Shown here in pieces: positions 1 to 64,000 of a DNA stretch of 64,000 bases. A program made the position numbers and the translations under genes. Position 1 is the stretch's first letter, and the number at the start of each line of letters is the position of its first letter. Source of the DNA: an uncultured Kofleriaceae bacterium (GTDB lineage Bacteria > Myxococcota_A > Polyangia > HGW-17); the NCBI GenBank assembly GCA_964516435.1, contig CAZEZP010000051.1, positions 70,467 through 134,466 on the forward strand, read 5' to 3'. Below the pieces are notes generated by a model. That model was not told the DNA's origin. It saw nothing but the letters and a program-made list of their open reading frames with translations, and did no database searches.

Positions 1-890
1 ATCTCGGCGATGCTGCCCCGCACCTGGACCAGGCGCCGGAACACCGGAATGGGAATCTCCTCCGCCTGCATCCCTTGCGGCGAGAGCGAGACCAGAACGC
101 AGGACTTGCCGGGCGGTTCGGAAAAACTCATGGGCAGCACGCTGCCGCAGTAGCGGATCCGCGGATGCCCGACCACCTGGGCGCGGTGCAGGTGCCCCAG
201 CGCCACGTAATCGATTTCCGGCGAAAAAATCGAGGCGGGCACCTCGCCGAGGTTGCCCACGTACAGCGGGCGGGACCCGTCGGATTCGGCGGCCACCCGC
301 GCCCCGGCCAGATACAGGTGCGCCATGGCCACCACCGGTACGCAATCCGCCATCGCCGCCCGCAGGCGCAGGGCCGCCCCGCAGACAGCCTGCACATGGG
401 AAGCGATCCCCTGCTCGAGACGGCGTTCCTTCTCGGCTGGCGTCTCCCCGGCGTCCTGCCGGCGCACGTCGCGATCCCGAAGAAACGGGATGGCGCACAC
501 GAGCGCCTCGGGCTTCCCGTCCACACCCCGCAGGCAGATCACCTCGTCTTCGGGGTTTTCCCGGGCCTGTCCCACCACGTGCACGGAAAGCAGGCGCAGC
601 ACCTCGGCCGGCGCATCGAGAAACGTGGGCGAATCGTGGTTGCCTGCCGTGATCACCACGTGGCGGCAGCCGGTCTCGCGCACCCGCCGCAGAAAGTCAT
701 AGTAGAGCTTCTGCGTCTGCGGTCCGGGAACGGAAGTATCGAACACGTCCCCGCACACCAGCAGCGCATCCACCCTGCGTTCCCCCAGCACCTGCAGCAG
801 CCATTCGAAAAACGCTGCGAACTCGTCGTGCCTGCGGGCGTTGTACAGCGTATGTCCCAAATGCCAGTCCGAGGTATGGAGGAAAATCAT
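1..890 (-). CDS. sbcD: Nuclease SbcCD subunit D (Mre11-like calcineurin phosphoesterase). N-terminal part only; the gene continues beyond the window start.
   Basis: Reverse-strand translation from the ATG at 890–888 gives MIFLHTSDWHLGHTLYNARRHDEFAAFFEWLL…VCGDVFDT…TAGNHDS…GHLH. This matches the SbcD N-terminus, including the metallophosphoesterase motifs DxH, GDxxD, GNHD and GHxH. It is absent from the ORF track because there is no in-window stop. Confidence 0.8.
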   Translation of the reverse strand, partial: MIFLHTSDWHLGHTLYNARRHDEFAAFFEWLLQVLGERRVDALLVCGDVFDTSVPGPQTQKLYYDFLRRVRETGCRHVVITAGNHDSPTFLDAPAEVLRLLSVHVVGQARENPEDEVICLRGVDGKPEALVCAIPFLRDRDVRRQDAGETPAEKERRLEQGIASHVQAVCGAALRLRAAMADCVPVVAMAHLYLAGARVAAESDGSRPLYVGNLGEVPASIFSPEIDYVALGHLHRAQVVGHPRIRYCGSVLPMSFSEPPGKSCVLVSLSPQGMQAEEIPIPVFRRLVQVRGSIAE

Positions 891-1183
891 GCCGCATCCC
901 TTTCCTGCTGCACGGCAAAAGCCGGCGAAAGTGCCATGCAAACAAAAATGTAGGATGAACACAAGGGTTCCGGCAATACGCCGGAATGCATTTCCCGGAC
1001 GCATGCGAAAACCATTTCTGACAGGTCGAGACGCCCGCCGGCGAAAAACATGAAACCGATTTTCACTTCCCCGAAACCGGTTGACTTCTGCGAAAACGTG
1101 TCCTTGTATGCTTTCGTTCTGCTTTGCCGGCTCTTCGGAAAAAAGAGCAGCGACGCCGATTTCGCCGGCATCGGGAGGTTCGC

Positions 1184-2263
1184 ATGCCGAAAGGACGCCA
1201 CGCAAGGAATGCAAGACGCCAAAGCTCCAAGACCGGGCTATCACCCGGAACGCCGGTGTTCATCGGCGAGCGCAGGATGGAAAGGGCCCGCATCGACATC
1301 ATCGACTATGGTCCGGACCATTGCAGCGAACTGCCGGATGCGACCCTCGAACAGTGCATGGAACGGGCCCGGGCGGAAACGGTCACCTGGATCAACATCA
1401 CCGGCATCCACGATTCCGGGATGATCGAGGCCATCGGCAGGCATTTCTCGCTGCATCCCCTCACCATCGAGGACATCGTCAACACAGGCCAGCGGCCCAA
1501 GGCGGAAGCATTCCCAAACTATATATTTATCGCTCTGAAGATGATCACGCGCGAGGAAGCCTCTGGCACCATCGGCGTCGAGCACGTGAGCCTCGTTTTG
1601 GGCGATCATTACGTCCTGTCCTTCCAGGAAGCCGATGGCGACGTCTTCACCCCGGTGCGGGAACGGATCCGCACGGCCAAGGGGCGGATCCGGGGCATGA
1701 AATCGGATTATCTCGTCTACACGCTCATGGACGCCATCGTGGACCATTATTTTTTATCTATCGAGCACATCGGCGACTGCATCGAGGACATCGACGACCG
1801 GTTGCTCGCCGGCCCGAGCCCGGGCGATCTTCGGGCCATCCACCGGCTCAAGCGCGACCTTCTGGCGCTGCGCAAGGCCGTCTGGCCGCTGCGTGATGCC
1901 ATCGGCGGCCTGGAAAAGGGGGATTTCCCACTGATTCAACCGGAAACCCGCATTTTTTTGCGCGACCTCTACGACCATACCATCCAGGCCATCGACATGG
2001 TGGAGACGTTTCGGGATCTCCTGGCCGGCGTGCACGACACGTACCTGTCGACCGTGAGCAACCGCATGAACGAGGTCATGAAGGTGCTCACGATCATTTC
2101 CACCCTCTTCATTCCCCTGACCTTCATCGCCGGCGTCTACGGCATGAATTTCGAGCACATGCCCGAATTGAAGTGGCCATGGGGCTACTATGCCGTCTTG
2201 GCCGTCATGGGACTGGTCGCAGCAGGGATGATCGCCTTCTTCCGGCGCCGGAAATGGATCTGA
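1184..2263 (+). CDS. corA: CorA-family Mg2+/Co2+ transporter.
   Basis: The ORF 1124–2263 has an ATG at 1184 preceded by GGGAGG. A YGMNF (GMN) motif sits in the penultimate TM helix, followed by two C-terminal TM helices and a basic tail (FFRRRKWI). Confidence 0.85.
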   Translation: MPKGRHARNARRQSSKTGLSPGTPVFIGERRMERARIDIIDYGPDHCSELPDATLEQCMERARAETVTWINITGIHDSGMIEAIGRHFSLHPLTIEDIVNTGQRPKAEAFPNYIFIALKMITREEASGTIGVEHVSLVLGDHYVLSFQEADGDVFTPVRERIRTAKGRIRGMKSDYLVYTLMDAIVDHYFLSIEHIGDCIEDIDDRLLAGPSPGDLRAIHRLKRDLLALRKAVWPLRDAIGGLEKGDFPLIQPETRIFLRDLYDHTIQAIDMVETFRDLLAGVHDTYLSTVSNRMNEVMKVLTIISTLFIPLTFIAGVYGMNFEHMPELKWPWGYYAVLAVMGLVAAGMIAFFRRRKWI

Positions 2264-2355
2264 AACCCGCTCCGGAACCCTTTCCCGGAGCACGTCCCCG
2301 GAAAAGAGCCCAAAAATCCTTTCTCTTCCCCGTTCGAACCGGCAGGGCGAACCCT

Positions 2356-4698
2356 TCAGCCGACCGAACCTTTCCGTTCCACGAAACAGACGGCATCGCC
2401 CCGACGCTCGAGCACCGCGCAGAAGTCGGCGCTGCCTGAAAGCCAGCCCGTGTGGTCGGTGGTGATGAGGGTGTTTCCCTCGTCGGCCAGCCGCTGGAAG
2501 AGCCGGATCAGATGCACTGCATCCTCCGGATGCAACCCGGAAGCCGGGTCGTCCAGCAAAAAGCACGCATCGCCTTTTCCCGCCAGTTGGGCCAGCAGCA
2601 TGCGCTGCATCTCGCCTCCGGAAAGGCTGCGGGAAGGCTGACCCAGTTTCAGGTAGCCCAGACCGGCCTCCACGAGCACCTGCAGACGTGGAGCGATCTC
2701 GGGAAAACGGGAAAACAGCGACAGCGCCTCCGCTACGGAGTGTTCGAGAATGTCCGCGATCGAAAAGCCACGCCAGCGGATCTCCAGCGTGGAAGCGGAA
2801 AAACGCCGCCCCTCGCAGGCGGGGCAGGTGAGCGCCACCTGGGAGACGCCGCCAGTCTCCACCAGGACTTCCCCCACTCCGCTGCACTTGAGGCAGCGTC
2901 CATCGTGGGAGCGGGACGTGGAAAACCGGGAGGCGTCGTAACCGCGCGCCCGGGCCAGAGGCAGTTGCGCATACCAGCGGCGCAAAAAGTCCCAGATGCC
3001 GCAGAGGGAAGCCACGTGGGAATGGGGCGTGCGCGGAAACGAACGCTCGTGCACGAGGTGCACCCCGCCCACGAATGCATGGGCGACACGGGCGCCATCC
3101 GGTGACACCAGCCGGTGACGGGCGGGAAACACATCCAGCAGGAAACGGGTCTTCCCCGACGCAGTGGGTCCCGTCAGCACGCTCCAGCGCCGCAGGGGAA
3201 ACCGGCCCGGCCCGAAATCCAGTCCCGCGATGGAGGCGGGCGGCGTCTCGACAAACCCCTCGGGCGCATCCCGGCGCACGGGAGGCGGGAACGCGTTTCG
3301 GCCGGCCAGCCATGCCCCCATTCGGCTTTCGGCGCAGAACGCCATTTCGGCCGGCGTTCCCTCGAACACCAGGCGCCCGCCCTGCACCCCTGCGCCGGGT
3401 CCCAGTTCCACCGCCCAGTCGCAAGCGGCCACGATGGCCGGGTCGTGCTCCACGATCACCACCGTGTTCATGCGTTCGGTCAGGCGCCGCAAAAGCGGAA
3501 GGAGCTCCCGGCGCTTTTCGGGGTCCAGACCCTGGCCCGGCTCGTCGAGCACGAATGCGACCCCCGAAAGATCCCCGGAAAGTTGTTCGGCCAGGCGTAC
3601 GAACTGGGTCTCCCCTCTGGACAGTTCGTTCATGGGATGCAGAAGGGACCTCGTCCCGAGATGGAGCTCACAGGCCAGTTGCAGGCGGCGCAGCAGCGGT
3701 GCCAGAAGGCTTTCATCCGCGGCATCGGCGGCCTGCGCCCATTTCTGGCAGTGCTGCGTGGCCTCTTCGAAAGAAAGCTCCATCCAGTCGAGCCAGGACA
3801 GGCCGTCGATCCGGTAGGCCGCCAGATCCGGAGAAAAACCGGTGCCGCGGCAGCCGGCGCAGGGTGCCCCGTCCGTGATTCGCTCTCCCTCGCAGACCGG
3901 GCACCCTCCCCCATGGGCGGGGTCGCGGGAAAACAGGCGCGGGGTTTTGCGCGGGAATTCGCGGCCACAGGCACAGCGCGGGCGCGTGGAAAAATCCAGG
4001 GGACTTCCATCCGGCTGCAGAATGCGCGCCCGACCGCCGCTCAAGCGGAAGGCTTGTTCTACGGAGGCCGCGATGCGGGCCGCGGAGCCCTCCCGCAGGA
4101 TGACGCGATCCACCACCACCTCGAAATCCGGCCCACTGGGAAAACCGCCTTCTTCCAGGTCGATTTCCGCGCCATGCACCAGCAGGCGCGTGAAGCCGGA
4201 TTCCAGGAGTTCGCCGCGCAGTTCGTCGTCCAGTTCCCGGGAAAAGGGCGCCAGGATCCTGAGCCGGGACCCCTCCGGCAGGCGCATGCACGCGGCAGCC
4301 GCATCGGCAGCGTCGGAAGCCTGCACCGGCCGGCCGCAGCCGGGACAAATCACGTCGGCCCGGTGGGCGAACCAGTAGCGCATGTGGTGCGTCACGCCCA
4401 GGGCGTCGGCGATGCCGGTGGCCTGCGCCCATGCCGGTCCCTTCTGTCCGACGGCCACGGTGGGGGAGACGTTCTCGGCCCAGCGCAGCCGCGGACGGAT
4501 CCACTTGCCGCCGAACTGCACGCGTCTGGACAGCGTTTCGACATAGCGCAACTGGCCCTCGACAAACAGGGTGTCATGCGCCAGCGAACTCTTTCCGGAA
4601 CCGGACACCCCCACCACCGCCGTGATGCGGCCCCAGGGAATTCTCACGTCGATCTCACGCAGGTTGTGGGTAGAAACGCCAAACAGCCGGATATCCAC
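2356..4698 (-). CDS. UvrA-family ABC ATPase, a short 780-aa UvrA paralog.
   Basis: MDIRLFGVSTHNLREIDVRIPWGRITAVVGVSGSGKSSLAHDTLFVEGQ matches the UvrA N-terminus and Walker A. A second ABC module (…LSGGEMQR…LLDDP) and Cys-rich zinc modules are present. It is about 160 aa shorter than canonical UvrA. Confidence 0.8.
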   Translation of the reverse strand: MDIRLFGVSTHNLREIDVRIPWGRITAVVGVSGSGKSSLAHDTLFVEGQLRYVETLSRRVQFGGKWIRPRLRWAENVSPTVAVGQKGPAWAQATGIADALGVTHHMRYWFAHRADVICPGCGRPVQASDAADAAAACMRLPEGSRLRILAPFSRELDDELRGELLESGFTRLLVHGAEIDLEEGGFPSGPDFEVVVDRVILREGSAARIAASVEQAFRLSGGRARILQPDGSPLDFSTRPRCACGREFPRKTPRLFSRDPAHGGGCPVCEGERITDGAPCAGCRGTGFSPDLAAYRIDGLSWLDWMELSFEEATQHCQKWAQAADAADESLLAPLLRRLQLACELHLGTRSLLHPMNELSRGETQFVRLAEQLSGDLSGVAFVLDEPGQGLDPEKRRELLPLLRRLTERMNTVVIVEHDPAIVAACDWAVELGPGAGVQGGRLVFEGTPAEMAFCAESRMGAWLAGRNAFPPPVRRDAPEGFVETPPASIAGLDFGPGRFPLRRWSVLTGPTASGKTRFLLDVFPARHRLVSPDGARVAHAFVGGVHLVHERSFPRTPHSHVASLCGIWDFLRRWYAQLPLARARGYDASRFSTSRSHDGRCLKCSGVGEVLVETGGVSQVALTCPACEGRRFSASTLEIRWRGFSIADILEHSVAEALSLFSRFPEIAPRLQVLVEAGLGYLKLGQPSRSLSGGEMQRMLLAQLAGKGDACFLLDDPASGLHPEDAVHLIRLFQRLADEGNTLITTDHTGWLSGSADFCAVLERRGDAVCFVERKGSVG

Positions 4699-4708
4699 GT
4701 GCGTCCTG

Positions 4709-5116
4709 CTACTTCTGCCGGCCGGCCGCCTTCTTCCCCTTCTCGGGGACCGGTTCGGCCATGATGCCGATCTGCGTGATGCCGGACTGGTTCAAACGAA
4801 CCAGCAGCGTCATGAAATCCTGAACGGTGAGCGCGCGATCGGCCCGCACGTGGGCGCGCTTGTGGCCGGCAAAATGAGTGCGCAGCACATCGGGCAGGGT
4901 TTCGAGCGTGGCCTCCACGGCCTTTTTGTCTCCCACGACCGCCCGGATACGCAGATGCTCGTCCATGGCCACCATCAAGGTCTCGGGGGAACGCGGAACG
5001 GAAGCCGCCTCGGCCTCGGGCAGCGTCAGGTCGATACCCGTCGGATCGATGGGACTCGTCACCATGAAAATGATCATCAGCACCATCATGACATCGACGA
5101 GCGGCGTCAGGTTCAT
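4709..5116 (-). CDS. ExbD/TolR-family biopolymer transport protein.
   Basis: MNLTPLVDVMMVLMIIFMV is the classic ExbD/TolR N-terminal TM signature, followed by a periplasmic domain. It lies immediately downstream of the ExbB-like gene. Confidence 0.8.
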   Translation of the reverse strand: MNLTPLVDVMMVLMIIFMVTSPIDPTGIDLTLPEAEAASVPRSPETLMVAMDEHLRIRAVVGDKKAVEATLETLPDVLRTHFAGHKRAHVRADRALTVQDFMTLLVRLNQSGITQIGIMAEPVPEKGKKAAGRQK

Positions 5117-5171
5117 CTCGGCGATGGGCGAGGACTGGGAATCGTGGGGAATGTGCACGCGCGCGCCTCCC

Positions 5172-5873
5172 TTACTGCAGGAACTTGCGGTGGGCGATGT
5201 TCTGGAAATCGTTGGCGAACGTTTCGATGTCCGCCACGTGCAAACGCACCTTGCGCAGGAAGTGGTTGTAGGCGATGGTGGCGGGAATGGCCGCGATCAG
5301 TCCCAGCGCGGTGGTCACCAGGGCGTCGACGATGCCGGGCGCCACGGTCGCCAGCGTGGTGTTGCCCAGCGAGCCGATGTTGGAAAAACTTTCCATGATG
5401 CCCCAGACGGTCCCGAACAGGCCCAGGAAGGGAGCGGTGGCGGAGATGGTGGCCAGCATCGGCAACTGGTTCTCCAGCGTAGTGATTTCCACCATGGCGG
5501 CCCGGCGCAGGGCGCGCTCGAGGTTCTGCGACGCCACGAAACTGCTGGTGGCGGCCTCCGCATCCTCCCGGGCGATGACCTTCACCAGTTCGCGGAAACC
5601 GGCGGAAAACACCTTGCCCAAGGGGGACGGAACCTGCTCGCAGTACTGATTCAACTGCTCCAGCGTCATGCCGGAACGGAACTTCTCCAGGAAATCCAGG
5701 TTGTTCCGGCGGGCGCGAAAATAGAAGATGCCCTTGTAGACGATGATGTACCAGGTGAGCACCGAGAAGGCCAGCAGGACGACGAGGTCCAGCATCACCA
5801 GCCCGCGGGCGTTGAGCACCATCTTCATGATGTCGAGCCGTTCGGCGGAAGCAGTCAGCAAAATCGGATTCAT
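5172..5873 (-). CDS. MotA/TolQ/ExbB-family proton-channel protein.
   Basis: This is the C-terminal 233 aa of the ORF 5172–7148, starting at MNPILL (ATG at 5873). Three TM helices and an …APFLGLFGTVWGIM…TTALGLIAAIP… motif are typical of TolQ/ExbB. The upstream remainder of that ORF is antisense artefact. Confidence 0.85.
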   Translation of the reverse strand: MNPILLTASAERLDIMKMVLNARGLVMLDLVVLLAFSVLTWYIIVYKGIFYFRARRNNLDFLEKFRSGMTLEQLNQYCEQVPSPLGKVFSAGFRELVKVIAREDAEAATSSFVASQNLERALRRAAMVEITTLENQLPMLATISATAPFLGLFGTVWGIMESFSNIGSLGNTTLATVAPGIVDALVTTALGLIAAIPATIAYNHFLRKVRLHVADIETFANDFQNIAHRKFLQ

Positions 5874-6116
5874 GCGTTTTCTCCCGCTCCGTGTATACGG
5901 AAAGCGGCCAGGGAGGTCAAGGCATCGCGGTTCGGTTTGGCGGAGAACCAACAACGGTTCGGGCAAACGGCTGTCCCGCACCGGGAGCCATGAATGCCGC
6001 CTCCACCGGGGAACCTGCATCGCCGGCATTCCATTTCCCGGATGTGCAAAACGACATGGCACGCTACTTGACTTGTGGCGAAGTTTCCCATATTCTCCGC
6101 AGCTGAGGTTGGATTC

Positions 6117-7037
6117 ATGCCGGAATACGCAATACGGATTATTTCGGGAAAATACCAAGGCGGCCAGTTCAGGATCAAGGACAACCGCGACATCACCATC
6201 GGGCGTTCCTCCGATGCCGAAATGGTGCTGGTTGAAGACATGGTCTCCCGCTACCATTCCCGGATTTCTTCCCGAAACGGCGTACTGAGCATCGTGGATC
6301 TCGGTTCTACCAACGGAACCTTCGTCAATGGCGAGAGGGTGGGGAAAGCGCCGGTGGAACTCAAGGAAGGGGACCGCATCCTCATCGGCACTTCCGTGCT
6401 CAAGATCATTGCGCTGGAGGAAGCCTCCGTGGAAGTCGAGGATTCCCAGGATCGGGAGAGTCCCAATTCCCGGCGCTCCACGATGTCCATCACCCGGCAC
6501 ATGTCGGGCTCCATCGATGAGATTCCCCTTCCGGATCTGCTGCAACTGTTGTCCACCTCCCGAAAATCCGGCGTGCTGGTGGTGCATTCGGCGCCGCACG
6601 AAGGCCGCATCTATCTGCGCAGCGGCAAGGTCTACTACTGCACCATCAACGACACGTTCGACCTGGAGCCCAGCAAGGCGTTCTACCGGCTCATCACCTG
6701 GAATACCGGCACGTTCGACCTCCTGCCGCCGGACGACACCGAGTTCCTCCATGAAATCAAGGAGGGTACCGAGGCCCTGCTCATGGAGGGCATGCGCATC
6801 TTCGACGAAATCAACCGGCTCAAGAAGGATTTGCCCCCCCTCGACGCCAAACTGTCCCTGGCGCCCATGATCACGAAGCCGTTGCGGGACCTGAACCCCA
6901 ACCAACTGGACGTGCTCCAGTTGGTACACAACTACGGCAAGGTCCGCACCATTCTGGACCGTTCGCCCCTGTCCGACCTGGACGTCTATGAAATCCTCCT
7001 CATGCTCAAAGAGGGGCAGTACATCGTTTTTCCGTAG
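6117..7037 (+). CDS. FHA-domain protein with a C-terminal DUF4388 (PATAN-like) domain.
   Basis: The N-terminal FHA signature is …ITIGRSSDAEMVLVEDMVSRYHSRIS…GSTNGTFVNGERV. The C-terminal IPLPDLLQLLSTSRKSGVLVV motif is typical of DUF4388. The ATG at 6117 follows an RBS-like gaggttgga. Confidence 0.7.
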   Translation: MPEYAIRIISGKYQGGQFRIKDNRDITIGRSSDAEMVLVEDMVSRYHSRISSRNGVLSIVDLGSTNGTFVNGERVGKAPVELKEGDRILIGTSVLKIIALEEASVEVEDSQDRESPNSRRSTMSITRHMSGSIDEIPLPDLLQLLSTSRKSGVLVVHSAPHEGRIYLRSGKVYYCTINDTFDLEPSKAFYRLITWNTGTFDLLPPDDTEFLHEIKEGTEALLMEGMRIFDEINRLKKDLPPLDAKLSLAPMITKPLRDLNPNQLDVLQLVHNYGKVRTILDRSPLSDLDVYEILLMLKEGQYIVFP

Positions 7038-7162
7038 GCCGCCCCATAGACACAGAAGGAAAATCAGTCGGAAATTCATTTTCCGCCAGAAAAAAATCTT
7101 GGTGCGATGCGTTTTTTGCATTATATATGAGCGCCGAAATCGTTTCATCCGGAGTGGTGTGC

Positions 7163-9046
7163 ATGCGCATATGGACGGCTTCTTTCTGCGTAATCATGGC
7201 TTTTGGCCTCGTTTCGTGCTCCTTCGATGCCTCAGGACTGGACAAAATTCCAAAAGGCTGCGGCAATGGCGTGCAGGAAGAAGGGGAAGCCTGCGACGAC
7301 CACAACCGGGATCCGGGCGACGGCTGCGATGCCGCATGCAGCGTGGAAGAGGGCTGGACCTGCAGCGCCGCCGGGTGCACCCCCGTCTGCGGAGACGGCC
7401 GCATCCTGGGAATGGAACAATGCGACGACGGCGGGCTCCTGCCGGATGACGGCTGCGACGCCGAATGCCGCGTCGAACCCGGCTGGTATTGCGAGGATGT
7501 CCCTTCCGCGTGCGAGACCCGCTGCGGCGACGGCGTGCGGGCAGGCGGGGAAGCCTGCGACGACGGCAACCTCTCCGCGCAGGATGGCTGCAGCGAACTG
7601 TGCCGCGTCGAACCCGGATTCGCCTGCGATGGAACGGCTCCCAGCACCTGCACCCCCGTGTGCGGAGACAACCTCGTGGTGGCCGGTGAGGTGTGCGACG
7701 GCGTGAACCTCGACGGCAAGACCTGCCAGTCGTTCGGCTTCTACCAGGGCATGCTCGGCTGCATGTCGGACTGCCGGCATTTCGATCAGGCCAACTGCAC
7801 GCGCACCTGCGGCGACGGCATCATCGATGCCGACTTCGGGGAAGCCTGCGACACCGATGCATTCGAGGCCGACGACACCTGCGTCTCCCAGGGCTATCCC
7901 GGAGGAACGCTGGGCTGCTCGGGCACGTGCGAACTGGACACCACGCCCTGCAACCGATGGACGGAGGTTTCCGTGGGCGAGAGCCACGCCTGCGCCCTGC
8001 GCTCGGATGCCACGGTGTGGTGCTGGGGCTACAATTTCTACGGGCAACTGGGCCAGCCATCCTCCTCCTTCATGCGCTCGGCCGTTCCCGTGCAGATTCC
8101 TTCCGGGGGCGCGACCGTGGTGACGATCGAGTCGGGATACAATCACATCTGTGCGGTCATCTCGGACAAGACCGTGTGGTGCTGGGGCGCCAACTCGTAT
8201 GGCCAACTGGGCAATGGGCAAACGCAGGGTTCCCCGACGCCCGTGCAGGTGAAACTGGATGCCGACCGCACGCTCGAGAACGTGGTCAAGGTATCCGCCG
8301 GCGAGTCGCACACCTGCGCGCTCACGGGTACCGGAGCCGTGTACTGCTGGGGTTCGAACGTTTTCGGGCAACTGGGGGACGGAACGACGACGGGCCGCCT
8401 CTACGCGACCCCACTCCCCACGCTGGCCTCGGGCGTCGTGGATCTCGCTGCGGGCCAGTCCCACACCTGCGCCGTGAAATCCGACGGAACGGCATGGTGC
8501 TGGGGCTCAAACACTTATGGCGAACTGGGAACCGAACCGCCGGCTCCGCGACACCTCCCAACATCTGTGGACTGGGGCACGACTCCTGCGCCCACCCTGG
8601 CCTCCCTGTCCTGCGGAGAGGATTTCACGTGCGTGGTTTCCAATACCGGGAATATGTTCTGTTTCGGATACAACATCTTCGGGCAGTTGGGCAACGGACA
8701 GGCGACCAGCACATTCCGGCCATCACCTGTCACGCTTCCTGACCCTGCGCGGCGCGCGGCCGCGGGCGGCAGCCATGCCTGCGCCGTCCTCCAGTCCGGA
8801 AACCTGTTCTGCTGGGGCTACAACATCGACGGGCAAGTCGGCGATGGCAGCCAGACACAGCGCAATACCCCCGTGCAGGTCTCCATCCTGGACGCCGTGG
8901 GACTGGCAGGAGCCGGAAAGCGCCACACCTGCGCCGTCCAGAATGGCCAACTCTTCTGCTGGGGGCTCAATTCTGATGGCCAGGTGGGTGACGGTTCCTA
9001 CGCGTCCCGCCACCAGCCGACGGCCGTGAGCGTCAGCGGCATGTAG
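7163..9046 (+). CDS. Secreted lipoprotein with Myxococcus cysteine-rich repeats followed by a seven-blade RCC1-repeat beta-propeller.
   Basis: It has a signal peptide and lipobox (FGLVSC). About six repeats of C(x)2GDG…E(A/Q)CDDGN…DGC…C are followed by repeated …HTCA(L/V)…G…(Y/W)CWG(S/Y)N.(F/Y)GQLG… RCC1 blades. Confidence 0.75.
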   Translation: MRIWTASFCVIMAFGLVSCSFDASGLDKIPKGCGNGVQEEGEACDDHNRDPGDGCDAACSVEEGWTCSAAGCTPVCGDGRILGMEQCDDGGLLPDDGCDAECRVEPGWYCEDVPSACETRCGDGVRAGGEACDDGNLSAQDGCSELCRVEPGFACDGTAPSTCTPVCGDNLVVAGEVCDGVNLDGKTCQSFGFYQGMLGCMSDCRHFDQANCTRTCGDGIIDADFGEACDTDAFEADDTCVSQGYPGGTLGCSGTCELDTTPCNRWTEVSVGESHACALRSDATVWCWGYNFYGQLGQPSSSFMRSAVPVQIPSGGATVVTIESGYNHICAVISDKTVWCWGANSYGQLGNGQTQGSPTPVQVKLDADRTLENVVKVSAGESHTCALTGTGAVYCWGSNVFGQLGDGTTTGRLYATPLPTLASGVVDLAAGQSHTCAVKSDGTAWCWGSNTYGELGTEPPAPRHLPTSVDWGTTPAPTLASLSCGEDFTCVVSNTGNMFCFGYNIFGQLGNGQATSTFRPSPVTLPDPARRAAAGGSHACAVLQSGNLFCWGYNIDGQVGDGSQTQRNTPVQVSILDAVGLAGAGKRHTCAVQNGQLFCWGLNSDGQVGDGSYASRHQPTAVSVSGM

Positions 9047-9135
9047 GAAACCATTTTTTTCAGGCCGCCGAACACGCAGGTATTGACATTGCCCGAAAGG
9101 CTGTGTATCGGCATGGGCCTTGGAGGTCGCACGAG

Positions 9136-9627
9136 ATGGACAATCGAAAGTATCGCATGATCGTTCGCTATGATTCCGAAACCGAGCAGTTCTGCGCCGG
9201 CGTGCCGGAACTGGATCTGATTGCGATGGCTCCCTCCCGCGAGGAAGCCATCGCAATGCTGGATCAGTCGGTGGCGGAATACCTGCAAAACAACGAAGAT
9301 GCTCCGGAACCCCGGGACACCCAGAAAATCGAGGGGAAACTGGAAGTGGAACTTTCCGCGACGCTGCGCCGTGAACTGGAATTCGTCGCCCGGCAGGAAG
9401 GCGTAAGCGTTTCCGCACTGGCCCACGAACTGCTGGCCGAGGCGGTTTCCCGCCGGATCGGCATCGGCCGGGCCCAGGGCCCGCGCGGGGGCGCCCGCCG
9501 GGATGGAAAGCCTCGGGAAGGACGCGGTGGCGTTTCCCGGGAGCGCTATCACGACATCATGGAAAACAAGGCGTCCTTCCTGGAATACGTGCGTCAACTG
9601 GAAAGCGGGCGCGCCCCCCGGAAGTGA
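9136..9627 (+). CDS. HicB-like (UPF0150) protein with a C-terminal ribbon-helix-helix-like segment.
   Basis: MIVRYDSETEQFCAGVPELDLIAMAPSREEAIAMLDQSVAEYL resembles the HicB antitoxin N-domain. No HicA-like gene is adjacent. The ATG at 9136 lies within the ORF 9103–9627. Confidence 0.5.
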   Translation: MDNRKYRMIVRYDSETEQFCAGVPELDLIAMAPSREEAIAMLDQSVAEYLQNNEDAPEPRDTQKIEGKLEVELSATLRRELEFVARQEGVSVSALAHELLAEAVSRRIGIGRAQGPRGGARRDGKPREGRGGVSRERYHDIMENKASFLEYVRQLESGRAPRK

Positions 9628-9633
9628 CCGCCG

Positions 9634-10413
9634 ATGGACTTCGGGTTCCGCGGGGTCTTGTTCTTTTTTCTTCTGGCCGCAGCCGCCTGCAGCGCCGAAG
9701 TGGTCCGGGACCTGCCCGAGGGGGATGCCAACCGCGTGGTCGAGGCGCTGGTGCGCGCCGATGTCCCCGCCCGCAAGGTGCGCACCGATGGGCGGCGTAA
9801 CCTGTTCGGCGTGGAAGTGCCCCAAGGATCCCTGTCCCGGGCCTTGGCACTGATTTCCGCCCGGGATGTCCTGGCCCCCCGGCGGGAGGGGCTGGCCGCA
9901 TTTTCCCGCAGTTCCTCCCCGCTCAGTTCCTCCGCTGAACGGCATGTCCGCTATTTTTCCGCATTGGCCGAGGAACTGGAACGCACGCTGGAAGCGCTCT
10001 CCGGCGTTCAGCGCGCACGCGTCCACCTGGCCATGCCGCCGCTGTCCGACGCGCCGTTCTCCCTCCAGCCGGCACGCACCGGGCCCACCCGCGCATCGGT
10101 CCTGCTGCGGGTCCGGGATCGGGAATTCGACCTGCAGCCGGAGGAAATCCAGGCCATCGTGGCGGGCGCCGTTCCCGATCTGCCCCGGACGGAAGTGGCC
10201 GTCGTCATCCAGCCGGCTTCCGTGGCCACGCTTCCGCCCCAGGATCTCGTCTGGGTCGGGCCGCTTTTGGTCTCGCCAGGATGGACATGGGGAATCGGCA
10301 TCTTTCTCGCGCTGTGGATGGCGCTGACGGTCTGGCTCGTGATTTCCCGCCTTTCGGCCAGACGGCCGGCGACCGGCAATGACGATGCGGGCGGCGAGCC
10401 TTCACCCGGCTGA
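9634..10413 (+). CDS. YscJ/EscJ/PrgK/FliF-family (SctJ-like) ring-forming lipoprotein.
   Basis: It has a signal peptide plus lipobox (LLAAAAC) and a C-terminal TM helix (IGIFLALWMALTVWLVI). Internal motifs (…LSRALALISARDVL…AERHVRYFSALAEELERTLEALSGVQRARVHLAMPP…ASVLLRV…IQAIVAGAVPDL…VAVVI) parallel YscJ/PrgK ring-building motifs. Confidence 0.65.
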   Translation: MDFGFRGVLFFFLLAAAACSAEVVRDLPEGDANRVVEALVRADVPARKVRTDGRRNLFGVEVPQGSLSRALALISARDVLAPRREGLAAFSRSSSPLSSSAERHVRYFSALAEELERTLEALSGVQRARVHLAMPPLSDAPFSLQPARTGPTRASVLLRVRDREFDLQPEEIQAIVAGAVPDLPRTEVAVVIQPASVATLPPQDLVWVGPLLVSPGWTWGIGIFLALWMALTVWLVISRLSARRPATGNDDAGGEPSPG

Positions 10414-10465
10414 TCGCCCGATCCGGCGCAAGCAAAACCCGGTATCCGGAGTTTTTCAGGAACCC

Positions 10466-10494
10466 GGTTGACTTCGCGGCCACTTTCCCCTTAC
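10466..10494 (+). promoter_or_regulatory. Candidate sigma70-type promoter (TTGACT-N17-TTACAT) upstream of the M50 protease gene.
   Basis: ggTTGACTtcgcggccactttccccTTACATgaaag lies about 40 nt upstream of the ATG at 10533. Confidence 0.25.
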
Positions 10495-10532
10495 ATGAAA
10501 GTCCGCCGGAAGCGGGAGGGAAATTTTCATAC

Positions 10533-11207
10533 ATGTCTTCCTTGCAGATTCGCGATGGGCTCATTCTGATGATCGGCCTGATCATCTCGGTGGGTGTTCA
10601 TGAATTCGGCCACGCCGTGGTGGCAGACTGGCTGGGCGACCCGACTCCCGGCAAGCAGGGCCGCGTCACGCTCAACCCCATGGCGCACGCCGATCCATTG
10701 GGCACGCTGCTGCTGCCGGCCCTGATGATCTTCGTGTTCCCCGGCGGTTTCCTGTTCGGCTGGGGCAAACCCGTGCAGGTGCAGCCGCTGTTCTACCGGC
10801 GCCACTTCGGAGGAAGGCGCATCACCATGGCCGCCGGCGACATCCTGGTATCGCTCGCCGGCCCCTTCATGAACGTGCTTCTGGCGCTGCTCTTCACACT
10901 GCTGCTGGCGCTCCTCACGCGGCTGGGGGGGATGCACGCATCCGACCCCATCATTTCCGCGCTGGCCATGTATCTGGTGCTGAATCTCGGGCTGGCCGTG
11001 TTCAATCTCCTGCCGTTTCCACCGCTGGACGGCAGCCACGTCCTGCTCAACGCCATCCACCCGCATGGGCGGGCATTCACGGAATTCTGGCAGCAGTACG
11101 GCCTGTGGCTGCTCATCGTCTTCATGGCCACCGGCGCCCTGCGCATCGTGTTCACCCCCATCATGTACGTGGCCCGCGAACTGCTTCGCCTGGCCCTGGG
11201 CAGTTGA
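10533..11207 (+). CDS. Site-2 protease family (peptidase M50) integral membrane metalloprotease.
   Basis: The HEFGHA (HExxH) motif lies in a TM helix, the protein is polytopic, and a later LDG motif (FPPLDGSHV) is present. Confidence 0.8.
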   Translation: MSSLQIRDGLILMIGLIISVGVHEFGHAVVADWLGDPTPGKQGRVTLNPMAHADPLGTLLLPALMIFVFPGGFLFGWGKPVQVQPLFYRRHFGGRRITMAAGDILVSLAGPFMNVLLALLFTLLLALLTRLGGMHASDPIISALAMYLVLNLGLAVFNLLPFPPLDGSHVLLNAIHPHGRAFTEFWQQYGLWLLIVFMATGALRIVFTPIMYVARELLRLALGS

Positions 11208-11213
11208 TGCTCC

Positions 11214-12005
11214 ATGTCCGAGACCTGGATCCAACTCACCTACGACCTGGACTGCCGCCTGTCGGACTGGTTCGCCGGGCCGCTGGACCTGCTGCTCCAT
11301 CTGGTGCGCCGCCATTCGCTGGATCTGCGGAAACTGCCGCTGGCGGAACTGACGGAGAAATATCTGGAAGCCCTCGGGCAATACCAGCGCTGCAACATCG
11401 ACGTGGCATCCGAATTCCTCGTGCTGGCGGCCACCCTGGTGGAGTGGAAATGCCGATTCGTCCTGCCGGCGCCGGATGCCTCCGCGCAGGAAGACACGCC
11501 GGAACAGGCCGAGGTTCGTGGATTCTTCGAGCGCCTCATGGAACTGGACCGCGTACGGCGTGCCGGCGCGTGGCTGGACGGGCATCTGCTCATGGACCGG
11601 GTCCTGTACCGGCGACGGCACTTCGATGTCCCGACCGATCTCGGGCCGCAGGAACTTTTGCCCCACGACCCGCAGGCGCTGGCGGCGGCATGGTCCCGGC
11701 TGGAGCAGCGCATCCAGCGGGCCTCCACGTTCCGGGGCGTCACAGAACGCTCCCTGCGGGCGCATCAGGCCCAGGTGCTGCAGGCGCTCATGGCAGCGCC
11801 GTCCATCAGTTTCTCGCGCCTGCTGGCGGAACATTTCGATGAAACCCCGGCGCTGGTGGTCGTGACGTTCCTGGCGCTCCTGGAACTGGTGCGCGCGGGC
11901 ATCGTCCGGCTGATGCAGCCGGATCCGGGCGGCGACATCCTCATTTCCCTCCAGGCCGGACGAATGGACGATGCCAGTGGATCTGCTCTCCCGACTGCTT
12001 CGTGA
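11214..12005 (+). CDS. scpA: Segregation and condensation protein A.
   Basis: LDLLLHLVRRHSLDLRKLPLAELTEKYLEAL is the ScpA N-terminal kleisin motif. scpB follows immediately downstream. Confidence 0.8.
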   Translation: MSETWIQLTYDLDCRLSDWFAGPLDLLLHLVRRHSLDLRKLPLAELTEKYLEALGQYQRCNIDVASEFLVLAATLVEWKCRFVLPAPDASAQEDTPEQAEVRGFFERLMELDRVRRAGAWLDGHLLMDRVLYRRRHFDVPTDLGPQELLPHDPQALAAAWSRLEQRIQRASTFRGVTERSLRAHQAQVLQALMAAPSISFSRLLAEHFDETPALVVVTFLALLELVRAGIVRLMQPDPGGDILISLQAGRMDDASGSALPTAS

Positions 12006-12783
12006 AGCCGGCTGCGCCGACGCAGATCCCCAATGGGTGCGCGTGGTTGGAGCCCTGATCTTCAGCGCCGATGCGCCCATGACGTTTTCCCGCCTGCGGG
12101 AGCTTCTGCCCGAGGCCGATGCTTCAACTCTGGAACAGGCCCTCTCGGCGCTGTTCGCCCTGCACGATGCGCTGGGGATCTCGCTCCAGCGCATGGGCGG
12201 CGGTTATATTTTTACTACGGCCCCTGACATGGCGCCATGGGTCCGCCGGGCGCAGGGTTCCCGGGGAGGACGCCTGACACAGCCGGCACTGGAAACCCTG
12301 GCCATCGTGGCGTACCGGCAGCCGGTCACCCTCCCCGAGATCAACGAAATCCGAGGGGTGGATTCGGAAACGACGCTCAAATACCTGATGGAGCGCAACC
12401 TCGTGGGGATCGCCGGCCGTCGCGCGGAACCCGGCCGCCCCCACATCTACGTCACGACGCGCGAATTCCTCACGGTGTTCGGCATCAACTCGCTGTCCGA
12501 ACTGCCTGCCTTCGACGAACCCGCACCTGTCGCTTCCGGTGCCGCGGAATCCCTGTCGCTGGAGGATCTTCCGGTGGCGCCGCCCTCCGGATTCGAACTT
12601 GACTTCTCTGAAGTTCGCTCCTTCGAGGAACGCGTGCGGGAGTTGTCGCACATGATGAGTGAAAAACTCGGGCTCGATCCGGCGTTGCAGGACGAGGGCG
12701 ATTCGCCGGGCGCCCCGCCATCGCCAGAGGAAAGAGACACCCCCGTGCCCGGCAAGGAGGACGACGATGACATCGAAAGGTGA
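11971..12783 (+). CDS. scpB: Segregation and condensation protein B.
   Basis: …GALIFSADAPMTFSRLRELL…LETLAIVAYRQPVTLPEINEIRGV… shows the winged-helix ScpB repeats. It overlaps the scpA end, so the exact start is uncertain. Confidence 0.75.
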   Translation: MPVDLLSRLLREAGCADADPQWVRVVGALIFSADAPMTFSRLRELLPEADASTLEQALSALFALHDALGISLQRMGGGYIFTTAPDMAPWVRRAQGSRGGRLTQPALETLAIVAYRQPVTLPEINEIRGVDSETTLKYLMERNLVGIAGRRAEPGRPHIYVTTREFLTVFGINSLSELPAFDEPAPVASGAAESLSLEDLPVAPPSGFELDFSEVRSFEERVRELSHMMSEKLGLDPALQDEGDSPGAPPSPEERDTPVPGKEDDDDIER

Positions 12784-13573
12784 GCGGCTTCAGAAGTTCA
12801 TGGCGCGCTGCGGCGTGGATTCCCGCCGCAAGTGCGAGGACTACATCCGCCAGGGCCGGGTGCGCGTCAACGGCCAGGTGGTGGAGCACGTGGGCACGAT
12901 CGTCGATCCGGAAGTGGACGTGGTCCAGGTGGATGGGCGCCGGATCGCCCCGCAGGAACTGGTCATCCTGGCTTTCCACAAGCCCGCGGGCGTGCTTTCG
13001 GCGGTCACGGACGCATCGGACCGCCCCACCGTGGTGGACCTGCTGCCGGACATGGGCGTGCGCCTATATCCCGTAGGCCGGCTGGACTGGGCCAGCGAAG
13101 GGCTGCTGCTGCTGTCCAACGACGGAGAACTGGCCTACCGGATTCTGCATCCGCGCCACGGTGTGGAACGGGAGTACGAGGTCAAGTGCAGGGGCACCCT
13201 GACCCCGGAAATCCTGGAGCGGCTGCGGACGGGCGTGGAACTGTCCGACGGCCCCACGCATCCCGCCCGGGTGTCCCTGCTGCGAAAGCCGGGAATGCAG
13301 AGCAATTTCTGGCTGCGCTTCGTCCTGACGGAAGGACGCAACCGCATCGTGCGGCGCATGTGCGAAGCCGTCGGGCTGGAAGTGCTCCGCCTGCGGCGGG
13401 TGCGCATCGGCGGAGTCCTGCTCGGGGATCTCGAGCCTGGCCGCTACCGCCATCTCAACTCCATCGAGAAGGAATCGCTCCTGAACCCGCATCGGGAAGA
13501 AACCGAAAAAAAGAAAAAAAGGAAGCCAAATCAACGGGTTGCAGGAAAAACGAGAAAAAGCGGAAGAGCATGA
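12767..13573 (+). CDS. rluB: 23S rRNA pseudouridine synthase (RluB/RsuA family) with an S4 domain.
   Basis: The ATG at 12767 lies in the ORF 12659–13573. S4-domain residues ([30 protein letters not shown]) are followed by the catalytic motif ([22 protein letters not shown]) and a basic C-terminal tail. Confidence 0.8.
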
Positions 13574-13631
13574 AAAATCAGCTTGACAACCTCCCGGGAA
13601 TACCCCATACATGGGGAGCCTCGGGGGATTG

Positions 13632-13708
13632 GCGCCCGTAGCTCAGTTGGATAGAGCGTCGGACTTCGAATCCGCAGGCCGGGTGTTCGAGTCACCCCGG
13701 GCGCGCAA
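13632..13708 (+). tRNA. tRNA-Arg (anticodon TCG).
   Basis: It folds as a cloverleaf: acceptor gcgcccg/cgggcgc, D-arm gctcagttggatagagc, anticodon arm tcgga-cTTCGaa-tccgc, T-arm gggtgttcgagtcaccc. Coordinates are ±2 nt. Confidence 0.8.
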
Positions 13709-13712
13709 CGTT

Positions 13713-13788
13713 GGGCCCATAGCTCAATCGGTAGAGCAGCGGACTCTTAATCCGGAGGTTGAAGGTTCGATTCCTTCTGGGCTCACCA
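13713..13788 (+). tRNA. tRNA-Lys (anticodon CTT).
   Basis: gggcccatagctcaatcggtagagcagcggactCTTaatccggaggttgaaggttcgattccttctgggctcacca shows the anticodon loop ctCTTaa, the T-loop ggttcgattcc and a 3' CCA. Confidence 0.8.
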
Positions 13789-13870
13789 AGGCAGACAACA
13801 TAACGTGTGCGTACAGCAGCGATTTTTCTATTTTTCAACGCAACAACAACTCAACAAAGGGAGAAAAACG

Positions 13871-14743
13871 ATGAAAAAGGGTCTTCTGCTGGGTCTGATG
13901 CTGTCCGTGGGTTTCGTGTTCCTGGCCGCCTGCGGCGAGGGCAAGCCTTCCTGCGACCTGCTCTACAAGCGCCTGGACAAGTGCGACAAGATGCCCCTGA
14001 AGAAGGAAGTCTTCATGGAAGTGTGCAACAAGAAGGCCGATGAGCACAAGGAAGAGATCGCCTGCTCGGCCAAGAAGGACTGCGGCGAATTCAAGAAGTG
14101 CCTGGAGGAGGCGAAGAAAGCCGCGGCCTCGCGGCGGGCGCAGAAGCGCATCGAGGAGGCCATGGCCAAGAACGACCTCAAGGAGGTGCTCATGCAGTGC
14201 GACATCTACAAGCAGGACCTCAATGCAGACCTCCAGAAAAAATGCGCGGAAGCCCTTCCCAAGGCGTACGACGAACTCATGAAGAAAGCGCAGGAACTGC
14301 GCAAGAGCGGCGAAAAGGAAGATTTGGCCCTGTGCTTCGAACTGCAGGACCATGGCAAGAAGATCGGCCCGGAAAAAGCCAAGGAAGCCGAGACCGTGTG
14401 CAAGGAGATCGGATTGCAGGTGACGCACCGCAAGGCGCTGGCGGAAGTGGACAAGTACCTGAAGGAAAACAAGGACATGCTTCCCTTCTACTGCATGGAG
14501 AGTTCCATCAAGAAATACGACGAGTTCGGCTCCGAATTCGCCAAGGAACTGAAAAAGGAACTGCTCGATGCCTGCTTCGTGAAACTGGGCAAAGCCATCA
14601 TGGCCAAGAAGATCCCCGAGATGAAGGGATTCTGCAACTTCTCGGTGCAGGAAATCTTCAACGCGGTGAAAGCCAACAACATCCAGAACCCGGAACTCGA
14701 CCCCCTCATGACCCAGGCCGCTCCCCTGTGTGAAAAGAAGTAG
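13871..14743 (+). CDS. Lys/Glu-rich Cys-containing lipoprotein, hypothetical.
   Basis: The ATG at 13871 follows gggagaaaa. It has a signal peptide and lipobox (FLAACG) and is helical and K/E-rich with conserved Cys pairs. Confidence 0.6.
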   Translation: MKKGLLLGLMLSVGFVFLAACGEGKPSCDLLYKRLDKCDKMPLKKEVFMEVCNKKADEHKEEIACSAKKDCGEFKKCLEEAKKAAASRRAQKRIEEAMAKNDLKEVLMQCDIYKQDLNADLQKKCAEALPKAYDELMKKAQELRKSGEKEDLALCFELQDHGKKIGPEKAKEAETVCKEIGLQVTHRKALAEVDKYLKENKDMLPFYCMESSIKKYDEFGSEFAKELKKELLDACFVKLGKAIMAKKIPEMKGFCNFSVQEIFNAVKANNIQNPELDPLMTQAAPLCEKK

Positions 14744-14973
14744 TCTCCTGCCATCCGGGCCGCCAGCCCGTTTCCCATTTTCCCCATTCCGGCTCGAATC
14801 ACGATTTCCGATTTCCATCGATCCGCACTTGCGGGCCTAGCCGCGTGCATGTCGAGTGTCACATGAACCAATGCGGCCTTCATGCCAAAAACCATCGGGC
14901 GCATGCAGAACAGCCAGCTTGAACCACTTTTTCGCATCTGCTACACCGAAGAATGAACCCGGGGGTGCTTCCC

Positions 14974-17900
14974 ATGCGACGCTTTTTCTTTTTCTTCCTG
15001 CCCTTGCTCGTCCTCCTCGCGCCGGATGCGCGGGCCCAGAACAACCTGGTGGTCAACGGCACCACTGTGACGCTCGGCGGCATCCAGCGCTATGATTCCA
15101 TCTCGGTCATCAACGGGGGTGTCATCCGCGTCCTGGCATACGACAATGGCCCCGACCGCGTGAACCGCGGCAATCTGGAACTGATCGCCCCCAGCATCTT
15201 CGTGGACGAGACATCGAGCATCATCGCCACGGGAGCGGGCTACCAGCCGGTGCTCTGCCAGAACGGCCCCGGACCGTCCGCCTTTCCCCGCGCCGGCGGA
15301 CGCGGCGGCTGCGCCGTGCGGGACTCCGGCGGCGGCGGCGCCCACTTCGGCGGCGGCGGACGCGGAACCAAGGACTGCCCTTCATCCATCTGCGTCTTTC
15401 CGCGCGACTGGGAGGAGGACTGCGGCGTATACGCCGGCGGCACCACGTGCACACTCACAGCCAACTGCCGCGACAACGACGGGTTGCCCACCGTGGCCGG
15501 CCAGCCTTTCGCGCATTCCATCTGGCAGGTCGAATTCGGCTCTGCCGGCGGCGACGCGGGCTGCCTGGACGGCGATGGCTGGGCCAATCCCCAGTGCGTG
15601 GTGGGCGGGCCCGGCGGCGGACGCATCGTGCTCGCGGCCGTCACCCCGTTCGGCACCGGCGTGCTCGACATCCGCGGCCGCATCATCGCCGAAGGCCGCC
15701 GCGGATGCGGCATCAAGAACGACTCGGGCGGCGGCGGCGCGGGCGGTTCCATCCTCATCGTGGGCGACAACGTCTCGATCGGCGCCACGGCCGTCATCAG
15801 CGCGGCCGGCGGCCTGGGCGGCAACACCCAGCCATATCCCGCCGGCGAATGCCCCGCCTGCGCCCAGCAGGGCGGCACCTGCGACGATTGTGGCGGTGGT
15901 GGCGGCGGCGGCATCGTGAGCGTGCTCTCGCGTTCCCCCGCCAACATCCACCAACTGGCCGATTTCCGCGTGGGCGGCGCAGCCGGCGGAGTGTGTTCCT
16001 GCGCCGGCGAAGCCGGTGGTGGCGCGGGCGAACTGCAACTCTACGGGGTCTACACCGGCGAGGTGTGCGACGGCTACGACAACGACTTCGACGGCGTCGT
16101 GGACGACGACCTGGGCGATATCGCCTGCGGCGCGGGCGCCTGCCAGGTGACGGTATCCGCATGCGCAAGCGGCCAGCCCAACGACTGCGTGCCCATAGCC
16201 GATGAAGCCTGCCAGCCCCCCCTGTCCGACACGCGCAGCCGCTTCCTGGTCATCGTGGACACTTCCGGCTCCATGCTGCTGGACCTCTCCGGCGTCTGGA
16301 CGTTTGGCGACGGCAGCCCGGAACATGTGGGGCTGGACACCAACGGCGATGGCACGGCAGGCAACGACAGCCGCCTGTACAAGGCCAAGGACGCCCTGCG
16401 CAACGTCATCTCGGCCTATTATTCCGACATCGATTTCGCGCTGGCCCGCTACGCGCAGGGGTCCGCGCCCGACGTCAACTGCCAGTTGGCCCGCAGTTTC
16501 GAATGCGCCGGCATCTGCTGCACCTATGACAATCCGACGAACAACACGGGGTCTCCCAACGCCTGCACCGTGCAGGCCGGCGCCGCCGGCAGCCTGGTCG
16601 TGCGCCCCGAGAGCCCGCTTTCGGACGCCTGCATCAATTACGCGGGATCCTGCGGCTCGGTGCGCCGCGGGGCCGACATCCTGGTGGGCTTCGAGAAGCC
16701 GGTCAACCAGTTGCTCATGTGGATCGACAACAAGGAGACCAACTTCCAGCCAGACCGCACGGAAGGCGATTTTTGCAACTTCGCGGGCGGCGGCGACTGC
16801 GAACTGCGCGGCACCGGTCCTACGCCGCTGGCCGACTCGCTGCTGGCGGCCAAGGCTTTCATGGCCCGCACGATCGCCGAGGACCGCATCGACACCTGCC
16901 GGCGCTACGCCGTCATCCTGCTCACCGACGGCGCCGAGTCCTGCCTGGGCAATCCGGTGAACGCCGCGGCCGAACTGCTCAACGACCTGGGTGTGGAAAC
17001 GTATGTGATTGGGTTCTCCATCCTGCCCTCCGAGCAGGCGCAACTCAACCAGATCGCCCGCGCCGGGTCTTTCGGCAACTCGCGCAACGCCTTCTTCGTG
17101 GGCAACGAGAACGAACTGGCCGCCGTGCTGGCCGGCATCGTAGCCGAAAGCGTCGTATACGAAACCTGCAACGGATGGGACGACGACTGCGACAGCCAGG
17201 TGGATGAAGACTTCCCGCAACTCGGCCAGCCCTGCGACGACGGCGGCATCGGCGCCTGCCGGGGCACAGGCGAATACCGCTGCCGCGCCGACGGGTCCGG
17301 CACGGAGTGCGTCATCACGAATCCCGGGCAAATCCCGCAGGAAGAGGTCTGCAACGGGCTCGACGACGACTGCGACGGCCAGGTGGACGAAGGGCTCAAC
17401 TGCCAGGCGCAGTGCACACCCACCGGTCCCGAGGTGTGCGACGGCGCCGATAACGACTGCAACGGGCTCGTGGACGAAGCCGACCCACTCATGGGACTGC
17501 CCTGCAGCGAAGACGAGGGCGTCTGCGAACCCGGAGCATGGGTGTGCGCGGGTGGACGCATGGTGTGCCTGGGCGGCGTCAATCCAGGCAACGAAATGTG
17601 CAACGGGCTCGACGACGACTGCGATGGGCAAACCGACGACGATGCGCCCTGCCCGGCGGACTACTACTGCATCGAGGGCGGATGCCGCCGGCTCTGTTCG
17701 GCGGGCGAGTTCCCCTGCCCCGGCGGCTACGTCTGCCGCGAATACACCGTGGGCACGAACCCGGTGCACGTATGCATGCCCACGGCCTGCGCCAACTGCG
17801 CTCCGGGCGAAGTCTGCCGCGACAATCAATGCGTGGATCCGTGCGCGGGCGTGAACTGCCGCGAAAACGAGACCTGCGTGATGGGCGAGTGCCGCGACTG

Positions 17901-18435
17901 CCACACGCTGGGCTGCACGGACGACAGGATCTGCTATGCCGGCCGCTGCGTCGACGACCCCTGCACCGGCGTCGACTGCGGCAGGGACGCCTACTGCGCC
18001 AATGGCGCCTGCGTGGACATCTGCCGCGACGAGCGCTGCCCCAAAGACACGGCCTGCAATGCAGCGGGGGAATGCATTCCCGTGGCCGCATGCGAACCCG
18101 CCTGCGAATCTTTGCTGGTGTGCATCGATGGAGAATGCGTGACGAACAACTGCCCGCAAATTGCGTGTCCGCCGGGCAACGTCTGCCTGCCGCCCGGGGA
18201 ATGCGCGCCGGATCCCTGCCCCCTGCTCACCTGCCCGGCCGGAACCGCCTGCACGGTGCTGCCCGATGGCGCCGGGCGTTGCCAGCCCGTCAACACACTG
18301 CCCCCGCCTGAAAAACTCACCGCCGGGGGCGGCTGTACCTGCACCCATGCGGCTTCATCCGGACGGCCGCCCATCCTGCCACTGTTCGGCCTGGCTCTGC
18401 TGCTGGGGCTGCGCCGCCGCGGAGGTGTGAAATGA
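14974..18435 (+). CDS. Large secreted MYXO-CTERM-anchored protein with Gly-rich beta-helix-like repeats, a vWA domain and many CxxGxDDDCDG metal-binding repeats.
   Basis: A signal peptide (MRRFFFFFLPLLVLLAPDARA) is followed by a GGGGAxxGG-rich region. The vWA MIDAS motif is LVIVDTSGSM. At least eight repeats match C(N/D)G(L/I)DDDCDG.VDE. The C-terminus GGGCTCTHAASSGRPPILPLFGLALLLGLRRR is a MYXO-CTERM sorting signal. Confidence 0.75.
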   Translation: MRRFFFFFLPLLVLLAPDARAQNNLVVNGTTVTLGGIQRYDSISVINGGVIRVLAYDNGPDRVNRGNLELIAPSIFVDETSSIIATGAGYQPVLCQNGPGPSAFPRAGGRGGCAVRDSGGGGAHFGGGGRGTKDCPSSICVFPRDWEEDCGVYAGGTTCTLTANCRDNDGLPTVAGQPFAHSIWQVEFGSAGGDAGCLDGDGWANPQCVVGGPGGGRIVLAAVTPFGTGVLDIRGRIIAEGRRGCGIKNDSGGGGAGGSILIVGDNVSIGATAVISAAGGLGGNTQPYPAGECPACAQQGGTCDDCGGGGGGGIVSVLSRSPANIHQLADFRVGGAAGGVCSCAGEAGGGAGELQLYGVYTGEVCDGYDNDFDGVVDDDLGDIACGAGACQVTVSACASGQPNDCVPIADEACQPPLSDTRSRFLVIVDTSGSMLLDLSGVWTFGDGSPEHVGLDTNGDGTAGNDSRLYKAKDALRNVISAYYSDIDFALARYAQGSAPDVNCQLARSFECAGICCTYDNPTNNTGSPNACTVQAGAAGSLVVRPESPLSDACINYAGSCGSVRRGADILVGFEKPVNQLLMWIDNKETNFQPDRTEGDFCNFAGGGDCELRGTGPTPLADSLLAAKAFMARTIAEDRIDTCRRYAVILLTDGAESCLGNPVNAAAELLNDLGVETYVIGFSILPSEQAQLNQIARAGSFGNSRNAFFVGNENELAAVLAGIVAESVVYETCNGWDDDCDSQVDEDFPQLGQPCDDGGIGACRGTGEYRCRADGSGTECVITNPGQIPQEEVCNGLDDDCDGQVDEGLNCQAQCTPTGPEVCDGADNDCNGLVDEADPLMGLPCSEDEGVCEPGAWVCAGGRMVCLGGVNPGNEMCNGLDDDCDGQTDDDAPCPADYYCIEGGCRRLCSAGEFPCPGGYVCREYTVGTNPVHVCMPTACANCAPGEVCRDNQCVDPCAGVNCRENETCVMGECRDCHTLGCTDDRICYAGRCVDDPCTGVDCGRDAYCANGACVDICRDERCPKDTACNAAGECIPVAACEPACESLLVCIDGECVTNNCPQIACPPGNVCLPPGECAPDPCPLLTCPAGTACTVLPDGAGRCQPVNTLPPPEKLTAGGGCTCTHAASSGRPPILPLFGLALLLGLRRRGGVK

Positions 18436-19943
18436 ACCGGCGACTTCGCACTCTGATGCCCGCCCTTCTGGCGCTGCTTCTCGCGGCAGGCTGCGAGCCG
18501 AAGCCTTTCTATCTGTATCCCGATGGCGGCCTTCCCGATGCGGGAGAAGATGCCGACGCACCCGACGGCGATGCCGGAGAAGATGCCGACGTGGTGAACC
18601 CCTGCATTCCGCCCGGCGTCCCAGAAACCTGCAACGGCCGCGATGACGACTGCGACGGCATCGTGGACAACGGGTTCAACCTGCAGGAAGATCCCTCCAA
18701 CTGCGGCGTGTGCGGGCGCATGTGCACGCTTCCCAACGCCGAGGTCGTCTGCACGGCCGGCGAATGCCGTTTCGTATCCTGCCTGCCGGGATTCGTGGAC
18801 CTGGATCCCAACAATCAGGGATGCGAATACGCCTGCCCCGTCTATCCACCGCAACTGGAGGACTGCAACGGCATCGACGACGACTGCGATGGCATCGCGG
18901 ACGAAGACCAGGACCTGCCGCCGGCCCCCACGGGACTGTGCCGTACCACCCCCGGCACGCCCTGCGAGGGAACGGTCATGATCTGCACTGCCCGTGGAAA
19001 TCCGCCCATCACCACGTGGTACTGCAATTACGACGCGCGCGTGGAGTTCGACCCCCGCGTGCCCAACGGCATCGTGCTGGAAGAGACGCGCTGCGACGGC
19101 TTCGACGGCGATTGCGATACGGTGCCCGACGACCCATTCACGGACCTCGGGCAGGTCTGCGACAACGGCGACATCGGCGCCTGCCGCGACGAAGGCCGGC
19201 GCGTGTGCAACCCTCTCACGCAGACCGATACGATCTGCGATTTCTCGCTGGGACCGGATCCCGACCCGCTGGCCCCGCGCAGCGAGGACTGCAACGGCAT
19301 CGACGACAACTGCGACGGCATCGTGGACAATTTCGACCCGTTCGATCCGGAGCGTGTCATCGACGACATGGTGCACATCACGCACCATGGGCTGGATTTC
19401 TACATTTACCGATACGAAGCATCCCGGCCAGATGCCACCGCCACCAGCCCGGGGCTGTCGGAAGCGCGGCCCTGTTCGCGCCCGGGAACGCTGCCGTGGG
19501 CCGGCGTGAACTACGCCGATGCCGTGGCGGCCTGCGCACGCGTGGGCAAGCGGCTGTGTACTGCCGCCGAATGGCAGGCGGCCTGCGCGGGACCCGACAA
19601 CCGGACGTATCCGTACGGAAATGCTTACGACCCGCTGGCCTGCAACGGCGTGGACCTCGACGGTATCCCCGGCGGAAACGACGATGACGTGCCGCTGCCC
19701 ACGGGCAATTCGCCGCAATGCGTTTCGGCCGACGGCATCTTCGACGCCAGCGGTAATCTGCGCGAATGGACGAATGACCGGCGGGGCACCACCAGTTCCG
19801 GCGATCCCGTGTACGTGCTGCGCGGAGGCGACTTCCACACCCCCTATCCCGGGCTTGCCTGCGCCTTCGATCTCTCGCAGGCGGCCGCGTCCGTTCCCCT
19901 CCCCACCGTGGGTTTCCGCTGCTGCTCCGATACGGCTCCATGA
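18432..19943 (+). CDS. Lipoprotein with N-terminal metal-binding-motif repeats and a C-terminal formylglycine-generating-enzyme (FGE/SUMF1-like) domain.
   Basis: Its ATG overlaps the upstream stop (ATGA at 18432–18435). The lipobox is LLLAAGC and CNG(R/I)DDDCDGI repeats are present. The C-terminal …NLREWTNDRR…VLRGGDFHTPYPGLACAF…GFRCC matches the FGE-sulfatase domain. Confidence 0.75.
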   Translation: MNRRLRTLMPALLALLLAAGCEPKPFYLYPDGGLPDAGEDADAPDGDAGEDADVVNPCIPPGVPETCNGRDDDCDGIVDNGFNLQEDPSNCGVCGRMCTLPNAEVVCTAGECRFVSCLPGFVDLDPNNQGCEYACPVYPPQLEDCNGIDDDCDGIADEDQDLPPAPTGLCRTTPGTPCEGTVMICTARGNPPITTWYCNYDARVEFDPRVPNGIVLEETRCDGFDGDCDTVPDDPFTDLGQVCDNGDIGACRDEGRRVCNPLTQTDTICDFSLGPDPDPLAPRSEDCNGIDDNCDGIVDNFDPFDPERVIDDMVHITHHGLDFYIYRYEASRPDATATSPGLSEARPCSRPGTLPWAGVNYADAVAACARVGKRLCTAAEWQAACAGPDNRTYPYGNAYDPLACNGVDLDGIPGGNDDDVPLPTGNSPQCVSADGIFDASGNLREWTNDRRGTTSSGDPVYVLRGGDFHTPYPGLACAFDLSQAAASVPLPTVGFRCCSDTAP

Positions 19944-20039
19944 AGCCCGGTGCCCGTCCAGCCGGCACCCGCATGGCGGACACGTCGAAAATGGCGGCTC
20001 GATTCACTGCAGTTTCTTAACTGAAAAGAGTTCCCGCTT

Positions 20040-21863
20040 TCAGCGCCCCTGTGGCAAAACTCCAGCCGGCGCGGGCACCGAAACACCCGTCGGCTGGGAT
20101 GGCGCCGTCGTCCCTGTCGAAGGCGCCGCTTTCCTTCTGGCATCCGGCTTTCCGGATTCCGGCTTGCGGGGAGCGTAGCGGAACAGGGAATAGCGGAACC
20201 CATAGGGCGTTTCCACCGGGTTGGCAAAATCCCGGTGCACCATGGAAACCCAGACGGGGCGCACCAGGAAGGTCATGGGCAGCCAGGACTGGAGCATGTT
20301 CTCGATTTTAATCGAGAACGCCACGCGCGCCTGCGCGTTGAGGCTCTTGCGCATGGATACGAGCAGGCCATCCATGAGCGTGTTGGAAAGGACGCCGTAG
20401 TTGTAGACCCCCGTGCTGTGGAACAGCGCAGAGAAATCCTCGTAGGGACGCCCTGCCCAGGAGAGCAGCGCCCCCGAGAACTGGCGCTTGCGCAGCATAT
20501 TCCCCATCTGCTTCCAGTCCGTGGGTACGGGCACCAAGTCGATGCCGGCCTTGCGGTAGTCGGCTTTCAGGATGTCGAACATCTCCAGGCTCGCACGCGA
20601 ATTGGCGGGAATGAGCACCACCAGGCGCAGGGGAACCTGCTGGCGGTCCCGGATGCCGTCGCCGTCGTGGTCGATCCAGTCCACCTGATTGAGCAGTTGC
20701 CTCGCAGCTGAGGGGTCGAAGGGCCAGTTCCTGAGATTGGGATCCCCCATGCCGCCTGGCGGCCAGAAAGGCCCGGTGCAGGGTTCGGCCAGGCCGTGGA
20801 AGACCTTCTCGACGATCCGATCCCGGTCGATGAGCATGGAAAGCGCCCGACGCACGCGGAAGTCGGCCAGCATCGGCTGGTTGACATTCCAGAGCAGGTA
20901 ACTGAACTGCGGCGGCACGAATCGCACCAACTGGTAATCGGAAAGCAGCGATTCCGTAACCTGGTCGGGATAATGCAGAGGCGTCAGTTGCGGCAGCACA
21001 TGCACCTGCCGGCGGCGCACCCCCACGAACGCGCGGGATGCATCGGGGAACTTCCGGAAAATCACCCGGCCCACGTCCGGAGTCGGCCCCCAGTAATACT
21101 CGTTCTTCTCCAACACCAACTGGTCCGGGACATCGGTCTCCAGCAGCCGGTAGGGCCCCGTGCCTACGGGAGAGAGGGAACCGCGGCTCTTTGGCGAAAT
21201 GCCCTTGAAGAAGATGTGGGACGGCAAAATGGGCAGTTCCACCAGATGGTCGAGAAAATACGCATTGGGCTCGCGCAACTGGATGCGCACCTCATCGGGG
21301 CCGAAGCGATCCGCACGCATGAACGTGTGATTGATGTCCTCCAGGAAAGGCCCGCGATCCACCTTGGGCATGGTCAACATGTTGAAGGTGAAGAGCACGT
21401 CCTCCACGGAAAAGGGCCGGCCATCCTGCCAGCGCACGCCGGAACGCAGCCGGAAGCGGAACGAGGTTCCCTTCTCGTCTGCCGACCAACTCTCGGCCAG
21501 CGCCCCCACCAACTGGCCGGACACCGGGTCCCGATCCAGCAGACCCTCGTAGATGTGATGCATGGCGATGTGGTAACCCAGTTCATCGATGCGCAGGAAG
21601 GGGTTGAGATGCTCCGGCAGCGAATGTACGGCCACCACCAATTCCACCACGCGCGCCTCCGGAGAGAGCAGCGCCGACGGCAACTTGCGGGAGGGAAGCA
21701 CCATCTTCTGGATGACCGCCTCCTCGGCCTTCACCCATTCCATGGCCGCTTGATGGGGCGTGGGGGGCGGCTCCATGCAGCCCTTGCAGGAAGCCGAAAA
21801 CAGCACGAAGACGCCGGCCATGAAGCGCAGGGCGGCATGCAATCTGGCATAAGCCGAAACCAT
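20040..21863 (-). CDS. ABC transporter substrate-binding protein, family 5 (peptide/nickel/opine type).
   Basis: Typical SBP_bac_5 blocks are present (…LLDRDPVSGQLVGALAESW…DGRPFSVEDVLFTFN…NEYYWGP…). The N-terminal signal/lipobox is (FVLFSASC). Start chosen at MVSAYA, and the ORF extends to 21974. Confidence 0.7.
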   Translation of the reverse strand: MVSAYARLHAALRFMAGVFVLFSASCKGCMEPPPTPHQAAMEWVKAEEAVIQKMVLPSRKLPSALLSPEARVVELVVAVHSLPEHLNPFLRIDELGYHIAMHHIYEGLLDRDPVSGQLVGALAESWSADEKGTSFRFRLRSGVRWQDGRPFSVEDVLFTFNMLTMPKVDRGPFLEDINHTFMRADRFGPDEVRIQLREPNAYFLDHLVELPILPSHIFFKGISPKSRGSLSPVGTGPYRLLETDVPDQLVLEKNEYYWGPTPDVGRVIFRKFPDASRAFVGVRRRQVHVLPQLTPLHYPDQVTESLLSDYQLVRFVPPQFSYLLWNVNQPMLADFRVRRALSMLIDRDRIVEKVFHGLAEPCTGPFWPPGGMGDPNLRNWPFDPSAARQLLNQVDWIDHDGDGIRDRQQVPLRLVVLIPANSRASLEMFDILKADYRKAGIDLVPVPTDWKQMGNMLRKRQFSGALLSWAGRPYEDFSALFHSTGVYNYGVLSNTLMDGLLVSMRKSLNAQARVAFSIKIENMLQSWLPMTFLVRPVWVSMVHRDFANPVETPYGFRYSLFRYAPRKPESGKPDARRKAAPSTGTTAPSQPTGVSVPAPAGVLPQGR

Positions 21864-21880
21864 TTTTCTCCCGGAAAACA

Positions 21881-23092
21881 TCATTGGCAGTAATTTCCCA
21901 GAATCGTGCCCGCGGCGCCACAAGACTGGCCGCAGGCACTGCAGTTGCGGGTGAAGACCAGCCCACCCCAGCACCAGCGAGCCACCCCATTATCGCAAAT
22001 CCCGGCGAAGTCGATTCCCTCACAGGTGGTGCGGCGCCTTTCACACCGGGCACGTCCGTTCACGACCGTACAGGGCCCCGTATGTGCATCGCAGCATTCC
22101 GTGCGGGGAAGGCCGCCTTCGCACCAGCGGGCGATATTGCCATCACACGCGCCATTCTCTGTCAACCCACCGCAGAAATCGAAATCCGCCGGAAGAACGG
22201 AATCCAAAAAATCCAGATCCCAGTCCGTGCGGGCATAGTGATCGAAATCCACACAGGACGGATCCCCCCAGGAAACGGTTCCCAACACGCTCACCACGTT
22301 GCCTTCGAGCGGATACAGGGAAGGTCCCCCGGAATCCCCGCTGCACACGGAGGAATAGCCCTGCCCGTTCACGATCATCTCGCCATCGGCGTCGGAAACG
22401 CCCCAGACGCGCTCGGGCGTCCACCAGAGACGCGTGTTGCTCTCGTCCTGCTCCGTCATGCCATAGCCGGCCTGCTGCACGTAATGGCCGATCAAGACAC
22501 GCGGACTGGTACGCGAAATGGGAAGAGGGGAAATTCCGAGATCGAGCGCCGGCGTGCCGTCGAGTTCGATGACGGCCTGGTCATAGCCGGTCTTGGAATA
22601 ATTGCTGTACTGCGGATTCACATGCACGGCCCGCACACCGAACGTGCGCAGGGGCGATGCGGCATCCGCGCCGAAGGAAAAGCGCAGGTCCGAGGGATCC
22701 ATTGGCCGGGCGCGAAAATCCGTCACGCAATGCGCGGCCGTGAGCACATGACGATCCGAAACCAGGGTGCCGGTGCAGACATTGACCCATGCGCCATCAT
22801 ACTGGAGCAGCGCCCCGATGGCCCGCTGCTGCGAGGGAGCCATGCACAAGGCCGGCCCCGCCGTGGTGCCATGGTAGATCTTCTGCTGCGGCAGCCAGTG
22901 CAGCGTCTTGGCATCCTGGGTTTCATCACAGGTTACATTGTTGGAATTATTTATATTATTGGAATTGTTTATATTATTAATTGTGTCATTGTTATCATTG
23001 TTGATATCTGTCTTGTTTTTCTTTTGGCCGCCATCATCACAGGCTGCAGCACTCATCACGACCAGACACACGGAAACGAGAACGACTTTCAT
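21881..23092 (-). CDS. Trypsin-like (S1 family) serine protease lipoprotein with a poly-Asn linker and a C-terminal Cys-rich domain.
   Basis: The lipobox is MSAAAC. Catalytic triad motifs are TAAHC, DQAVIELD and GDSGGP. The N-rich low-complexity linker (INNDNNDTINNINNSNNINNSNN) is encoded by a strongly AT-rich stretch at about 22925–23040. The C-terminal region holds about 16 Cys. Confidence 0.8.
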   Translation of the reverse strand: MKVVLVSVCLVVMSAAACDDGGQKKNKTDINNDNNDTINNINNSNNINNSNNVTCDETQDAKTLHWLPQQKIYHGTTAGPALCMAPSQQRAIGALLQYDGAWVNVCTGTLVSDRHVLTAAHCVTDFRARPMDPSDLRFSFGADAASPLRTFGVRAVHVNPQYSNYSKTGYDQAVIELDGTPALDLGISPLPISRTSPRVLIGHYVQQAGYGMTEQDESNTRLWWTPERVWGVSDADGEMIVNGQGYSSVCSGDSGGPSLYPLEGNVVSVLGTVSWGDPSCVDFDHYARTDWDLDFLDSVLPADFDFCGGLTENGACDGNIARWCEGGLPRTECCDAHTGPCTVVNGRARCERRRTTCEGIDFAGICDNGVARWCWGGLVFTRNCSACGQSCGAAGTILGNYCQ

Positions 23093-23159
23093 GCCTCACC
23101 CCCGGGAACATGTGACAGACGGCGCAAGGGAAGGGAAAAACAGGGGATCGAACAGGAAA

Positions 23160-25085
23160 TCACTTGCCAATCGGATTGATGTACTCGAGGTCCAGGCCAC
23201 CCGGATACAGGTAGGACGTGTAGGAAGCGAAGCCGTACACCTCGATGCCGAACTTGATGTTGGAATTGGGCGCCACGATGGTGTGCGAGCCGTTGGTGCC
23301 GGTGTTGGTGACGTCGATCTGGGCCACGCCATAGCCGGTGCTGGCGATCGGTGTGTACCTGTCGGCCGTGAGCGCCACGCCGTCGAGCGTGATGAACTCC
23401 ATGGTGTCGGCCGGAATCTTGGCGATCACGTTGACGTAATTGACCGTGATCGACGGCGGCGTGGAGAAGGTGTACTCGGAGCGGTACTGCTCCACCGGCA
23501 CTACAAGCCCGAACGCCGGGTCGCCCATCTCATCGAAGGAATCCGTCCAGTAGTTCTGGCCCACGGTGAACTTGCCCACCATGATGGGACCCGTGGCGTT
23601 GACTTCGAAGTGCTGCCCGGGCTGCGCCAGGAACTCGATATATTCGCCGGCATTGAGGGTGGCCGGGTTCTGCACGGCCGGATTGAAGGTGACCTGCACG
23701 CCGTTGTCGCCCGAAAGGATGCGGATGACGTTGGTCTCGGTGGTGCCGGAGCGCACCGGATGCGTGAGTCCCACCAGGAAGTGCTTGCCCCACGTCTGCA
23801 GGGGGAACATCATCTCCTCGAGGTGGTCGCAGGCCCAGTAGTTGTAGGGGACGAACGTGCAGTTGTGGCCGGCCCACACCGCCACGGGCTGGGAAGCCGT
23901 AATCAGGGAGCCCGTCAGATCATAGTCGTTGCCGGGGTTGCAATAGTAAACCCCATTGGCATCCGGTCCCGTCTTCTGGGCTCCGGCACCGGTGGGGCAG
24001 CCGTCGTAGGTCAGATCGTTTCTGGTGACCAGTTGCAGCACGTCGCCCTTGTTGAGGGCATACTGCATGGAGCCGCCCGGCGTGAGCGCGCCCACGCTGG
24101 GGCCCGCCGCGAAGTAGGCCTTCGAGTTCACGGTCACCTGCGTGTTGTCCTGGGTGGCCACCACGGCCAGCACGCCCGGGCTGTTCAAATCCTGCCCGAT
24201 TCTGTTAAGCACCATGGTGGGACGGCCCATGACCATGTAGTTGCCGGAGAGCACGGTGGCCGGCAGCAGCAGGGATGCGTCGTTGGAGTAGGAGTAGATA
24301 TCCGCACCCAGTGTGAAATCGTACGGGCTGAACTGGTACACCGTCACGGGCAGCGAGGTCTGGATGTGGAAGGCGCCCTGGTTGCTGGCCGCGCGGTAGA
24401 TTCCGGACTGCAGGCCGGACAGGCCGTCGGCGGAACTGGCCAGGCGGATGTCGTTCTGGTAGTTGAGGAAGATTACTTCCAGCGTGTTGGCGGGGATGGT
24501 GCGGTCGACGTTGGCGCCGCCGCCCGTGATCTGCACGCGCACGGGCGCATCGTTGGCGTTGTCGACGGCGATACCGAAGTTGCCCGAGAATGCCGCATCC
24601 AACTGGCCGTTGGCCATGCCCACCGACCAGTATTCGCATCCGCGGTAACTCTTGTTGGCCGCGGCCCGGATGCAGGGGCTGTCGCACACGGCGATGCCGT
24701 TGGCCTCCGCGCACTGCTCGCCGGCGGCCGAATCACACTGGGTCTGCACCAGGCCCACCGTGCCGTCGGCGGTACACACGTGCACGGCGTTGTCGGAGCC
24801 GCAGGTGGTTCCGCCGGACACGCACGCCTGGCAACGCTTGTTATTGGGATCGCACACCGGCGTGGGCGCTGTGCAAATCTGGTCGTTCACCCACTGGTTG
24901 TTGCTGCACACCTGCAGGGTGTTGCCGAAGCACTGTTTCTGACCATTAATGCAAGTTGCGTTGTTCGTATTGTTCGTATTATTGTTATTAAAAGTATTGT
25001 TGGTTTTCTTTTTCTCTGGCGTGCAGGAAAGAACGAAATTCATCAGAAGGAAGGAAACCGTCAGGAAGGAAAGGATTCGATGCAT
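23160..25085 (-). CDS. Secreted lipoprotein with N/T-rich linker, Cys-rich module and a large beta-rich domain (IgGFc-binding-protein N-terminal-like), hypothetical.
   Basis: The start MHRILSFLTVSFLLMNFVLSC gives a signal peptide plus lipobox. The linker KKKTNNTFNNNNTNNTNN is encoded by the AT-rich DNA at about 24950–25025. The assignment is family-level by composition only. Confidence 0.55.
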   Translation of the reverse strand: MHRILSFLTVSFLLMNFVLSCTPEKKKTNNTFNNNNTNNTNNATCINGQKQCFGNTLQVCSNNQWVNDQICTAPTPVCDPNNKRCQACVSGGTTCGSDNAVHVCTADGTVGLVQTQCDSAAGEQCAEANGIAVCDSPCIRAAANKSYRGCEYWSVGMANGQLDAAFSGNFGIAVDNANDAPVRVQITGGGANVDRTIPANTLEVIFLNYQNDIRLASSADGLSGLQSGIYRAASNQGAFHIQTSLPVTVYQFSPYDFTLGADIYSYSNDASLLLPATVLSGNYMVMGRPTMVLNRIGQDLNSPGVLAVVATQDNTQVTVNSKAYFAAGPSVGALTPGGSMQYALNKGDVLQLVTRNDLTYDGCPTGAGAQKTGPDANGVYYCNPGNDYDLTGSLITASQPVAVWAGHNCTFVPYNYWACDHLEEMMFPLQTWGKHFLVGLTHPVRSGTTETNVIRILSGDNGVQVTFNPAVQNPATLNAGEYIEFLAQPGQHFEVNATGPIMVGKFTVGQNYWTDSFDEMGDPAFGLVVPVEQYRSEYTFSTPPSITVNYVNVIAKIPADTMEFITLDGVALTADRYTPIASTGYGVAQIDVTNTGTNGSHTIVAPNSNIKFGIEVYGFASYTSYLYPGGLDLEYINPIGK

Positions 25086-25327
25086 CGGGCAACTCCTTTG
25101 AGCGAAAAGACGGATCGTATGAAGGTCCGAACAGCTCACTAGTTCATAAACCAGGATCCCGGGTCGTGCAAGCTGGCAATCCGGGCTTTTACATGATTTT
25201 CATGAGAATCGGGTTCAAATTTTTCTGAAAATTCGAGTCCGGATGGAACAAATGGAAACTGGGCAGAAAAGTCTTGATTTTTCGTCAGCTCCCGATATAT
25301 TGAGGCAGCTTTTCGAGGAGGTCCTGC

Positions 25328-25585
25328 ATGGCGCGTGTTACCGTGGAAGATTGTCTGGAAGTGGTGCCGAACCGGTTCGCCCTGGTGCTGCTGGCGGCCA
25401 AGCGCATGCGTGAACTGACCCAGCCGGACGCCGTTCCCCTGGTGAAGTGCAAGAACAAGGAAGCCGTCACGGCCCTGCGCGAAATCGCGGCCGGCAAGGT
25501 GCATTACCAGGAGAACGTGGACGAGATGGTGCGCTCCTACCACGAAGAAGTCCTGTATTCCACGTCTGCCACGTTCACGTACTGA
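25328..25585 (+). CDS. rpoZ: DNA-directed RNA polymerase subunit omega.
   Basis: [30 protein letters not shown] is the canonical RpoZ N-terminus, and the protein is 85 aa. Confidence 0.8.
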
Positions 25586-25617
25586 TTTCCATCCGACATC
25601 CCCGCGGCGGAGCGACC

Positions 25618-26256
25618 ATGAAACCCATCCGGATCGACTGGGAAGAACTGGAACTGGCCTGCGAGCGCAACGCCCCGGGGGTAGACTCCTACCTGGATCG
25701 TGAAACCGGTGCCGTGCTGGTGTTCTACGGAGAAAGCGAGCAGGAGCGGGAGGCACAGCAGGCCGTTGCAGGAAATGCGGCGCGCTACCTGCTGGTGGAG
25801 CCGGTTCCGCCCAAGGAACAGTACCGCTGGATGGAAAAGTTCGTCGCCACGGTGACCGACGAGGAACTGCGCGAGCGCATCCTCATCGCCATCGATGGGA
25901 AGGGCGCCTTCCGGCGTTTCAAGGATCTGCTGGTAAAGTATCCAGGGGCGCGCGAGCGCTGGTTCGCCTATCGCGGGCAGCACCTTCATGCCTACATCAA
26001 TGGATGGATCACCGGCAAGGGGCTGGATCTGGCGGAGCCGCCGCCGTGGGGCTGGGACGTGAAGCCCCCGGAGGACGAGCCCGTGCCGGCGGTCGTGGTC
26101 ACGGCCGAGTTGAGTCCTGCCGAAGTGCTGCGCCGCCAGGCCCGCGAACTGGTGGACAAGGTGCCGGCCGTCGAACTGGAAACGGCTATCGCATTCCTGG
26201 AGTTTCTGCGCCAGCGCCAGGCCGGTTCCACGCCTGCGAAGCCCTCTGGAAAGTGA
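25618..26256 (+). CDS. UPF0158-family protein, hypothetical.
   Basis: The ATG at 25618 lies in the ORF 25447–26256, whose upstream part overlaps rpoZ. MKPIRIDWEELELACERN…RFKDLL…RWFAYRGQHL is reminiscent of UPF0158. Confidence 0.5.
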   Translation: MKPIRIDWEELELACERNAPGVDSYLDRETGAVLVFYGESEQEREAQQAVAGNAARYLLVEPVPPKEQYRWMEKFVATVTDEELRERILIAIDGKGAFRRFKDLLVKYPGARERWFAYRGQHLHAYINGWITGKGLDLAEPPPWGWDVKPPEDEPVPAVVVTAELSPAEVLRRQARELVDKVPAVELETAIAFLEFLRQRQAGSTPAKPSGK

Positions 26257-26347
26257 AAATCATGGCCGCCGGTTTCACAGGGCATGAGAAAGACTGCAAC
26301 TCCAGGGGTGCCGGTCCGTCTTGCCTGCCCGTGAAGCAGCGAGGACG

Positions 26348-28612
26348 ATGTTCATGATGGAGAATCCCGGTCCCTTCGATGCCCTGCCCGCCACCCCCGC
26401 GGCGCAAACCGCGGCGGGGGGCGCATCGGTGGACCTCAAGCGCCTCTTCCACATCGTGCGCAGTTACTTCTGGGTAGTGATCCTGACCTGCGCCGGCGGA
26501 GTCGCGCTCTCGTACTTCATCACCAAGCGGCAGACGCCCCTGTACAAAACCTCCTGCTCGCTGGTCATCTCCAGCCAGTTGCCGTCGTACCTGGGATCCA
26601 CCATCAAGTCCAACCTGGCGGAGACATCCGACGAATACTGGTACGAGCAGCGCTATCTTGCCACGCAGATCGAGATCATCCGAAGCCGCAACATCGCGTT
26701 GCTGGCCGTGCGCCGCCTGGAAAACGCCGAAATCCACGAACTGCTGCAGCAGCCCCAGTTCGCCGGGCGCGAGCCGGTGGAGGAGGAGATCCAGCGGGCG
26801 GCCGACGTGATCCGCGGCATGATCCAGGTGCAGCCGGTGCCGGAGAGCCGGCTGGTCAACGTAACCGCCGTGTCCGCCAATCCCCAGATGGCCAAGAAGG
26901 TGGCCGATGCCGTGGCCGAGGCGTTCATCGACGACAACCTGGAACGCCGCCTGGCCTCGACCAAGAGCGCATCCGTCTGGCTGGAGGACCAACTCAAGAG
27001 CCTGCGCAGGAAACTCGACGAGGACGAGCAGAAACTCTACGACTTCAAACGCAAGAACAACATCCTGGCGGTGAGCCTGGAAAGCCGCATCCAGAACACG
27101 ACGGCGCTGATCCTGTCACGCTCGAACACCGTGGAGGCGCTCGATGCCCAGGTGCGCGAACTGCGCGCCAAGATCCAGCAGGTGCGCCGCATGCGCACGG
27201 CCGATCCCACGCTGGATCCATCGGCGGATTTCCTGAACAAGCCCACCATTTCCGCCCTGCGCGAGCGCTACCATGCGGCGCTGGAAAAGCTCAAGGAAGT
27301 CCAGGTGGACGTCATGGAGCGCCACGAGGACGTCATCCGGCAGGAACGCATCCTGGACGTGGTGCGCCGGCAGTTGCTGCAGGAACTGTCCCTTTCCGAA
27401 TCCGCGCTGGATGCGGAATATCAACTCAAGTCGAAAAATCTGGAGGAAGCAAGGGCGCTTCTGAAACAATCCCAGGAAGAAGCGCTGCAACTGGCCGCAC
27501 TCGACATCGAGTACAGCAAGCTCACGCGCGAGCGCAACGAGACCGCCAAACTGTATGAACTGGTGCTGGCCCGCCTCAAGGAGACGGGGTTGGTCGAGGA
27601 ACTGAAGACCAACAACATCCGCCTGCTGGATGCCGCCCAACTGCCCCTGGCCCCCTTCAAGCCGGTGCTGTGGATCAATCTCGCCCTGGGCCTGGCCTTC
27701 GGCCTGTTTTTGGGCGCCGGCTTCCTGTTCCTGCTCTATTATTTGGACAACACCATCAAGAGCCAGGAAGAGGCCGAGCAGGTGCTGGGGGTCTCCCTGC
27801 TGGGCTACATCCCGCTTTTGCCCTTCGAGAGCGGGGATTTCCCCAACGAGCTCTACATCTACCACCATCCCCAGAGCCCCATCGCCGAAAGCGTGCGGGC
27901 CATGCGCACGAACATCCTCTTCATGTCGCCAGGCCGCACCCTGCGCACGTTCAGCCTGACCTCGGCCAGTCCGCTGGAAGGCAAGACCACGCTGTCGACC
28001 TACCTGGCCATCTCCATGGCCATGAGCGGCGAACGCACGCTCCTGGTGGATGCGGACATGCGCCGGCCCCGCCTGCACAAGATTTTTGGGCTCAAGGCGC
28101 GCGTGGGACTTTCTTCGCTCATTGTCAAGAAATCCACCTATGAAGAAAGTATCCAGGCCAGCCCGGTCGCCAATCTGGATCTGCTGCCCTGCGGCCCCAT
28201 CCCCCCCAATCCCAGCGAACTGCTGCAAAGCCCCAATTTCCGCGAAGTATTCGAGGAACTGTGCCGGCGCTACGACCGCATCATCTTCGACTCCCCGCCG
28301 GTGGGGCTCGTGACGGACCCCGCCATCCTGGGGCAGATGGTCGACGGCATCATGGTGGTCATGCGCTACGGAAAGACCACGCGCCACCTGCTGCGCAACA
28401 CGCGCAAAACGCTCTCTACAGTCAAAGTGAACATCCTGGGCGGAATCATGAACTACGTGGACACCCACCGATGGGGAGAACGCCCGTATTACTATCGCCG
28501 CGGCAAGGGAAAACGCAGTGGCTATTATGCCTATTATTCCCATTATGGTTCCGACGAGTCCGAAACCGCCGCGGCCGAGGAAACGAAGCCTTCCGAAAAA
28601 GAAAAGGAATGA
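26348..28612 (+). CDS. Polysaccharide co-polymerase / tyrosine autokinase (Wzc/BY-kinase family).
   Basis: It has two TM helices flanking a long coiled-coil periplasmic domain (Wzz-like). The cytoplasmic P-loop is SASPLEGKTTLSTYLA, with Walker A'/B motifs (LLVDADMRRP, IIFDSPP). The Tyr-rich tail is YYYRRGKGKRSGYYAYYSHY. Confidence 0.8.
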   Translation: MFMMENPGPFDALPATPAAQTAAGGASVDLKRLFHIVRSYFWVVILTCAGGVALSYFITKRQTPLYKTSCSLVISSQLPSYLGSTIKSNLAETSDEYWYEQRYLATQIEIIRSRNIALLAVRRLENAEIHELLQQPQFAGREPVEEEIQRAADVIRGMIQVQPVPESRLVNVTAVSANPQMAKKVADAVAEAFIDDNLERRLASTKSASVWLEDQLKSLRRKLDEDEQKLYDFKRKNNILAVSLESRIQNTTALILSRSNTVEALDAQVRELRAKIQQVRRMRTADPTLDPSADFLNKPTISALRERYHAALEKLKEVQVDVMERHEDVIRQERILDVVRRQLLQELSLSESALDAEYQLKSKNLEEARALLKQSQEEALQLAALDIEYSKLTRERNETAKLYELVLARLKETGLVEELKTNNIRLLDAAQLPLAPFKPVLWINLALGLAFGLFLGAGFLFLLYYLDNTIKSQEEAEQVLGVSLLGYIPLLPFESGDFPNELYIYHHPQSPIAESVRAMRTNILFMSPGRTLRTFSLTSASPLEGKTTLSTYLAISMAMSGERTLLVDADMRRPRLHKIFGLKARVGLSSLIVKKSTYEESIQASPVANLDLLPCGPIPPNPSELLQSPNFREVFEELCRRYDRIIFDSPPVGLVTDPAILGQMVDGIMVVMRYGKTTRHLLRNTRKTLSTVKVNILGGIMNYVDTHRWGERPYYYRRGKGKRSGYYAYYSHYGSDESETAAAEETKPSEKEKE

Positions 28613-28639
28613 GGCGAGGCATCGGCCAGCCGGCGGGGC

Positions 28640-31189
28640 TCACCCCCCGGACAGCGTGAAATCCTCGATGCGGCGGAATCGGCAATCCGCGCCGAGGATA
28701 CGCAAAAGCGGCGCGGGCTCCCATCGCCGGCTCCCCTCCATGCGCAATTCGGCACGCACGAAACCTTCTTCGGGCGACACGCGGCAAACCACGCTTTCCA
28801 GCTTGCGCCGGTCCCGTGGCGCGATATCGAAAGAGCGGGCTTCTCCCGCGGGTGCGCCGGCCACAGCCGGAAGGCGCCGTTCCGTGAAAGCGACCTTCAA
28901 TTCGGACAGCCAGCCGCGCACGGAGGCGAAAACCACCTGCGCGGAAAGGCCGTTCCATCCGAGAACCGCCCGGACACCGGTTACTTCGGAAGCGTCGAAG
29001 CGTTCCAGCACGCGCAAGGATGCGCCCAGAAACCCTTCCAGCGCCGCCGCAACGTCCTGCACGTCCCGTGCGGCCAGGCAAGGTGAACCATCCGGCATCG
29101 CACCCGACACCCCGTAAAGCGCCACCACGGTCGCGCCGCACCAGCCCGCCCCCACGCGCGCTTCCCACGCCGGGTGGGTCCACAGCGCCTCGCGGATGCC
29201 GAAGAGCCGCCCCGTCAACTCCGGACAGGCGCGTAAGGCAGCGGCCAGCAGATTCGCTTCCAGATACTCCCGGGAAACGCCCGAAAAACGCTCCGGGAGT
29301 ACGACCCGCAGATGGATGGGACGGCTCTTTCGCTTGATGCGGACCCATTCGGCCAGGGACGCCGCCAATGCCGCCTCCCGGCGGATGGCGTGCCCCGTCA
29401 GGAATGCGCGTTCGGCCGCATTCCGGCAGGCCCCGCATCCATGGCAGCCCGCCTGCCCGTCGGCGGCCAGCGAAACGCAGCACACGGAAGGCTCCTCGAA
29501 GCCGGCCGCCCGTTCCCACGCCCGCACCAGAGCGGCGTCTGCCCAGGAATCCGGCGAAAGCGGCGCATCACCGGACGTGCGGAAATCCTCCAGCAGCCGT
29601 TCTGCCAGTTCCCGGGGAATCCGGCCGTCGCATGCCCATCCCTGCCGGGCGGATTCCTCCAGGATCGACGCCGTGCGGGGCGTGGGCAAAACCAGGACCT
29701 GGGCCAGGACGTATTCCTCCCAGGACATGGCCATGCGGAATTCGAAGCCGGCCGCCGTCACGGCCTTTTCCATGCGGCGGGCCAGGTATTCCATCCGGGG
29801 CCGGGCGAATTCCGGCTTGGCGAACATCAGCGGCGTTTGCGGCATGCGCACGAGAAACCCCGCCGAAAACACGGCGCGCGGGGCGCCGGTGTGGGATCGC
29901 TTTTTCAGGACGTCCCGGAACTGGACGCAAAACGTCTCGAATTCCGCCAGATCCGACTCTCCCTCGATGCCGGCCAGGATGAAGAACAACTTGATTTCCC
30001 GCACGCGGGCCTTCGCCAGTTCATCCAGCAGTTCCCGCCAGGCGTCCTCCTGGAAGCCCTTGGCGTAGAAACGCCGCATCCGGCGGGAGATGCCTTCCAC
30101 CCCCACCGTGAAGGAGCGCTTCTCGGCCGCCAGTTCGGCCTGCAGCATCCACGGATGGCGGGCCAGCACGTCGGCGCGCTGGCTCATGAGGTTCACCCGG
30201 TCGAAAATCCGGTGCAGGCCATCCAGGAGACGGCCGATCTCCTGATGCGTGTTGAAATTGAAGGCGCTCACCTCCACCGTGGAAGCCCCCGTCTCGCGCG
30301 CCAGTCGACGGGCCGCCTCGAGCACGGCATCAGCGGGCAATTCCCGGTAGGGACGGCGCTCCCATGCCTCGTGGCAGAACGAGCAGAATGCCGGGCAGCC
30401 GCGCGAAATCTCCAGTTTCACCGTATCGGCGGACGGCGCGTCGAACACCACGGATGCCGGCTGCTCCCAGGGTACGAGACTGCGGGCGGTTCCGGGCACG
30501 AACCCCTGCCCGTCCAGCGGCAGCAAAACACCGGGAACTGCGGCCCGGAAGGCGGGAATCCGGCGCGCCAGTTCCCTGGCGACGGCATCCGCGCCGGCTC
30601 CGCGGGTTTCCAGGAGCGTTCGGAAGAAATCCTGTGCATGGGGTTCGATTTCCCCGAAATACAGGCCATCGGCGAACGAATCCCCATCGGGAAAGAACAG
30701 CCCGTGGGCGAGCGCGGCGCTGGAGCCGCCCAGCAGCACGGGCGGCCAGGGCGCCCCCGAAGAAGATGGCCCGGCCCGGCGCGAGGAGGCGCGCGGCGGG
30801 ATGCCGGCGCGCAGCAGCATCAGCGGCAGGTTGGGAAGTTCCTGCACGACGGAGCACGACACGCACAGCGCATCGAATTCGGCCGCCGGCCGACCCGTCT
30901 GCAGGCCGGCCATCCAGGGAATCCGGCCCTCTTCCAGGCGGCGGCGCTCCCAGGCTGCCGGAAGAAAGGCGAAATCCCCCAGCGCGCCGGGCCCCAGTAC
31001 CGTCCGCATCCATGCGAAGAGCACCGTGTGCGGCGTCGAGCGGACAGCATCGGGAAACGGCGAGAGGCGCACGAACAGAACCCGCAGGCAGGCCGCCTCC
31101 CATGGCGGATTCACTTCCGATTCAGGCAACCCGGGAAATCCGAACCGGATGCGGGCTCCCCCGGGCGGGGAAAGCACATCGGTGCTCAT
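28640..31189 (-). CDS. Radical SAM protein (TIGR03960-like) fused to a DUF2344/TIGR03936-like C-terminal domain.
   Basis: The CxxxCxxC cluster SRGCPAFCSFCHEAW follows a B12-binding-like N-domain. The in-frame ATG at 31189 (MSTDVL) overlaps the stop of the upstream HD gene (ATGA). The upstream 177 codons of the ORF 28640–31720 are not coding. Confidence 0.7.
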   Translation of the reverse strand: MSTDVLSPPGGARIRFGFPGLPESEVNPPWEAACLRVLFVRLSPFPDAVRSTPHTVLFAWMRTVLGPGALGDFAFLPAAWERRRLEEGRIPWMAGLQTGRPAAEFDALCVSCSVVQELPNLPLMLLRAGIPPRASSRRAGPSSSGAPWPPVLLGGSSAALAHGLFFPDGDSFADGLYFGEIEPHAQDFFRTLLETRGAGADAVARELARRIPAFRAAVPGVLLPLDGQGFVPGTARSLVPWEQPASVVFDAPSADTVKLEISRGCPAFCSFCHEAWERRPYRELPADAVLEAARRLARETGASTVEVSAFNFNTHQEIGRLLDGLHRIFDRVNLMSQRADVLARHPWMLQAELAAEKRSFTVGVEGISRRMRRFYAKGFQEDAWRELLDELAKARVREIKLFFILAGIEGESDLAEFETFCVQFRDVLKKRSHTGAPRAVFSAGFLVRMPQTPLMFAKPEFARPRMEYLARRMEKAVTAAGFEFRMAMSWEEYVLAQVLVLPTPRTASILEESARQGWACDGRIPRELAERLLEDFRTSGDAPLSPDSWADAALVRAWERAAGFEEPSVCCVSLAADGQAGCHGCGACRNAAERAFLTGHAIRREAALAASLAEWVRIKRKSRPIHLRVVLPERFSGVSREYLEANLLAAALRACPELTGRLFGIREALWTHPAWEARVGAGWCGATVVALYGVSGAMPDGSPCLAARDVQDVAAALEGFLGASLRVLERFDASEVTGVRAVLGWNGLSAQVVFASVRGWLSELKVAFTERRLPAVAGAPAGEARSFDIAPRDRRKLESVVCRVSPEEGFVRAELRMEGSRRWEPAPLLRILGADCRFRRIEDFTLSGG

Positions 31190-31992
31190 TGGTACACTTT
31201 CACGGGCTCCCCCTGGATGCCGGCATGCAGTTCCACCAGATGCCGGATGGGGCTGTGCGCCAACTTCGGGTACAGGACTTCCTCCACCTGGAAGAAGCCC
31301 ACGCTGGAACTCATGTGCACGGTGATGCGCACGGGGCGCTCCTCGCCGCGGCCGATGTCGATGCGCTCCACGGCCGAGGAGGAATACTTGTGGATGTCCC
31401 CCACCCGCGCCTTCGTGGAAATCATCATGGGGATGCGGGCGCGGCCCTTTTCCATGTCGCATCCGTCGGCCACCAGCAGGATGCCGGCCTCCAGGCTGTG
31501 GATGTCGATGCCGCCCATGTGGCCGCCGATGCACTCCATGACGAGCGAGCGCAGCACCACGCGGCGGCGCGCCTCGGAGGGAAACAGTTCGGCCAGAAAG
31601 CGATCCAGGAGGGGCCGTGCCAGTTCGATGGAAAAAATTTCGTGATCGGCGCGCGTCACCGTCATCCCCACGTCGTGCATCATGCCCGAAAGCATCAGGG
31701 CGCTCCAACTGTCCTCCCACGTGCCGATGTCCTCCGCCTCCAGGCTCAGCCGGATGCCGGCATCCCGCAGCAGGCCGGCCACGGTCAGCGCGTTGAGCAC
31801 CACCTTGCGCATGTGGACGGGACCATGATCATTGTATCCGAGCCGCTTGATGGACACCTCGTTGGCGTATTCCTGCAGGGCATGCAGTTCCTCGTCCTCG
31901 AACAGCATCGCGGCCAGGCGGGGAAGCCTCTCCCCCGGCAGCATCTTCAAGACGGCCCTTTCCAGGGCGATTTCCTTGGGTGACTTGTTCAT
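31186..31992 (-). CDS. HD-domain phosphohydrolase.
   Basis: The start is MNKSPKEIALERAV. HD motifs are …GYNDHGPVHMRKV… and …MMHDVGMT…. It is translationally coupled to the downstream radical SAM gene. Confidence 0.7.
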   Translation of the reverse strand: MNKSPKEIALERAVLKMLPGERLPRLAAMLFEDEELHALQEYANEVSIKRLGYNDHGPVHMRKVVLNALTVAGLLRDAGIRLSLEAEDIGTWEDSWSALMLSGMMHDVGMTVTRADHEIFSIELARPLLDRFLAELFPSEARRRVVLRSLVMECIGGHMGGIDIHSLEAGILLVADGCDMEKGRARIPMMISTKARVGDIHKYSSSAVERIDIGRGEERPVRITVHMSSSVGFFQVEEVLYPKLAHSPIRHLVELHAGIQGEPVKVYQ

Positions 31993-32087
31993 CCATCCTC
32001 CATGCGCCCCGCGTAGAGCATTTGGGCGAAGCGCGCGCCAAAGCGGCAGGAGATCATGGAAAAGACGGGCACGCTTGTCAATGCGAG

Positions 32088-33809
32088 TCACGGCGTGCGG
32101 TATATGCGCCGGCGGGCGATGACACGGCGGTTGCCGTCGCCGTCCACGGCCGCGATTTCCAGCAGGTGCGGACAGTAAGACACGTTCGAGAGATCGATTT
32201 CCCCCCAGTAGCCCACGTCCGGGCAGCCCGGATATCCGGGAAACACCAGGCACACGTCGGGGCGCGCGGAACCGGTGGAAAGTTCCACGGGCGGCTGGTT
32301 GTCCAGGATGGCCTGCACGGACACGACGCCCTTGTTGTCCAGCACCCACCCCCATACCGACAGGCTGTCCCCCGAAACCAGCGCATCCTCTGCGGGCGAG
32401 TCGAGCACGCCGAACGGCGGAAGGCTGGTATCCAGCCAGTTCGCGCTGTACCGGATGGTGCCTTCATTGCCCAGCATCAGGTAGGCCCGCGCATGAACCC
32501 ATCCCCACGCCGGAATGGCAAAGGAAAACTGCGCGCGCACGTTGTTGAAGGGCAGCGAACGGTTCTGCCATCCCTGCCACTGGGTCAGCCGGTTTTCGTG
32601 GTAGATGCCCACCCCGTAGGTCAGCGTGGAATCCTGGAACATCACCCATCCGTCCGGACTGGTGAAATTCCGGTAATAGAAGCCGTCGTTGGCCGGCTGA
32701 TCGATGGAAATCTCCTGTCCGCCGGAAGCGAAGAGCCGCCACAGGTCCGGTCCCTGGTGGCCGTTGGCCGTGTACACGGTCGGCATTTCCTGGAGCGTCG
32801 CAGCGTGATCCAGGTCCGACAGGTTGATGACGTCCATGTCCATTTCCACCACGTGATAGGACACGAAACGCAGGTTGAGCCGGACCTGCACATCGGAGCG
32901 GCGCCATGCGGTGGCGGCGTTCTCGCAGCCCGAACTGTCGCAGTCGGGACGATCCCAGTCGGGATTCCAGTGCAGGGGAGTGACCACAATGGATAGGGAA
33001 TCGTCCACGAAAGACGATGAATCCACGCCCGAACCGTTGTTGCAGCGGTTTCCGCCCTGCACGGGATTCCAGCCCAGGAAGGTGATGCTCGCGGGGCACT
33101 CGCTGGCGCGCTGGCGGCAGGCGGCATCCCATGCGCAATTTTGCATGATGCGGTCGGGATCGTAGAACGCGACCTGCACCTCGCGTCCCGTGTCGTTGGC
33201 ATCGATGGCATTCGTACCGTTCATGCCGGGATTGCCGTCGGCCATGCCGAAAAAGACGATGGAGCCGCCCCATTCCCGCCGCACGCCGATTTTCAACCCG
33301 CCTGAAGCGTTATACAAATAATCATCGGTAAATCCGTCGACCGTGGTGGTCTCGGTGCGGGCGGGAGGACCTTCCCCGGAAAGCGGACGCAGGGACACGG
33401 GAGCCGGCGGGTCCACCTCGGGGCAGACGGATTCGCACGCCGGATCGGGAGTACAATCCGTATCGGCACAATCCGCCCGGCCATCACCATCGTCGTCGAG
33501 GCCATTGTCGCAGCAGGTCTCGTGAACGTGGCAGACGCGGTCCGCGCACTGCCCTTCGCTCGTGCAGGGATTGCCGTCGTCGCAGGGATTGAGGTTGGGA
33601 AAATTCTCGCAGACGTGCTCGCTCGTACAGAAATCGTTGGTGCAGGGATTACCGTCGTCGCAATCGGAAGCCGCATGGCAGCCCTGCACCGCATCCGCAT
33701 CGGGTCCCGCATCCGTGGGCGGCGGCGCCGTCTTGGCGCATGCGCCGGCGAGAAGCACCCACGAGAGCCCGAAAAGAAAGGTGAGGCGATGGGAAAATTC
33801 CCTGTGATG
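32088..33809 (-). CDS. Secreted lipoprotein with an N-terminal Cys-rich (Asp/Cys repeat) module, hypothetical.
   Basis: The lipobox is LLAGAC. C..DDGNPCT motifs are followed by a roughly 430-aa domain rich in W/N/G with no recognised catalytic motif. Confidence 0.55.
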   Translation of the reverse strand, partial: HHREFSHRLTFLFGLSWVLLAGACAKTAPPPTDAGPDADAVQGCHAASDCDDGNPCTNDFCTSEHVCENFPNLNPCDDGNPCTSEGQCADRVCHVHETCCDNGLDDDGDGRADCADTDCTPDPACESVCPEVDPPAPVSLRPLSGEGPPARTETTTVDGFTDDYLYNASGGLKIGVRREWGGSIVFFGMADGNPGMNGTNAIDANDTGREVQVAFYDPDRIMQNCAWDAACRQRASECPASITFLGWNPVQGGNRCNNGSGVDSSSFVDDSLSIVVTPLHWNPDWDRPDCDSSGCENAATAWRRSDVQVRLNLRFVSYHVVEMDMDVINLSDLDHAATLQEMPTVYTANGHQGPDLWRLFASGGQEISIDQPANDGFYYRNFTSPDGWVMFQDSTLTYGVGIYHENRLTQWQGWQNRSLPFNNVRAQFSFAIPAWGWVHARAYLMLGNEGTIRYSANWLDTSLPPFGVLDSPAEDALVSGDSLSVWGWVLDNKGVVSVQAILDNQPPVELSTGSARPDVCLVFPGYPGCPDVGYWGEIDLSNVSYCPHLLEIAAVDGDGNRRVIARRRIYRTP

Positions 33810-33956
33810 CATGAAACGGATTGAAGCCCAAACCCTCTGCCCTGTCAACCACCTGGAATACGAATATCAATAAAAAAATTGACTGACTTTCCACCTCTTT
33901 CCGGCTATTTTGTTAGAGGGGCCCGGCACTGACCGCGGAACCGCAAGGAGGAAAAC

Positions 33957-36062
33957 ATGGAACGTTTTCGCTTTTTCTGGCTCTTGGCGCTCGTGTTCGT
34001 GTTGACGGCCTGCACCGGGGAATCCGGCACCCGCAAGACCAACAATGAAAACAACGAAAACAATGGGGACCGCTGCACATGCCGGGATACGGACGGCGAC
34101 GGCATCTGCGACTTCGACGAGGCCGACGCCGAAACCCGGGACACGGACGGCGACGGCACTCCCGACTTCCAGGATCTCGACAGCGATGGTGACGGCATCC
34201 TGGACGCCATGGAAGCCGGCGATGACACTACCTGCACGCCGCCATCCGATACGGACGGCGACGGCGCTTCCGATTTCATCGACGAGGACAGCGACGGCAA
34301 CGGCATTCCCGACGCCGTCGAGGGTAGCGGGGACACGGATGGCGATGGGCAGCCCGATTACATCGACATGGACGACGACAACGACTACCTGCCCGACGCG
34401 TTCGAGGCGGGCGGATGCGAATCCTGGGAGACTTCGCGGATCCCCTGCGACACGGATGGCGACGGCATCCCGGACTACCGGGAGATCGACAGCGATGGCG
34501 ATGGCATCGGAGACCGCTGGGAGACGTCCGCGGACGCCGACGACGACAGTATGCCCAACTTTCGGGATCCCGACAGTGACGATGATGGAATTCCGGATGC
34601 GCTGGAAGGTAGGACCTACGGGGACCCGTGGGCCGAACCCGTGGACAGCGACGGCGACGGCTTCTATGACTTCGTGGACGTGGACTCCGACAACGACGGT
34701 CTGCCCGACGACGTGGAGGATGCCAACCAGAACGGGAACGTGGACCCCGGGGAAACCGACCCCGGCAATCCGGATACGGACGGCGACGGCGTGAGCGATC
34801 TGATCGAGAAGGCGGCCGGCACGGATCCGCTCTCTCCGGCGGACAGCCCACGCATCCGCGGGGATTTCGTCTTCCTGGTGCCCTATCAGGACGCCCCCGA
34901 TCCGCCCGAGGACGTGCTGCGGTTTTCCACGGCCTTCCAGATGCTGGATCTGCTCTTCGTCATCGACGTATCGGGCTCCATGTCCGCCGAAATCAATGCC
35001 GTGCGCGACGGCCTGGCCGGCATGCTCGACGATCTAATCTGCCTGCCGGGCCAGAACCCGTCCGTGGATCACTGCATCCCGGACGTCCAGACGGGCATCA
35101 TCCTCTTCGGCCAGTCGGGAACGCCGCATACCCTGGTCAAAGCCATCGACGACAACAACCTGCCAGCCGACCCTGGCCCGGATGCCGATTGCACCTACAA
35201 CCGCCTGCCCACCATGGCATCGGGCGGAAGCGAACAGACCGTGCGGGCGCAGTCCCTGGGATTCACTGGGACCTGCGCCTCCGATGCCGGACGCATCGGA
35301 CAGGCCTGCTTCCGGCCGCGATCCCTGCACCTGGTCCTGCTCGTAACCGACGAGGATCTCAAGGAAGACACGGATTATGCCAACCGTCAGAGCCACTGGG
35401 ACACCATCTATGGCGGCGGCGGCCGGGTCATCGTGGACTATGGCGCAGGCGGCACCACGGAAATCAGCAATCTCATCACCGACATGCTGGCGGCTTCGTC
35501 CAATGGCGTAACCCTGGTGCCCGTGATCTCCCCTCTGGCCTATGCCTCCATCCCCGTGTGCCAGACCCTGTCGCCCAATCCCTTCTATCTCTCGGGAAGC
35601 GATTACCGGGCGATGGTGCGTGGTGACGACGCCAATGCCGGCCCGGCGCTCTCATGCGCCGTCCAGGCGGTGGGAGCCTACATGCCCCAGGACGTGGACG
35701 CGCAAGTCTCCAACGACCCCGCCAACGTGGACGCGCGCGGCAATCCCGTGGATGCGCCGGCGGCATTCATCGACTACATCGAAGTGTTCATGGCCGCACA
35801 GGACAGCCAGTGCCCGGACGGCTACAATACCGCCGACACGAACGCCGACGGCCACGACGACCGCTTCGTTCAGATCCTGCCCGGCAATCCCGTGTGCTGG
35901 CGCATCCACGTCAAGGAGAATCAGGCCGTGGAGCCTGCCCGGACGCCCCAGATGTTCAAGGCGACCATCGACGTGTACGGCACGGGCGGCGCCCTGCTCG
36001 ATTCCCGCGACGTGTACTTCCTCGTGCCGCCCGAGTTCGAAGGCCCCGGCGGCCCCGCATGA
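33957..36062 (+). CDS. Lipoprotein with thrombospondin type-3 (DxDxDGxxDxxD) Ca-binding repeats and a vWA domain.
   Basis: The lipobox is VLTACT. More than ten DTDGDG(I/T)PD / DSDGDG repeats are present. The vWA MIDAS motif is LLFVIDVSGSMS. Confidence 0.7.
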   Translation: MERFRFFWLLALVFVLTACTGESGTRKTNNENNENNGDRCTCRDTDGDGICDFDEADAETRDTDGDGTPDFQDLDSDGDGILDAMEAGDDTTCTPPSDTDGDGASDFIDEDSDGNGIPDAVEGSGDTDGDGQPDYIDMDDDNDYLPDAFEAGGCESWETSRIPCDTDGDGIPDYREIDSDGDGIGDRWETSADADDDSMPNFRDPDSDDDGIPDALEGRTYGDPWAEPVDSDGDGFYDFVDVDSDNDGLPDDVEDANQNGNVDPGETDPGNPDTDGDGVSDLIEKAAGTDPLSPADSPRIRGDFVFLVPYQDAPDPPEDVLRFSTAFQMLDLLFVIDVSGSMSAEINAVRDGLAGMLDDLICLPGQNPSVDHCIPDVQTGIILFGQSGTPHTLVKAIDDNNLPADPGPDADCTYNRLPTMASGGSEQTVRAQSLGFTGTCASDAGRIGQACFRPRSLHLVLLVTDEDLKEDTDYANRQSHWDTIYGGGGRVIVDYGAGGTTEISNLITDMLAASSNGVTLVPVISPLAYASIPVCQTLSPNPFYLSGSDYRAMVRGDDANAGPALSCAVQAVGAYMPQDVDAQVSNDPANVDARGNPVDAPAAFIDYIEVFMAAQDSQCPDGYNTADTNADGHDDRFVQILPGNPVCWRIHVKENQAVEPARTPQMFKATIDVYGTGGALLDSRDVYFLVPPEFEGPGGPA

Positions 36063-36179
36063 CGTCCGCCAATCCCGCTCCTTGCTTTTTCACGATGAGA
36101 TCTTATAGTGGGCCCGCTCCCGGGCCGGAGGTTCCCGGCAGGGGCCGGTGCGGAATCCGTGCTGGGAAGGGGTGTGTCC

Positions 36180-36965
36180 ATGGGATTTTTCTCGAGCCTG
36201 TTCGACAAGGAAGCGCGTGCGCGCCGGTCGCTGGAAAAGAACCTGCGTGTGGCGCTCAACAAGCGCGTGCAGCCGGAGGAACGCTGGGCCGCGCTTTACG
36301 CGCTGCGCGACAATGGTTCCCCGGAAGCGATATACGGCCTGCTCAAGCGGTTCACCTTCATCGCTGAGGGCAAGGGCGGGCTGGTGACGGACGAAGAGGA
36401 AAAGAACTGGGTATTTCAGACGATCCTGAACTTCGGCGACAAGGCCCTTCCCGAGACGGAGCGTTTCATCCTGGCCAAGGAAGGGCCGGCCGTCAACCCG
36501 GTGCACTCCATTTCCCAGGCATTGCAACTGTATCGCCGCCTCGTGCGCGACGATGCGGACAAGGTGTTCGCGCTCCTGGAGAAACTCGTCCAGGCCAACG
36601 AACCCGGCTATGAGCGGGATCCCATCCGCAAGGAGGAAATTCTAGCATTCTGCAAAGAATGGAAGGATCCCCGCCTGACCTCGCTTCTCAAGGGATATCT
36701 GGAGGATGCCAATGAAACCATCCGCTTCATGACGGTGGAATGCCTGATGCAGTACGACGACGAAGCCGTCTGCCGGGAACCCCTTCTGGAACTGTTCAAG
36801 CCGGAGCGCAACGAAAGCCTCCGGATCCACAACCGGCTGATCCAGGGATTCTGCGACAAAGGCTGGAGCATCAAGGGCTATCGGTCCTATGTGGAGCCGC
36901 TGCTGAATCCGGAGGAATTCCAGATCCTGCGCGGAGACACCATTGTCAGGAAAAAAGGTGCATAG
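36180..36965 (+). CDS. Alpha-helical (HEAT/PBS-lyase-like repeat) hypothetical protein.
   Basis: The ATG at 36180 (MGFFSSLFDKE) lies in the ORF 36108–36965. The protein is helical with acidic repeats. Its stop abuts the greA start. Confidence 0.5.
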   Translation: MGFFSSLFDKEARARRSLEKNLRVALNKRVQPEERWAALYALRDNGSPEAIYGLLKRFTFIAEGKGGLVTDEEEKNWVFQTILNFGDKALPETERFILAKEGPAVNPVHSISQALQLYRRLVRDDADKVFALLEKLVQANEPGYERDPIRKEEILAFCKEWKDPRLTSLLKGYLEDANETIRFMTVECLMQYDDEAVCREPLLELFKPERNESLRIHNRLIQGFCDKGWSIKGYRSYVEPLLNPEEFQILRGDTIVRKKGA

Positions 36966-37439
36966 ATGACGAAATATCCCATGACACCGGAGGGCCACGC
37001 GAAACTGGTGGCGGAACTGGAACACATCCGCAAGGTGGAAATTCCGAAGAACATCAAGGATATCGAGGAAGCCCGCGAGCATGGTGACCTGCGCGAGAAT
37101 GCCGAATATCACGCGGCCAAGGAGCGCCAGGGACACCTGGCCGCCCGCGAAGCCTATCTGCAGGACCGCATCGCCCGGGCAGAAGTCATCGACCCGCGCT
37201 CCGTCAAATCGGACAAAGTGGTGTTCGGCGCCACCGTGACCCTGGAAAACGTGGATACCGAGGAAGTGACCAAAGTGAAAATCGTCGGCGAGGACGAAGC
37301 CGATCCGTCCCGCGGGCTCATCAACGTGGCTTCGCCCCTGGCGCGCGCCCTGATTGGAAAGACGGTGGACGACGAAGCCGTCCTCAAGACCTCCCAGGCA
37401 ACCAAAACCTACACCATCCTGAAAATCGAGTTTGTATGA
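36966..37439 (+). CDS. greA: Transcription elongation factor GreA.
   Basis: MTKYPMTPEGHAKLVAELEHIRKVEIPKNIKDIEEAREHGDLRENAEYHAAKERQ is the canonical GreA coiled-coil, followed by the FKBP-like C-domain. The protein is 157 aa. Confidence 0.85.
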   Translation: MTKYPMTPEGHAKLVAELEHIRKVEIPKNIKDIEEAREHGDLRENAEYHAAKERQGHLAAREAYLQDRIARAEVIDPRSVKSDKVVFGATVTLENVDTEEVTKVKIVGEDEADPSRGLINVASPLARALIGKTVDDEAVLKTSQATKTYTILKIEFV

Positions 37440-37624
37440 TGCGAAAACCATTTTTCCTGTCCCTGTTCTTTCTTCTCGTTTCCATGGGGTTTTCCGCCTG
37501 CCAGCAGGGGGAAGGCGACCGCTGCGAGGTCACGGCGGACTGCGAGGACGGCCTGATTTGCTGCATCCCCGCCGGCACCCAGGAAGGAACCTGCCAGCAT
37601 GAGGAAAACTGCCAGAATCAGTAA
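37436..37624 (+). CDS. Small Cys-rich secreted lipopeptide (62 aa), hypothetical.
   Basis: It has a signal peptide plus lipobox (MGFSAC) and 6 Cys in CEVTADCEDGLICCIPAGTQEGTCQHEENC. It overlaps the greA stop (ATGA). Confidence 0.4.
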   Translation: MMRKPFFLSLFFLLVSMGFSACQQGEGDRCEVTADCEDGLICCIPAGTQEGTCQHEENCQNQ

Positions 37625-37838
37625 GTGCATCCGCCGCCTTGCGGGGGACGCGGCCTGCCTCCTCCTGACCGCCGCGCTGCTGGGCGCCTGCGCGGGAAAC
37701 GAGGGCGATGCGCTGGAGAAGGCCTGCCGTACGGATGAGGACTGTCCGGATCCCGCCCGGCAGACCTGCATCCGCACATGGGGCATCTGCGCGGGCCAGA
37801 CCAACGATCTGGGCACCATCGACGCCACCGTCGATTGA
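37599..37838 (+). CDS. Small Cys-rich secreted lipopeptide (79 aa), hypothetical paralog of the preceding gene.
   Basis: The lipobox is LLGAC and Cys are spaced CRTDEDCPDPARQTCIRTWGICAG. It overlaps the previous ORF by 26 nt, so the start is uncertain. Confidence 0.4.
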   Translation: MRKTARISKCIRRLAGDAACLLLTAALLGACAGNEGDALEKACRTDEDCPDPARQTCIRTWGICAGQTNDLGTIDATVD

Positions 37839-37989
37839 GTCCCCGCCCGGTTCCTGCACCGCTCATCCGTCAGAAGCGCGCGAAACCGGGGCAGCAGCTC
37901 CGCTCCGACCCGGAAAAGCAGCTTTGGGGTCGGGGCCTTCCTGTGATATCGTAGGCCGGTTCGACGTCGCCCACAGGAGGTCACACGAC

Positions 37990-38232
37990 ATGAATCACGA
38001 CGGCATCGAAAACGGGAACCAGGACACCCAGATGGCCATGATCCAGGAAAAGCTCGAAACCCTGCGCGTAGAGCACAGAGCCTTGGATGAAAAAGCCAGG
38101 GAACTGGAGCGTCACCTCAGCCTCACGGCCCAGGAACAGCAGGAAATCACCCGCATCAAGAAGCGGAAACTGCAACTCAAGGACGAAATCGCCCGCTACG
38201 AGCACATGCTTTCCCAGATGAAGAACGCGTGA
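37990..38232 (+). CDS. DUF465 (YdcH-like) small coiled-coil protein.
   Basis: The ATG at 37990 follows cacaggagg. The sequence …LETLRVEHRALDEKARELE…ITRIKKRKLQLKDEIARYEHML is typical of DUF465. Confidence 0.55.
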   Translation: MNHDGIENGNQDTQMAMIQEKLETLRVEHRALDEKARELERHLSLTAQEQQEITRIKKRKLQLKDEIARYEHMLSQMKNA

Positions 38233-38271
38233 GATCGCATCCCACCATCACGCGATTTGGAGGATGAAGAA

Positions 38272-40692
38272 ATGAACAGCAAGTGGATCTTCGCATTGTC
38301 GGCGCTGCTGGCGGCCGCCTGCAGCCCGCCCCCGGCTCCGAAACCGCAAGTCAGTCAGGTCCAGTACCCCTACGTCGCCTGGAAGCGCACCCTGCCCGCC
38401 CGCACCTTCATCGTCGAGGATGCCCAGCGCCGGCTGTTCGGCGTGGAACTGGACGAGCGCAACCGCCCGGTGGCGCTGTACGCCTTCGAAAAGAGCTCCG
38501 GCCGCAAGAAATGGTCGCGGGAAGCCGTTCTCGGACTTGCGGACCCCGAGCTTCCCTGGTCCGTCCAGGTGCACGTCCGCGGCACCACCCTGGCCTACTG
38601 GGATGCCTCCAACCAGATCGTCGGGCTGGACCGCTACTCGGGCGTCGAAAAATGGGAAAAGCCCGTTCCCGGCCGGGGCCTGGGCGTGATGGGGGAAAAC
38701 TTCGTCACAGCCTTCGAGAATGAAATCCGTCTCATCGAACCGGAATCCGGCAAGGTCACGAGTTTTCCGCTGGGCCGAAAAATCACGGATTTCCGTGTCA
38801 CACCCCGCGGATACGTGCTGGCCGTGATGGGCGACGTGGCTGCGCTCGTGGATCTCGAAAACGAGAAGCTCTCCATCCGCTGGGAATGGAAGATGGACCT
38901 CGCCGGCGGATTCCGCGCGGGATTCCCCACGGCTTCCGAAGACGCCATCGTGTTCTTCCAGAAAACCGCGCCCGAAGACGCCTTCGTCCACGTGGTGTCT
39001 TACGATCTCCAGAAAATGGCGGAAATGCAGCGGCTCTCCCTGCGGGGCATCGAAGAGAATCCGCGCGCCTTCGCAACCTTCTCGGATCGTCCCGAATTCG
39101 TCCGCCTGATGCTGCGCCCCATGCATCCTAGCGATGCGGAATGGCACACGCTGAACCTGGCCGAAGGGAAAGGAGCCGGAATCAATTACGTATCGGGAAA
39201 ACTGCCTTCCCCCTGCTACCTGGGCGCAAAAACGTCCTGGTGCGGAACCGATTCCGGCGTGGCGGCCTACTCCACGCATCCCTGGAAGGAAGCCTGGACC
39301 CAGGAAACCATCTATCCCGGCACCGAGGGCATCCACAAAATCGAAGGGGACATCTTCATCACGGCAGGCGGCTCCCGCATCAAGGCCTTTGCGGCCGATG
39401 GCACGTCCCCCTTCACCTACGACCTGAAATCCCCCACACTCAAGGAACCGCGGGTCAACCGGATCCTCGGCATGCACAATGGCGTGGTCTGGTTCACCGT
39501 GGTGGACTACTCCACGGACAAGGTCCGCAAGCGGCCCGCCGGCGAGGTGTGGGCCTACCAGCCCGGCAGGGACGTGCTCTGGCGCATCCCGGTGGGCGAC
39601 GCCCAGAACACCATGGATGCCGTGACCTTCCTTCCGGAAGCCGGCATCATCGCAGCGGCCGACGAAACCGCCTTCCTGGAGATCGCCCTCGCGAACGGCG
39701 CCGTCACGCGGCGGCCCCACAAGGTGCGCATCCTCGGGAAAGAAAGCATCCAGTTGAAGGTGTTCCAGAACGTGGCCGTACTGACCTGCACTCACGGCGT
39801 TCACGTGTTCGAACTGTCCAAGGCCAGGGACGTGGGCTTTCTGGAACTGCACCGCGAAGCGGGCGCAGCCGGCAAGGGAACCCCATTCTCCTACGCGTTC
39901 CTGGCCGCCGACGAAAGCCGCGTGTACGTGCGCGACAAGGCCGCTCCCCGTGACATGATGGCTCTGGATGCAAAAAACGGGAAGCAACTGTGGAAAGTTC
40001 CGCTTCCGGATCTGCTGGACCCGGCGGCGGAACTGCTCCCGGCCGGCCTGCTGCTGGTGAGCGCCGAAAAATCCCGGTTGCTGAACCCTGCAAACGGCCA
40101 GTTGGTGCGTGAAATGCCCGGTTCCACGCATATGGTCCGCCTGGCGGACCGCATCGTCCTCTTCCATGCCGAAAACACGAAGCCGGCCCCGGCGGCGCGT
40201 CTGGTGGCGGTTTCCTACGATCCGGCGGAAAACTCCACCTCGCCCGCCGTGCTGTGGCAGAAGGCGTTCGAGCCCCAGACCGAAGCGCCCCTGCCCGGCT
40301 TCCCCGTGGCGTGGCCCCTGTGGGTGAAGGCCGAAGCCGACTACGTCATGTTCGATTCGAAGGGCGGGCGCTGCCTCACCATGCTGGCCACGGCCGATGG
40401 GAGCCCGCAGTTGGAACTGTGCAAGGGAATCTGGCCCTGGCCGCCCATGGCCAATGAAAAGAATTTCCTGCACGCCACGGGCGCCTGGGTGGAATCCGTG
40501 CCCGCAGCCGAGCAGGGACTGGTGGAATTTTCGCTCGCCGGCCGCTTCCGGCAACTGCTCAAGATGAGCAAGACTGCCGAGGGCGCCGCCGTGTGGCCAC
40601 AATTCACTCCTGTCCAGAAGCAGACGGTCCATCTTCTGATGCCTGCCAACGCGCTCACGGCCGTCCAGGTGGCCAATCCGGATGCACCTTGA
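38272..40692 (+). CDS. Large lipoprotein with PQQ-like beta-propeller repeats (BamB-like fold), hypothetical.
   Basis: The ATG at 38272 follows ggagga. The lipobox is LLAAAC. Repeated …G.(L/V)(V/Y)A.D..(S/T)G..(L/K)W… blades are present (for example VGLDRYSGVEKWEK and ALDAKNGKQLWKV). Confidence 0.6.
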   Translation: MNSKWIFALSALLAAACSPPPAPKPQVSQVQYPYVAWKRTLPARTFIVEDAQRRLFGVELDERNRPVALYAFEKSSGRKKWSREAVLGLADPELPWSVQVHVRGTTLAYWDASNQIVGLDRYSGVEKWEKPVPGRGLGVMGENFVTAFENEIRLIEPESGKVTSFPLGRKITDFRVTPRGYVLAVMGDVAALVDLENEKLSIRWEWKMDLAGGFRAGFPTASEDAIVFFQKTAPEDAFVHVVSYDLQKMAEMQRLSLRGIEENPRAFATFSDRPEFVRLMLRPMHPSDAEWHTLNLAEGKGAGINYVSGKLPSPCYLGAKTSWCGTDSGVAAYSTHPWKEAWTQETIYPGTEGIHKIEGDIFITAGGSRIKAFAADGTSPFTYDLKSPTLKEPRVNRILGMHNGVVWFTVVDYSTDKVRKRPAGEVWAYQPGRDVLWRIPVGDAQNTMDAVTFLPEAGIIAAADETAFLEIALANGAVTRRPHKVRILGKESIQLKVFQNVAVLTCTHGVHVFELSKARDVGFLELHREAGAAGKGTPFSYAFLAADESRVYVRDKAAPRDMMALDAKNGKQLWKVPLPDLLDPAAELLPAGLLLVSAEKSRLLNPANGQLVREMPGSTHMVRLADRIVLFHAENTKPAPAARLVAVSYDPAENSTSPAVLWQKAFEPQTEAPLPGFPVAWPLWVKAEADYVMFDSKGGRCLTMLATADGSPQLELCKGIWPWPPMANEKNFLHATGAWVESVPAAEQGLVEFSLAGRFRQLLKMSKTAEGAAVWPQFTPVQKQTVHLLMPANALTAVQVANPDAP

Positions 40693-40741
40693 AAAAACAA
40701 AAAATAAAACATTTTTTTATGTAAAAATTTTTTCAAGGGCA

Positions 40742-40770
40742 TAGACACTTTGCATTTTATCTACTAGAAT
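40742..40770 (+). promoter_or_regulatory. Candidate sigma70-like promoter (TAGACA-N17-TAGAAT) in an AT-rich intergenic stretch upstream of the kinase gene.
   Basis: aTAGACActttgcattttatctacTAGAATcc lies in an unusually AT-rich 100-bp stretch (40695–40790), about 125 nt upstream of the ATG at 40898. Confidence 0.3.
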
Positions 40771-40897
40771 CCCGCCGCAGGGTGATTCGGTGCCAAAAAG
40801 AAGTTCCTCCTGGTTCCTGGGGGGAATTCGGCGGCCGGATCGACCCGGCGACGGAAAGGATTTCCCTGGCGAAACAAGAACGGCGAACGGCTCAACG

Positions 40898-43800
40898 ATG
40901 TCCATCTATCTCATTTGCTCCCAATGCAAATCGCTTTCGTATTCCCCTGAGGAATGCTGTCCCGCATGCGGCGCCAACCTGGACGGGTCCGCCGCCACCC
41001 CGCCCGAAAAACTGGCAGGAGCCATCCTGGAAAACCGCTATCAACTGGTGGAATACCTGGACCAGGGCGCCATGGCCTGTGTCTACCGGGGCGTACACGT
41101 GGAAGTGGGATCCTCGGTAGCCGTGAAAATCCTCAAGCGGGATTTCCAGCAGGATACCCGATTCCTCGAACGGTTCCAGGCCGAAGCCCGGGCGGCCGGC
41201 TCCCTCAACCACCCCAACATCCTTTCGATCATCACGGTCGGCACGACACCCGGCGGAATTCCCTATCTCATTTCGGAGTTCGTCCAGGGCATCACGCTCA
41301 ACAAGGTCATCCAGCGGGAAGGCGCGCTGCCGCTACCCCGCGCCATCCACATCGCGCGACAGGTGCTCACAGCGCTGGACGAAGCGCACGCGCACGGCAT
41401 CATCCATCGCGACATCAAGCCCGAAAACATCATGATCACGCAGTTGCGCTCCCGGGAGGAGTTCGTCAAACTGCTGGACTTCGGAATCGCGCGGCAGGTC
41501 TACCAGCAGACGCCGCGCCTGACCATCCCCGGAGAACTCTTCGGCACCCCCGAATTCATGGCTCCCGAGGTCATCCGCGGGCAGGACGCCACCGTCGCCT
41601 CGGATCTCTACGCCGTGGGCGTGGTGCTCTACGAGATGCTCACCGGCAGGACGCCATTCACAGGCACGGGAATGTTCGATGTGCTCAAGAGCCATCTCGA
41701 CAAGAATCCCGACCCGCCTTCGCGCTACAATCCCGAAATCCCGGCCGGGCTGGACCAACTCATCCTGCACGCCCTGGACAAGGATCCGCAGCGGCGTCCG
41801 CCTTCGGCCATGGATTTCCGCTTCATGCTCGAAAGTTCCCTCGCGGAAACGCCGGCGCCCACCATCCCCTGCCCCCGTTGCCGCGCCGGCGTGCAGGCCG
41901 GCCTGCGCTTCTGCCCCAATTGCGGCGCGTCCCTGCAGCCTCCCGTTTCCGCCGTGGCTCCAAACGTGCCAGCCTCACCCATGCCCATCTCGACTTCCGA
42001 GGAAATCCTGTATTTCGAGGAGGATCTGCGTCTTCCCTGCGTGGGCCGGGACGAGGAACTCGAGCAGGTGGAAGCCTTCCTCTACAGCGAACACCTGATC
42101 CTGGAGGTCAGCGGTCCCCTGGGCATCGGAAAGACCACATTCCTCAAGGAAGTCATGCGCCGGCAGGAAAAGGACGTGACCTGCTTCCTGTGCGGCGCGG
42201 ACCCGACCCGCACACGCCGCCCCTGGTTCCCGGTGCGGAAACTGTTCGCGCAGGTGCTCTCCCTCTCCGATGTGCCATCCGAAGCGGAGGTTCTCGATTC
42301 CATTGCCGGTTATGCCATCGAACCCGACGACGTGATGCACATCGTGCAGTTCCTGACGCTTCGGCCCTTCTCAGGCGAGATGGAGCGGGCCGTGCGCCTG
42401 CGCGAGCGCATCACATCCATCCTGCGCCTGTTGCTGGCCGGCATCGGCAACCAGCCGCACATGCTGGTCTTCGATGACGTGCACGAATACGACTACATGT
42501 CCCGCCTGTTCATCGACCGCCTGGTGTCGGTGGCCCGGGGCTTCCCGCTCAAAATCCTCGTGGCCTCGGAAGCGGCCCACATCCAGCCCGGCGGCGTGGG
42601 GCGGGCGCTGGTCCTGCGCCGCCTCGACGACGACGTGGTGCAGCCGCTGGTCCTGCAGTCGCTCAAGACATCCGGAGACAGTTACCACAACTACACGGCC
42701 CGCCTGTGCCGTTCGGCCATGGGGCTCCCCCTGCACGTATCCGAAAGCATCCACCTGCTTCTGGAAGGCGGCACCGAACTGGGGTCCAATCTCTCGGACA
42801 TCGTCCAGACCCGCCTGCGCCGTCTGCCCCCCAAGGCCATGCGCATCCTGCAACTGGCCGCATGCTTCGGCGATTGCGTTCCGATCTCGCTCCTCCAGTC
42901 GGCCGAAGGCATGGGCGATGCCTTCCACGATGCCCTGCGCGTGCTCATCAAGCGGGGCTTCTTCCGCCAGGACCCTGGAAACCCGGAGATCATCTGCCTG
43001 CAGCACCCGGCATACGCCCGCATCATTCCGGCACAGATGACGCCTTCCGTAAAGGCCGATTTCCATGCCATCATCCTGGACTACCTCGAGGAAAACAACG
43101 GGCCCTGCCATCTTCTGGCCCACCACGCCCTTTCTGCGGGGCAACTGGAGCAGGCCGTCGCCCACCTCGAGTGCGCGGGCAACGTCTGCGAGGAAGACCT
43201 GGACGACTACAGCGCCGTGGAGAACTACAAGCACGCCTACGACATCGTCAAGATCGCCACGCTGCAGGGGCGCGAACTTTCCCACTTCGCCCACCTGAGC
43301 GCCCGCCTGGGCGACCTGTACCGCTACACGGGACAGACGGCAGCCGCGGAGGAAGTGCTCAAGGAAGGCCTGCTCGTGTGCGAGGACAGCCCCCAGGACG
43401 AGGCCATCATCCTCAGTTCGCTGGCGCGGCTCACGGCGCAGGGCCTGCAGGACGAGGAGCGGGCCGAGACCCTCATCGCCCGCGCGGCGCGCAAGGCCCG
43501 GGAGAGTTCCGATCCCGCGCTGCTGTACCGCGTCTATTTCGACATGAGCACCATCGAAATGAACCGGAAGCGCTATTCCCAGGGCGCCCAGATGCTTCGC
43601 GAGGGATTGCGCATGGTCAGTTCGCTGTCCAACTCCCCGCTGTCCTTCTGGCGGCTCTTCCTGCGGCTGGCGGAATTCGAGTTCCAGTCCGGACAGCACG
43701 AGGAAGCCATCCGCATCCTCATGAATGCGCTCCAGGTGGGAGAAGGCCAGTTGGCGGACCTGCCCAAGGGGCGGATCCACTACCTGCTGGGGCAGTTCTT

Positions 43801-44041
43801 CCTGCGCATGGGCCGGCCGCACGACGCCCAGCCCCACATCGAGAAGGCCGTCGCCTACCTGCAGAAGAACGGGGACCGGCAGGGCGCGGCCGAGGCCTCC
43901 CTGACCATCGCGCAGAGCGCGGCGCAGAACCGCGAGAAATACATCGAGCGCGCCGCCTATCTCTCCCTCCAGATCGGCTGGAAACAGGGCATCGAAACCG
44001 TGGAGAACCTGCGCCGGCCGACACCGCCCCGTCCCCGCTGA
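40898..44041 (+). CDS. Multidomain Ser/Thr protein kinase with zinc ribbon, STAND/AAA NTPase and TPR repeats.
   Basis: The ATG at 40898 lies in the ORF 40790–44041. The N-terminus has a Cys-ribbon (CSQC…CPAC). The Hanks kinase shows VAVK, HRDIKPEN, DFG and APE. A second zinc ribbon is CPRCRAG…CPNCGAS. The P-loop is VSGPLGIGKTT and Walker B is HMLVFDDVHE. The C-terminus carries TPR-like helical repeats. Confidence 0.8.
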   Translation: MSIYLICSQCKSLSYSPEECCPACGANLDGSAATPPEKLAGAILENRYQLVEYLDQGAMACVYRGVHVEVGSSVAVKILKRDFQQDTRFLERFQAEARAAGSLNHPNILSIITVGTTPGGIPYLISEFVQGITLNKVIQREGALPLPRAIHIARQVLTALDEAHAHGIIHRDIKPENIMITQLRSREEFVKLLDFGIARQVYQQTPRLTIPGELFGTPEFMAPEVIRGQDATVASDLYAVGVVLYEMLTGRTPFTGTGMFDVLKSHLDKNPDPPSRYNPEIPAGLDQLILHALDKDPQRRPPSAMDFRFMLESSLAETPAPTIPCPRCRAGVQAGLRFCPNCGASLQPPVSAVAPNVPASPMPISTSEEILYFEEDLRLPCVGRDEELEQVEAFLYSEHLILEVSGPLGIGKTTFLKEVMRRQEKDVTCFLCGADPTRTRRPWFPVRKLFAQVLSLSDVPSEAEVLDSIAGYAIEPDDVMHIVQFLTLRPFSGEMERAVRLRERITSILRLLLAGIGNQPHMLVFDDVHEYDYMSRLFIDRLVSVARGFPLKILVASEAAHIQPGGVGRALVLRRLDDDVVQPLVLQSLKTSGDSYHNYTARLCRSAMGLPLHVSESIHLLLEGGTELGSNLSDIVQTRLRRLPPKAMRILQLAACFGDCVPISLLQSAEGMGDAFHDALRVLIKRGFFRQDPGNPEIICLQHPAYARIIPAQMTPSVKADFHAIILDYLEENNGPCHLLAHHALSAGQLEQAVAHLECAGNVCEEDLDDYSAVENYKHAYDIVKIATLQGRELSHFAHLSARLGDLYRYTGQTAAAEEVLKEGLLVCEDSPQDEAIILSSLARLTAQGLQDEERAETLIARAARKARESSDPALLYRVYFDMSTIEMNRKRYSQGAQMLREGLRMVSSLSNSPLSFWRLFLRLAEFEFQSGQHEEAIRILMNALQVGEGQLADLPKGRIHYLLGQFFLRMGRPHDAQPHIEKAVAYLQKNGDRQGAAEASLTIAQSAAQNREKYIERAAYLSLQIGWKQGIETVENLRRPTPPRPR

Positions 44042-44116
44042 GGCTGTTCGCGCCCTGTGATGAAAACCGCCCGCCGGCCCCCCGATGGGGCGGCATGTGC
44101 AAAAATTGCAGTAAAA

Positions 44117-45448
44117 TCAGGCCTTGACGATGCGATCCCGGTGATGCGCCACGCGCGCGCAGGCGTTGCGCGTGTCCACTACCAACTGGGAGTGCTCCAC
44201 GATGAAATCCCAGTCGTAGGAACTGTGATCCGTGGAAATGAGCACGGCATCCATGGAAGCCAGGAATTCGGGCGTGAGTTGCACGCTTTCCATGCGGAAA
44301 TCGTACTTGCGCATGGGGCTGACGATGGGCACGCGCGGAATGTGCGGGTCGTGGTAGAAAACCTCCGCGCCGCGGTCCTTGAGCAGTTCGATCAACTTGA
44401 GCGACGGGCTCTCGCGCAAATCGTCGATATCCTTCTTGTAGGCCATGCCCAGCACCAGCACGCGCGAGCCCTTGACGGCCTTCTGCCGGTCATTGAGCGC
44501 CCAGGCCAGTTTGTCCACCACCCACTCGGTCACGTAGGTGTTGATTTCCCCGGACACCTCGATGAGCCTCGTGGGGAAGTCGTATTCCCGCGCCTTCCAC
44601 GTCAGGTAGAAGGGATCGATGGGAATGCAGTGCCCGCCCAGCCCGGGGCCCGGATAGAACGGCATGAAGCCGAACGGCTTGGTGGATGCCGCCGCGATGA
44701 CCTCCCAGATGTCGATGCCCATGCGGTCGCACAGCATCTTCAACTCGTTGACCAGCCCGATGTTCACGTTGCGGAAGATGTTCTCCAGCAACTTGCTCAT
44801 CTCGGCCACCCGCGTGGAGGACACGGGCACCACCTGCCCGATGGCCTGCGCGTAGAGGGCTGCGGCCACATCCCGGCAGGCGGGCGTGTAGCCGCCCACC
44901 ACCTTGGGGATGGTGGCCGTGTTGAACTTCTTGTTGCCCGGATCCTCGCGCTCGGGCGAAAAGGCCAGGAAGAAGTCGCGCCCGGCCACGAGCCCCCGGG
45001 CCTCCTCCAGGATGGGCCGCAGCAACTCGTCGGTGGTGCCCGGATACGTGGTGCTCTCCAGCACCACCAGTTGCCCCGCGCGCAGATGTGGCGCCATGCT
45101 GCGGGCCGTTTCCACCACATAGCGCATGTCGGGCTCCCGGTGGTGGTCCAGCGGCGTGGGCACGCAGATCAGGATGGCATCCACCTCGGCGATGCGCGCG
45201 TAGTCGCCCGTGGCCTGGAAAAGCCCCTCGCGCACCAGTTTCTCGATGCGCTCCGGCCCGATGTGCTTGATGTAACTCTTGCCCTGGTTGATCAGTTCCA
45301 CCTTGACCGGATCCACATCGAAGCCCAGCACATGAAATCCCCTGGAGCCGAATTCCAGCACCAGCGGGATGCCCACGTACCCCAGACCGACGACGCCAAT
45401 CCTGAAATTGCGCGACTCGATGCGCGAAATGAATTCCCTCGTGTCCAT
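44117..45448 (-). CDS. Nucleotide-sugar dehydrogenase (UDP-N-acetyl-D-glucosamine/mannosamine 6-dehydrogenase family, WbpA/WecC-like).
   Basis: The Rossmann motif is IGVVGLGYVG. The catalytic-Cys region is GFMPFYPGPGLGGHCIPID. The central and C-terminal domains are typical of UDP-glucose/GDP-mannose dehydrogenases. Confidence 0.85.
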   Translation of the reverse strand: MDTREFISRIESRNFRIGVVGLGYVGIPLVLEFGSRGFHVLGFDVDPVKVELINQGKSYIKHIGPERIEKLVREGLFQATGDYARIAEVDAILICVPTPLDHHREPDMRYVVETARSMAPHLRAGQLVVLESTTYPGTTDELLRPILEEARGLVAGRDFFLAFSPEREDPGNKKFNTATIPKVVGGYTPACRDVAAALYAQAIGQVVPVSSTRVAEMSKLLENIFRNVNIGLVNELKMLCDRMGIDIWEVIAAASTKPFGFMPFYPGPGLGGHCIPIDPFYLTWKAREYDFPTRLIEVSGEINTYVTEWVVDKLAWALNDRQKAVKGSRVLVLGMAYKKDIDDLRESPSLKLIELLKDRGAEVFYHDPHIPRVPIVSPMRKYDFRMESVQLTPEFLASMDAVLISTDHSSYDWDFIVEHSQLVVDTRNACARVAHHRDRIVKA

Positions 45449-46156
45449 GACTTGCATTCCTCCACGGTCCATAGAAGATGACGAATCGCCCCACCCGCCG
45501 CGGGCTGCTTCCTGATCGGCCCGGATGGAGAGCGGCCGCTCGTTCGTACCACAAAAAAACTTTTTGCAACACCCCCGAGATTGGCTTCACGGAAAAAACG
45601 ACCCGACGAGAGCACGGCGGCAGACAGGGCATTTTCGATTTCCTGAAGGATTTCTGCAGGTTGTGGAAACCAGAAAAACGCCGAATCCCGTGCCTTCATC
45701 CGCGGATGGATAGGAAAAAACGCGAAGAGTCCGTTCCGGTTTTTGCAGATTCGATAGCGCCTGCGCGCCTCCAGCCCCCTTTGAAAACACAGGATAATCT
45801 AACGACGGACCTTTCACGGCCCGCATCCGGATTCCCGTCAGGCTTACAGAGCCCGGATGAACACGCGCGTGATGGATGGCGCCATCGCGCGCGGACCGGT
45901 TCGCGCCGCGCGTGCATGGATGGTGCTCCCGCATGTGTCCTAACGTGCCATGCCCGGCGCGCCAACGGTCCCGCCCGCTACCCGTGTCCGAGCCGTGGAA
46001 AATAGTTGGCACGTGGTGGAAACAGTTCCATGAGCGCAACCGCCGACCGCGTCATCCGATCCATCCGGAAAAACGGCAGACGAAACCGGGCGCCAATTAC
46101 TTCGCCCTGCGTTTTTGATTTTTGATTTTCAGTTTCGCATGCATGCTCAAAAAGAA

Positions 46157-48295
46157 TTAATTTTTTTCAGGAAGTGGTTGAACATAAAAATCGTCAATTG
46201 ATTTCCCGATTCGATATACCAGCACACGCTCTCCTATGAACCTTGAAATTTTGACAAGACCTGCTTCAATAAAATCTGCCATCAGTTTTTCAGTGTAGTT
46301 CCTGACTTTTGGCAACCTGTAGAGCAGCGAGACCGTCATTGGAGAGTTCAAGACTACCTTATTGAAAACGTTTGCTACGAACAGGCTTGCCGAAATGATT
46401 CTCGAATATTTTGGTGGAGCGAAATTGATAACGACTGCAAAAATTTTTGATTTTCTGAATTTCTCCATCCTTTGCAGAACATTTTCCACTTTCAGTATGA
46501 TTTTCGAAAATTTCACTACATTTTTCATATTTTTCAATCCATTAGCCAGCGACTTGTTCATATTTTGAAAGTTACGCATGCACGTGAAGAAGTTTATGCC
46601 TCCTGTAATCAACTTGGCCTGAGTCGAATCATAAAAAACAGATGAAAAAGAGGCCGATGATAGGCATGCCCCAATTCGAACAGATCGCAGCGAAGCAAAG
46701 GCTTTCAGTCCTTTTAAAATTTTTTGAACTCCAACCGTTGCCCGGGCAACTCTGGAGATTGTAAAAAATCCTTGAATTATTTTAGAGATTCGAGGAGCCA
46801 CGAATTTCGCGAAAGAATGTCCTAGGAAAGACAGCAGTTTGCCAAGAACGGGAAGTCTGTTGATCAAAACAACTACTGCTAATTCTAATAGTTCCAAAGA
46901 ACAATCTTTAAAAGATGAAAGAATTCGCTCCAAAGTTGTTGGTTTTCTTGGATTTAAATCACCAAATTCATTGACAGTATACCGACTGAAATCGCCATCA
47001 ATGTTTTTTATTTCATCTTTAAAAGTATCTATATCTATATTTTCATTATTTATTGCATCTTCAATATGCATGGCCATATATGGCACCGAATGGCAGCCAT
47101 GCTTTTCAAAAGCCTCCCATATCAACTCATTTACACTTTGCCCCGGAATCCACTCTTCTTTTTCCTGAATTTCTTGAATTGGTTTCAGGCCCAGCCAAAA
47201 AACCAGGCCGGCCTGCTCTGGATAATTTCGAACGCATGACTCGATAGTCCTCCATTGCTCAATATCTTTACGCAACGGCAAGATTTGGCTTAATAAATAT
47301 ATAAAGAGTTCATCCCTGTGCAGTATAACTTCATCAATATAAGGCCGAATCAATTCTTTAAAAATGATTGGATCTGGATACCGTTTCTTTGCGTATTCTT
47401 TCAGGTATTCATACAGGTCTCGGTCGAGAAAATACATTTCGAAGGATTCAGGAAATGAACTGAGAAGGTCAAATTCATACGCTCCGAGCCGGGCAAAAAA
47501 TCCAGCATCGACCTGGTTTGCATATTTCTTTAAAAGCCACAGAGAATTTTCAAAAAGTTCGGCATGTTTTTGAATGTCTTTCCCATGAAGCGTTTCCAGA
47601 TAACCGGAAAACCGGCCAATCCAGATTGCCTCTTCCAGTTCTTTCTTGAAACTGGGCAAATCGTCATAGTTGAATGAAAACATGCCAATGATTTGCCGTG
47701 CCGTTTTTGGAAGGGAACAGAAGGTTGTGGCCAACTGCCGATTGGTTAATGAAAGATGCGTGTAGAAAAGATGTTCATTGCTCCCCCAATTCAAGTTTTC
47801 AGGAACGCACGTCGGTACCCCCCAAATCGACAGCATGGCCATTTCAGGGTGAGCCGCCAGCAGGCGAACGCGATCCTGGATCTCTTGCTTGCTCAATTTT
47901 TCCAGTGGAAATCCGCTTGCGGGAAAAAGTGGATAAAAAGACGATGTCACTTGAACCGAAACGTTGCGGTCAAAACCAAGTTCCTGAAACCGGTTCCAGT
48001 AGCGTTTCAGGTAAGGCGACAGGTAAATGGCGTCGTAAGATATGTATTGGAATGCTAAAATGCCTTCTATTTCAATGCTTTTGGCATACTCACAGGCATT
48101 CGCCGTATTCCGGAAAAAATGAGCGATTGCATCAACATATTGGGGAAAAATGTTTTTGTATGCTTCTTCACATATATTTTCCGCCCAATGATGGGAATCC
48201 TGTTTTTTTTCTGCTGATTGTGCCTGGGAAACAAAGGAGACCAAAAAAACAAATGGCAAAACAAAAAAAAGTGTAGATTTCATGATTCCTTTCAT
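46157..48295 (-). CDS. Secreted 712-aa hypothetical protein of foreign (low-GC) origin.
   Basis: The signal peptide is MKGIMKSTLFFVLPFVFLVSFVSQAQSA. The protein is K/N/F/I-rich (AT-rich codons) with no recognisable catalytic motif. It is a long uninterrupted ORF in AT-rich DNA. Confidence 0.6.
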   Translation of the reverse strand: MKGIMKSTLFFVLPFVFLVSFVSQAQSAEKKQDSHHWAENICEEAYKNIFPQYVDAIAHFFRNTANACEYAKSIEIEGILAFQYISYDAIYLSPYLKRYWNRFQELGFDRNVSVQVTSSFYPLFPASGFPLEKLSKQEIQDRVRLLAAHPEMAMLSIWGVPTCVPENLNWGSNEHLFYTHLSLTNRQLATTFCSLPKTARQIIGMFSFNYDDLPSFKKELEEAIWIGRFSGYLETLHGKDIQKHAELFENSLWLLKKYANQVDAGFFARLGAYEFDLLSSFPESFEMYFLDRDLYEYLKEYAKKRYPDPIIFKELIRPYIDEVILHRDELFIYLLSQILPLRKDIEQWRTIESCVRNYPEQAGLVFWLGLKPIQEIQEKEEWIPGQSVNELIWEAFEKHGCHSVPYMAMHIEDAINNENIDIDTFKDEIKNIDGDFSRYTVNEFGDLNPRKPTTLERILSSFKDCSLELLELAVVVLINRLPVLGKLLSFLGHSFAKFVAPRISKIIQGFFTISRVARATVGVQKILKGLKAFASLRSVRIGACLSSASFSSVFYDSTQAKLITGGINFFTCMRNFQNMNKSLANGLKNMKNVVKFSKIILKVENVLQRMEKFRKSKIFAVVINFAPPKYSRIISASLFVANVFNKVVLNSPMTVSLLYRLPKVRNYTEKLMADFIEAGLVKISRFIGERVLVYRIGKSIDDFYVQPLPEKN

Positions 48296-48560
48296 TTCCG
48301 TTCACCTTTCCTTTCGCCGCCGCTACCGTAGCCGGGAACGGCATCGCACCGATTGGAGCCAGGCACGCTTTTGTATCGCCAGAGAACATTGAGTTGATCA
48401 AAACTTCTGCACATCTTTCCTTAATAAAGTCACCTGCGCGGGGTCCTCTTAATTTTGTTAGCGTACCACACTTGATTTACTGAATACAAGTGCGAATTTT
48501 ATTTAGCCACCTTCTGCATGGCCCGACGCCGTGGTGTGGCTTTGAGGCGTTGCCCTATGT

Positions 48561-49627
48561 ATGTATGTCACACTGGTTGAAGTTGTTGAGTTGAGTCGAC
48601 TCGAGGAGCCAACTCAAAGGAATCCTCGTGGGCATCAGGCGAATCCAGAAATGTACCCCATTGACCACGCCTTTCTCGTTGTGAATAATCTCCGCTCAGG
48701 CAGGGTGGAATCCATGAATCTTCAGCCAATCAACCCGCAAAAGCTCATCGAAAGTTTCACTTCCTTGAACATCTGGAGCAAAGGGGAAATACGCGCGCCA
48801 CACAAACCGCTTCTTGCTTTGCTGGCCTTAGCTGTGCCCAGAATCAGCCAAGATTGTCAACTTTTGAGGAACTGGAGCCATTGATCCGGCATCTTCTTGT
48901 TACATTCGGTCCACCGGCCAGAGTCATCCATCCCGAATATCCATTCTGGCATATGAAGAACGACGGGATTTGGGAAGTGACAACCTCTGACGGCTATACA
49001 TATGAACCGAGTAGAAGTCCGACGAAGAGGATGCTCTTAAAACATAATGCAAAGGGTGGATTTTTACCCGATATTTTTTCAGCACTCCAGCAGGATCAAG
49101 AACTAATCAATCTTTTGGCCATGCGAATTTTATCTGCCCATTTTCCCGAGTGCCTGCATAACGATATTCTCGATGCAGTCGGCTTGCTACCCGGTGAATT
49201 CGGATCTCCTCCGGCTGCAATACCAGCCACGCGAGATCCTGGATTTCGCGAAAAAGTACTGGTTACCTATGGATATCGTTGTGCAGTTTGCGGCTTTGCG
49301 CTACGCCTCTATGAGAAACCTGTCGGCCTTGAAGCCGCGCATATTAAATGGCGCATGGCAAATGGCCCAGATATCGAATGCAATGGTATTGCCTTCTGTT
49401 CCCTGCATCGCAAATTATTTGACCTCGGATGCTTTACGATTGGCGATGCCAGTCAACTGCTTCTTTCTGATGCGCTCAATAACGCATCTGGTGACGTAGC
49501 GCAAACCACTGGCTTACTGGGAAAAAAATTGTTTCTGCCATCTAGGCAAGACCACCAGCCGAAGGAGGAATATCTTGCATGGCACAGAAAGAATGTTTTC
49601 AAGGGAGATGTCATGCGGAGCGGATGA
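48561..49627 (+). pseudogene. HNH-family (HNH_2/restriction-type) endonuclease gene split by a frameshift near 48850.
   Basis: The N-terminal segment (ORF 48561–48884; MNLQPINPQKLIESFTSLNIWSKGEIRAPHKPLLALLALA…) and the C-terminal segment (ORF 48854–49627, TTG start) are in different frames and overlap by about 30 nt. The C-terminal HNH motifs are GYRCAVCGF…EAAHIKWRMANGPD…NGIAFCSLHRKLFD. Confidence 0.5.
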
Positions 49628-49859
49628 ACGGGCGTCTTTGCCATCATATTTTCCGCACAGTCTCACTGGTCTGGTCCTTTGAAAGTGGCACTAGGGGGGC
49701 ATGGCGAAAAAAGACCTCGCACGACACGTGCAAAATCGTACTGGCGCAGGGTACGACGGATGCGGCATCTGCGTGCGGCGTTGCCTGCGGGCGCGGAATG
49801 CGGCGTCGGCCGGTTCGCCTCGGTGGCGCCCGCATGCAGTGACTGGCGCGCGACGTTTC

Positions 49860-50000
49860 GGGGCATCCGCATCGGATGTGACACACGTGCGCTTCCTGGT
49901 TGCTGCAGAACGGGGTGGACCTGGCAGATGGTGCTGGCGCAACTGGGGCATTCGACGCTGGAGACGACTTCGCGCCATGCGCACACGGCCCTGACCACCC
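49860..50000 (+). pseudogene. Decayed C-terminal fragment of a tyrosine recombinase/phage integrase.
   Basis: Across three reading frames it reads …DVTHVRFLVAAE / LLQNGVDL / WQMVLAQLGHSTLETTSRHAHTAL. This parallels the integrase box-II consensus …[36 protein letters not shown], with at least 2 frameshifts. The catalytic Tyr is replaced (RHAH instead of RYAH). No upstream integrase body is present. Confidence 0.5.
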
Positions 50001-50146
50001 CGCCAAGCGCGGTGCAAACGGCTCCCGCCAAGCGCGATGCAAACGGATCCTGCGAGTCCATCCCCCCAGCCGGGCATCCACTGGATGCACAGAACACCTC
50101 GCCAAGCGCGGGGCAACGGCTCTCGCCAAGCGCGGAGCAACGGCTC
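50000..50146. repeat. Two tandem pairs of a roughly 23-bp direct repeat (4 copies).
   Basis: cgccaagcgcggtgcaaacggctc and cgccaagcgcgatgcaaacggatc are adjacent at about 50001–50048. cgccaagcgcggggcaacggctc and cgccaagcgcggagcaacggctc are adjacent at about 50100–50145. Confidence 0.6.
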
Positions 50147-50258
50147 CCGCAGGTCGCGGCGCGCCTTCGGCAAGGTTCGTCAAGATTCGGTGGCGGAGCG
50201 CTGCAAAATCCGCATCATCAAGGTCCAGAGAATTCACACAGAAACCGAATCCCCGAAA

Positions 50259-50345
50259 ACTGCGGGAGAATTCTGTCCGTCCACACTGCGGGAGAATTCT
50301 GTCTGTCCACAGGGGGGAAAATTCTGTCCGTCCACACTGCGGGAA
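50259..50345. repeat. 3.5 tandem copies of a roughly 26-bp direct repeat.
   Basis: The units are actgcgggagaattctgtccgtccac, actgcgggagaattctgtctgtccac, aggggggaaaattctgtccgtccac and actgcgggaaaattg…. They are directly contiguous with no spacers. Confidence 0.6.
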
Positions 50346-50452
50346 AATTGCGGCCGCCTGCCGGGAAACGCATCAAACAGCTTGCCTTTCCCTTCGCTTG
50401 TTTCCTATAGTGCATCCGGGTCGTTCTTGAACTTTCGAAAGAGGTGAAATCC

Positions 50453-51361
50453 ATGGAAAACATGACACTGGCCATTGGCGGACTCATCGACGGCGGATCG
50501 CTGTTCTTCTTCTTCAGCACCTTCCCCATCCTGTTCTCCATCGTCCTGATTCCCATCGCTTTCCTGATCACGCTGGGAATCCTCAAACTGTACGAGCCCA
50601 AGGACGAAGACTACAAGCCGGATCCGCTCCTGCACATGAAGGCCGGCATGTACTTCCTGCAGATTTTCATGGTGCACCTGCTGGTCATGGGCGTCTTCCA
50701 GTTCATCGACATCATCCTCAGCCAGATGACCGACGAGAAAATCCCGTTCGGCAACATCAAACTGCCCATCGGCGTGCTGGTGGGATCGGGGTCCATGCTC
50801 CTGCTGCTGGAACTGCTCCTGGTGAAGTTCGGCGTGAAGGAAAACTATCATCCCCGGCGCCTGATGTACGGCATCGCCATCTTCCTGTTCGGCTTCTTCG
50901 GCACGGTGGCGACGTTCCTGTTCCTGTCCGGGCTCTTCGAATTCTTCCCCAAGGGCGCCGCGTTCCACGTGCCGCTCGCGGCCATGCTGGTGTACCTGCC
51001 GGTGTTCGTCGTGGGCGTGATCTACTACAAGCACGAATTCGCCGAAGAGAAGGAGGCCCAGACGTTTTTGCCCGCGTCCTTCGTGCAGAAGGCCGACCAG
51101 ATGATGGCCCAGATGCCGGGTGCTTCACTGGCCGGATTCGGCGCTGCTCCTTCTGCGGGTTTCGGCGCGCAGCCGATGGCCCAGCCCATGATGGCCCAGC
51201 CCATGGCGCAACCCATGGCCCAGCAGTTCTCCCAGCCCATGGCCCAGCCGCAGGCCGCCCCGGCCGCCGCGCCCGGAACCTGTTCCACCTGCGGCCAGCC
51301 GGCCCGCTTCATCACCCAGTACAACCGCTACTGGTGCGACACCTGCCAGAAGTACCTCTGA
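50453..51361 (+). CDS. Polytopic membrane protein with C-terminal (M)AQP repeats and a CxxC…CxxC zinc ribbon, hypothetical.
   Basis: The ATG at 50453 follows agaggtgaaa. About 6 TM helices are present. The low-complexity segment is QPMAQPMMAQPMAQPMAQQFSQPMAQP. The terminal ribbon is CSTCGQ…WCDTCQKY. Confidence 0.6.
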   Translation: MENMTLAIGGLIDGGSLFFFFSTFPILFSIVLIPIAFLITLGILKLYEPKDEDYKPDPLLHMKAGMYFLQIFMVHLLVMGVFQFIDIILSQMTDEKIPFGNIKLPIGVLVGSGSMLLLLELLLVKFGVKENYHPRRLMYGIAIFLFGFFGTVATFLFLSGLFEFFPKGAAFHVPLAAMLVYLPVFVVGVIYYKHEFAEEKEAQTFLPASFVQKADQMMAQMPGASLAGFGAAPSAGFGAQPMAQPMMAQPMAQPMAQQFSQPMAQPQAAPAAAPGTCSTCGQPARFITQYNRYWCDTCQKYL

Positions 51362-51408
51362 TTTTCCCGCTTCTTCATCCCCCGGAAAAATAATGTCTTC
51401 CCCGTGAT

Positions 51409-52137
51409 TCAGCGCAGGACGGCGGCCGCGCAGACATCGAGGATCGCGCCCGTCACCTGGTGCGGGCAGAAGAGCATCGAGAGCACGGCATCGGCCACCT
51501 CGTCCGCGGTCGCAAACCGCCCCGTGACGGCGCCGGCCCGCAGGCGCTCCTGGCGCTCCTTGGGAATCACCGCGAGCATGTCGGTTTCCACGGGCCCCGG
51601 CGCCACGGCATTGACGGTGACGCCATAGGCCCCCAGTTGCAGGGCGAAACTCTTGGTGGCATTGATCAGCGCCGCCTTGGTGGCGCCGTACCAGACATCG
51701 GGATGGCCGATATAGCCGGCGATGGACGCCACGTTGACCACGGCCCCGCCCCGGCGCTCCATCATTCCCGGCGCGACCGCGCGCATGAGTTCCACGGGAG
51801 CCACGAGATTCACGCGCAGGGAACGCTCGCGCATGTCATCGGGATAATCCTTCCACGTCAGCGCGTGCATCACACCGGCATTGTTGACCAGCACGGACAC
51901 GGGCCCCAACGCATCCACCATTTCGCCGATCCGCTCCACATCGTACAGATCGAAGGAAACCGTCTGCACCCGCGATTCCACCCCTGCAAAAGCGCCCTCG
52001 GGGAAACTCCGCGCCAGCGCCACCACGTCGAACCCCTCCTGCGCCAGTTTCCGCACCACCGCGCGGCCGATTCCCCGGCTGGCTCCGGTCACCAGTGCAA
52101 CACCAAGCGATTGCAATCCTTTTTTTCGATCTTGCAT
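51409..52137 (-). CDS. SDR-family short-chain dehydrogenase/reductase.
   Basis: VALVTGASRGIGRAV is the TGxxxGxG cofactor motif. NAG is present, the active site is YGATKAAL (YxxxK), and the protein is 242 aa. Confidence 0.8.
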   Translation of the reverse strand: MQDRKKGLQSLGVALVTGASRGIGRAVVRKLAQEGFDVVALARSFPEGAFAGVESRVQTVSFDLYDVERIGEMVDALGPVSVLVNNAGVMHALTWKDYPDDMRERSLRVNLVAPVELMRAVAPGMMERRGGAVVNVASIAGYIGHPDVWYGATKAALINATKSFALQLGAYGVTVNAVAPGPVETDMLAVIPKERQERLRAGAVTGRFATADEVADAVLSMLFCPHQVTGAILDVCAAAVLR

Positions 52138-52172
52138 GAAATTTTTCCTTTTTTATTGCAATAAAATTTCAT

Positions 52173-53096
52173 TCAACCGATGACAGGCCACTTGCGGGCG
52201 GCCACCATCTCGTCCATGGCCTTCTGCATGGTGCCCACCACCTCGTCATAGCAGGACTGGAGGAAGGCTTCATCCCCGAGACGCTCATGTCCGCCGGGCC
52301 ACTGCATGGGCGGCAGGAACCGGATGTCCATCTTGGCCGGAAGCGGCAGGTAGGGGAAGAACCCCAGCGTGATCCCGGCCGGAAGCGCGAAAGCGATCGG
52401 ACAGACCTCCGTGCGCAGGCGTTTCTTGAGGTCCAGCATCGCGGCCAGCTTCTCTCCCCGCGTGAGCACCACCCAGGCTTCGTGCGCGCCCACGGAAACC
52501 ACGGGCACGATGGGAACCCGCGCCTGCATAGCAATGCGCAAGAATCCCTTGCGATTGGCGAACTCGATGCGGTTGCGCATGGAAAACGGCCGGAAGGTGT
52601 CCATGTCGCCGCCCGGATACACCAGCACCAGCCCGCCGGCGTCCAGCCCCATGCGCGCGGCATCCGGGTGGGCGCGCAGGCCGCCCACGCGCTGCAGAAA
52701 ATCCGCCAGGGAAGGTTCCCGGTAGAGATAATCGTGCCCCAGCGCATATACCGCCCGTTCGAAGCCCTGGTCTTCCAGGAGCGCCCCCACCGTGAGGAAG
52801 GAATCCACCGGCTGCAGGCCACCGTTGTGGTTGCCCACCAGCAGGGCGGCGCCCTCCCGGGGAACGTGCTCGAACCCTTCCACTTCCAGGCGGAAGTAGC
52901 GCCGGGCCAGCGGCATGATGATCCCGGTCAACTGCCGGACGAATTCCGGATCGCGCATCTCCGGATGGAACCCGGCGTCCGGGCGGGGCGGATCCATGCC
53001 CAGCAGGAGGCGGCCGTAGCGGTACAGGGTCACCGGCGGCACCAGATAGGTGGCCGCCGCGGAAAACAGCGATTTCCATCCGGATTCCTGCGTCAT
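52173..53096 (-). CDS. Lysophospholipid (1-acyl-sn-glycerol-3-phosphate) acyltransferase family protein.
   Basis: The start is at MTQESGW within the ORF 52173–53201. The acyltransferase motif I is LLVGNHNGGLQPVD (HxxxxD). A later YPGG-type motif is VLVYPGGDMD. Confidence 0.7.
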   Translation of the reverse strand: MTQESGWKSLFSAAATYLVPPVTLYRYGRLLLGMDPPRPDAGFHPEMRDPEFVRQLTGIIMPLARRYFRLEVEGFEHVPREGAALLVGNHNGGLQPVDSFLTVGALLEDQGFERAVYALGHDYLYREPSLADFLQRVGGLRAHPDAARMGLDAGGLVLVYPGGDMDTFRPFSMRNRIEFANRKGFLRIAMQARVPIVPVVSVGAHEAWVVLTRGEKLAAMLDLKKRLRTEVCPIAFALPAGITLGFFPYLPLPAKMDIRFLPPMQWPGGHERLGDEAFLQSCYDEVVGTMQKAMDEMVAARKWPVIG

Positions 53097-53122
53097 GACC
53101 GGAACACCTTCTCCTGGAGGTT

Positions 53123-53746
53123 TCACTTCGACTGCAATTCGATGGTCTGGCGATCCACGAAGTTGGCCTTGGTTTCCAGGGAAGTGCGGGTGATCTCCCA
53201 CAGGATGTCCTTGAGCACATAGGTGCCCTTGGCCTCATAGCCGCGCGCGATGGCGATGCGCAGGGATACCGGCGCCCCTTTGGGCGGCTTGAATCCCTTG
53301 CGTCGCACGGAAAGGAAACTCACCTCGTTGCTGCCCTGGCGGAAATACGTGGTGATGTCCACTACTTCCTGGTCCTTTCCGCCCAGCACCCGCCGCACGA
53401 ATTTGCCGTTGACGTGCACGTCGATGTCATAGCCGGCATCGGCCCGGTCCGGCTTCGGGAAGGTCACGAGATAGAAACTGGTAGCCTTGTCCGGCTCCGC
53501 CGCCGGCGTCCTGGCAGGCTCCTTCGTGCCGCCCAGCGCCTCGAAACTGTAGCCGGGCGCGATGATGTACAGATTGCCCTTGCTGTCGAACTTGATGTTG
53601 ACGCACTTGAGTTCGACATCGGTGATGAGGTATGAAGCCAGATCGATGTCATTGATGAAGATTTTCTTGCCCGCCTGCTGGGCTGCCGCCGGCCGGGGCC
53701 CCGCCAGTAGCATCGCAAAAGCCAGTACCGCCATCATCCGTTTCAT
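53123..53746 (-). CDS. Secreted hypothetical protein.
   Basis: The start MKRMMAVLAFAMLLAGPRPAAAQ gives a signal peptide. The rest is a beta-rich 180-aa domain. It is the last gene of the SDR-acyltransferase operon on the minus strand. Confidence 0.5.
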   Translation of the reverse strand: MKRMMAVLAFAMLLAGPRPAAAQQAGKKIFINDIDLASYLITDVELKCVNIKFDSKGNLYIIAPGYSFEALGGTKEPARTPAAEPDKATSFYLVTFPKPDRADAGYDIDVHVNGKFVRRVLGGKDQEVVDITTYFRQGSNEVSFLSVRRKGFKPPKGAPVSLRIAIARGYEAKGTYVLKDILWEITRTSLETKANFVDRQTIELQSK

Positions 53747-53848
53747 CGTGACGCTCCTTTCCCCCGCGCGCCGCATGCGAAACGCGGGAAAACGACGTTT
53801 CCTCCATCTTCCTACGCGCTGCATCCGCGCCTATTCTGCCGCTCCCGC

Positions 53849-55249
53849 TCAACGCCGGAAATGGGGATACTGGCAGCAGGGATCGGTCTGCGGGCAGGTG
53901 CAGGTCCCTCCCGCATGGCAGCAGGGCGCGGATGGCGCAGTGCAATCATAGCGCAGGCACCGGAACATGGCGCGGTCCTGCGGATAATCCACGGTAAACT
54001 CGAAAAAACTCAAAAACGGGTGCCCCAGCACGAGGTCGATTTGGGGCAGATCCGGAAGCGTCTCGGCCCACAGCCCCTGCCAGTACTGGCGCGAGGAATC
54101 CACCTCGGCCACCGAGAAACCCTGGTTCTGGTTGTTGCGCTGCAGATCCACCTCGGCCACGGCCGCACCCGAGCTTTCCGCATCCCGGAAGTACGGGTTG
54201 GGAAGCGTCGGATTGCGCCGGGCCCATTCCTGTCCGCGGCGCCGGGCCAGTTCCTCGCAGGCGCCCAGGCTGGACGACACCCCCCCGATGACCGCCAGCC
54301 GGGCGATGTTGACGATCTGCCGCGTCATCTGCACGCCCTCGGGCAAAGGCAGCGCCACATCCCGGATATCGGGGATCTGGCCGCGCCGTTCCATGTCTGA
54401 GCGGATGCGCGCGAATCCGCCGTCGGTGGTCATCAGCGTGGGCGTTCCCGTCGCCACGAGCGCGAACATGTCCACACCGGAGACCGGATAGCGCCCATCG
54501 ACCGCGGGCGGTCCCAGCGTCGGATCGTCGGGGCGCAGGGGAAAGGGGTCGGGATTCATGCACACCTGGACCGTGACCCGGGTAGCCGGCAGATCATGCA
54601 CATGACCATCCAGCATGAACTGGCCGCCGCCGCCCAGTTGGTACGGCACCAGGGCGTATCCGTCGGCGGCCAGATCCGATGCCGTCGCCGGCTGCTCCCG
54701 GAGCAGGAGGATATTGGGCCAGAAGCGATCTTCCTCGTCCCAGAAGAAGGAACACTGGCGGTCCTCGCGGTAGAAGAAGCGCACAGCGAACTTGCGCAGG
54801 ACGTCTCCCCCCAGGATGCCCTGAAGTTCCACCCCCGGCATGAGTTTCTGCACGTCGGGGACGGCCCATGCCTGCAGACTCGAGAAAGCCACGCGGGCCG
54901 CCACGGGCTGCCCCGTCCCTGCGGAAAGCGCATCCACCACGGCCAGGCTGGTGGTGCGAAACACCATGGCACCTGTAGGCAGAGCCGCATCCTGAATGAC
55001 CGACATGGGCGCCTCGGTGGCGATGACGAAGGACTGCACGTCGGCTGAGCCGGCCAGTGGCGCCGAGGAATGCGCGGCATAATCCAGGACCACGCCCACC
55101 ATGGGCAGACGGGGACCAGCCGCATCATCCTGGGGCCGCACCTGGATGGGGATGCAGTATTCCAGAAACAGCAGGCTGTCGCCGGAACCGCAGGATGCCG
55201 TCGAGAGGAGAACGAATGCGACTGCTGCGAGAATCCGTTTGGCCCGCAT
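53849..55249 (-). CDS. Lipoprotein with a Cys-rich C-terminal tail, hypothetical.
   Basis: MRAKRILAAVAFVLLSTASCG gives a signal peptide plus lipobox. The C-terminus is CLRYDCTAPSAPCCHAGGTCTCPQTDPCCQYPHF. Confidence 0.5.
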   Translation of the reverse strand: MRAKRILAAVAFVLLSTASCGSGDSLLFLEYCIPIQVRPQDDAAGPRLPMVGVVLDYAAHSSAPLAGSADVQSFVIATEAPMSVIQDAALPTGAMVFRTTSLAVVDALSAGTGQPVAARVAFSSLQAWAVPDVQKLMPGVELQGILGGDVLRKFAVRFFYREDRQCSFFWDEEDRFWPNILLLREQPATASDLAADGYALVPYQLGGGGQFMLDGHVHDLPATRVTVQVCMNPDPFPLRPDDPTLGPPAVDGRYPVSGVDMFALVATGTPTLMTTDGGFARIRSDMERRGQIPDIRDVALPLPEGVQMTRQIVNIARLAVIGGVSSSLGACEELARRRGQEWARRNPTLPNPYFRDAESSGAAVAEVDLQRNNQNQGFSVAEVDSSRQYWQGLWAETLPDLPQIDLVLGHPFLSFFEFTVDYPQDRAMFRCLRYDCTAPSAPCCHAGGTCTCPQTDPCCQYPHFRR

Positions 55250-55303
55250 GCCGGGCAGTCTTTCATGAACGATTCGGAAAATCAAGGGATGGAAGGAAGG
55301 AAA

Positions 55304-56128
55304 CTATTCGAAGCAAGTGGGGTCGTTGGGGTTGCAGCGCATGATCGTCATCGGTTGCGTGTCCCCGCCGCCGCTCATGCCCGAACCGCCGCCCGAACCG
55401 CCGCGCGGAGTCCGTCCGCCGCCCATCGGAGCCGTAGTGTCGCCGCCGGTCTCCGTGGAGGCCTGGGCCTTGAGCCTGGCAGCCTCTTCCTCGGCCTTGG
55501 CCAGTTTTTCCTTGAGTTCCTTGTTCTCCGCCTGCGCCTCGTCCAGTTTCTTCTGGATGCTCTTCTGGCCCTCGTTGAGATTCTGCAGTTCGGACAGCAT
55601 CTTTTCCTGAGTCTTCTTGGCTTCCTGCTCGGCGGCCAGCGCACGCTTGCGCTCGGCTTCCGCCTTGGAATTGCCGTTGATGAAGGCGAACACGGCAAAC
55701 GCGCCGAGCACCACCAGCCCCACCACGAGCCCGATGACCATGCCCTTGCTCTGTTTGGGCTGCTGGGCCGGCTGCTGCATGGCGCCCATCTCGGCCATCA
55801 TCTGCTCGCGCAGGCGCTGCTGCTCCATCATCATCTGCTGCTGGAACATCTGCTGCATGCGCTCGCGCTCGGCCTGCAACTGGGCCTGCAACTCCATCTG
55901 CGCGGCCTGGGCCTTGCGAGCGGCTTCCTCCCGCCGGATGCGCTCCTCCTCCTCGCGGATGCGGCGCTCCTCTTCCTCGCGGCGGCGGCGCTCTTCCTCC
56001 TCGGCACGGCGACGCTCCTCCTCGGCGCGACGGCGTTCTTCCTCCTCCTGCTGCTGCAGGCGATCCTTCTCGATTTTGCGCAGTTCCTTGAGGGAGAAAA
56101 GCACGGAGTTTTCACGTTTGTCGCTCAT
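55304..56128 (-). CDS. Single-pass membrane protein with an extreme Glu/Arg-rich coiled-coil N-domain, hypothetical.
   Basis: The start is MSDKRENSVLFSLKEL. The charged repeat is EEEERRRAEEERRRAEEEERRRREEEERRIREEEERIRREE. The TM helix is MVIGLVVGLVVLGAFAVFAFI. A second coiled coil and a Gly-rich tail ending CNPNDPTC follow. Confidence 0.5.
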   Translation of the reverse strand: MSDKRENSVLFSLKELRKIEKDRLQQQEEEERRRAEEERRRAEEEERRRREEEERRIREEEERIRREEAARKAQAAQMELQAQLQAERERMQQMFQQQMMMEQQRLREQMMAEMGAMQQPAQQPKQSKGMVIGLVVGLVVLGAFAVFAFINGNSKAEAERKRALAAEQEAKKTQEKMLSELQNLNEGQKSIQKKLDEAQAENKELKEKLAKAEEEAARLKAQASTETGGDTTAPMGGGRTPRGGSGGGSGMSGGGDTQPMTIMRCNPNDPTCFE

Positions 56129-56332
56129 GGGATTCACCTTTCTGCGGCATGCGGCGAACGGCCACAACGGCCGATCTCGGGCAACAGTTTATAGTGGATT
56201 CGCAAATTTCTTTCAATGTTTTTTCCAGGGGTCGCCGAATCGGCAGCCGCCCGTAAAGACATGCGCGGAAGTTTTCCTTGCTCCCGCATCCCGAACGGAA
56301 TACAAGAGTTCAGCCTTGCCAAGGAGGAAGAC

Positions 56333-57415
56333 ATGCGAAAATGGCTGATCCTGTTGAGCCTCTGGATCGCGGGCAGCGCGTGCGATCCCTTCCACACGCA
56401 ATTCGACGACGAGGAGCCGGCCCGCGCCTACCGGGCCAGAACCATCCAGGGCGACGACCAGGAAAAAGACGTTCTCACGGTGATGACCTGGAACATCAAG
56501 TACGGCGGCGGGCGGATCCTCTTCTTCTGGGAGTGCGGGGGAACCCGCGGAAACATGACCGGCGACGAGGTGCGCAACCACCTGGACGGCATCGCGGCCA
56601 AGATCCGGGAACTGGACCCCGACATCGTGCTGCTGCAGGAAGTGGACGTGCTGTCCAAGCGTTCCGCGTACGTGGACCAGGTGCAGTACCTGCTGGATCA
56701 CACCCACCTGAACTACGGCTACTACGCCAGTGCCTGGAAGGCCGATTTCATCCCGTCCGACGGACTGGGCCGCATGGATTCCGGAAACGCCATCCTGTCG
56801 CGCTGGAAACTGGCCGACGGCCGGCGTATCGCGCTGCCGCTCATCGGCAACTATTCGGCCATCGAGAAATACTTCTACCTCAAGCGCAACATCCTCACGG
56901 CCCGCGTGCTGCACCCGCGCCGCCCATTCATCGTGGCCAACGTCCACACGGAGGCCTTCGCCGAGGACGACACGAAGAAGAAGCACCTGGAAAAATTCCA
57001 CGCGGTGCTCTCCGAACTGGCGCAGCAGAACGTCCCCTTCGTGGCCGGGGGAGATCTCAACTCCATTCCCAAGGCATCGCCGCAGCGCAAGGACTTCCCG
57101 GACGATTCCTGCGGGGATGCCCGCTTCAAGGGCGACGACTATACCGGCGAGGACGACTGGCTCGATCCCCTCTTCGCCGATTTTTACAGCGCTGTTCCGC
57201 CCGACGTCTTCGCGGCCGATCCCGAATCGTACTTCACGTTCGTGGGCTCCGACGGCTCTCTGCCGTGGAACCGCTGCCTGGACTACCTGTTCTCCAACCA
57301 CCCCTTCGTGGACGGTTCCGGCCGCGTGGAGCAGTCCGCGCAGCCGCCCTCGCCCGATCCCCGCCAACTCTCCGACCATGCCCCCCTGCTGGCCAACTGG
57401 GAGGTGCCGCAATGA
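56333..57415 (+). CDS. Endonuclease/exonuclease/phosphatase (EEP) family lipoprotein.
   Basis: The ATG at 56333 follows aggagg. The lipobox is WIAGSAC. Motifs …VMTWNIKYGGG…, LLQEVD, GGDLNS and the terminal SDHAPL are EEP catalytic signatures. Confidence 0.7.
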   Translation: MRKWLILLSLWIAGSACDPFHTQFDDEEPARAYRARTIQGDDQEKDVLTVMTWNIKYGGGRILFFWECGGTRGNMTGDEVRNHLDGIAAKIRELDPDIVLLQEVDVLSKRSAYVDQVQYLLDHTHLNYGYYASAWKADFIPSDGLGRMDSGNAILSRWKLADGRRIALPLIGNYSAIEKYFYLKRNILTARVLHPRRPFIVANVHTEAFAEDDTKKKHLEKFHAVLSELAQQNVPFVAGGDLNSIPKASPQRKDFPDDSCGDARFKGDDYTGEDDWLDPLFADFYSAVPPDVFAADPESYFTFVGSDGSLPWNRCLDYLFSNHPFVDGSGRVEQSAQPPSPDPRQLSDHAPLLANWEVPQ

Positions 57416-58212
57416 AAACCCGCCATCCTTTCCGTACCGCTTCGTTCGGGCTTCTGGCCCTCATTTTCCTGTCCACGCCGCTTGCGGGCATTTGCGCAGC
57501 CTTTGGGGCGGAAACCCGCCCGTTTTCCCAGGGAACCGCCTACACCCTGCCGCAGGGCCGCCTGGAAGCCGGCGTTTTCGCCCCCCTGCGCTACGGGCTT
57601 CGCGATGACGTGGAGATTTCCGTTCACCCGCTGCTGATGTTCGCCTGGCCGGCGATTGCCGTGAAGAAGCAATGGGCAGCCGGCGAAGGCTGGGCGTTTT
57701 CCTCCACCCACACGCTCGAGACCCCCACGCCCTTCCTGCGGCTCATCCAGGTGGAGGGAACCGGAGGCCTTCTACCCACCGACAACACGATTCCGTGGTT
57801 CGCGATGAGCGAGCATCGCGCCCTCTTCACCGCACGCGTGGCGCCCGCCCACGAACTGACGCTCATGGCTGGCGTCACCGGCGCCATCCATTTCGGCAAA
57901 ATGCACATGGACACCATCGACTACCCACTGGCGTTCCACCGCCTGGCCCCCCTGCACCGCCATGCGGCGGCGCGCTTCGGCGCCGATCTGGACGGGCGCA
58001 TCGCCGGCGACTGGTTCTACTGCCTGGACATGGATCTCTTCGTGCTGGACGATGCGGCCTCCCGCTTTTCCGTCGAGCATTCCTTCGGCCTGATCCGCCG
58101 CACGGGCAAACGCCATCAGATCTTCTTCGGCTACAAGTTCTCCTGGGCCCAGTTGCCCTTCGGCACGCAAAGCGTCCTCCTGCCGCTCGTGGATTTCGTC
58201 TGGAGCTTTTGA
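57412..58212 (+). CDS. Putative outer-membrane beta-barrel protein.
   Basis: The ATG at 57412 overlaps the upstream stop. The signal peptide is MKTRHPFRTASFGLLALIFLSTPLAGICAAFGA. Amphipathic beta-strand pattern continues to the C-terminus, which ends in aromatic residues (VDFVWSF). Confidence 0.5.
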   Translation: MKTRHPFRTASFGLLALIFLSTPLAGICAAFGAETRPFSQGTAYTLPQGRLEAGVFAPLRYGLRDDVEISVHPLLMFAWPAIAVKKQWAAGEGWAFSSTHTLETPTPFLRLIQVEGTGGLLPTDNTIPWFAMSEHRALFTARVAPAHELTLMAGVTGAIHFGKMHMDTIDYPLAFHRLAPLHRHAAARFGADLDGRIAGDWFYCLDMDLFVLDDAASRFSVEHSFGLIRRTGKRHQIFFGYKFSWAQLPFGTQSVLLPLVDFVWSF

Positions 58213-58327
58213 GACCCCGTTTCCCCTCATCGTCACACATCAGCAGAAAATCTGTCAGATTGGGTGCGCAGAAACGTCCATACACATGCAGGGGTAAACC
58301 AGTTTCGCTGCCCCGCGGGAGGCCGCC

Positions 58328-61057
58328 ATGACCCGTCTCGTCGTGAAATCCAACGAATCTGGCATGCTTTCCTGGATCAAGAAACTCTTCCTGCCATGGA
58401 CCATTCCCGGCGTGAATTCGTCCGAAATCGAATGGATTCAGGATGAGACCGTGACGGCATCCGGCATGAAGGCTGGCGACCAGACCCGCGAAACCCTCGA
58501 TTTCCTGAAGGAAAGACTCCAGATCCTCGAGATGCCCGTAAGCGAGCATCCCGCCGTCAACGAGGTGGTGCTCTCTTTTCACGATGCGTTCAAAGACTTT
58601 CCCACCGGGCGCGACCCGCTGGTCTTTGCCATGTGCAACCACCCTTCCAGAGCAGCCAAAATCCATGAAATCCTGTCACAGCAGCCCTGGGTGCTGCGGG
58701 GCGTCAAGAGGAACCCGGTATCGCGTTCCCGCATCCTGTGCCCGGCATCTCATCCCCAATACCGCGATCTGGCCCGGTTTCTTCAAATCATTTTCCTGTG
58801 CATGAACAAGCCGCTGCCCGTCGAAGAAGCCTCCCCTGTCCCGGAACTGCGCCTGTTTTTCTGCGATGAGAAGATGGCCCAACTCCCCGTGAAGAACCAG
58901 TTTCAACTGCACGTGTTCACGGACGACGTGGATCTGGCCAGGCAGCGACTGGAAAAACTCACGCAAGCGGGCTACGTCCTGGTGCTCCACGACTTTGCCG
59001 AACTGATGAAAATCTGGGATACGGACGTCCGTTCGGATTCACACTTCCCGCTGCCGGCATCGGCCATGTACCGCTTCGGCATGGACATGCGGCCCATCCA
59101 GACGGAATACCCGGAGCAAAAGGATGAAATCCATTCCCTCTTTACGCAGGTTCTCCAGGACCTGAAGGTGAATACATCCGACATGCCGCTGGAAAACCTT
59201 CGTTTTTCCGATGTGGGCGGCCCGGTCCTGCTGTTTCCGGTGCAGAACTTCCTGGCCGGAAGAATCCAGCCCTATTCGCCCACGAATTTCGGGCGCGTGC
59301 AGATCCGGATGGCCGGCGCGAACGCCAAGCTCCTGGAAAGCGCATGCCAGTCCCTGAAGGATGAAAAATGCTTTGGCGACGTGGACATCCAGGACTGGAA
59401 ACACCGTCCGAACCCACGATTCCCGGCCATCTACTGGCCCAAGAACCTCATGTACGAGAAAATGCCGCTGCAGGTGAAGGCCAAACTGGACGAATTCCTG
59501 AAGAAAAACGGCATTCCCATGGAAGTGGAACTGCATTTCCATACCTGGGAAGAAGACGTGGCGTTCGTGGACCTGCCTTTCGATGGCCAGGTGCAGGAAG
59601 AAATCTTCTGGCGAAACTACGGCAACAGACTCAAGGTCCAGGTTTCATGGGAAGGCTTTTCCCAGGAAGAATCCTCGCCTGCGCAAGACGGCAAGAGTTT
59701 TTCACTGCTCCTCCATGCCTTCCGGCATCTGGTACCCCATGCCGAACCACCCGCGTTGCCGCCGGACGACATGCCCGTGGGAATCCTCATGGCCAGAGGC
59801 GTTTCCCATACGTTCCTCAACATGGTGAAGCGCTTTCTTTCCTCCCTGCTCTCCCGAGACATCCCGGTCGTGTACGACGAAAACCTCAATGCCGGCGTGG
59901 TGAATGTCCATTTGCCGAAGAAACTCCCGGGCACCGAGGAAATCCATCGGAACATCCAGATGAACCGCCTGCTGCTCGAAAAAAAATGGGTGGATTCATC
60001 CATCCGGCCCTTCCTGACCGAAACCGCCAGCGGGCTCAGGGTGGGAAAATGGCTCATTCCCTGGCCGCAGCGTACCGAACGGCACCGCTACGCCCCCGAT
60101 GCCCGCGACTTCCAGTACTTCGTGGTGGACAGGACCGCGGCCATGACGATGGAAATCCTCGCCTCGGCCGTGGTCCTGCGCGAGCCCTGCCTGCTGGAGG
60201 GCGAAACCAGCACGGCCAAGACCAGTTCCATCCTGTACCTGGCCCATCTCCTGGGCCAGCCGGTCCTGCGCATGAACCTCAACGGGCAGACGGACACGTC
60301 CGAACTCGTCGGCCGCTTCGTCCCCCACGAAAAAGGCAAAGGGTGGCAATGGAAAGACGGCGTGGTGGTCGAAGCCATGAAGCACGGCTACTGGCTGATT
60401 CTCGACGAGTTGAACCTGGCGCATCCCGAGGTGCTCGAGCGGCTCAATCCGGTCCTGGAACGCTACCCGTCGCTGGTGCTCAGCGAAAAGGACGGCAGCG
60501 TTCTGCGCAACGCCGACGTGCATCCGGATTTCCGCGTATTCGCCACCATGAACCCCGCCCTGTACGCGGGACGCTCTCCCGTCAGTCCCGCCATGCGGGA
60601 CCGCTTCCTCTGCTATTACAACGTTCCCCTGCCCACCGAGCACGACATCGAAATGTTCCTCCATGGCGTCCTTCTGGGGGGTATCTCCGAATTCCGGCAT
60701 GACGGCCAGGGCTATTTCACGATGCCGCCAGCCGCCGTTCACTCCCAGCTGGGAAAATATGAATGGATTCGAAAGAAACTGCCCCAGTTGGCCAAATTCC
60801 ACGTGGACATCATGCATGCCTTCCTGAAGAAGGAAGGCGCCCCCGGCAACGAGCCCATCGTCTTCACGCGGCGCTCGCTCCTCTCCCTGCTGGAGTATCT
60901 GTCCCACCGTCCCAATCCGGACCCGCAGGACCTCGAGGAAGCCCTGATGCGCTACTACGTCCGGCGGCTGGATGAATCCGCGCAGAAGATCGCCCTCCAA
61001 CTCCTCCAGGCGCACAACCTGGTTGCCGGCAACCAGTCGGAAAGGATGCAGCCATGA
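58328..61057 (+). CDS. AAA_5 (CbbQ/NorQ/GvpN-type, dynein-related) ATPase with a roughly 600-aa uncharacterised N-terminal extension.
   Basis: The C-terminal module has a P-loop LLEGETSTAKTSS (deviant GxxxxAKT), Walker B YWLILDELNLAHPEV, sensor-1 VFATMNP and Arg finger SPAMRDRF. The N-terminal 580 aa match no motif I recognise. Confidence 0.7.
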   Translation: MTRLVVKSNESGMLSWIKKLFLPWTIPGVNSSEIEWIQDETVTASGMKAGDQTRETLDFLKERLQILEMPVSEHPAVNEVVLSFHDAFKDFPTGRDPLVFAMCNHPSRAAKIHEILSQQPWVLRGVKRNPVSRSRILCPASHPQYRDLARFLQIIFLCMNKPLPVEEASPVPELRLFFCDEKMAQLPVKNQFQLHVFTDDVDLARQRLEKLTQAGYVLVLHDFAELMKIWDTDVRSDSHFPLPASAMYRFGMDMRPIQTEYPEQKDEIHSLFTQVLQDLKVNTSDMPLENLRFSDVGGPVLLFPVQNFLAGRIQPYSPTNFGRVQIRMAGANAKLLESACQSLKDEKCFGDVDIQDWKHRPNPRFPAIYWPKNLMYEKMPLQVKAKLDEFLKKNGIPMEVELHFHTWEEDVAFVDLPFDGQVQEEIFWRNYGNRLKVQVSWEGFSQEESSPAQDGKSFSLLLHAFRHLVPHAEPPALPPDDMPVGILMARGVSHTFLNMVKRFLSSLLSRDIPVVYDENLNAGVVNVHLPKKLPGTEEIHRNIQMNRLLLEKKWVDSSIRPFLTETASGLRVGKWLIPWPQRTERHRYAPDARDFQYFVVDRTAAMTMEILASAVVLREPCLLEGETSTAKTSSILYLAHLLGQPVLRMNLNGQTDTSELVGRFVPHEKGKGWQWKDGVVVEAMKHGYWLILDELNLAHPEVLERLNPVLERYPSLVLSEKDGSVLRNADVHPDFRVFATMNPALYAGRSPVSPAMRDRFLCYYNVPLPTEHDIEMFLHGVLLGGISEFRHDGQGYFTMPPAAVHSQLGKYEWIRKKLPQLAKFHVDIMHAFLKKEGAPGNEPIVFTRRSLLSLLEYLSHRPNPDPQDLEEALMRYYVRRLDESAQKIALQLLQAHNLVAGNQSERMQP

Positions 61058-63411
61058 GTGTCGACCTGCAAGAATTCCTGATCCTCGCAAAGGCCTACTG
61101 CCGGGATTCGCAGGTGCAATTGCGGCAGGGCGAATCCTGGGCCTGGAGTTGGGAGGAGCGTTGCATCTTCTACGACCCCGAAAGCGTGAAGACCGACCCG
61201 GAAAACGTTTCTTTGGCACTGCTCCTGCACGAATCCGGGCACTGCCTGATCACGCGCCTGCACGAACTGGCCAGCCCGTTTTTCCAGAACAATGACCTGT
61301 TCTGGCTGTTCAATGCCCTCGAGGACGTGCGGGTCGACACCTTCATGATGCGCCGCTATGCCGGGAGCCGCCCATGGTTCCGGGAAAACCATGCAAAATT
61401 GTTGAAGGAACTGATTGAATCCAATCTTTCGGATTTCGACCTCTTCCTGGTGTGCGTCGCCGCCTCTTCCACCGAAAACCTGCGCGACTTCTGCGGGTTC
61501 CTGCCCCCTTCCGTACGCAGGGCGCTCGAGGCGTTTTTGCCCGCATTCCAGCCCATCCTGCAGGCCGCCCTTCCTCCGGCGGACCTGGCCATGCCCGTTG
61601 ATGCCGTCCTGAATCCGCAATTCCTGGCGGCATGTCCCGGAATCCAGGAAAAGCACATGGAAGAGAGCGAGTCGTACCTGATTCAACTGCAGTGGCAATA
61701 CCTGGAATCCGTTCATCTGGCCCGTTCCTGCCTGGAACGGGAAAATATCCAGCCAAAAGTGAAAAATATCGAATATCTTCTGAGCGCCCCCTCCTACGCG
61801 CTCGTTCCCGCGGGCAAAACCGGCGATAAAGACACACCGGAGACGAACACAAAGCCGGGGCCTCGCAGCCTGACCTGGGGAGAACTGGAGCGGCTCTGCC
61901 CCCCGCATGAACACCTGTCCGCCTCCGCATGCCCATCCTCGGCCAGTGCTGGCGATGCTTCCGAATCCGAACGGCCACCCGGAAATGGCAGTGGCGCTTC
62001 CGGCGCCGGCGGCAAATCCGACGAACAGGATGGCGCCGGTGACAGGAAACAGAACGGCGGCGCCACGGGCGCCAATCCGTCGAAATCCGGTCCCGGGACG
62101 AAAGACCCTTGGATACAGCCAAGGCAGAATTCTCAATGGAATCCGTCATTTCCTAGAAATCCATTCTCACAGAGAAACGGGCAGAACGGCGGCCCGGGAA
62201 TCCCATGCAACCTGTCGTCCGCGGAAATCAAAAAAAGAAAAAAAGTCTATCAGGAATTGCTGCAGGAAGCCGAGAACTTCAGGGACGAAAAAGAAAATAA
62301 AATGCGAAAGAAAGGAATAATACCTTATGAGGGCGGTAATGGTGAAAACCCTTATTATGTATATCTAGCCCAAAAAAGACATTATGTAGGACTGGATGAA
62401 TTCATTCTGGAGCGCATCCAATTGAAAATTCCGGAACTCACCCCGGAAGAACAGCAGGAATGGTTGAAAAGAATAGTGGAGGCGCCTGTGGAAAACCACT
62501 TTCGCTTTATTCTTGAAAACGAATCGCAACCAGAACCCTATTCGCTTCCGGAACCCGAACCCCGATTTTCCTGCTGGACATTCACCCCTGAGGCGTTCCA
62601 TTCAAGAAGAGAAAAATCATGGAGCGAATATTTTTCCGAAATCAGTGAACAATTCATAAAACTCAAGCAGGTATTCCGGAGATTCCATGAAATCCGGTCA
62701 CGGACCACCTGGATGAAAGGCTATGCGCATGGGCAGCGCCTGGACATGCCCACCTGCATGCAGGCCGAAGCCGACCCCCGCATCAAAACCCGGATCTGGA
62801 TGAAAAAGAAATTGCCCGAAAAGCCGACGATCGCCGCTTCCCTGCTCATAGATCTCTCGGGATCCATGAGCCATAAAATTGAAAATGGATTGTATGGCAT
62901 CATTCTCCTGGCCGAAGTGCTGTCCCATTACAACATTCCTTTCCGCGTCGACGGCTTCCGTCTCGAACTGATCCCCATCCTGGATTTTTTCCGGGAACTC
63001 CAGGACAGGCACCGGGAAACCCTCCTTTCCCAATGCCGGTCTACGGGCAACAGCAACGACGACGGGAAATGCCTGGCCCAGGCGGCCCGGCACCTGCTGG
63101 CCCGGCAGGAGGACGTCAAACTGCTGTTCGTGATTTCCGACGGGCTTCCCACGGGTTCGAAGGAACCGGAGAAGGACCTGCACGAAGCCGTGGAAAGCAT
63201 CAAGGACCAGTTGTATCTCATCGGCCTTGGCATCGGGCCGGGAACGGAATCCATGCAACTGTACTATCCGTACTGCCGCCATTCCCTGGCGACGACCGGA
63301 ATCGCCGACGCCATGACCGAAATCATCGCCGAAATCCTGGCTTCCCCGCTGCGCGCGCAGAAGGGAAACGCCCGCCGCGCGCAACCCCCGAGCCAGGCGG
63401 GAGCGGGCTAG
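61054..63411 (+). CDS. CbbO/NorD-like vWA-domain protein with an N-terminal HExxH (zincin-like) motif.
   Basis: The start overlaps the ATPase stop (ATGA). The N-terminus has LALLLHESGHCLITRL plus a downstream E (…NALEDVRVD…). A low-complexity S/G/N-rich linker follows. The C-terminal vWA MIDAS motif is LLIDLSGSMS…(T/S)…DG. Confidence 0.7.
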   Translation: MSVDLQEFLILAKAYCRDSQVQLRQGESWAWSWEERCIFYDPESVKTDPENVSLALLLHESGHCLITRLHELASPFFQNNDLFWLFNALEDVRVDTFMMRRYAGSRPWFRENHAKLLKELIESNLSDFDLFLVCVAASSTENLRDFCGFLPPSVRRALEAFLPAFQPILQAALPPADLAMPVDAVLNPQFLAACPGIQEKHMEESESYLIQLQWQYLESVHLARSCLERENIQPKVKNIEYLLSAPSYALVPAGKTGDKDTPETNTKPGPRSLTWGELERLCPPHEHLSASACPSSASAGDASESERPPGNGSGASGAGGKSDEQDGAGDRKQNGGATGANPSKSGPGTKDPWIQPRQNSQWNPSFPRNPFSQRNGQNGGPGIPCNLSSAEIKKRKKVYQELLQEAENFRDEKENKMRKKGIIPYEGGNGENPYYVYLAQKRHYVGLDEFILERIQLKIPELTPEEQQEWLKRIVEAPVENHFRFILENESQPEPYSLPEPEPRFSCWTFTPEAFHSRREKSWSEYFSEISEQFIKLKQVFRRFHEIRSRTTWMKGYAHGQRLDMPTCMQAEADPRIKTRIWMKKKLPEKPTIAASLLIDLSGSMSHKIENGLYGIILLAEVLSHYNIPFRVDGFRLELIPILDFFRELQDRHRETLLSQCRSTGNSNDDGKCLAQAARHLLARQEDVKLLFVISDGLPTGSKEPEKDLHEAVESIKDQLYLIGLGIGPGTESMQLYYPYCRHSLATTGIADAMTEIIAEILASPLRAQKGNARRAQPPSQAGAG

Positions 63412-63431
63412 GAGCCGAAGAAAAAAGCGTC

Positions 63432-64000
63432 TCACCAGGCCAGCCCCAGCGTGAAGACGCCCCAGTACGCCAGTTCCTGCGACAGGGACTTGCCGGAGAA
63501 ATTGCTCCAGGCGGCCGATGCCTGCAGCCCCAGAAAAAGGGATTCGGAAAACGCCCGCTTTGCGCTGGCGCCCGCCTGCACGTCCCAGGCGTTGTCGGAA
63601 AGGGACGCATCGCGGGTGTACCACTTGCGGCCGCCCTCGATGGAAAGCCGCAGGGTCCAGCCGGAAACGGGCGTCCATTCCCGGAAGGCCGCGGCGTAGC
63701 CGTACACGTAATCGCCCGCCTGCACGCCCTCCTGGATGCCGTGAAACCAGAAGACCTTGAACGTCCACTGGACCTTCCAGTCCCACGAGACTCCCGCGGC
63801 CGGCTCCACCCAGGCCGCCCTGTCGGCGCCCGCCGCCGGTTTCCTGGAAGCCGGGAAGGCATACAGCGTGAGCCCACCCGAAAACGCCAGGCCGCGCGGG
63901 CCTTCCTTTTCCACCTGCACGTAGACGTCCTGCTCCATGCCGGCCGCGGCGTCCACGTTGCGCCCCAGGTTCTCTCCGCCCAGTTGCAGCGCCGCCGCCC
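63432..64000 (-). CDS. Putative outer-membrane beta-barrel protein; C-terminal part only, the gene continues past the window end.
   Basis: The ORF is open to the window end. It shows alternating hydrophobic beta-strand periodicity and a terminal aromatic residue (…GVFTLGLAW), with Y/W-rich girdle residues. Confidence 0.45.
   Translation of the reverse strand, partial: AAALQLGGENLGRNVDAAAGMEQDVYVQVEKEGPRGLAFSGGLTLYAFPASRKPAAGADRAAWVEPAAGVSWDWKVQWTFKVFWFHGIQEGVQAGDYVYGYAAAFREWTPVSGWTLRLSIEGGRKWYTRDASLSDNAWDVQAGASAKRAFSESLFLGLQASAAWSNFSGKSLSQELAYWGVFTLGLAW

Follow-up and report, generated by a model that had tools for sequence, protein, structure and literature searches.

A short stretch of AT-rich DNA in the window (the whole 64,000-nt stretch analyzed here) raises the question of whether it is an old integrative element that has lost its mobility, as originally predicted, and what the two genes that it carries encode.

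The low-GC islet and its right flank

The 50-nt composition profile falls from 0.60–0.70 GC to 0.36–0.50 between ∼46100 and 49640. This ∼3.5-kb islet (46100–49640, no strand assigned) has 43% GC, with 40% in its 712-residue ORFan and 48% in its HNH gene, compared with 63.1% for the genome, in which 1-kb windows below 49% GC form the bottom 1%; the low-GC island of the original prediction is real. Codon usage had been put forward as a check, and the ORFan and the HNH gene have GC3 values of 0.40 and 0.44 versus 0.87 and 0.80 for the flanking genes. The islet is foreign in composition. It was not found in the 30 related genomes compared, where the same genes at genome-typical GC were to have counted against the prediction. 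X3, a relative diverged by ∼5%, has the islet at the identical site; the islet is older than the split from this relative. A GC-rich intergenic repeat in the left flank (45590–45775, plus strand), with at least five other copies in the genome, lies outside the islet, and an Rfam scan of 44000–52000 gave no match at E ≤ 1.

The predicted decayed C terminus of a tyrosine integrase is indeed present at the right flank. Positions 49843–50041 (plus strand) encode a dead C-terminal remnant of ∼60 aa, which matches PF00589 at 29.7 bits over profile positions 128–168 of 172. A stop replaces the second catalytic Arg, the catalytic Tyr is His, and there is one frameshift, leaving the R-K-H-R-H/W-Y catalytic set of tyrosine recombinases incomplete. 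The 5′ three quarters of the gene are missing, on the islet side, and the low-GC DNA ends 215 nt away. Three paralogs in the genome are 82%–90% identical to the remnant (82%–85% in a DNA comparison; 71% at the amino acid level for the C78 paralog); two lie at contig ends, and one is truncated beside an IS-like ORF. With these copies and a host-like GC content of 64%–78%, the remnant resembles a recombinase gene resident in the genome in several copies. The tandem repeats reported beyond it could be measured as three arrays within 49999–50349 (no strand assigned), with a 25/24-nt unit in four copies (25 nt × 2 and 24 nt × 2; 49999–50050 and 50098–50150) and a 26-nt unit in 3.5 copies (50259–50349). 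The 25/24-nt unit derives from the final codons of the integrase, and the four integrase copies are homologous only as far as the first 25-nt unit. X3 skips 48 nt at 50317–50364, about two 26-nt units.

The original prediction can be read as treating ∼45500–50350 as a single decayed integrative element, in which the ORFan and the HNH gene arrived through the element's own integrase, with the repeats as att sites. We regard this as possible but doubtful. Tyrosine integrases often flank defense islets, the remnant lies close to the low-GC end and has lost its 5′ part exactly on that side, and the homology of its copies stops at a unit that this locus has in four copies, which would suit an element end or att core. 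The remnant itself, however, is unlike the cargo in GC content and has three paralogs in the genome. The proposed att-repeat check returned border matches at chance level (best direct-repeat score between the borders 21, shuffle mean 18.7, maximum 28), so that no left-border repeat exceeds shuffle level; no repeat family spans the islet, and no tRNA lies within 32 kb of it, the nearest being at 13632–13788. The empty site is not definable because synteny in relatives breaks right at the UDP-sugar dehydrogenase, where similarity to the closest named relative also stops, and no same-genus genome has the flanking genes on one contig. Given that att repeats, tRNA, and empty site were not found, the own-integrase reading is only partly supported: the foreign composition, the dead integrase, and the adjoining repeats stand, but the integrase is host-like and multi-copy.

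The locus shares with integrase-flanked genomic and defense islets its AT-rich foreign DNA, its accessory and defense cargo, a tyrosine recombinase gene with repeats alongside, and a distribution in which related species were not found to have it. It differs from them in its undefined ends, in the lack of a detected att duplication, tRNA target, or intact integrase, and in an integrase fragment that is compositionally native and multi-copy. The explanation that we favor, and consider probable as a whole, is that 46100–49640 is an AT-rich islet gained by horizontal transfer and since fixed in a species-level lineage of a bacterium, probably of the Myxococcota, that lives in hot-spring, mat, and subsurface habitats; the islet has an intact ORFan and a most likely dead SBD-HNH gene. 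It would then abut the last ∼60 codons of a tyrosine recombinase gene that is resident and multi-copy; the mode of its insertion is not recoverable from sequence.

The 712-residue ORFan

The ORFan (P0001) occupies 46157–48295 on the minus strand. Its start codon, the ATG at 48295, has a Shine-Dalgarno site (AAGGTGA) 6 nt upstream, and a start at the alternative ATG (48283) would give a 708-aa form, P0004. Residues 1–25 (48221–48295, minus strand) form a predicted Sec-type signal peptide, with K2 and K6 in the n-region, a 15-residue hydrophobic core (Kyte-Doolittle peak 2.15, residues 4–22), and, judged by eye, a putative S-Q-A cleavage motif before Q26. This would direct the product to the envelope or beyond. 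The mature protein would comprise an acidic, all-helical N-domain (residues ∼30–460) and a strongly basic, strain-variable C-domain (residues 461–712; 46160–46915, minus strand). The C-domain has a net charge of +26 and no Trp, is predicted to be helical and amphipathic, and holds a strain-variable stretch at 46470–46740; AT pressure alone could account for its FLINK-rich composition. Internal repeats do not rise above shuffle level. Single-sequence AlphaFold2 models have no usable fold, with a pLDDT of 35.4 for the whole protein and 44.1 for residues 455–712.

The original prediction of a 712-aa ORF with a signal peptide-like N terminus and no known domain holds, with no match in Pfam, NCBIfam, PADLOC, or PHROGs, and the homology check suggested for it, in effect run here, found no homolog by sequence or profile. 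A word search of 5.8 billion clusters and phmmer against 1.84 billion cluster representatives recovered only the ORFan itself, and the searches as a whole gave no more than self and near-identical matches; the best phmmer match in the PDB has E = 0.3. The phage, plasmid, and viral collections IMG/VR, PLSDB, and INPHARED gave no match, a six-frame phmmer search of its own genome found no paralog at E ≤ 10, and neither P0001 nor P0004 has an identical product on record. ESM Atlas feature searches with the whole protein, the N-part, and the C-part gave 0.78–0.85 or nothing, and shuffled proteins score likewise. Among the runs listed for the ORFan, none is an RNA run.

Comparison among strains places the variation mainly in the C-domain. 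The reading frame is unbroken in the independent contig L011, and all nine differences within the ORF fall in codons 519–609 (seven non-synonymous, two synonymous). In X3, an 88-nt block of the C-domain (46780–46867) is swapped for 94 nt, and the adjoining segments are 7%–10% diverged, compared with 4.2% for the N-domain and 5.1%–5.3% for the flanking genes; net length changes within the ORFan are 0 and +6 nt. The 7:2 ratio of C-domain changes would fit neutral drift and diversifying selection alike. DGR-type mutagenesis was considered as the source of this variation and rejected, the substitutions not being adenine-specific. L012, a contig of another metagenome, has 164 nt of the ORFan lying between IS sequences, so that either the ORFan is dispensable or L012 is chimeric. 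A predicted-exported protein of 712 residues that is open in several strains and has no detectable relative among ∼15 billion predicted proteins offers a clean test case for the origin and persistence of large orphan genes.

It could be argued that the ORFan is non-functional, a long open frame on foreign DNA that drifts neutrally or is silenced. The missing homolog, domain, and confident fold, the lack of an RNA run among those listed, the preponderance of non-synonymous changes between strains, the IS-flanked fragment, and the AT bias mirrored in the C-domain would all fit, but 712 stop-free codons at 40% GC far exceed chance: the ORFan has 714 open codons, and no ORF exceeds 211 codons when the islet is shuffled 500 times. 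L011 keeps the frame, the net indels in X3 are 0 and +6 nt, and the N-domain in X3 is conserved at least as well as the flanking genes. The neighboring HNH gene and integrase have decayed, unlike the ORFan, which also has a canonical Shine-Dalgarno site and a predicted signal peptide. We judge a non-functional ORFan unlikely and retain an intact, lineage-restricted gene as part of the explanation favored above.

As to its role, our best guess, a tentative one well short of likely, is that the ORFan is an envelope- or membrane-acting accessory conflict protein, which is engaged in phage or surface exclusion or in antagonism of competitors and makes contact through its variable basic domain. The secreted effector, toxin, or adhesin of the original prediction is guesswork. 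That domain turns envelope-level conflict into a concrete, testable hypothesis. A bolder proposal, which we consider distinctly improbable, is that the ORFan is the founding member of an as yet unsampled family of conflict proteins, Sec-exported and acting at the envelope (a new exclusion factor or a secreted antagonistic toxin), whose basic helical C-domain would contact its target under diversifying selection and which would have come with the restriction gene from an AT-rich donor. The ORFan is best set beside taxonomically restricted (orphan) exported proteins, with the helical membrane-inserting domains of colicin-type or SseC-type proteins as the loosest of analogies; it likewise has a predicted signal peptide, an all-helical prediction, and a basic amphipathic, strain-variable C-terminal domain. 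However, it resembles none of these proteins in sequence, in profile, or in any usable way in structure, making this an analogy rather than membership, and the long hydrophobic hairpin of pore-forming colicins is absent from it.

The SBD-HNH restriction gene

Divergent from the ORFan, across an intergenic region of 418 nt, is the gene for the predicted HNH_2-type nuclease, an assignment upheld by a PF13391 match (26 bits, cut-off 21). By profile and alignment, this gene (48714–49627, plus strand) is more than a generic HNH gene, being a pseudogene of an SBD-HNH phosphorothioate-dependent restriction endonuclease. A candidate sigma-70-like promoter, TTGACC-17-AATAAT (48661–48689, plus strand; consensus match only), lies 25 nt upstream of its start. 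The 3′ part matches NF045808 at 259.5/262.9 bits (profile positions 35/44–284; curated cut-off 180 bits), and the 5′ part matches positions 2–35 in the other frame at 30 bits. Frame 0 covers 48714–48833 and frame 2 covers 48836–49624, with a 1-nt deletion at ∼48834–48836, and the product aligns over its full length with nine homologs with one X at the frame break. Homologs carry PF26340 (DNA-SBD_ScoMcrA) and HNH_2, and the product matches the ScoMcrA SBD (5ZMM) at E = 2e-7. Its own fragment aside, no sequence in 5.8 billion clusters exceeds 47% identity to it, and its 56-aa N-terminal product, used as a query, returned nothing on record.

The sulfur-pocket residues H30-K31 and Y76-P77 do not vary across the alignment and match ScoMcrA H116, R117 (K here), Y164, and P165; PMC6224610 describes what these residues do. 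The HNH and zinc residues C190, C193, H210, N224, C229, and H232 (ββα-metal motif, Cys4 zinc site) are all present, and the nearly invariant H233 is Arg. In the intact enzyme, the N-terminal sulfur-binding domain would engage invading DNA by docking on an Rp-phosphorothioate, with the HNH domain cutting near the docking site. The deletion now falls between the two halves of the pocket, cutting off H-K from Y-P and from the nuclease, and the gene is most likely dead as a result. We file it as a pseudogene of the SBD-HNH family on account of the frame break, which is identical in L011; an X1 contig over 48111–48920 has one indel whose position was not placed, and the frameshift may thus be polymorphic. 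Self-restriction as the cause of the frameshift was considered and rejected, the host genome (97.5% complete) having no dndC and only a sub-threshold DndD-like match.

The two-domain layout and length of ∼300 aa are those of SprMcrA/EcoWI-type enzymes. As in the SBD-HNH family at large (NF045808; PF26340 plus PF13391; ScoMcrA SBD, PDB 5ZMM/5ZMO), the profile score is above cut-off, the pocket, HNH, and zinc residues are kept, and the gene stands without dnd modification genes, as is usual for the family. It departs from the family in the break between the pocket halves and in Arg at position 233. For a catalog of phosphorothioate-sensing enzymes, this gene is a useful addition, being well conserved, freshly broken, and from a lineage without a close sequenced relative.

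The two genes of the islet might also be read as a single defense system, with a sensor-nuclease and an envelope effector. They are adjacent and divergent, have similar GC3 values, and were probably co-acquired, and other low-GC islets of the genome hold defense genes. SBD-HNH enzymes act singly, however (PMC7461809), the neighbors beside the three HNH homologs checked are unrelated, and the large unannotated neighbors of one of them have no similarity to the ORFan. With no PADLOC model matching the ORFan, and with the nuclease broken while the ORFan is intact, we hold such a pairing to be very improbable.

Junctions of the islet and genomic context

The left junction is spanned by contigs from other runs or metagenomes, X1 (44700–46257) and L011 (45955–48860), and the right junction by L010 and X1 contigs (49008–50252); two other runs yield Logan contigs that show both junctions, and a JGI contig carrying 18 SNPs shows them too. 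The composition profiles answer the concern, raised with the original prediction, that the compositional shift had been misread. A chimeric join or mis-binned contig, conceivable in a 104-contig metagenome-type assembly with low coverage in a source-like run, is effectively refuted, since independent contigs reproduce both junctions, host-like DNA flanks the segment left and right, and, on its 147-kb contig, the segment is 46 kb away from the start and 27 kb away from the end.

Overall, the locus is routine AT-rich foreign DNA in a GC-rich genome, and only its orphan protein is unusual. The genome has ∼20 low-GC islets, several with defense genes, those in the other islets comprising TIR, two GmrSD, HD/dGTPase-like, and HSDR_N genes; this genome stores its defense genes in many small low-GC islets.

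Extent, reproducibility and setting of the islet

Between ~46100 and ~49640, the GC profile of the window drops from 0.60–0.70 to 0.36–0.50, with edges that lie, at 50-nt resolution, at 46100–46150 on the left and 49600–49750 on the right. This islet has a GC content of 43%, compared with 63.1% for the whole assembly (3.88 Mb in 104 contigs), and 1-kb windows below 0.49 GC make up only 1% of the genome. GC3 is 0.40 in the orphan gene on its left and 0.44 in the HNH nuclease gene on its right; the flanking genes, for a UDP-sugar dehydrogenase and a short-chain dehydrogenase, have values of 0.87 and 0.80. Both composition and the GC3 comparison thus uphold the low-GC island of the original prediction, and the islet is real, foreign DNA.

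The window corresponds to positions 70467–134466 of contig C51, which is 147 kb long. Contigs from four public runs were placed on positions 42000–54000. The microbial-mat run, probably the sample from which the assembly came, yields fragments 100% identical to the window, and the sediment run identical fragments at low depth. A near-identical strain is present in the subsurface run, with contigs across the left junction (44700–46257) and the right junction (49008–50252); the latter span is that of a 1245-nt Logan contig (SRR6186653), with six mismatches, every one in the repeat region. L011, a 2906-nt contig from a JGI metagenome, matches 45955–48860 with 18 mismatches and no gaps. The hot-spring run contains a relative ∼5% diverged (the flanking genes differ at 141 of 2644 nt and 141 of 2781 nt), which has the islet at the same site (contigs at 44655–46132, 46323–47002, 46976–48009, and 48265–50316). 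Independent contigs across both junctions, together with this relative, rule out an assembly artefact, and the islet predates the split from the relative. Just outside the left edge, positions 46016–46095 form a variation hot spot, with 7 substitutions in 80 nt relative to L011; at 46016 and 46018 the window has G and both the subsurface and hot-spring runs, like L011, have A. The hot spot adjoins a possible hairpin and T-run at ∼46080–46125.

The islet was not found in 30 related GTDB genomes (seven of the same genus), in which the flanking genes are carried on separate contigs. In the closest named relative, a mine MAG labelled Haliangium ochraceum, the dehydrogenase protein is 82% identical, but similarity to the window stops directly past its gene, so the proposed comparison with related genomes defined no empty site.

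About 20 further patches of 1–4 kb with less than 50% GC occur in the genome, on contigs C2, C13, C24, C25, C33, C53, C57, C62, C76, C78, C96, and C97. The larger ORFs in these patches include genes for a TIR-domain protein (C25:82946–84589), two GmrSD-type modification-dependent nucleases (C53:16259–18064 and C62:50844–52490), an HD/dGTPase-like protein in 28% GC DNA (C96:578–1981), an HSDR_N nuclease-like protein (C24:1675–2958), a UvrD-like protein, and several signal-peptide proteins or lipoproteins, one of them a lipoprotein with LVIVD repeats (C25:71815–72873). By eye only, C13 has ORFs resembling glycosyltransferase and MBOAT genes, and C78:137827–140003 has ORFs resembling recF and dnaN. 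The islet thus belongs to a group of small AT-rich islets, and defence-type genes occur in several of the others that were sampled. Taken as a whole it is ordinary biology, and its interest lies in the orphan protein.

The orphan protein and its variation between strains

The longest open frame of the islet (46157–48295, minus strand) runs for 714 codons, whereas the longest in 500 shuffles of the islet reached 211. Its first ATG is preceded, 6 nt upstream, by AAGGTGA. Residues 1–25 comprise K2 and K6, a 15-residue hydrophobic core (Kyte-Doolittle 2.15), and S-Q-A ahead of Q26, an n-h-c arrangement that, judged by eye, is predicted to be a classical signal peptide. The 712-residue protein with a predicted signal peptide therefore stands as described. 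The N-domain (residues 31–460) is acidic (net charge −20), aromatic rich, and predicted to be helical; the C-domain (residues 461–712) carries a charge of +26, is rich in K, S, V, F, and L, lacks Trp, and is predicted to form long helices.

The absence of recognisable domains also holds. No match was found in Pfam, NCBIfam, PADLOC, PHROGs, or PDB, nor in IMG/VR, PLSDB, or INPHARED; a word search of 5.8 billion clusters and a phmmer search of all 1.84 billion representatives each returned the protein itself alone, and no paralogue is present in its own genome, even at E ≤ 10. ESM Atlas feature scores lie within the noise range, no RNA runs are listed for the gene, and two AlphaFold2 runs gave pLDDT values of 35 and 44, so a fold comparison is not justified. 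The protein is a true orphan.

Comparison between strains separates the two domains. In the hot-spring relative, the N-domain (46976–48009) differs at 4.2% of positions with no net length change, against 5.1%–5.3% in the flanking genes, while two C-domain segments differ at 7.0% and 10.4%, and 88 nt (46780–46867, codons ∼477–505) give way to a block of 94 nt that does not align, so that 6 nt are gained net. These in-frame net lengths, and an N-domain divergence that does not exceed that of the flanks, argue for a gene that is probably translated and constrained. In L011 the frame is intact and all nine differences fall within codons 519–609 (46470–46740), the remaining ∼1870 nt being identical; by our own estimate, such clustering has a probability of roughly 10^-6 under uniform placement. 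Seven of the nine are non-synonymous, and because pN about equals pS over these codons, the pattern fits neutral drift as well as diversifying selection. The subsurface strain has 25 differences in 1720 nt of the gene, several-fold above its flanks. In L011 and the hot-spring relative, the C-domain is the more variable part.

A second JGI contig (L012, Ga0101944_10043388) bears on how strongly the gene is required. Its positions 296–459 correspond to 47741–47578, a 164-nt piece of the gene at 98% identity, lying between transposase-like sequence (positions 1–295, not found in the genome studied here) and an IS3-family element, on whose far side the contig continues into the low-GC patch of C62. 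Either an IS has disrupted the gene in another population or the contig is a chimera built across IS copies; the fragment counts against a strong requirement for the protein. That the protein has a conflict role at the envelope is a long-shot guess, which we would sooner bet against, its sole grounds being the defence-type genes of other islets, the predicted signal peptide, and a basic domain that varies between strains.

A frameshifted SBD-HNH nuclease gene

The original prediction of an HNH_2-type nuclease holds as to family and is refined here to an SBD-HNH enzyme with a broken reading frame. The 3′ ORF (48854–49627, plus strand) matches NF045808, the “phosphorothioated DNA-binding restriction endonuclease” family, with 259.5 bits (cut-off 180) over profile positions 44–284, and positions 2–35 are encoded in another frame at 48714–48833. 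With a single X at the break, the 304-residue product aligns over its full length with nine homologues and shows no length anomaly, so the lesion is a 1-nt deletion within the codon that follows Ala40 (∼48834–48836). This product retains the sulfur-pocket invariants H30-K31 and Y76-P77 and the HNH/zinc-site invariants C190, C193, H210, N224, C229, and H232; the sole replacement is that of the nearly invariant H233 by Arg. Its N-terminal 150 residues resemble the SBD of ScoMcrA (PDB 5ZMM, E = 2e-7), with H-K aligned to the H-R of that protein and Y-P to its Y-P. Work on ScoMcrA has shown that its sulfur cavity is built from these residues and that most homologues have Lys for Arg (PMC6224610).

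Homologues number 839 at E ≤ 1e-3, all at most 47% identical, and carry PF26340 (DNA-SBD_ScoMcrA) and PF13391. The neighbours of three are unrelated to one another and to the orphan gene, so the two islet genes are not a conserved pair. SBD-HNH enzymes are solo, dimeric nucleases that target PT-modified incoming DNA and are rarely dnd linked; N-terminally truncated SprMcrA becomes a non-specific nickase (PMC7461809). One homologue (P0011, on contig L098 and a sibling contig) adjoins a DndE gene and a PLD/helicase gene, and its locus is one of the rare SBD-HNH/dnd linkages.

The frameshift recurs in an independent assembly, since L011 aligns gap-free as far as 48860; the broken codon is T/A polymorphic at position 48835. 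A sigma-70-like promoter is predicted 25 nt upstream of the start, and inspection of internal TTG and ATG starts found no convincing ribosome-binding site. Self-restriction was rejected as the cause of the lesion, since the host genome has no detected dndC and only a sub-threshold DndD-like match. The gene is a recognisable member of the SBD-HNH restriction family, most likely inactivated recently.

Integrase remnant and repeats beside the islet

The right flank holds the decayed tyrosine integrase C terminus and tandem repeats that had been described there. The remnant (49843–50041, plus strand), read across three frames, matches PF00589 with 29.7 bits over profile positions 128–168 of 172 and is 71% identical to the C terminus of an integrase fragment on C78. 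It has a stop in place of the second catalytic Arg, one frameshift, and His for the catalytic Tyr, and its GC content is 64%–78%. Its three paralogues in the genome are 82%–85% identical to one another in DNA and ∼90% in protein. Two of them extend past the ends of their contigs, and the C78 copy is truncated beside an IS-like ORF.

Homology among the integrase copies stops at the first unit of a 25-nt repeat, which derives from the final codons of the integrase coding sequence (in the PPSAVQTAP region). This unit occurs four times at 49999–50150 (25/24 nt) and once in the C78 copy, and is followed in the window by 3.5 copies of a 26-nt unit. In the subsurface strain, five of the six differences over 49008–50252 lie at or just past the second (24-nt) pair and one in the first pair. 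The hot-spring relative skips 48 nt at 50316–50365, about two 26-nt units, so the length of this array differs between strains.

Although the 25-nt units are compatible with the end or att core of an element, the left border lacks any counterpart of the right-flank repeats and no tRNA lies near the islet, so it is only possible, and we consider it doubtful, that the remnant is the islet's own integrase. The adjacent fragment is dead and probably native. Of the old, immobile integrative element originally proposed, the foreign DNA and the dead integrase stand; an att pair, a tRNA, and an empty site were not found, and an Rfam search found nothing at the locus. A GC-rich intergenic repeat of ∼120–190 nt (conserved core GGCGGCAGGCAGGGCATTTTCCGATTTTC) is not the att site of the islet. 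At least six copies are present in the genome (window 45590–45775, C18:22–207, C47:54322–54387, C78:36897–37015, C71:929–1047, and C65:169–221), several at contig ends, and those in the window and on C78 lie upstream of a minus-strand gene; the repeat could be a promoter/5′-UTR module or a small mobile repeat.

At C78:37254–43106, a 193-residue PF00589 paralogue fragment lies downstream of an IS-like OrfA remnant and two large genes (1026 and 427 residues, without Pfam domains) in DNA of 48%–60% GC; the locus may be a further decayed island belonging to this recombinase family.

Follow-up and report, generated by a model that had tools for sequence, protein, structure and literature searches.

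MoxR-type AAA+ motors that act with vWA adaptors are common, and the clients known for them are few: CobN, NOR, Rubisco, CO dehydrogenase and pre-ribosomes. In the CobNST system, the AAA_5 motor CobS works with the adaptor CobT, which joins an N-terminal domain (CobT_N) through a disordered linker to a MIDAS-bearing vWA domain (PDB 9uka and related; bioRxiv 10.64898/2026.07.21.739949). CobT_N has a peptidase-M48C-like fold and is a non-catalytic docking domain in canonical CobT, where it binds both the lid (small domain) of CobS and CobN; the CobT_C shaft lies inside the CobS ring, and the MIDAS site, built from D-x-S-x-S, N and D, faces CobN (bioRxiv 10.64898/2026.07.21.739949). That paper makes no mention of zinc. 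In NorQ/NorD, the pore of NorQ takes up a finger from the vWA domain of NorD, and the linker undergoes remodelling. Pairs of a MoxR ATPase and a metallopeptidase–vWA protein in jumbo phages have been proposed to act as a chaperone/protease (Iyer et al. 2021, PMC7824862). Midasin (Rea1/Mdn1), which functions in eukaryotic ribosome assembly, carries six AAA modules and MIDAS in one chain of ~4,700–4,900 amino acids (aa). RavA, the MoxR ATPase that partners with the vWA protein ViaA, carries an extra target-binding domain (LARA).

The window analysed here, a stretch of 64,000 nucleotides, contains an overlapping pair of genes for an AAA_5 ATPase and a vWA partner. The pair had been reported in a sequence-only reading of the window, and both open reading frames (ORFs) and their ATGA overlap were confirmed (Table 1). 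The overlap is of a kind indicating that the two genes would be translationally coupled. An overlap of four bases is frequent in related pairs, as in loci L003, L009, L012 and L053 and in the contig of P0008, and a Shine–Dalgarno-like sequence precedes each gene of the window pair. Both ORFs are genuine genes, not chance ORFs; homologous pairs of the same architecture are found in many metagenomes. On the evidence of their sequences, the two genes belong with the protein-remodelling machines CobS/CobT and midasin, as an uncharacterised relative in bacteria. With a probability of roughly 60%, we read them as a free-standing, translationally coupled two-gene module, composed of a MoxR-type AAA+ motor and a vWA/MIDAS adaptor, that is closest to CobS/CobT and in which the zincin site is probably active. 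The MoxR/vWA type of pair and the HExxH motif in CobT-like partners are already known, and for specialists the pair holds no large surprise; what is new is a repeat array on the ATPase.

Table 1. Features of the ATPase–adaptor gene pair, in positions of the window
Feature	Position	Strand	Evidence
ATPase gene, 909 aa: N-terminal repeat array, one midasin-type AAA_5 module, lid/C-terminal helical region	58328..61057	+	ORF, translation, Pfam, PHROG and PDB matches
N-terminal region, aa 1-590: tandem array of ~95-aa alpha/beta repeats	58328..60097	+	
Repeat copy, aa 191-295	58898..59212	+	Repeat HMM, domain E 1e-8; motif HVFTDDVDLARQRLEKLTQAGY
Repeat copy, aa 323-418	59294..59581	+	Repeat HMM, domain E 4e-11
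AAA_5 core, aa 621-760	60188..60607	+	Pfam PF07728, E 8e-23
Deviant Walker A GETSTAKT, aa 625-632; Ala replaces second conserved Gly	60200..60223	+	
Walker B LILDELN, Asp-Glu intact	60395..60415	+	
ATGA start/stop overlap of the two genes, 4 bases	61054..61057	+	
CobT-like adaptor gene, 785 aa: zincin-like N-domain, low-complexity linker, vWA/MIDAS	61054..63411	+	ORF, translation, Pfam, PDB and PHROG matches
CobT_N-type zincin-like domain, ~aa 1-250	61054..61803	+	
HESGH (HExxH) motif, aa 59-63	61228..61242	+	
NALEDVRVD helix, aa 87-95; candidate third metal ligand Glu90/Asp91	61312..61338	+	
Low-complexity linker rich in E, P, G and S, ~aa 251-520	61804..62613	+	Composition
vWA/MIDAS region	62614..63348	+	CobT_C and VWA Pfam matches
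MIDAS DLSGS, aa 600-604	62851..62865	+	
MIDAS NDDG, aa 668-671	63055..63066	+	
MIDAS ISDG, aa 694-697	63133..63144	+	

All motifs of a MoxR-class AAA_5 protein are present in the ATPase, bar the second glycine of Walker A, which is Ser/Ala; sensor-1 reads FATMNP and a conserved arginine lies within AMRDRF. The deviation in Walker A, noted earlier from the sequence, was borne out and extends beyond this copy: the pattern GETx[TV][SA]KT is invariant across ~40 relatives, which also keep Lys/Thr in Walker A, Asp-Glu in Walker B, Asn in sensor-1 and the arginine of SPAxRDR. The deviation is fixed clade-wide, the other ATPase motifs being intact, and is no mark of degeneracy in this copy. Replacement of this glycine by Ser/Ala could make the P-loop handle nucleotide less well or differently.

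The best PDB matches of the ATPase are to midasin AAA3 (103 bits) and to a second midasin AAA domain (89 bits), against 49.5 bits for CbbQ, 46 for CobS and 43 for NorQ (E 1e-9 to 1e-12); the protein also matches phage CobS (PHROG 249, E 5e-29). By sequence type, the AAA module is midasin-like and, among solved structures, closest to midasin, which bears on midasin's origin. The likeness extends to a shared logic of AAA_5 motor, low-complexity linker and MIDAS. Unlike midasin, however, the window pair has one AAA module per chain and a separate adaptor that bears a zincin-like domain. Midasin proper was rejected on these grounds, a single AAA_5 module in 909 aa and MIDAS on a separate protein.

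CbbQ/CbbO and NorQ/NorD, which share with the pair a MoxR-class AAA_5 motor, a large C-terminal-vWA partner and the same kind of motor–adaptor–target mechanism, had been taken as its reference. That comparison is not the closest, given the twofold higher score of midasin and a partner of CobT type. The window pair differs from both systems in its CobT-type N-domain, in having no Rubisco or nor genes nearby and in an ATPase ~3.4 times longer; membership was rejected because no such genes were found among the annotated neighbours and the AAA module is nearer midasin. Its resemblance to CobS/CobT is closer, an AAA_5 motor with an adaptor composed of CobT_N, a linker and vWA/MIDAS, from which it departs in keeping HExxH, in its 590-aa N-terminal array and deviant P-loop, and in missing the equivalog cutoffs widely. 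We regard it as scarcely credible that the genes are a genuine CobS/CobT, CbbQ/CbbO or NorQ/NorD pair to which an extra domain has been fused. The PDB matches to CobS, CbbQ and NorQ would fit that explanation, as would weak NCBIfam matches to CobS and CobT, but the latter lie far under the equivalog cutoffs (CobS TIGR01650, 32.6 versus 558.55; CobT TIGR01651, 14.6 versus 759.05), for which reason a true cobaltochelatase was rejected. Moreover, no CobN, Rubisco or nor gene adjoins the pair here or among annotated neighbours in related loci, and no CobN gene was seen elsewhere in the annotated parts of the window or of those loci.

By its sequence, the partner is a divergent CobT, with a CobT_N-type zincin-like domain, a linker and a CobT_C vWA domain. 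Its C-terminal region matches Pfam CobT_C (32.6 bits, cutoff 21), and the protein matches CobT in the PDB (E 1.5e-5), the MIDAS domain of midasin weakly (E 0.008) and PHROGs 1576, 459 ('peptidase') and 17276 (CobT). The vWA domain is 52% identical to that of a related partner, P0003, over aa 522–762, and the long linker, presumably disordered as its CobT counterpart is, shows no conservation with P0003; D-x-S-[GA]-S is carried by 17 of the 20 partners scanned. The assignment of the N-domain is indirect but significant. The window partner itself has no match to Pfam CobT PF06213, and its direct profile matches to solved CobT_N rank at the top without reaching significance (E 0.15–0.53). A profile of the N-domain finds a bridging sequence, P0007 (E 1e-11), which matches PF06213 at 49.3 bits (cutoff 26.1, E 6e-13) and, on its own, has no match in the PDB. 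Because of this bridge, the N-domain is assigned by sequence to the CobT_N family. The NALEDVRVD stretch aligns with 'FDAVEQARVEA' of CobT_N; it is the only helix that aligns, and the HExxH position has no alignment in canonical CobT. A Foldseek search of the PDB with a model of the zincin domain gave nothing significant, returning low-probability minigluzincin matches (E ~0.7). The HExxH motif had also been counted as a departure from known systems, which it is not, since the domain belongs to the CobT_N family and the same motif with a vWA domain is standard in phage cobT 'peptidase' genes.

Conservation of the zincin site was assessed in 22 aligned partner N-termini. The first histidine of the motif (His59) is present in 19 of them, Glu60 in 21 and the second histidine (His63) in all 22; the complete HExxH is present in 19/22, with the first His gone in the other three. 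The N.[LI]ED.R helix is found in nearly all of them (Glu90, 21/22; Asp91, 20/22; Arg93, 22/22), and the conservation of HExxH, Glu90 and Asp91 spans GC contents from 39 to 72%. The HExxH glutamate of zincins serves as the catalytic base and does not bind the metal. The canonical cobaltochelatase CobT is not known to carry an HExxH motif and would have lost its zincin site. Since the partner, unlike canonical CobT, retains the predicted catalytic Glu and metal ligands, its zincin-like domain is probably an active peptidase, which would cut either the target, once remodelled, or the linker of the adaptor itself. The site may nevertheless be dispensable, given the three partners without the first His and the role of canonical CobT_N as a non-catalytic docking domain.

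Two explanations without proteolysis were weighed against this evidence. In one, the zincin-like domain is a pseudo-protease scaffold that only docks the adaptor on the ATPase lid, and the pair is a pure remodeller or disassembly chaperone. This is unlikely: it accords with the loss of the first His in some partners and with an M48C-like CobT_N fold that is described as a binding partner for CobN and for the small domain of CobS, but retention of the full motif in most partners and of Glu90/Asp91 in 20–21 of 22, across so wide a range of GC, would scarcely be expected unless the metal site were under selection. In the other, which we consider unlikely, though slightly less so, the pair is a metal-insertion chaperone like CobNST, NorQD or CoxDE, and HExxH…E holds a metal for insertion into a target enzyme, with no cleavage of peptides. 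According to the literature, metal insertion is the role of each of the characterised relatives CobST, NorQD and CoxDE; both ends of the partner resemble CobT, and its MIDAS site is intact. By contrast, the near-invariance of the motif's Glu fits catalysis better than storage, canonical CobT functions with no known motif of this kind, and related loci share no metalloenzyme gene next to the pair. A zincin site that appears intact means that the clade could reveal the ancestral role of CobT_N and whether the phage 'cobT/peptidase' genes encode real peptidases.

The ATPase had been described as having a large N-terminal region without a recognisable motif, and indeed no family in Pfam, NCBIfam, PHROG or PADLOC covers aa 1–590. 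The region is a tandem array of repeats (Table 1), in which hhalign matches aa 261–365 with aa 376–486. The repeat profile identifies 83 repeat copies in 20 proteins, a profile of the whole N-domain matches 21 of 21 long N-termini, and at least 23 other ATPases of the long form share the conserved array. It is an undescribed domain family that deserves a family definition. Short-form relatives lack the array yet carry the same partner type, which argues that it is accessory and not core. The repeats weakly resemble LytR_C (PF13399) and POTRA-type modules, which are usually extracytoplasmic, and are possibly LytR_C-like; LytR_C was recovered neither by the repeat-unit profile against PDB sequences nor by single repeats against Pfam. 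RavA/ViaA resembles the pair in joining a MoxR ATPase that has an extra client-binding domain to a vWA partner. The RavA domain differs in being C-terminal and unrelated in sequence, with no direct sequence match seen, and ViaA has no zincin-like domain. By comparison with that domain, the N-terminal repeats, as a crown of six copies per ring, would most likely form a target-docking or regulatory platform.

Homology with CobST, NorQD and CbbQO suggests how the module might work. The ATPase would assemble as a cytoplasmic hexameric ring, the pore of which would take in the adaptor segment preceding the vWA fold, while the CobT_N-like domain would dock on the ATPase lid. The MIDAS site would capture an acidic residue of the target protein, and ATP hydrolysis would pull or twist the adaptor and thereby remodel the target. 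All of these steps, like the proteolysis, are inferred from sequence and homology. A more far-reaching proposal, which we hold tentatively and at clearly less than even odds, is that a midasin-type ring with a LytR_C-like crown drives a MIDAS adaptor that is an active zincin protease, in a phylogenetically broad, prokaryotic sister to the midasin lineage. If this is true, the pair would be a protease powered by ATP, tethered through its adaptor and acting on a new client.

The sequence-only reading had suggested an envelope function for the pair. Of the flanking genes on which it drew, the EEP gene was substantiated (Exo_endo_phos, E 2e-18; lipobox-like N-terminus), and the two putative outer-membrane barrel genes encode signal peptides and aromatic C-termini but matched no family. 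A remodelling or protease system that works with these barrel proteins and the EEP lipoprotein would suit the position of the pair between secreted/lipoprotein genes in the window, and the weak likeness of the repeats to LytR_C and POTRA-type modules. We consider it extremely unlikely. Read by eye, neither translation has a signal peptide or membrane segment, and a motor that runs on ATP has to work in the cytoplasm. The putative barrel gene downstream is convergent with the two genes, being encoded on the minus strand; the gene upstream lies 115 bases away from the ATPase gene, and GC3 is lower in the pair than in the flanking genes. A scan for promoters and terminators gave chance level only. 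The expected conservation of an ATPase–vWA–outer-membrane protein arrangement did not materialise: in 20 related loci, the two-gene module alone is conserved, with no outer-membrane or other envelope gene and no third gene conserved beside it, and its neighbours are mostly unrelated housekeeping genes (S1, sigma-70, ThiG, PdxA, tRNA synthetase and similar). In all long-form relatives with enough downstream sequence (~20 loci), the partner gene directly follows the ATPase gene. We read the flanking envelope genes as unrelated neighbours, and gene context yielded no target candidate.

Many tailed phages have gene pairs built on this logic, as in cyanophage P-RSM4 (CobS and the 'peptidase' PRSM4_155), Gordonia phage UBSmoodge (gp74/gp75) and the jumbo-phage MoxR and metallopeptidase–vWA pairs (PMC7824862). 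In these pairs, as in the window, an AAA_5 ATPase stands beside a protein whose N-terminal HExxH...N.LED.R[IV]E domain is joined by an acidic or low-complexity linker to a C-terminal vWA domain bearing D-x-S-G-S. The window partner aligns with the cyanophage cobT 'peptidase' at 96% probability (hhalign, E 2e-9), and Gordonia gp74 likewise has Ala before the P-loop Lys. The phage ATPases differ in their length of 370–500 aa, the absence of the repeat array and a mostly canonical P-loop, and the window pair differs in its bacterial chromosomal setting, without nearby phage genes, and in low sequence similarity. Relatives in IMG/VR are short (400–500 aa), have the canonical P-loop GPTGPGKT and share 27–36% identity in the AAA core, with a single contig at 47%. 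A tblastn search of 50,697 phage records with the partner found no match. It is therefore very unlikely that the pair is a domesticated phage cobST-type chaperone of virion assembly or a conflict/defence module, although its low GC3 would fit, as would a Uma2 endonuclease with an SF1 helicase beside one related locus and a beta-CASP nuclease beside another. PADLOC gave no match, and phage genes flank the pair neither here nor in related loci. A prophage module was rejected for want of adjacent phage genes and of tblastn matches. The MoxR–vWA ternary conflict system (Kaur et al. 2020), which has a third core component of VMAP, beta-propeller or FtsH type, was rejected because the ATPase scores 15.3 bits against the bpMoxR profile (cutoff 27), PADLOC found none and the related loci share no third gene.

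Queried with the full proteins, word-indexed homologue searches returned only itself for the ATPase and one relative, P0003, for the partner, and looking up the exact ATPase sequence yielded no contig. A scan of a genome collection with the partner alignment, using overly specific patterns, found one distant HExxH–vWA gene, which stands alone in Succinimonas, without an adjacent ATPase.

Both open reading frames lie where the sequence-only reading had placed them and overlap by the ATGA that it described, and a purine-rich ribosome-binding sequence is found 5′ of each start codon. The ATPase contains an AAA_5 domain at residues 621–760 (Pfam, E = 8e-23), and the partner scores 32.6 bits for CobT_C, the C-terminal vWA domain of CobT (Pfam cutoff 21). 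The sequence observation of an ATPase coupled to a vWA partner carrying HExxH was therefore confirmed.

Features of the gene pair, its flanks and other genes of the window
Feature	Position	Strand	Remarks
ATPase gene	58328..61057	+	ORF, 909 aa
ATPase Walker A	aa 625-632		GETSTAKT; translation
ATPase Walker B			LILDELN; translation
ATPase sensor-1			FATMNP; translation
ATPase conserved arginine			within AMRDRF; translation
Partner gene	61054..63411	+	ORF, 785 aa
Partner HESGH	aa 59-63		translation
Partner NALEDVRVD	aa 87-95		translation
Partner linker			~270 aa, E/P/G/S-rich
Partner vWA	DLSGS at aa 600-604		complete MIDAS (metal site) set: DLSGS, NDDG, ISDG
Putative small outer-membrane barrel	57412-58212	+	266 aa, signal peptide, C-terminus ...VWSF
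Putative small outer-membrane barrel	63432-64000 in window; complete in L005:4593-5456	-	287 aa, signal peptide, C-terminus ...GLAW
myxo_disulf_rpt cysteine-rich repeat protein	7127-9046
Large B12-binding radical-SAM protein	28640-31720	-
CglD/thrombospondin-type-3-like protein	33957-36062
Ser/Thr kinase with TPR tail	40790-44041

A metagenome scan using family-specific motifs yielded 50 loci. The partner lies directly 3′ of every long-form ATPase (those with the N-terminal repeat array) that has enough downstream sequence (~20 loci), frequently with a 4-base overlap, and most of these partners are 590–650 aa long. When all ORFs of 20 loci were compared all-against-all, only the ATPase and the partner, together with shadow ORFs, were common beyond closely related genomes. 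The 61 called neighbours are varied housekeeping genes (ribosomal protein S1, sigma-70, ThiG, PdxA, riboflavin enzymes, tRNA synthetase), and among them no recurring family, outer-membrane protein or conserved third gene such as CobN was found. The GC content of related loci ranges from 39 to 72%; the two-gene module is therefore phylogenetically broad.

These comparisons bear on the envelope-associated function that the sequence-only reading had drawn from two flanking barrels and an EEP-family gene. The EEP gene is indeed present near the pair. Both flanking products carry signal peptides and aromatic C-termini, and it is plausible that they are small outer-membrane barrels, but neither matched any family (Pfam, NCBIfam), and the downstream gene is convergent; its full product was taken from a second assembly of the same sequence (contig L005). 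Because the neighbourhoods are not conserved and neither translation, on reading, contains an export signal, an envelope system is contradicted and ranks fourth among the rivals. A true CobST, CbbQO or NorQD pair ranks last and is likewise contradicted, as NCBIfam cutoffs were missed and the neighbourhoods are not conserved. The best-supported reading is that the pair forms a self-contained MoxR-type motor of the cytoplasm, joined by a MIDAS adaptor of the CobT type.

Among solved structures, individual midasin AAA domains gave the AAA module its highest scores (103 and 89 bits); CbbQ (49.5 bits), CobS (46 bits) and NorQ (43 bits) scored lower. A chromosomal bacterial clade carrying a midasin-type AAA module is new. 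The Walker A motif had been singled out as deviant, and it is, but the peculiarity is not confined to this protein: across ~40 aligned relatives the P-loop reads G-E-T-[SA]-[TV]-[SA]-K-T, with the second glycine replaced by Ser or Ala throughout the clade, and no variation is seen in Walker B, sensor-1 or the arginine motif. The deviation is therefore a fixed clade character, which is also new. Gordonia phage gp74 has Ala at the same P-loop position; viral relatives from IMG/VR (400–500 aa) have a canonical GPTGPGKT P-loop. Two single ORFs of ~6,000 aa with incomplete 5′ ends, on the metagenome contigs L050:2-18007 (Ga0247727_10003847) and L051:2-17980 (Ga0247727_10000056), are 37–39% identical to residues 582–904 of the window ATPase in matches spanning ~3.8 kb and, by sequence, resemble giant AAA proteins of a midasin-like kind from bacteria.

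The large N-terminal region, in which no motif had been recognized, gave no Pfam, NCBIfam, PHROGs or PADLOC match at residues 1–590. Residues 1–585, searched against 1.84 billion representative proteins with phmmer, retrieved only three relatives (916–959 aa), each with the same architecture and a CobT_C-like partner downstream; the partner at locus L003 contains HEAGH...NAVEDARVE and DLSGSM. A profile built from the four sequences matched the N-termini of 21/21 long-form ATPases from the metagenome loci (13 to 145 bits), the best matches covering the entire region. By these profile matches, the region is a conserved domain array, and the window ATPase carries a divergent version of it. Self-matches by hhalign revealed internal repeats, and an iterated repeat profile located 83 copies of a ~95-aa unit in 20 proteins, typically four or five in each and two clear copies in the window ATPase. 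The unit runs in the order strand, D/DD, helix (L...L...GF), GGAP and D.D...LP. This repeat array has not been described previously.

Short-form ATPases, which belong to the same clade and lack the array, were found at L017, L023, L031, L033/L034, L035, L040-L045 and L047 (370–660 aa, Walker A at aa 60–210). The HExxH–vWA partner is present beside L031, L033/L034 and L047; others of the short forms have no adjacent partner. Two further members carry a long extension at the C-terminus instead: L032 (1,353 aa) and L046 (1,171 aa).

P0003, a close relative of 737 aa, shares with the window partner the HExxH motif (as HEAGH), NALEDVRVD and the vWA domain but not the linker. Upstream of it lies a partial ATPase with 62% identity to the window ATPase and an identical GETSTAKT. 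A profile of the partner N-domain recovered four further proteins, among them P0007, which matches CobT (PF06213) above threshold (Pfam, E = 6e-13, 49.3 bits); the HExxH domain is therefore classed, by profile, as a divergent CobT N-domain. Among 177,635 PDB sequences, the solved CobT_N ranked first for two independent N-domain profiles, with non-significant E values (0.53 and 0.15) and only the NALEDxRVE helix aligned. CobT_N has a peptidase-M48C-like fold and attaches to the CobS lid, and the CobT linker is disordered (2026 CobSTN preprint, bioRxiv 10.64898/2026.07.21.739949). L002:2258-4027 (Succinimonas sp. contig CAVGFV010000037.1) encodes a stand-alone protein of 589 aa, to which the short proteins P0004–P0006 are related; it combines HECGH...FNALEDVRID with a vWA domain. 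No AAA_5 gene adjoins it, and the neighbouring genes are for an ABC transporter, a metallophosphoesterase and a methylguanine methyltransferase.

The HExxH motif on a vWA partner had been put forward as a departure from CbbO/NorD proteins; it is not a new combination. In tailed viruses, cobST clusters are described as widespread, and cobT is often labelled peptidase there. Jumbo phages encode a MoxR ATPase with a vWA co-chaperone bearing a fused N-terminal metallopeptidase domain (Iyer et al. 2021, PMC7824862). The architecture of the window partner is common in phages: in cyanophage P-RSM4 a ‘peptidase’ gene near cobS encodes HEVGH...NVLEDARIE followed by an acidic linker and DWSGSM, and Gordonia phage UBSmoodge gp74/gp75 is organized alike. 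The window ATPase matches the phage CobS PHROG (E = 5e-29), its partner matches ‘peptidase’ and CobT PHROGs, and the partner family aligns to the P-RSM4 protein with 96% probability (hhalign, E = 2e-9). The motif is therefore a family trait, and a MoxR/CobS-type ATPase with a metallopeptidase–vWA CobT-like adaptor is an already known kind of system. A defence or phage-derived module ranks third among the rivals. At L003, a relative of the pair is flanked by genes for a Uma2 protein and a 1,080-aa SF1 helicase (5404-6099 and 8609-11848), and an 810-aa beta-CASP metallo-beta-lactamase nuclease lies beside the relative on the P0008 contig; these neighbours are the sole hint of a conflict-system context and are absent at other loci.

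Complete HExxH is present in 19/22 aligned partners and Glu90/Asp91 in 20–21 of 22. As the catalytic Glu and the metal ligands are kept, the domain is more probably a working peptidase than a mere scaffold or metal store; a metal-insertion chaperone is the foremost rival, followed by a pseudo-protease scaffold. The first His is lost in L016:11342-13123, L025:11271-13205 and L014:1203-3167 (IEAGH, RQVGH and REIAH, as listed in that order), and the NxLED helix is also altered in L014 and L025; these three partners seem to have decayed separately towards the non-catalytic condition of canonical CobT.

By analogy with CobST, NorQD and CbbQO, the ATPase of the proposed motor–adaptor pair would form a hexameric ring, with the vWA-proximal segment of the adaptor entering the pore and the adaptor N-domain docking onto the ATPase lid; a client held by the MIDAS site would then experience an ATP-driven pull or twist on the adaptor. 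Client docking or regulation is the obvious candidate role for the repeat crown.

GC and GC3 are reported as lower in the pair (58328-63411; 0.59/0.77 and 0.56/0.67) than in the flanks (55070-58212; 0.63–0.645/0.69–0.84), which hints at horizontal acquisition. GC also falls to 0.49–0.57 near 42.5–52.5 kb of the window. The other window genes fit a Myxococcota-like source genome.
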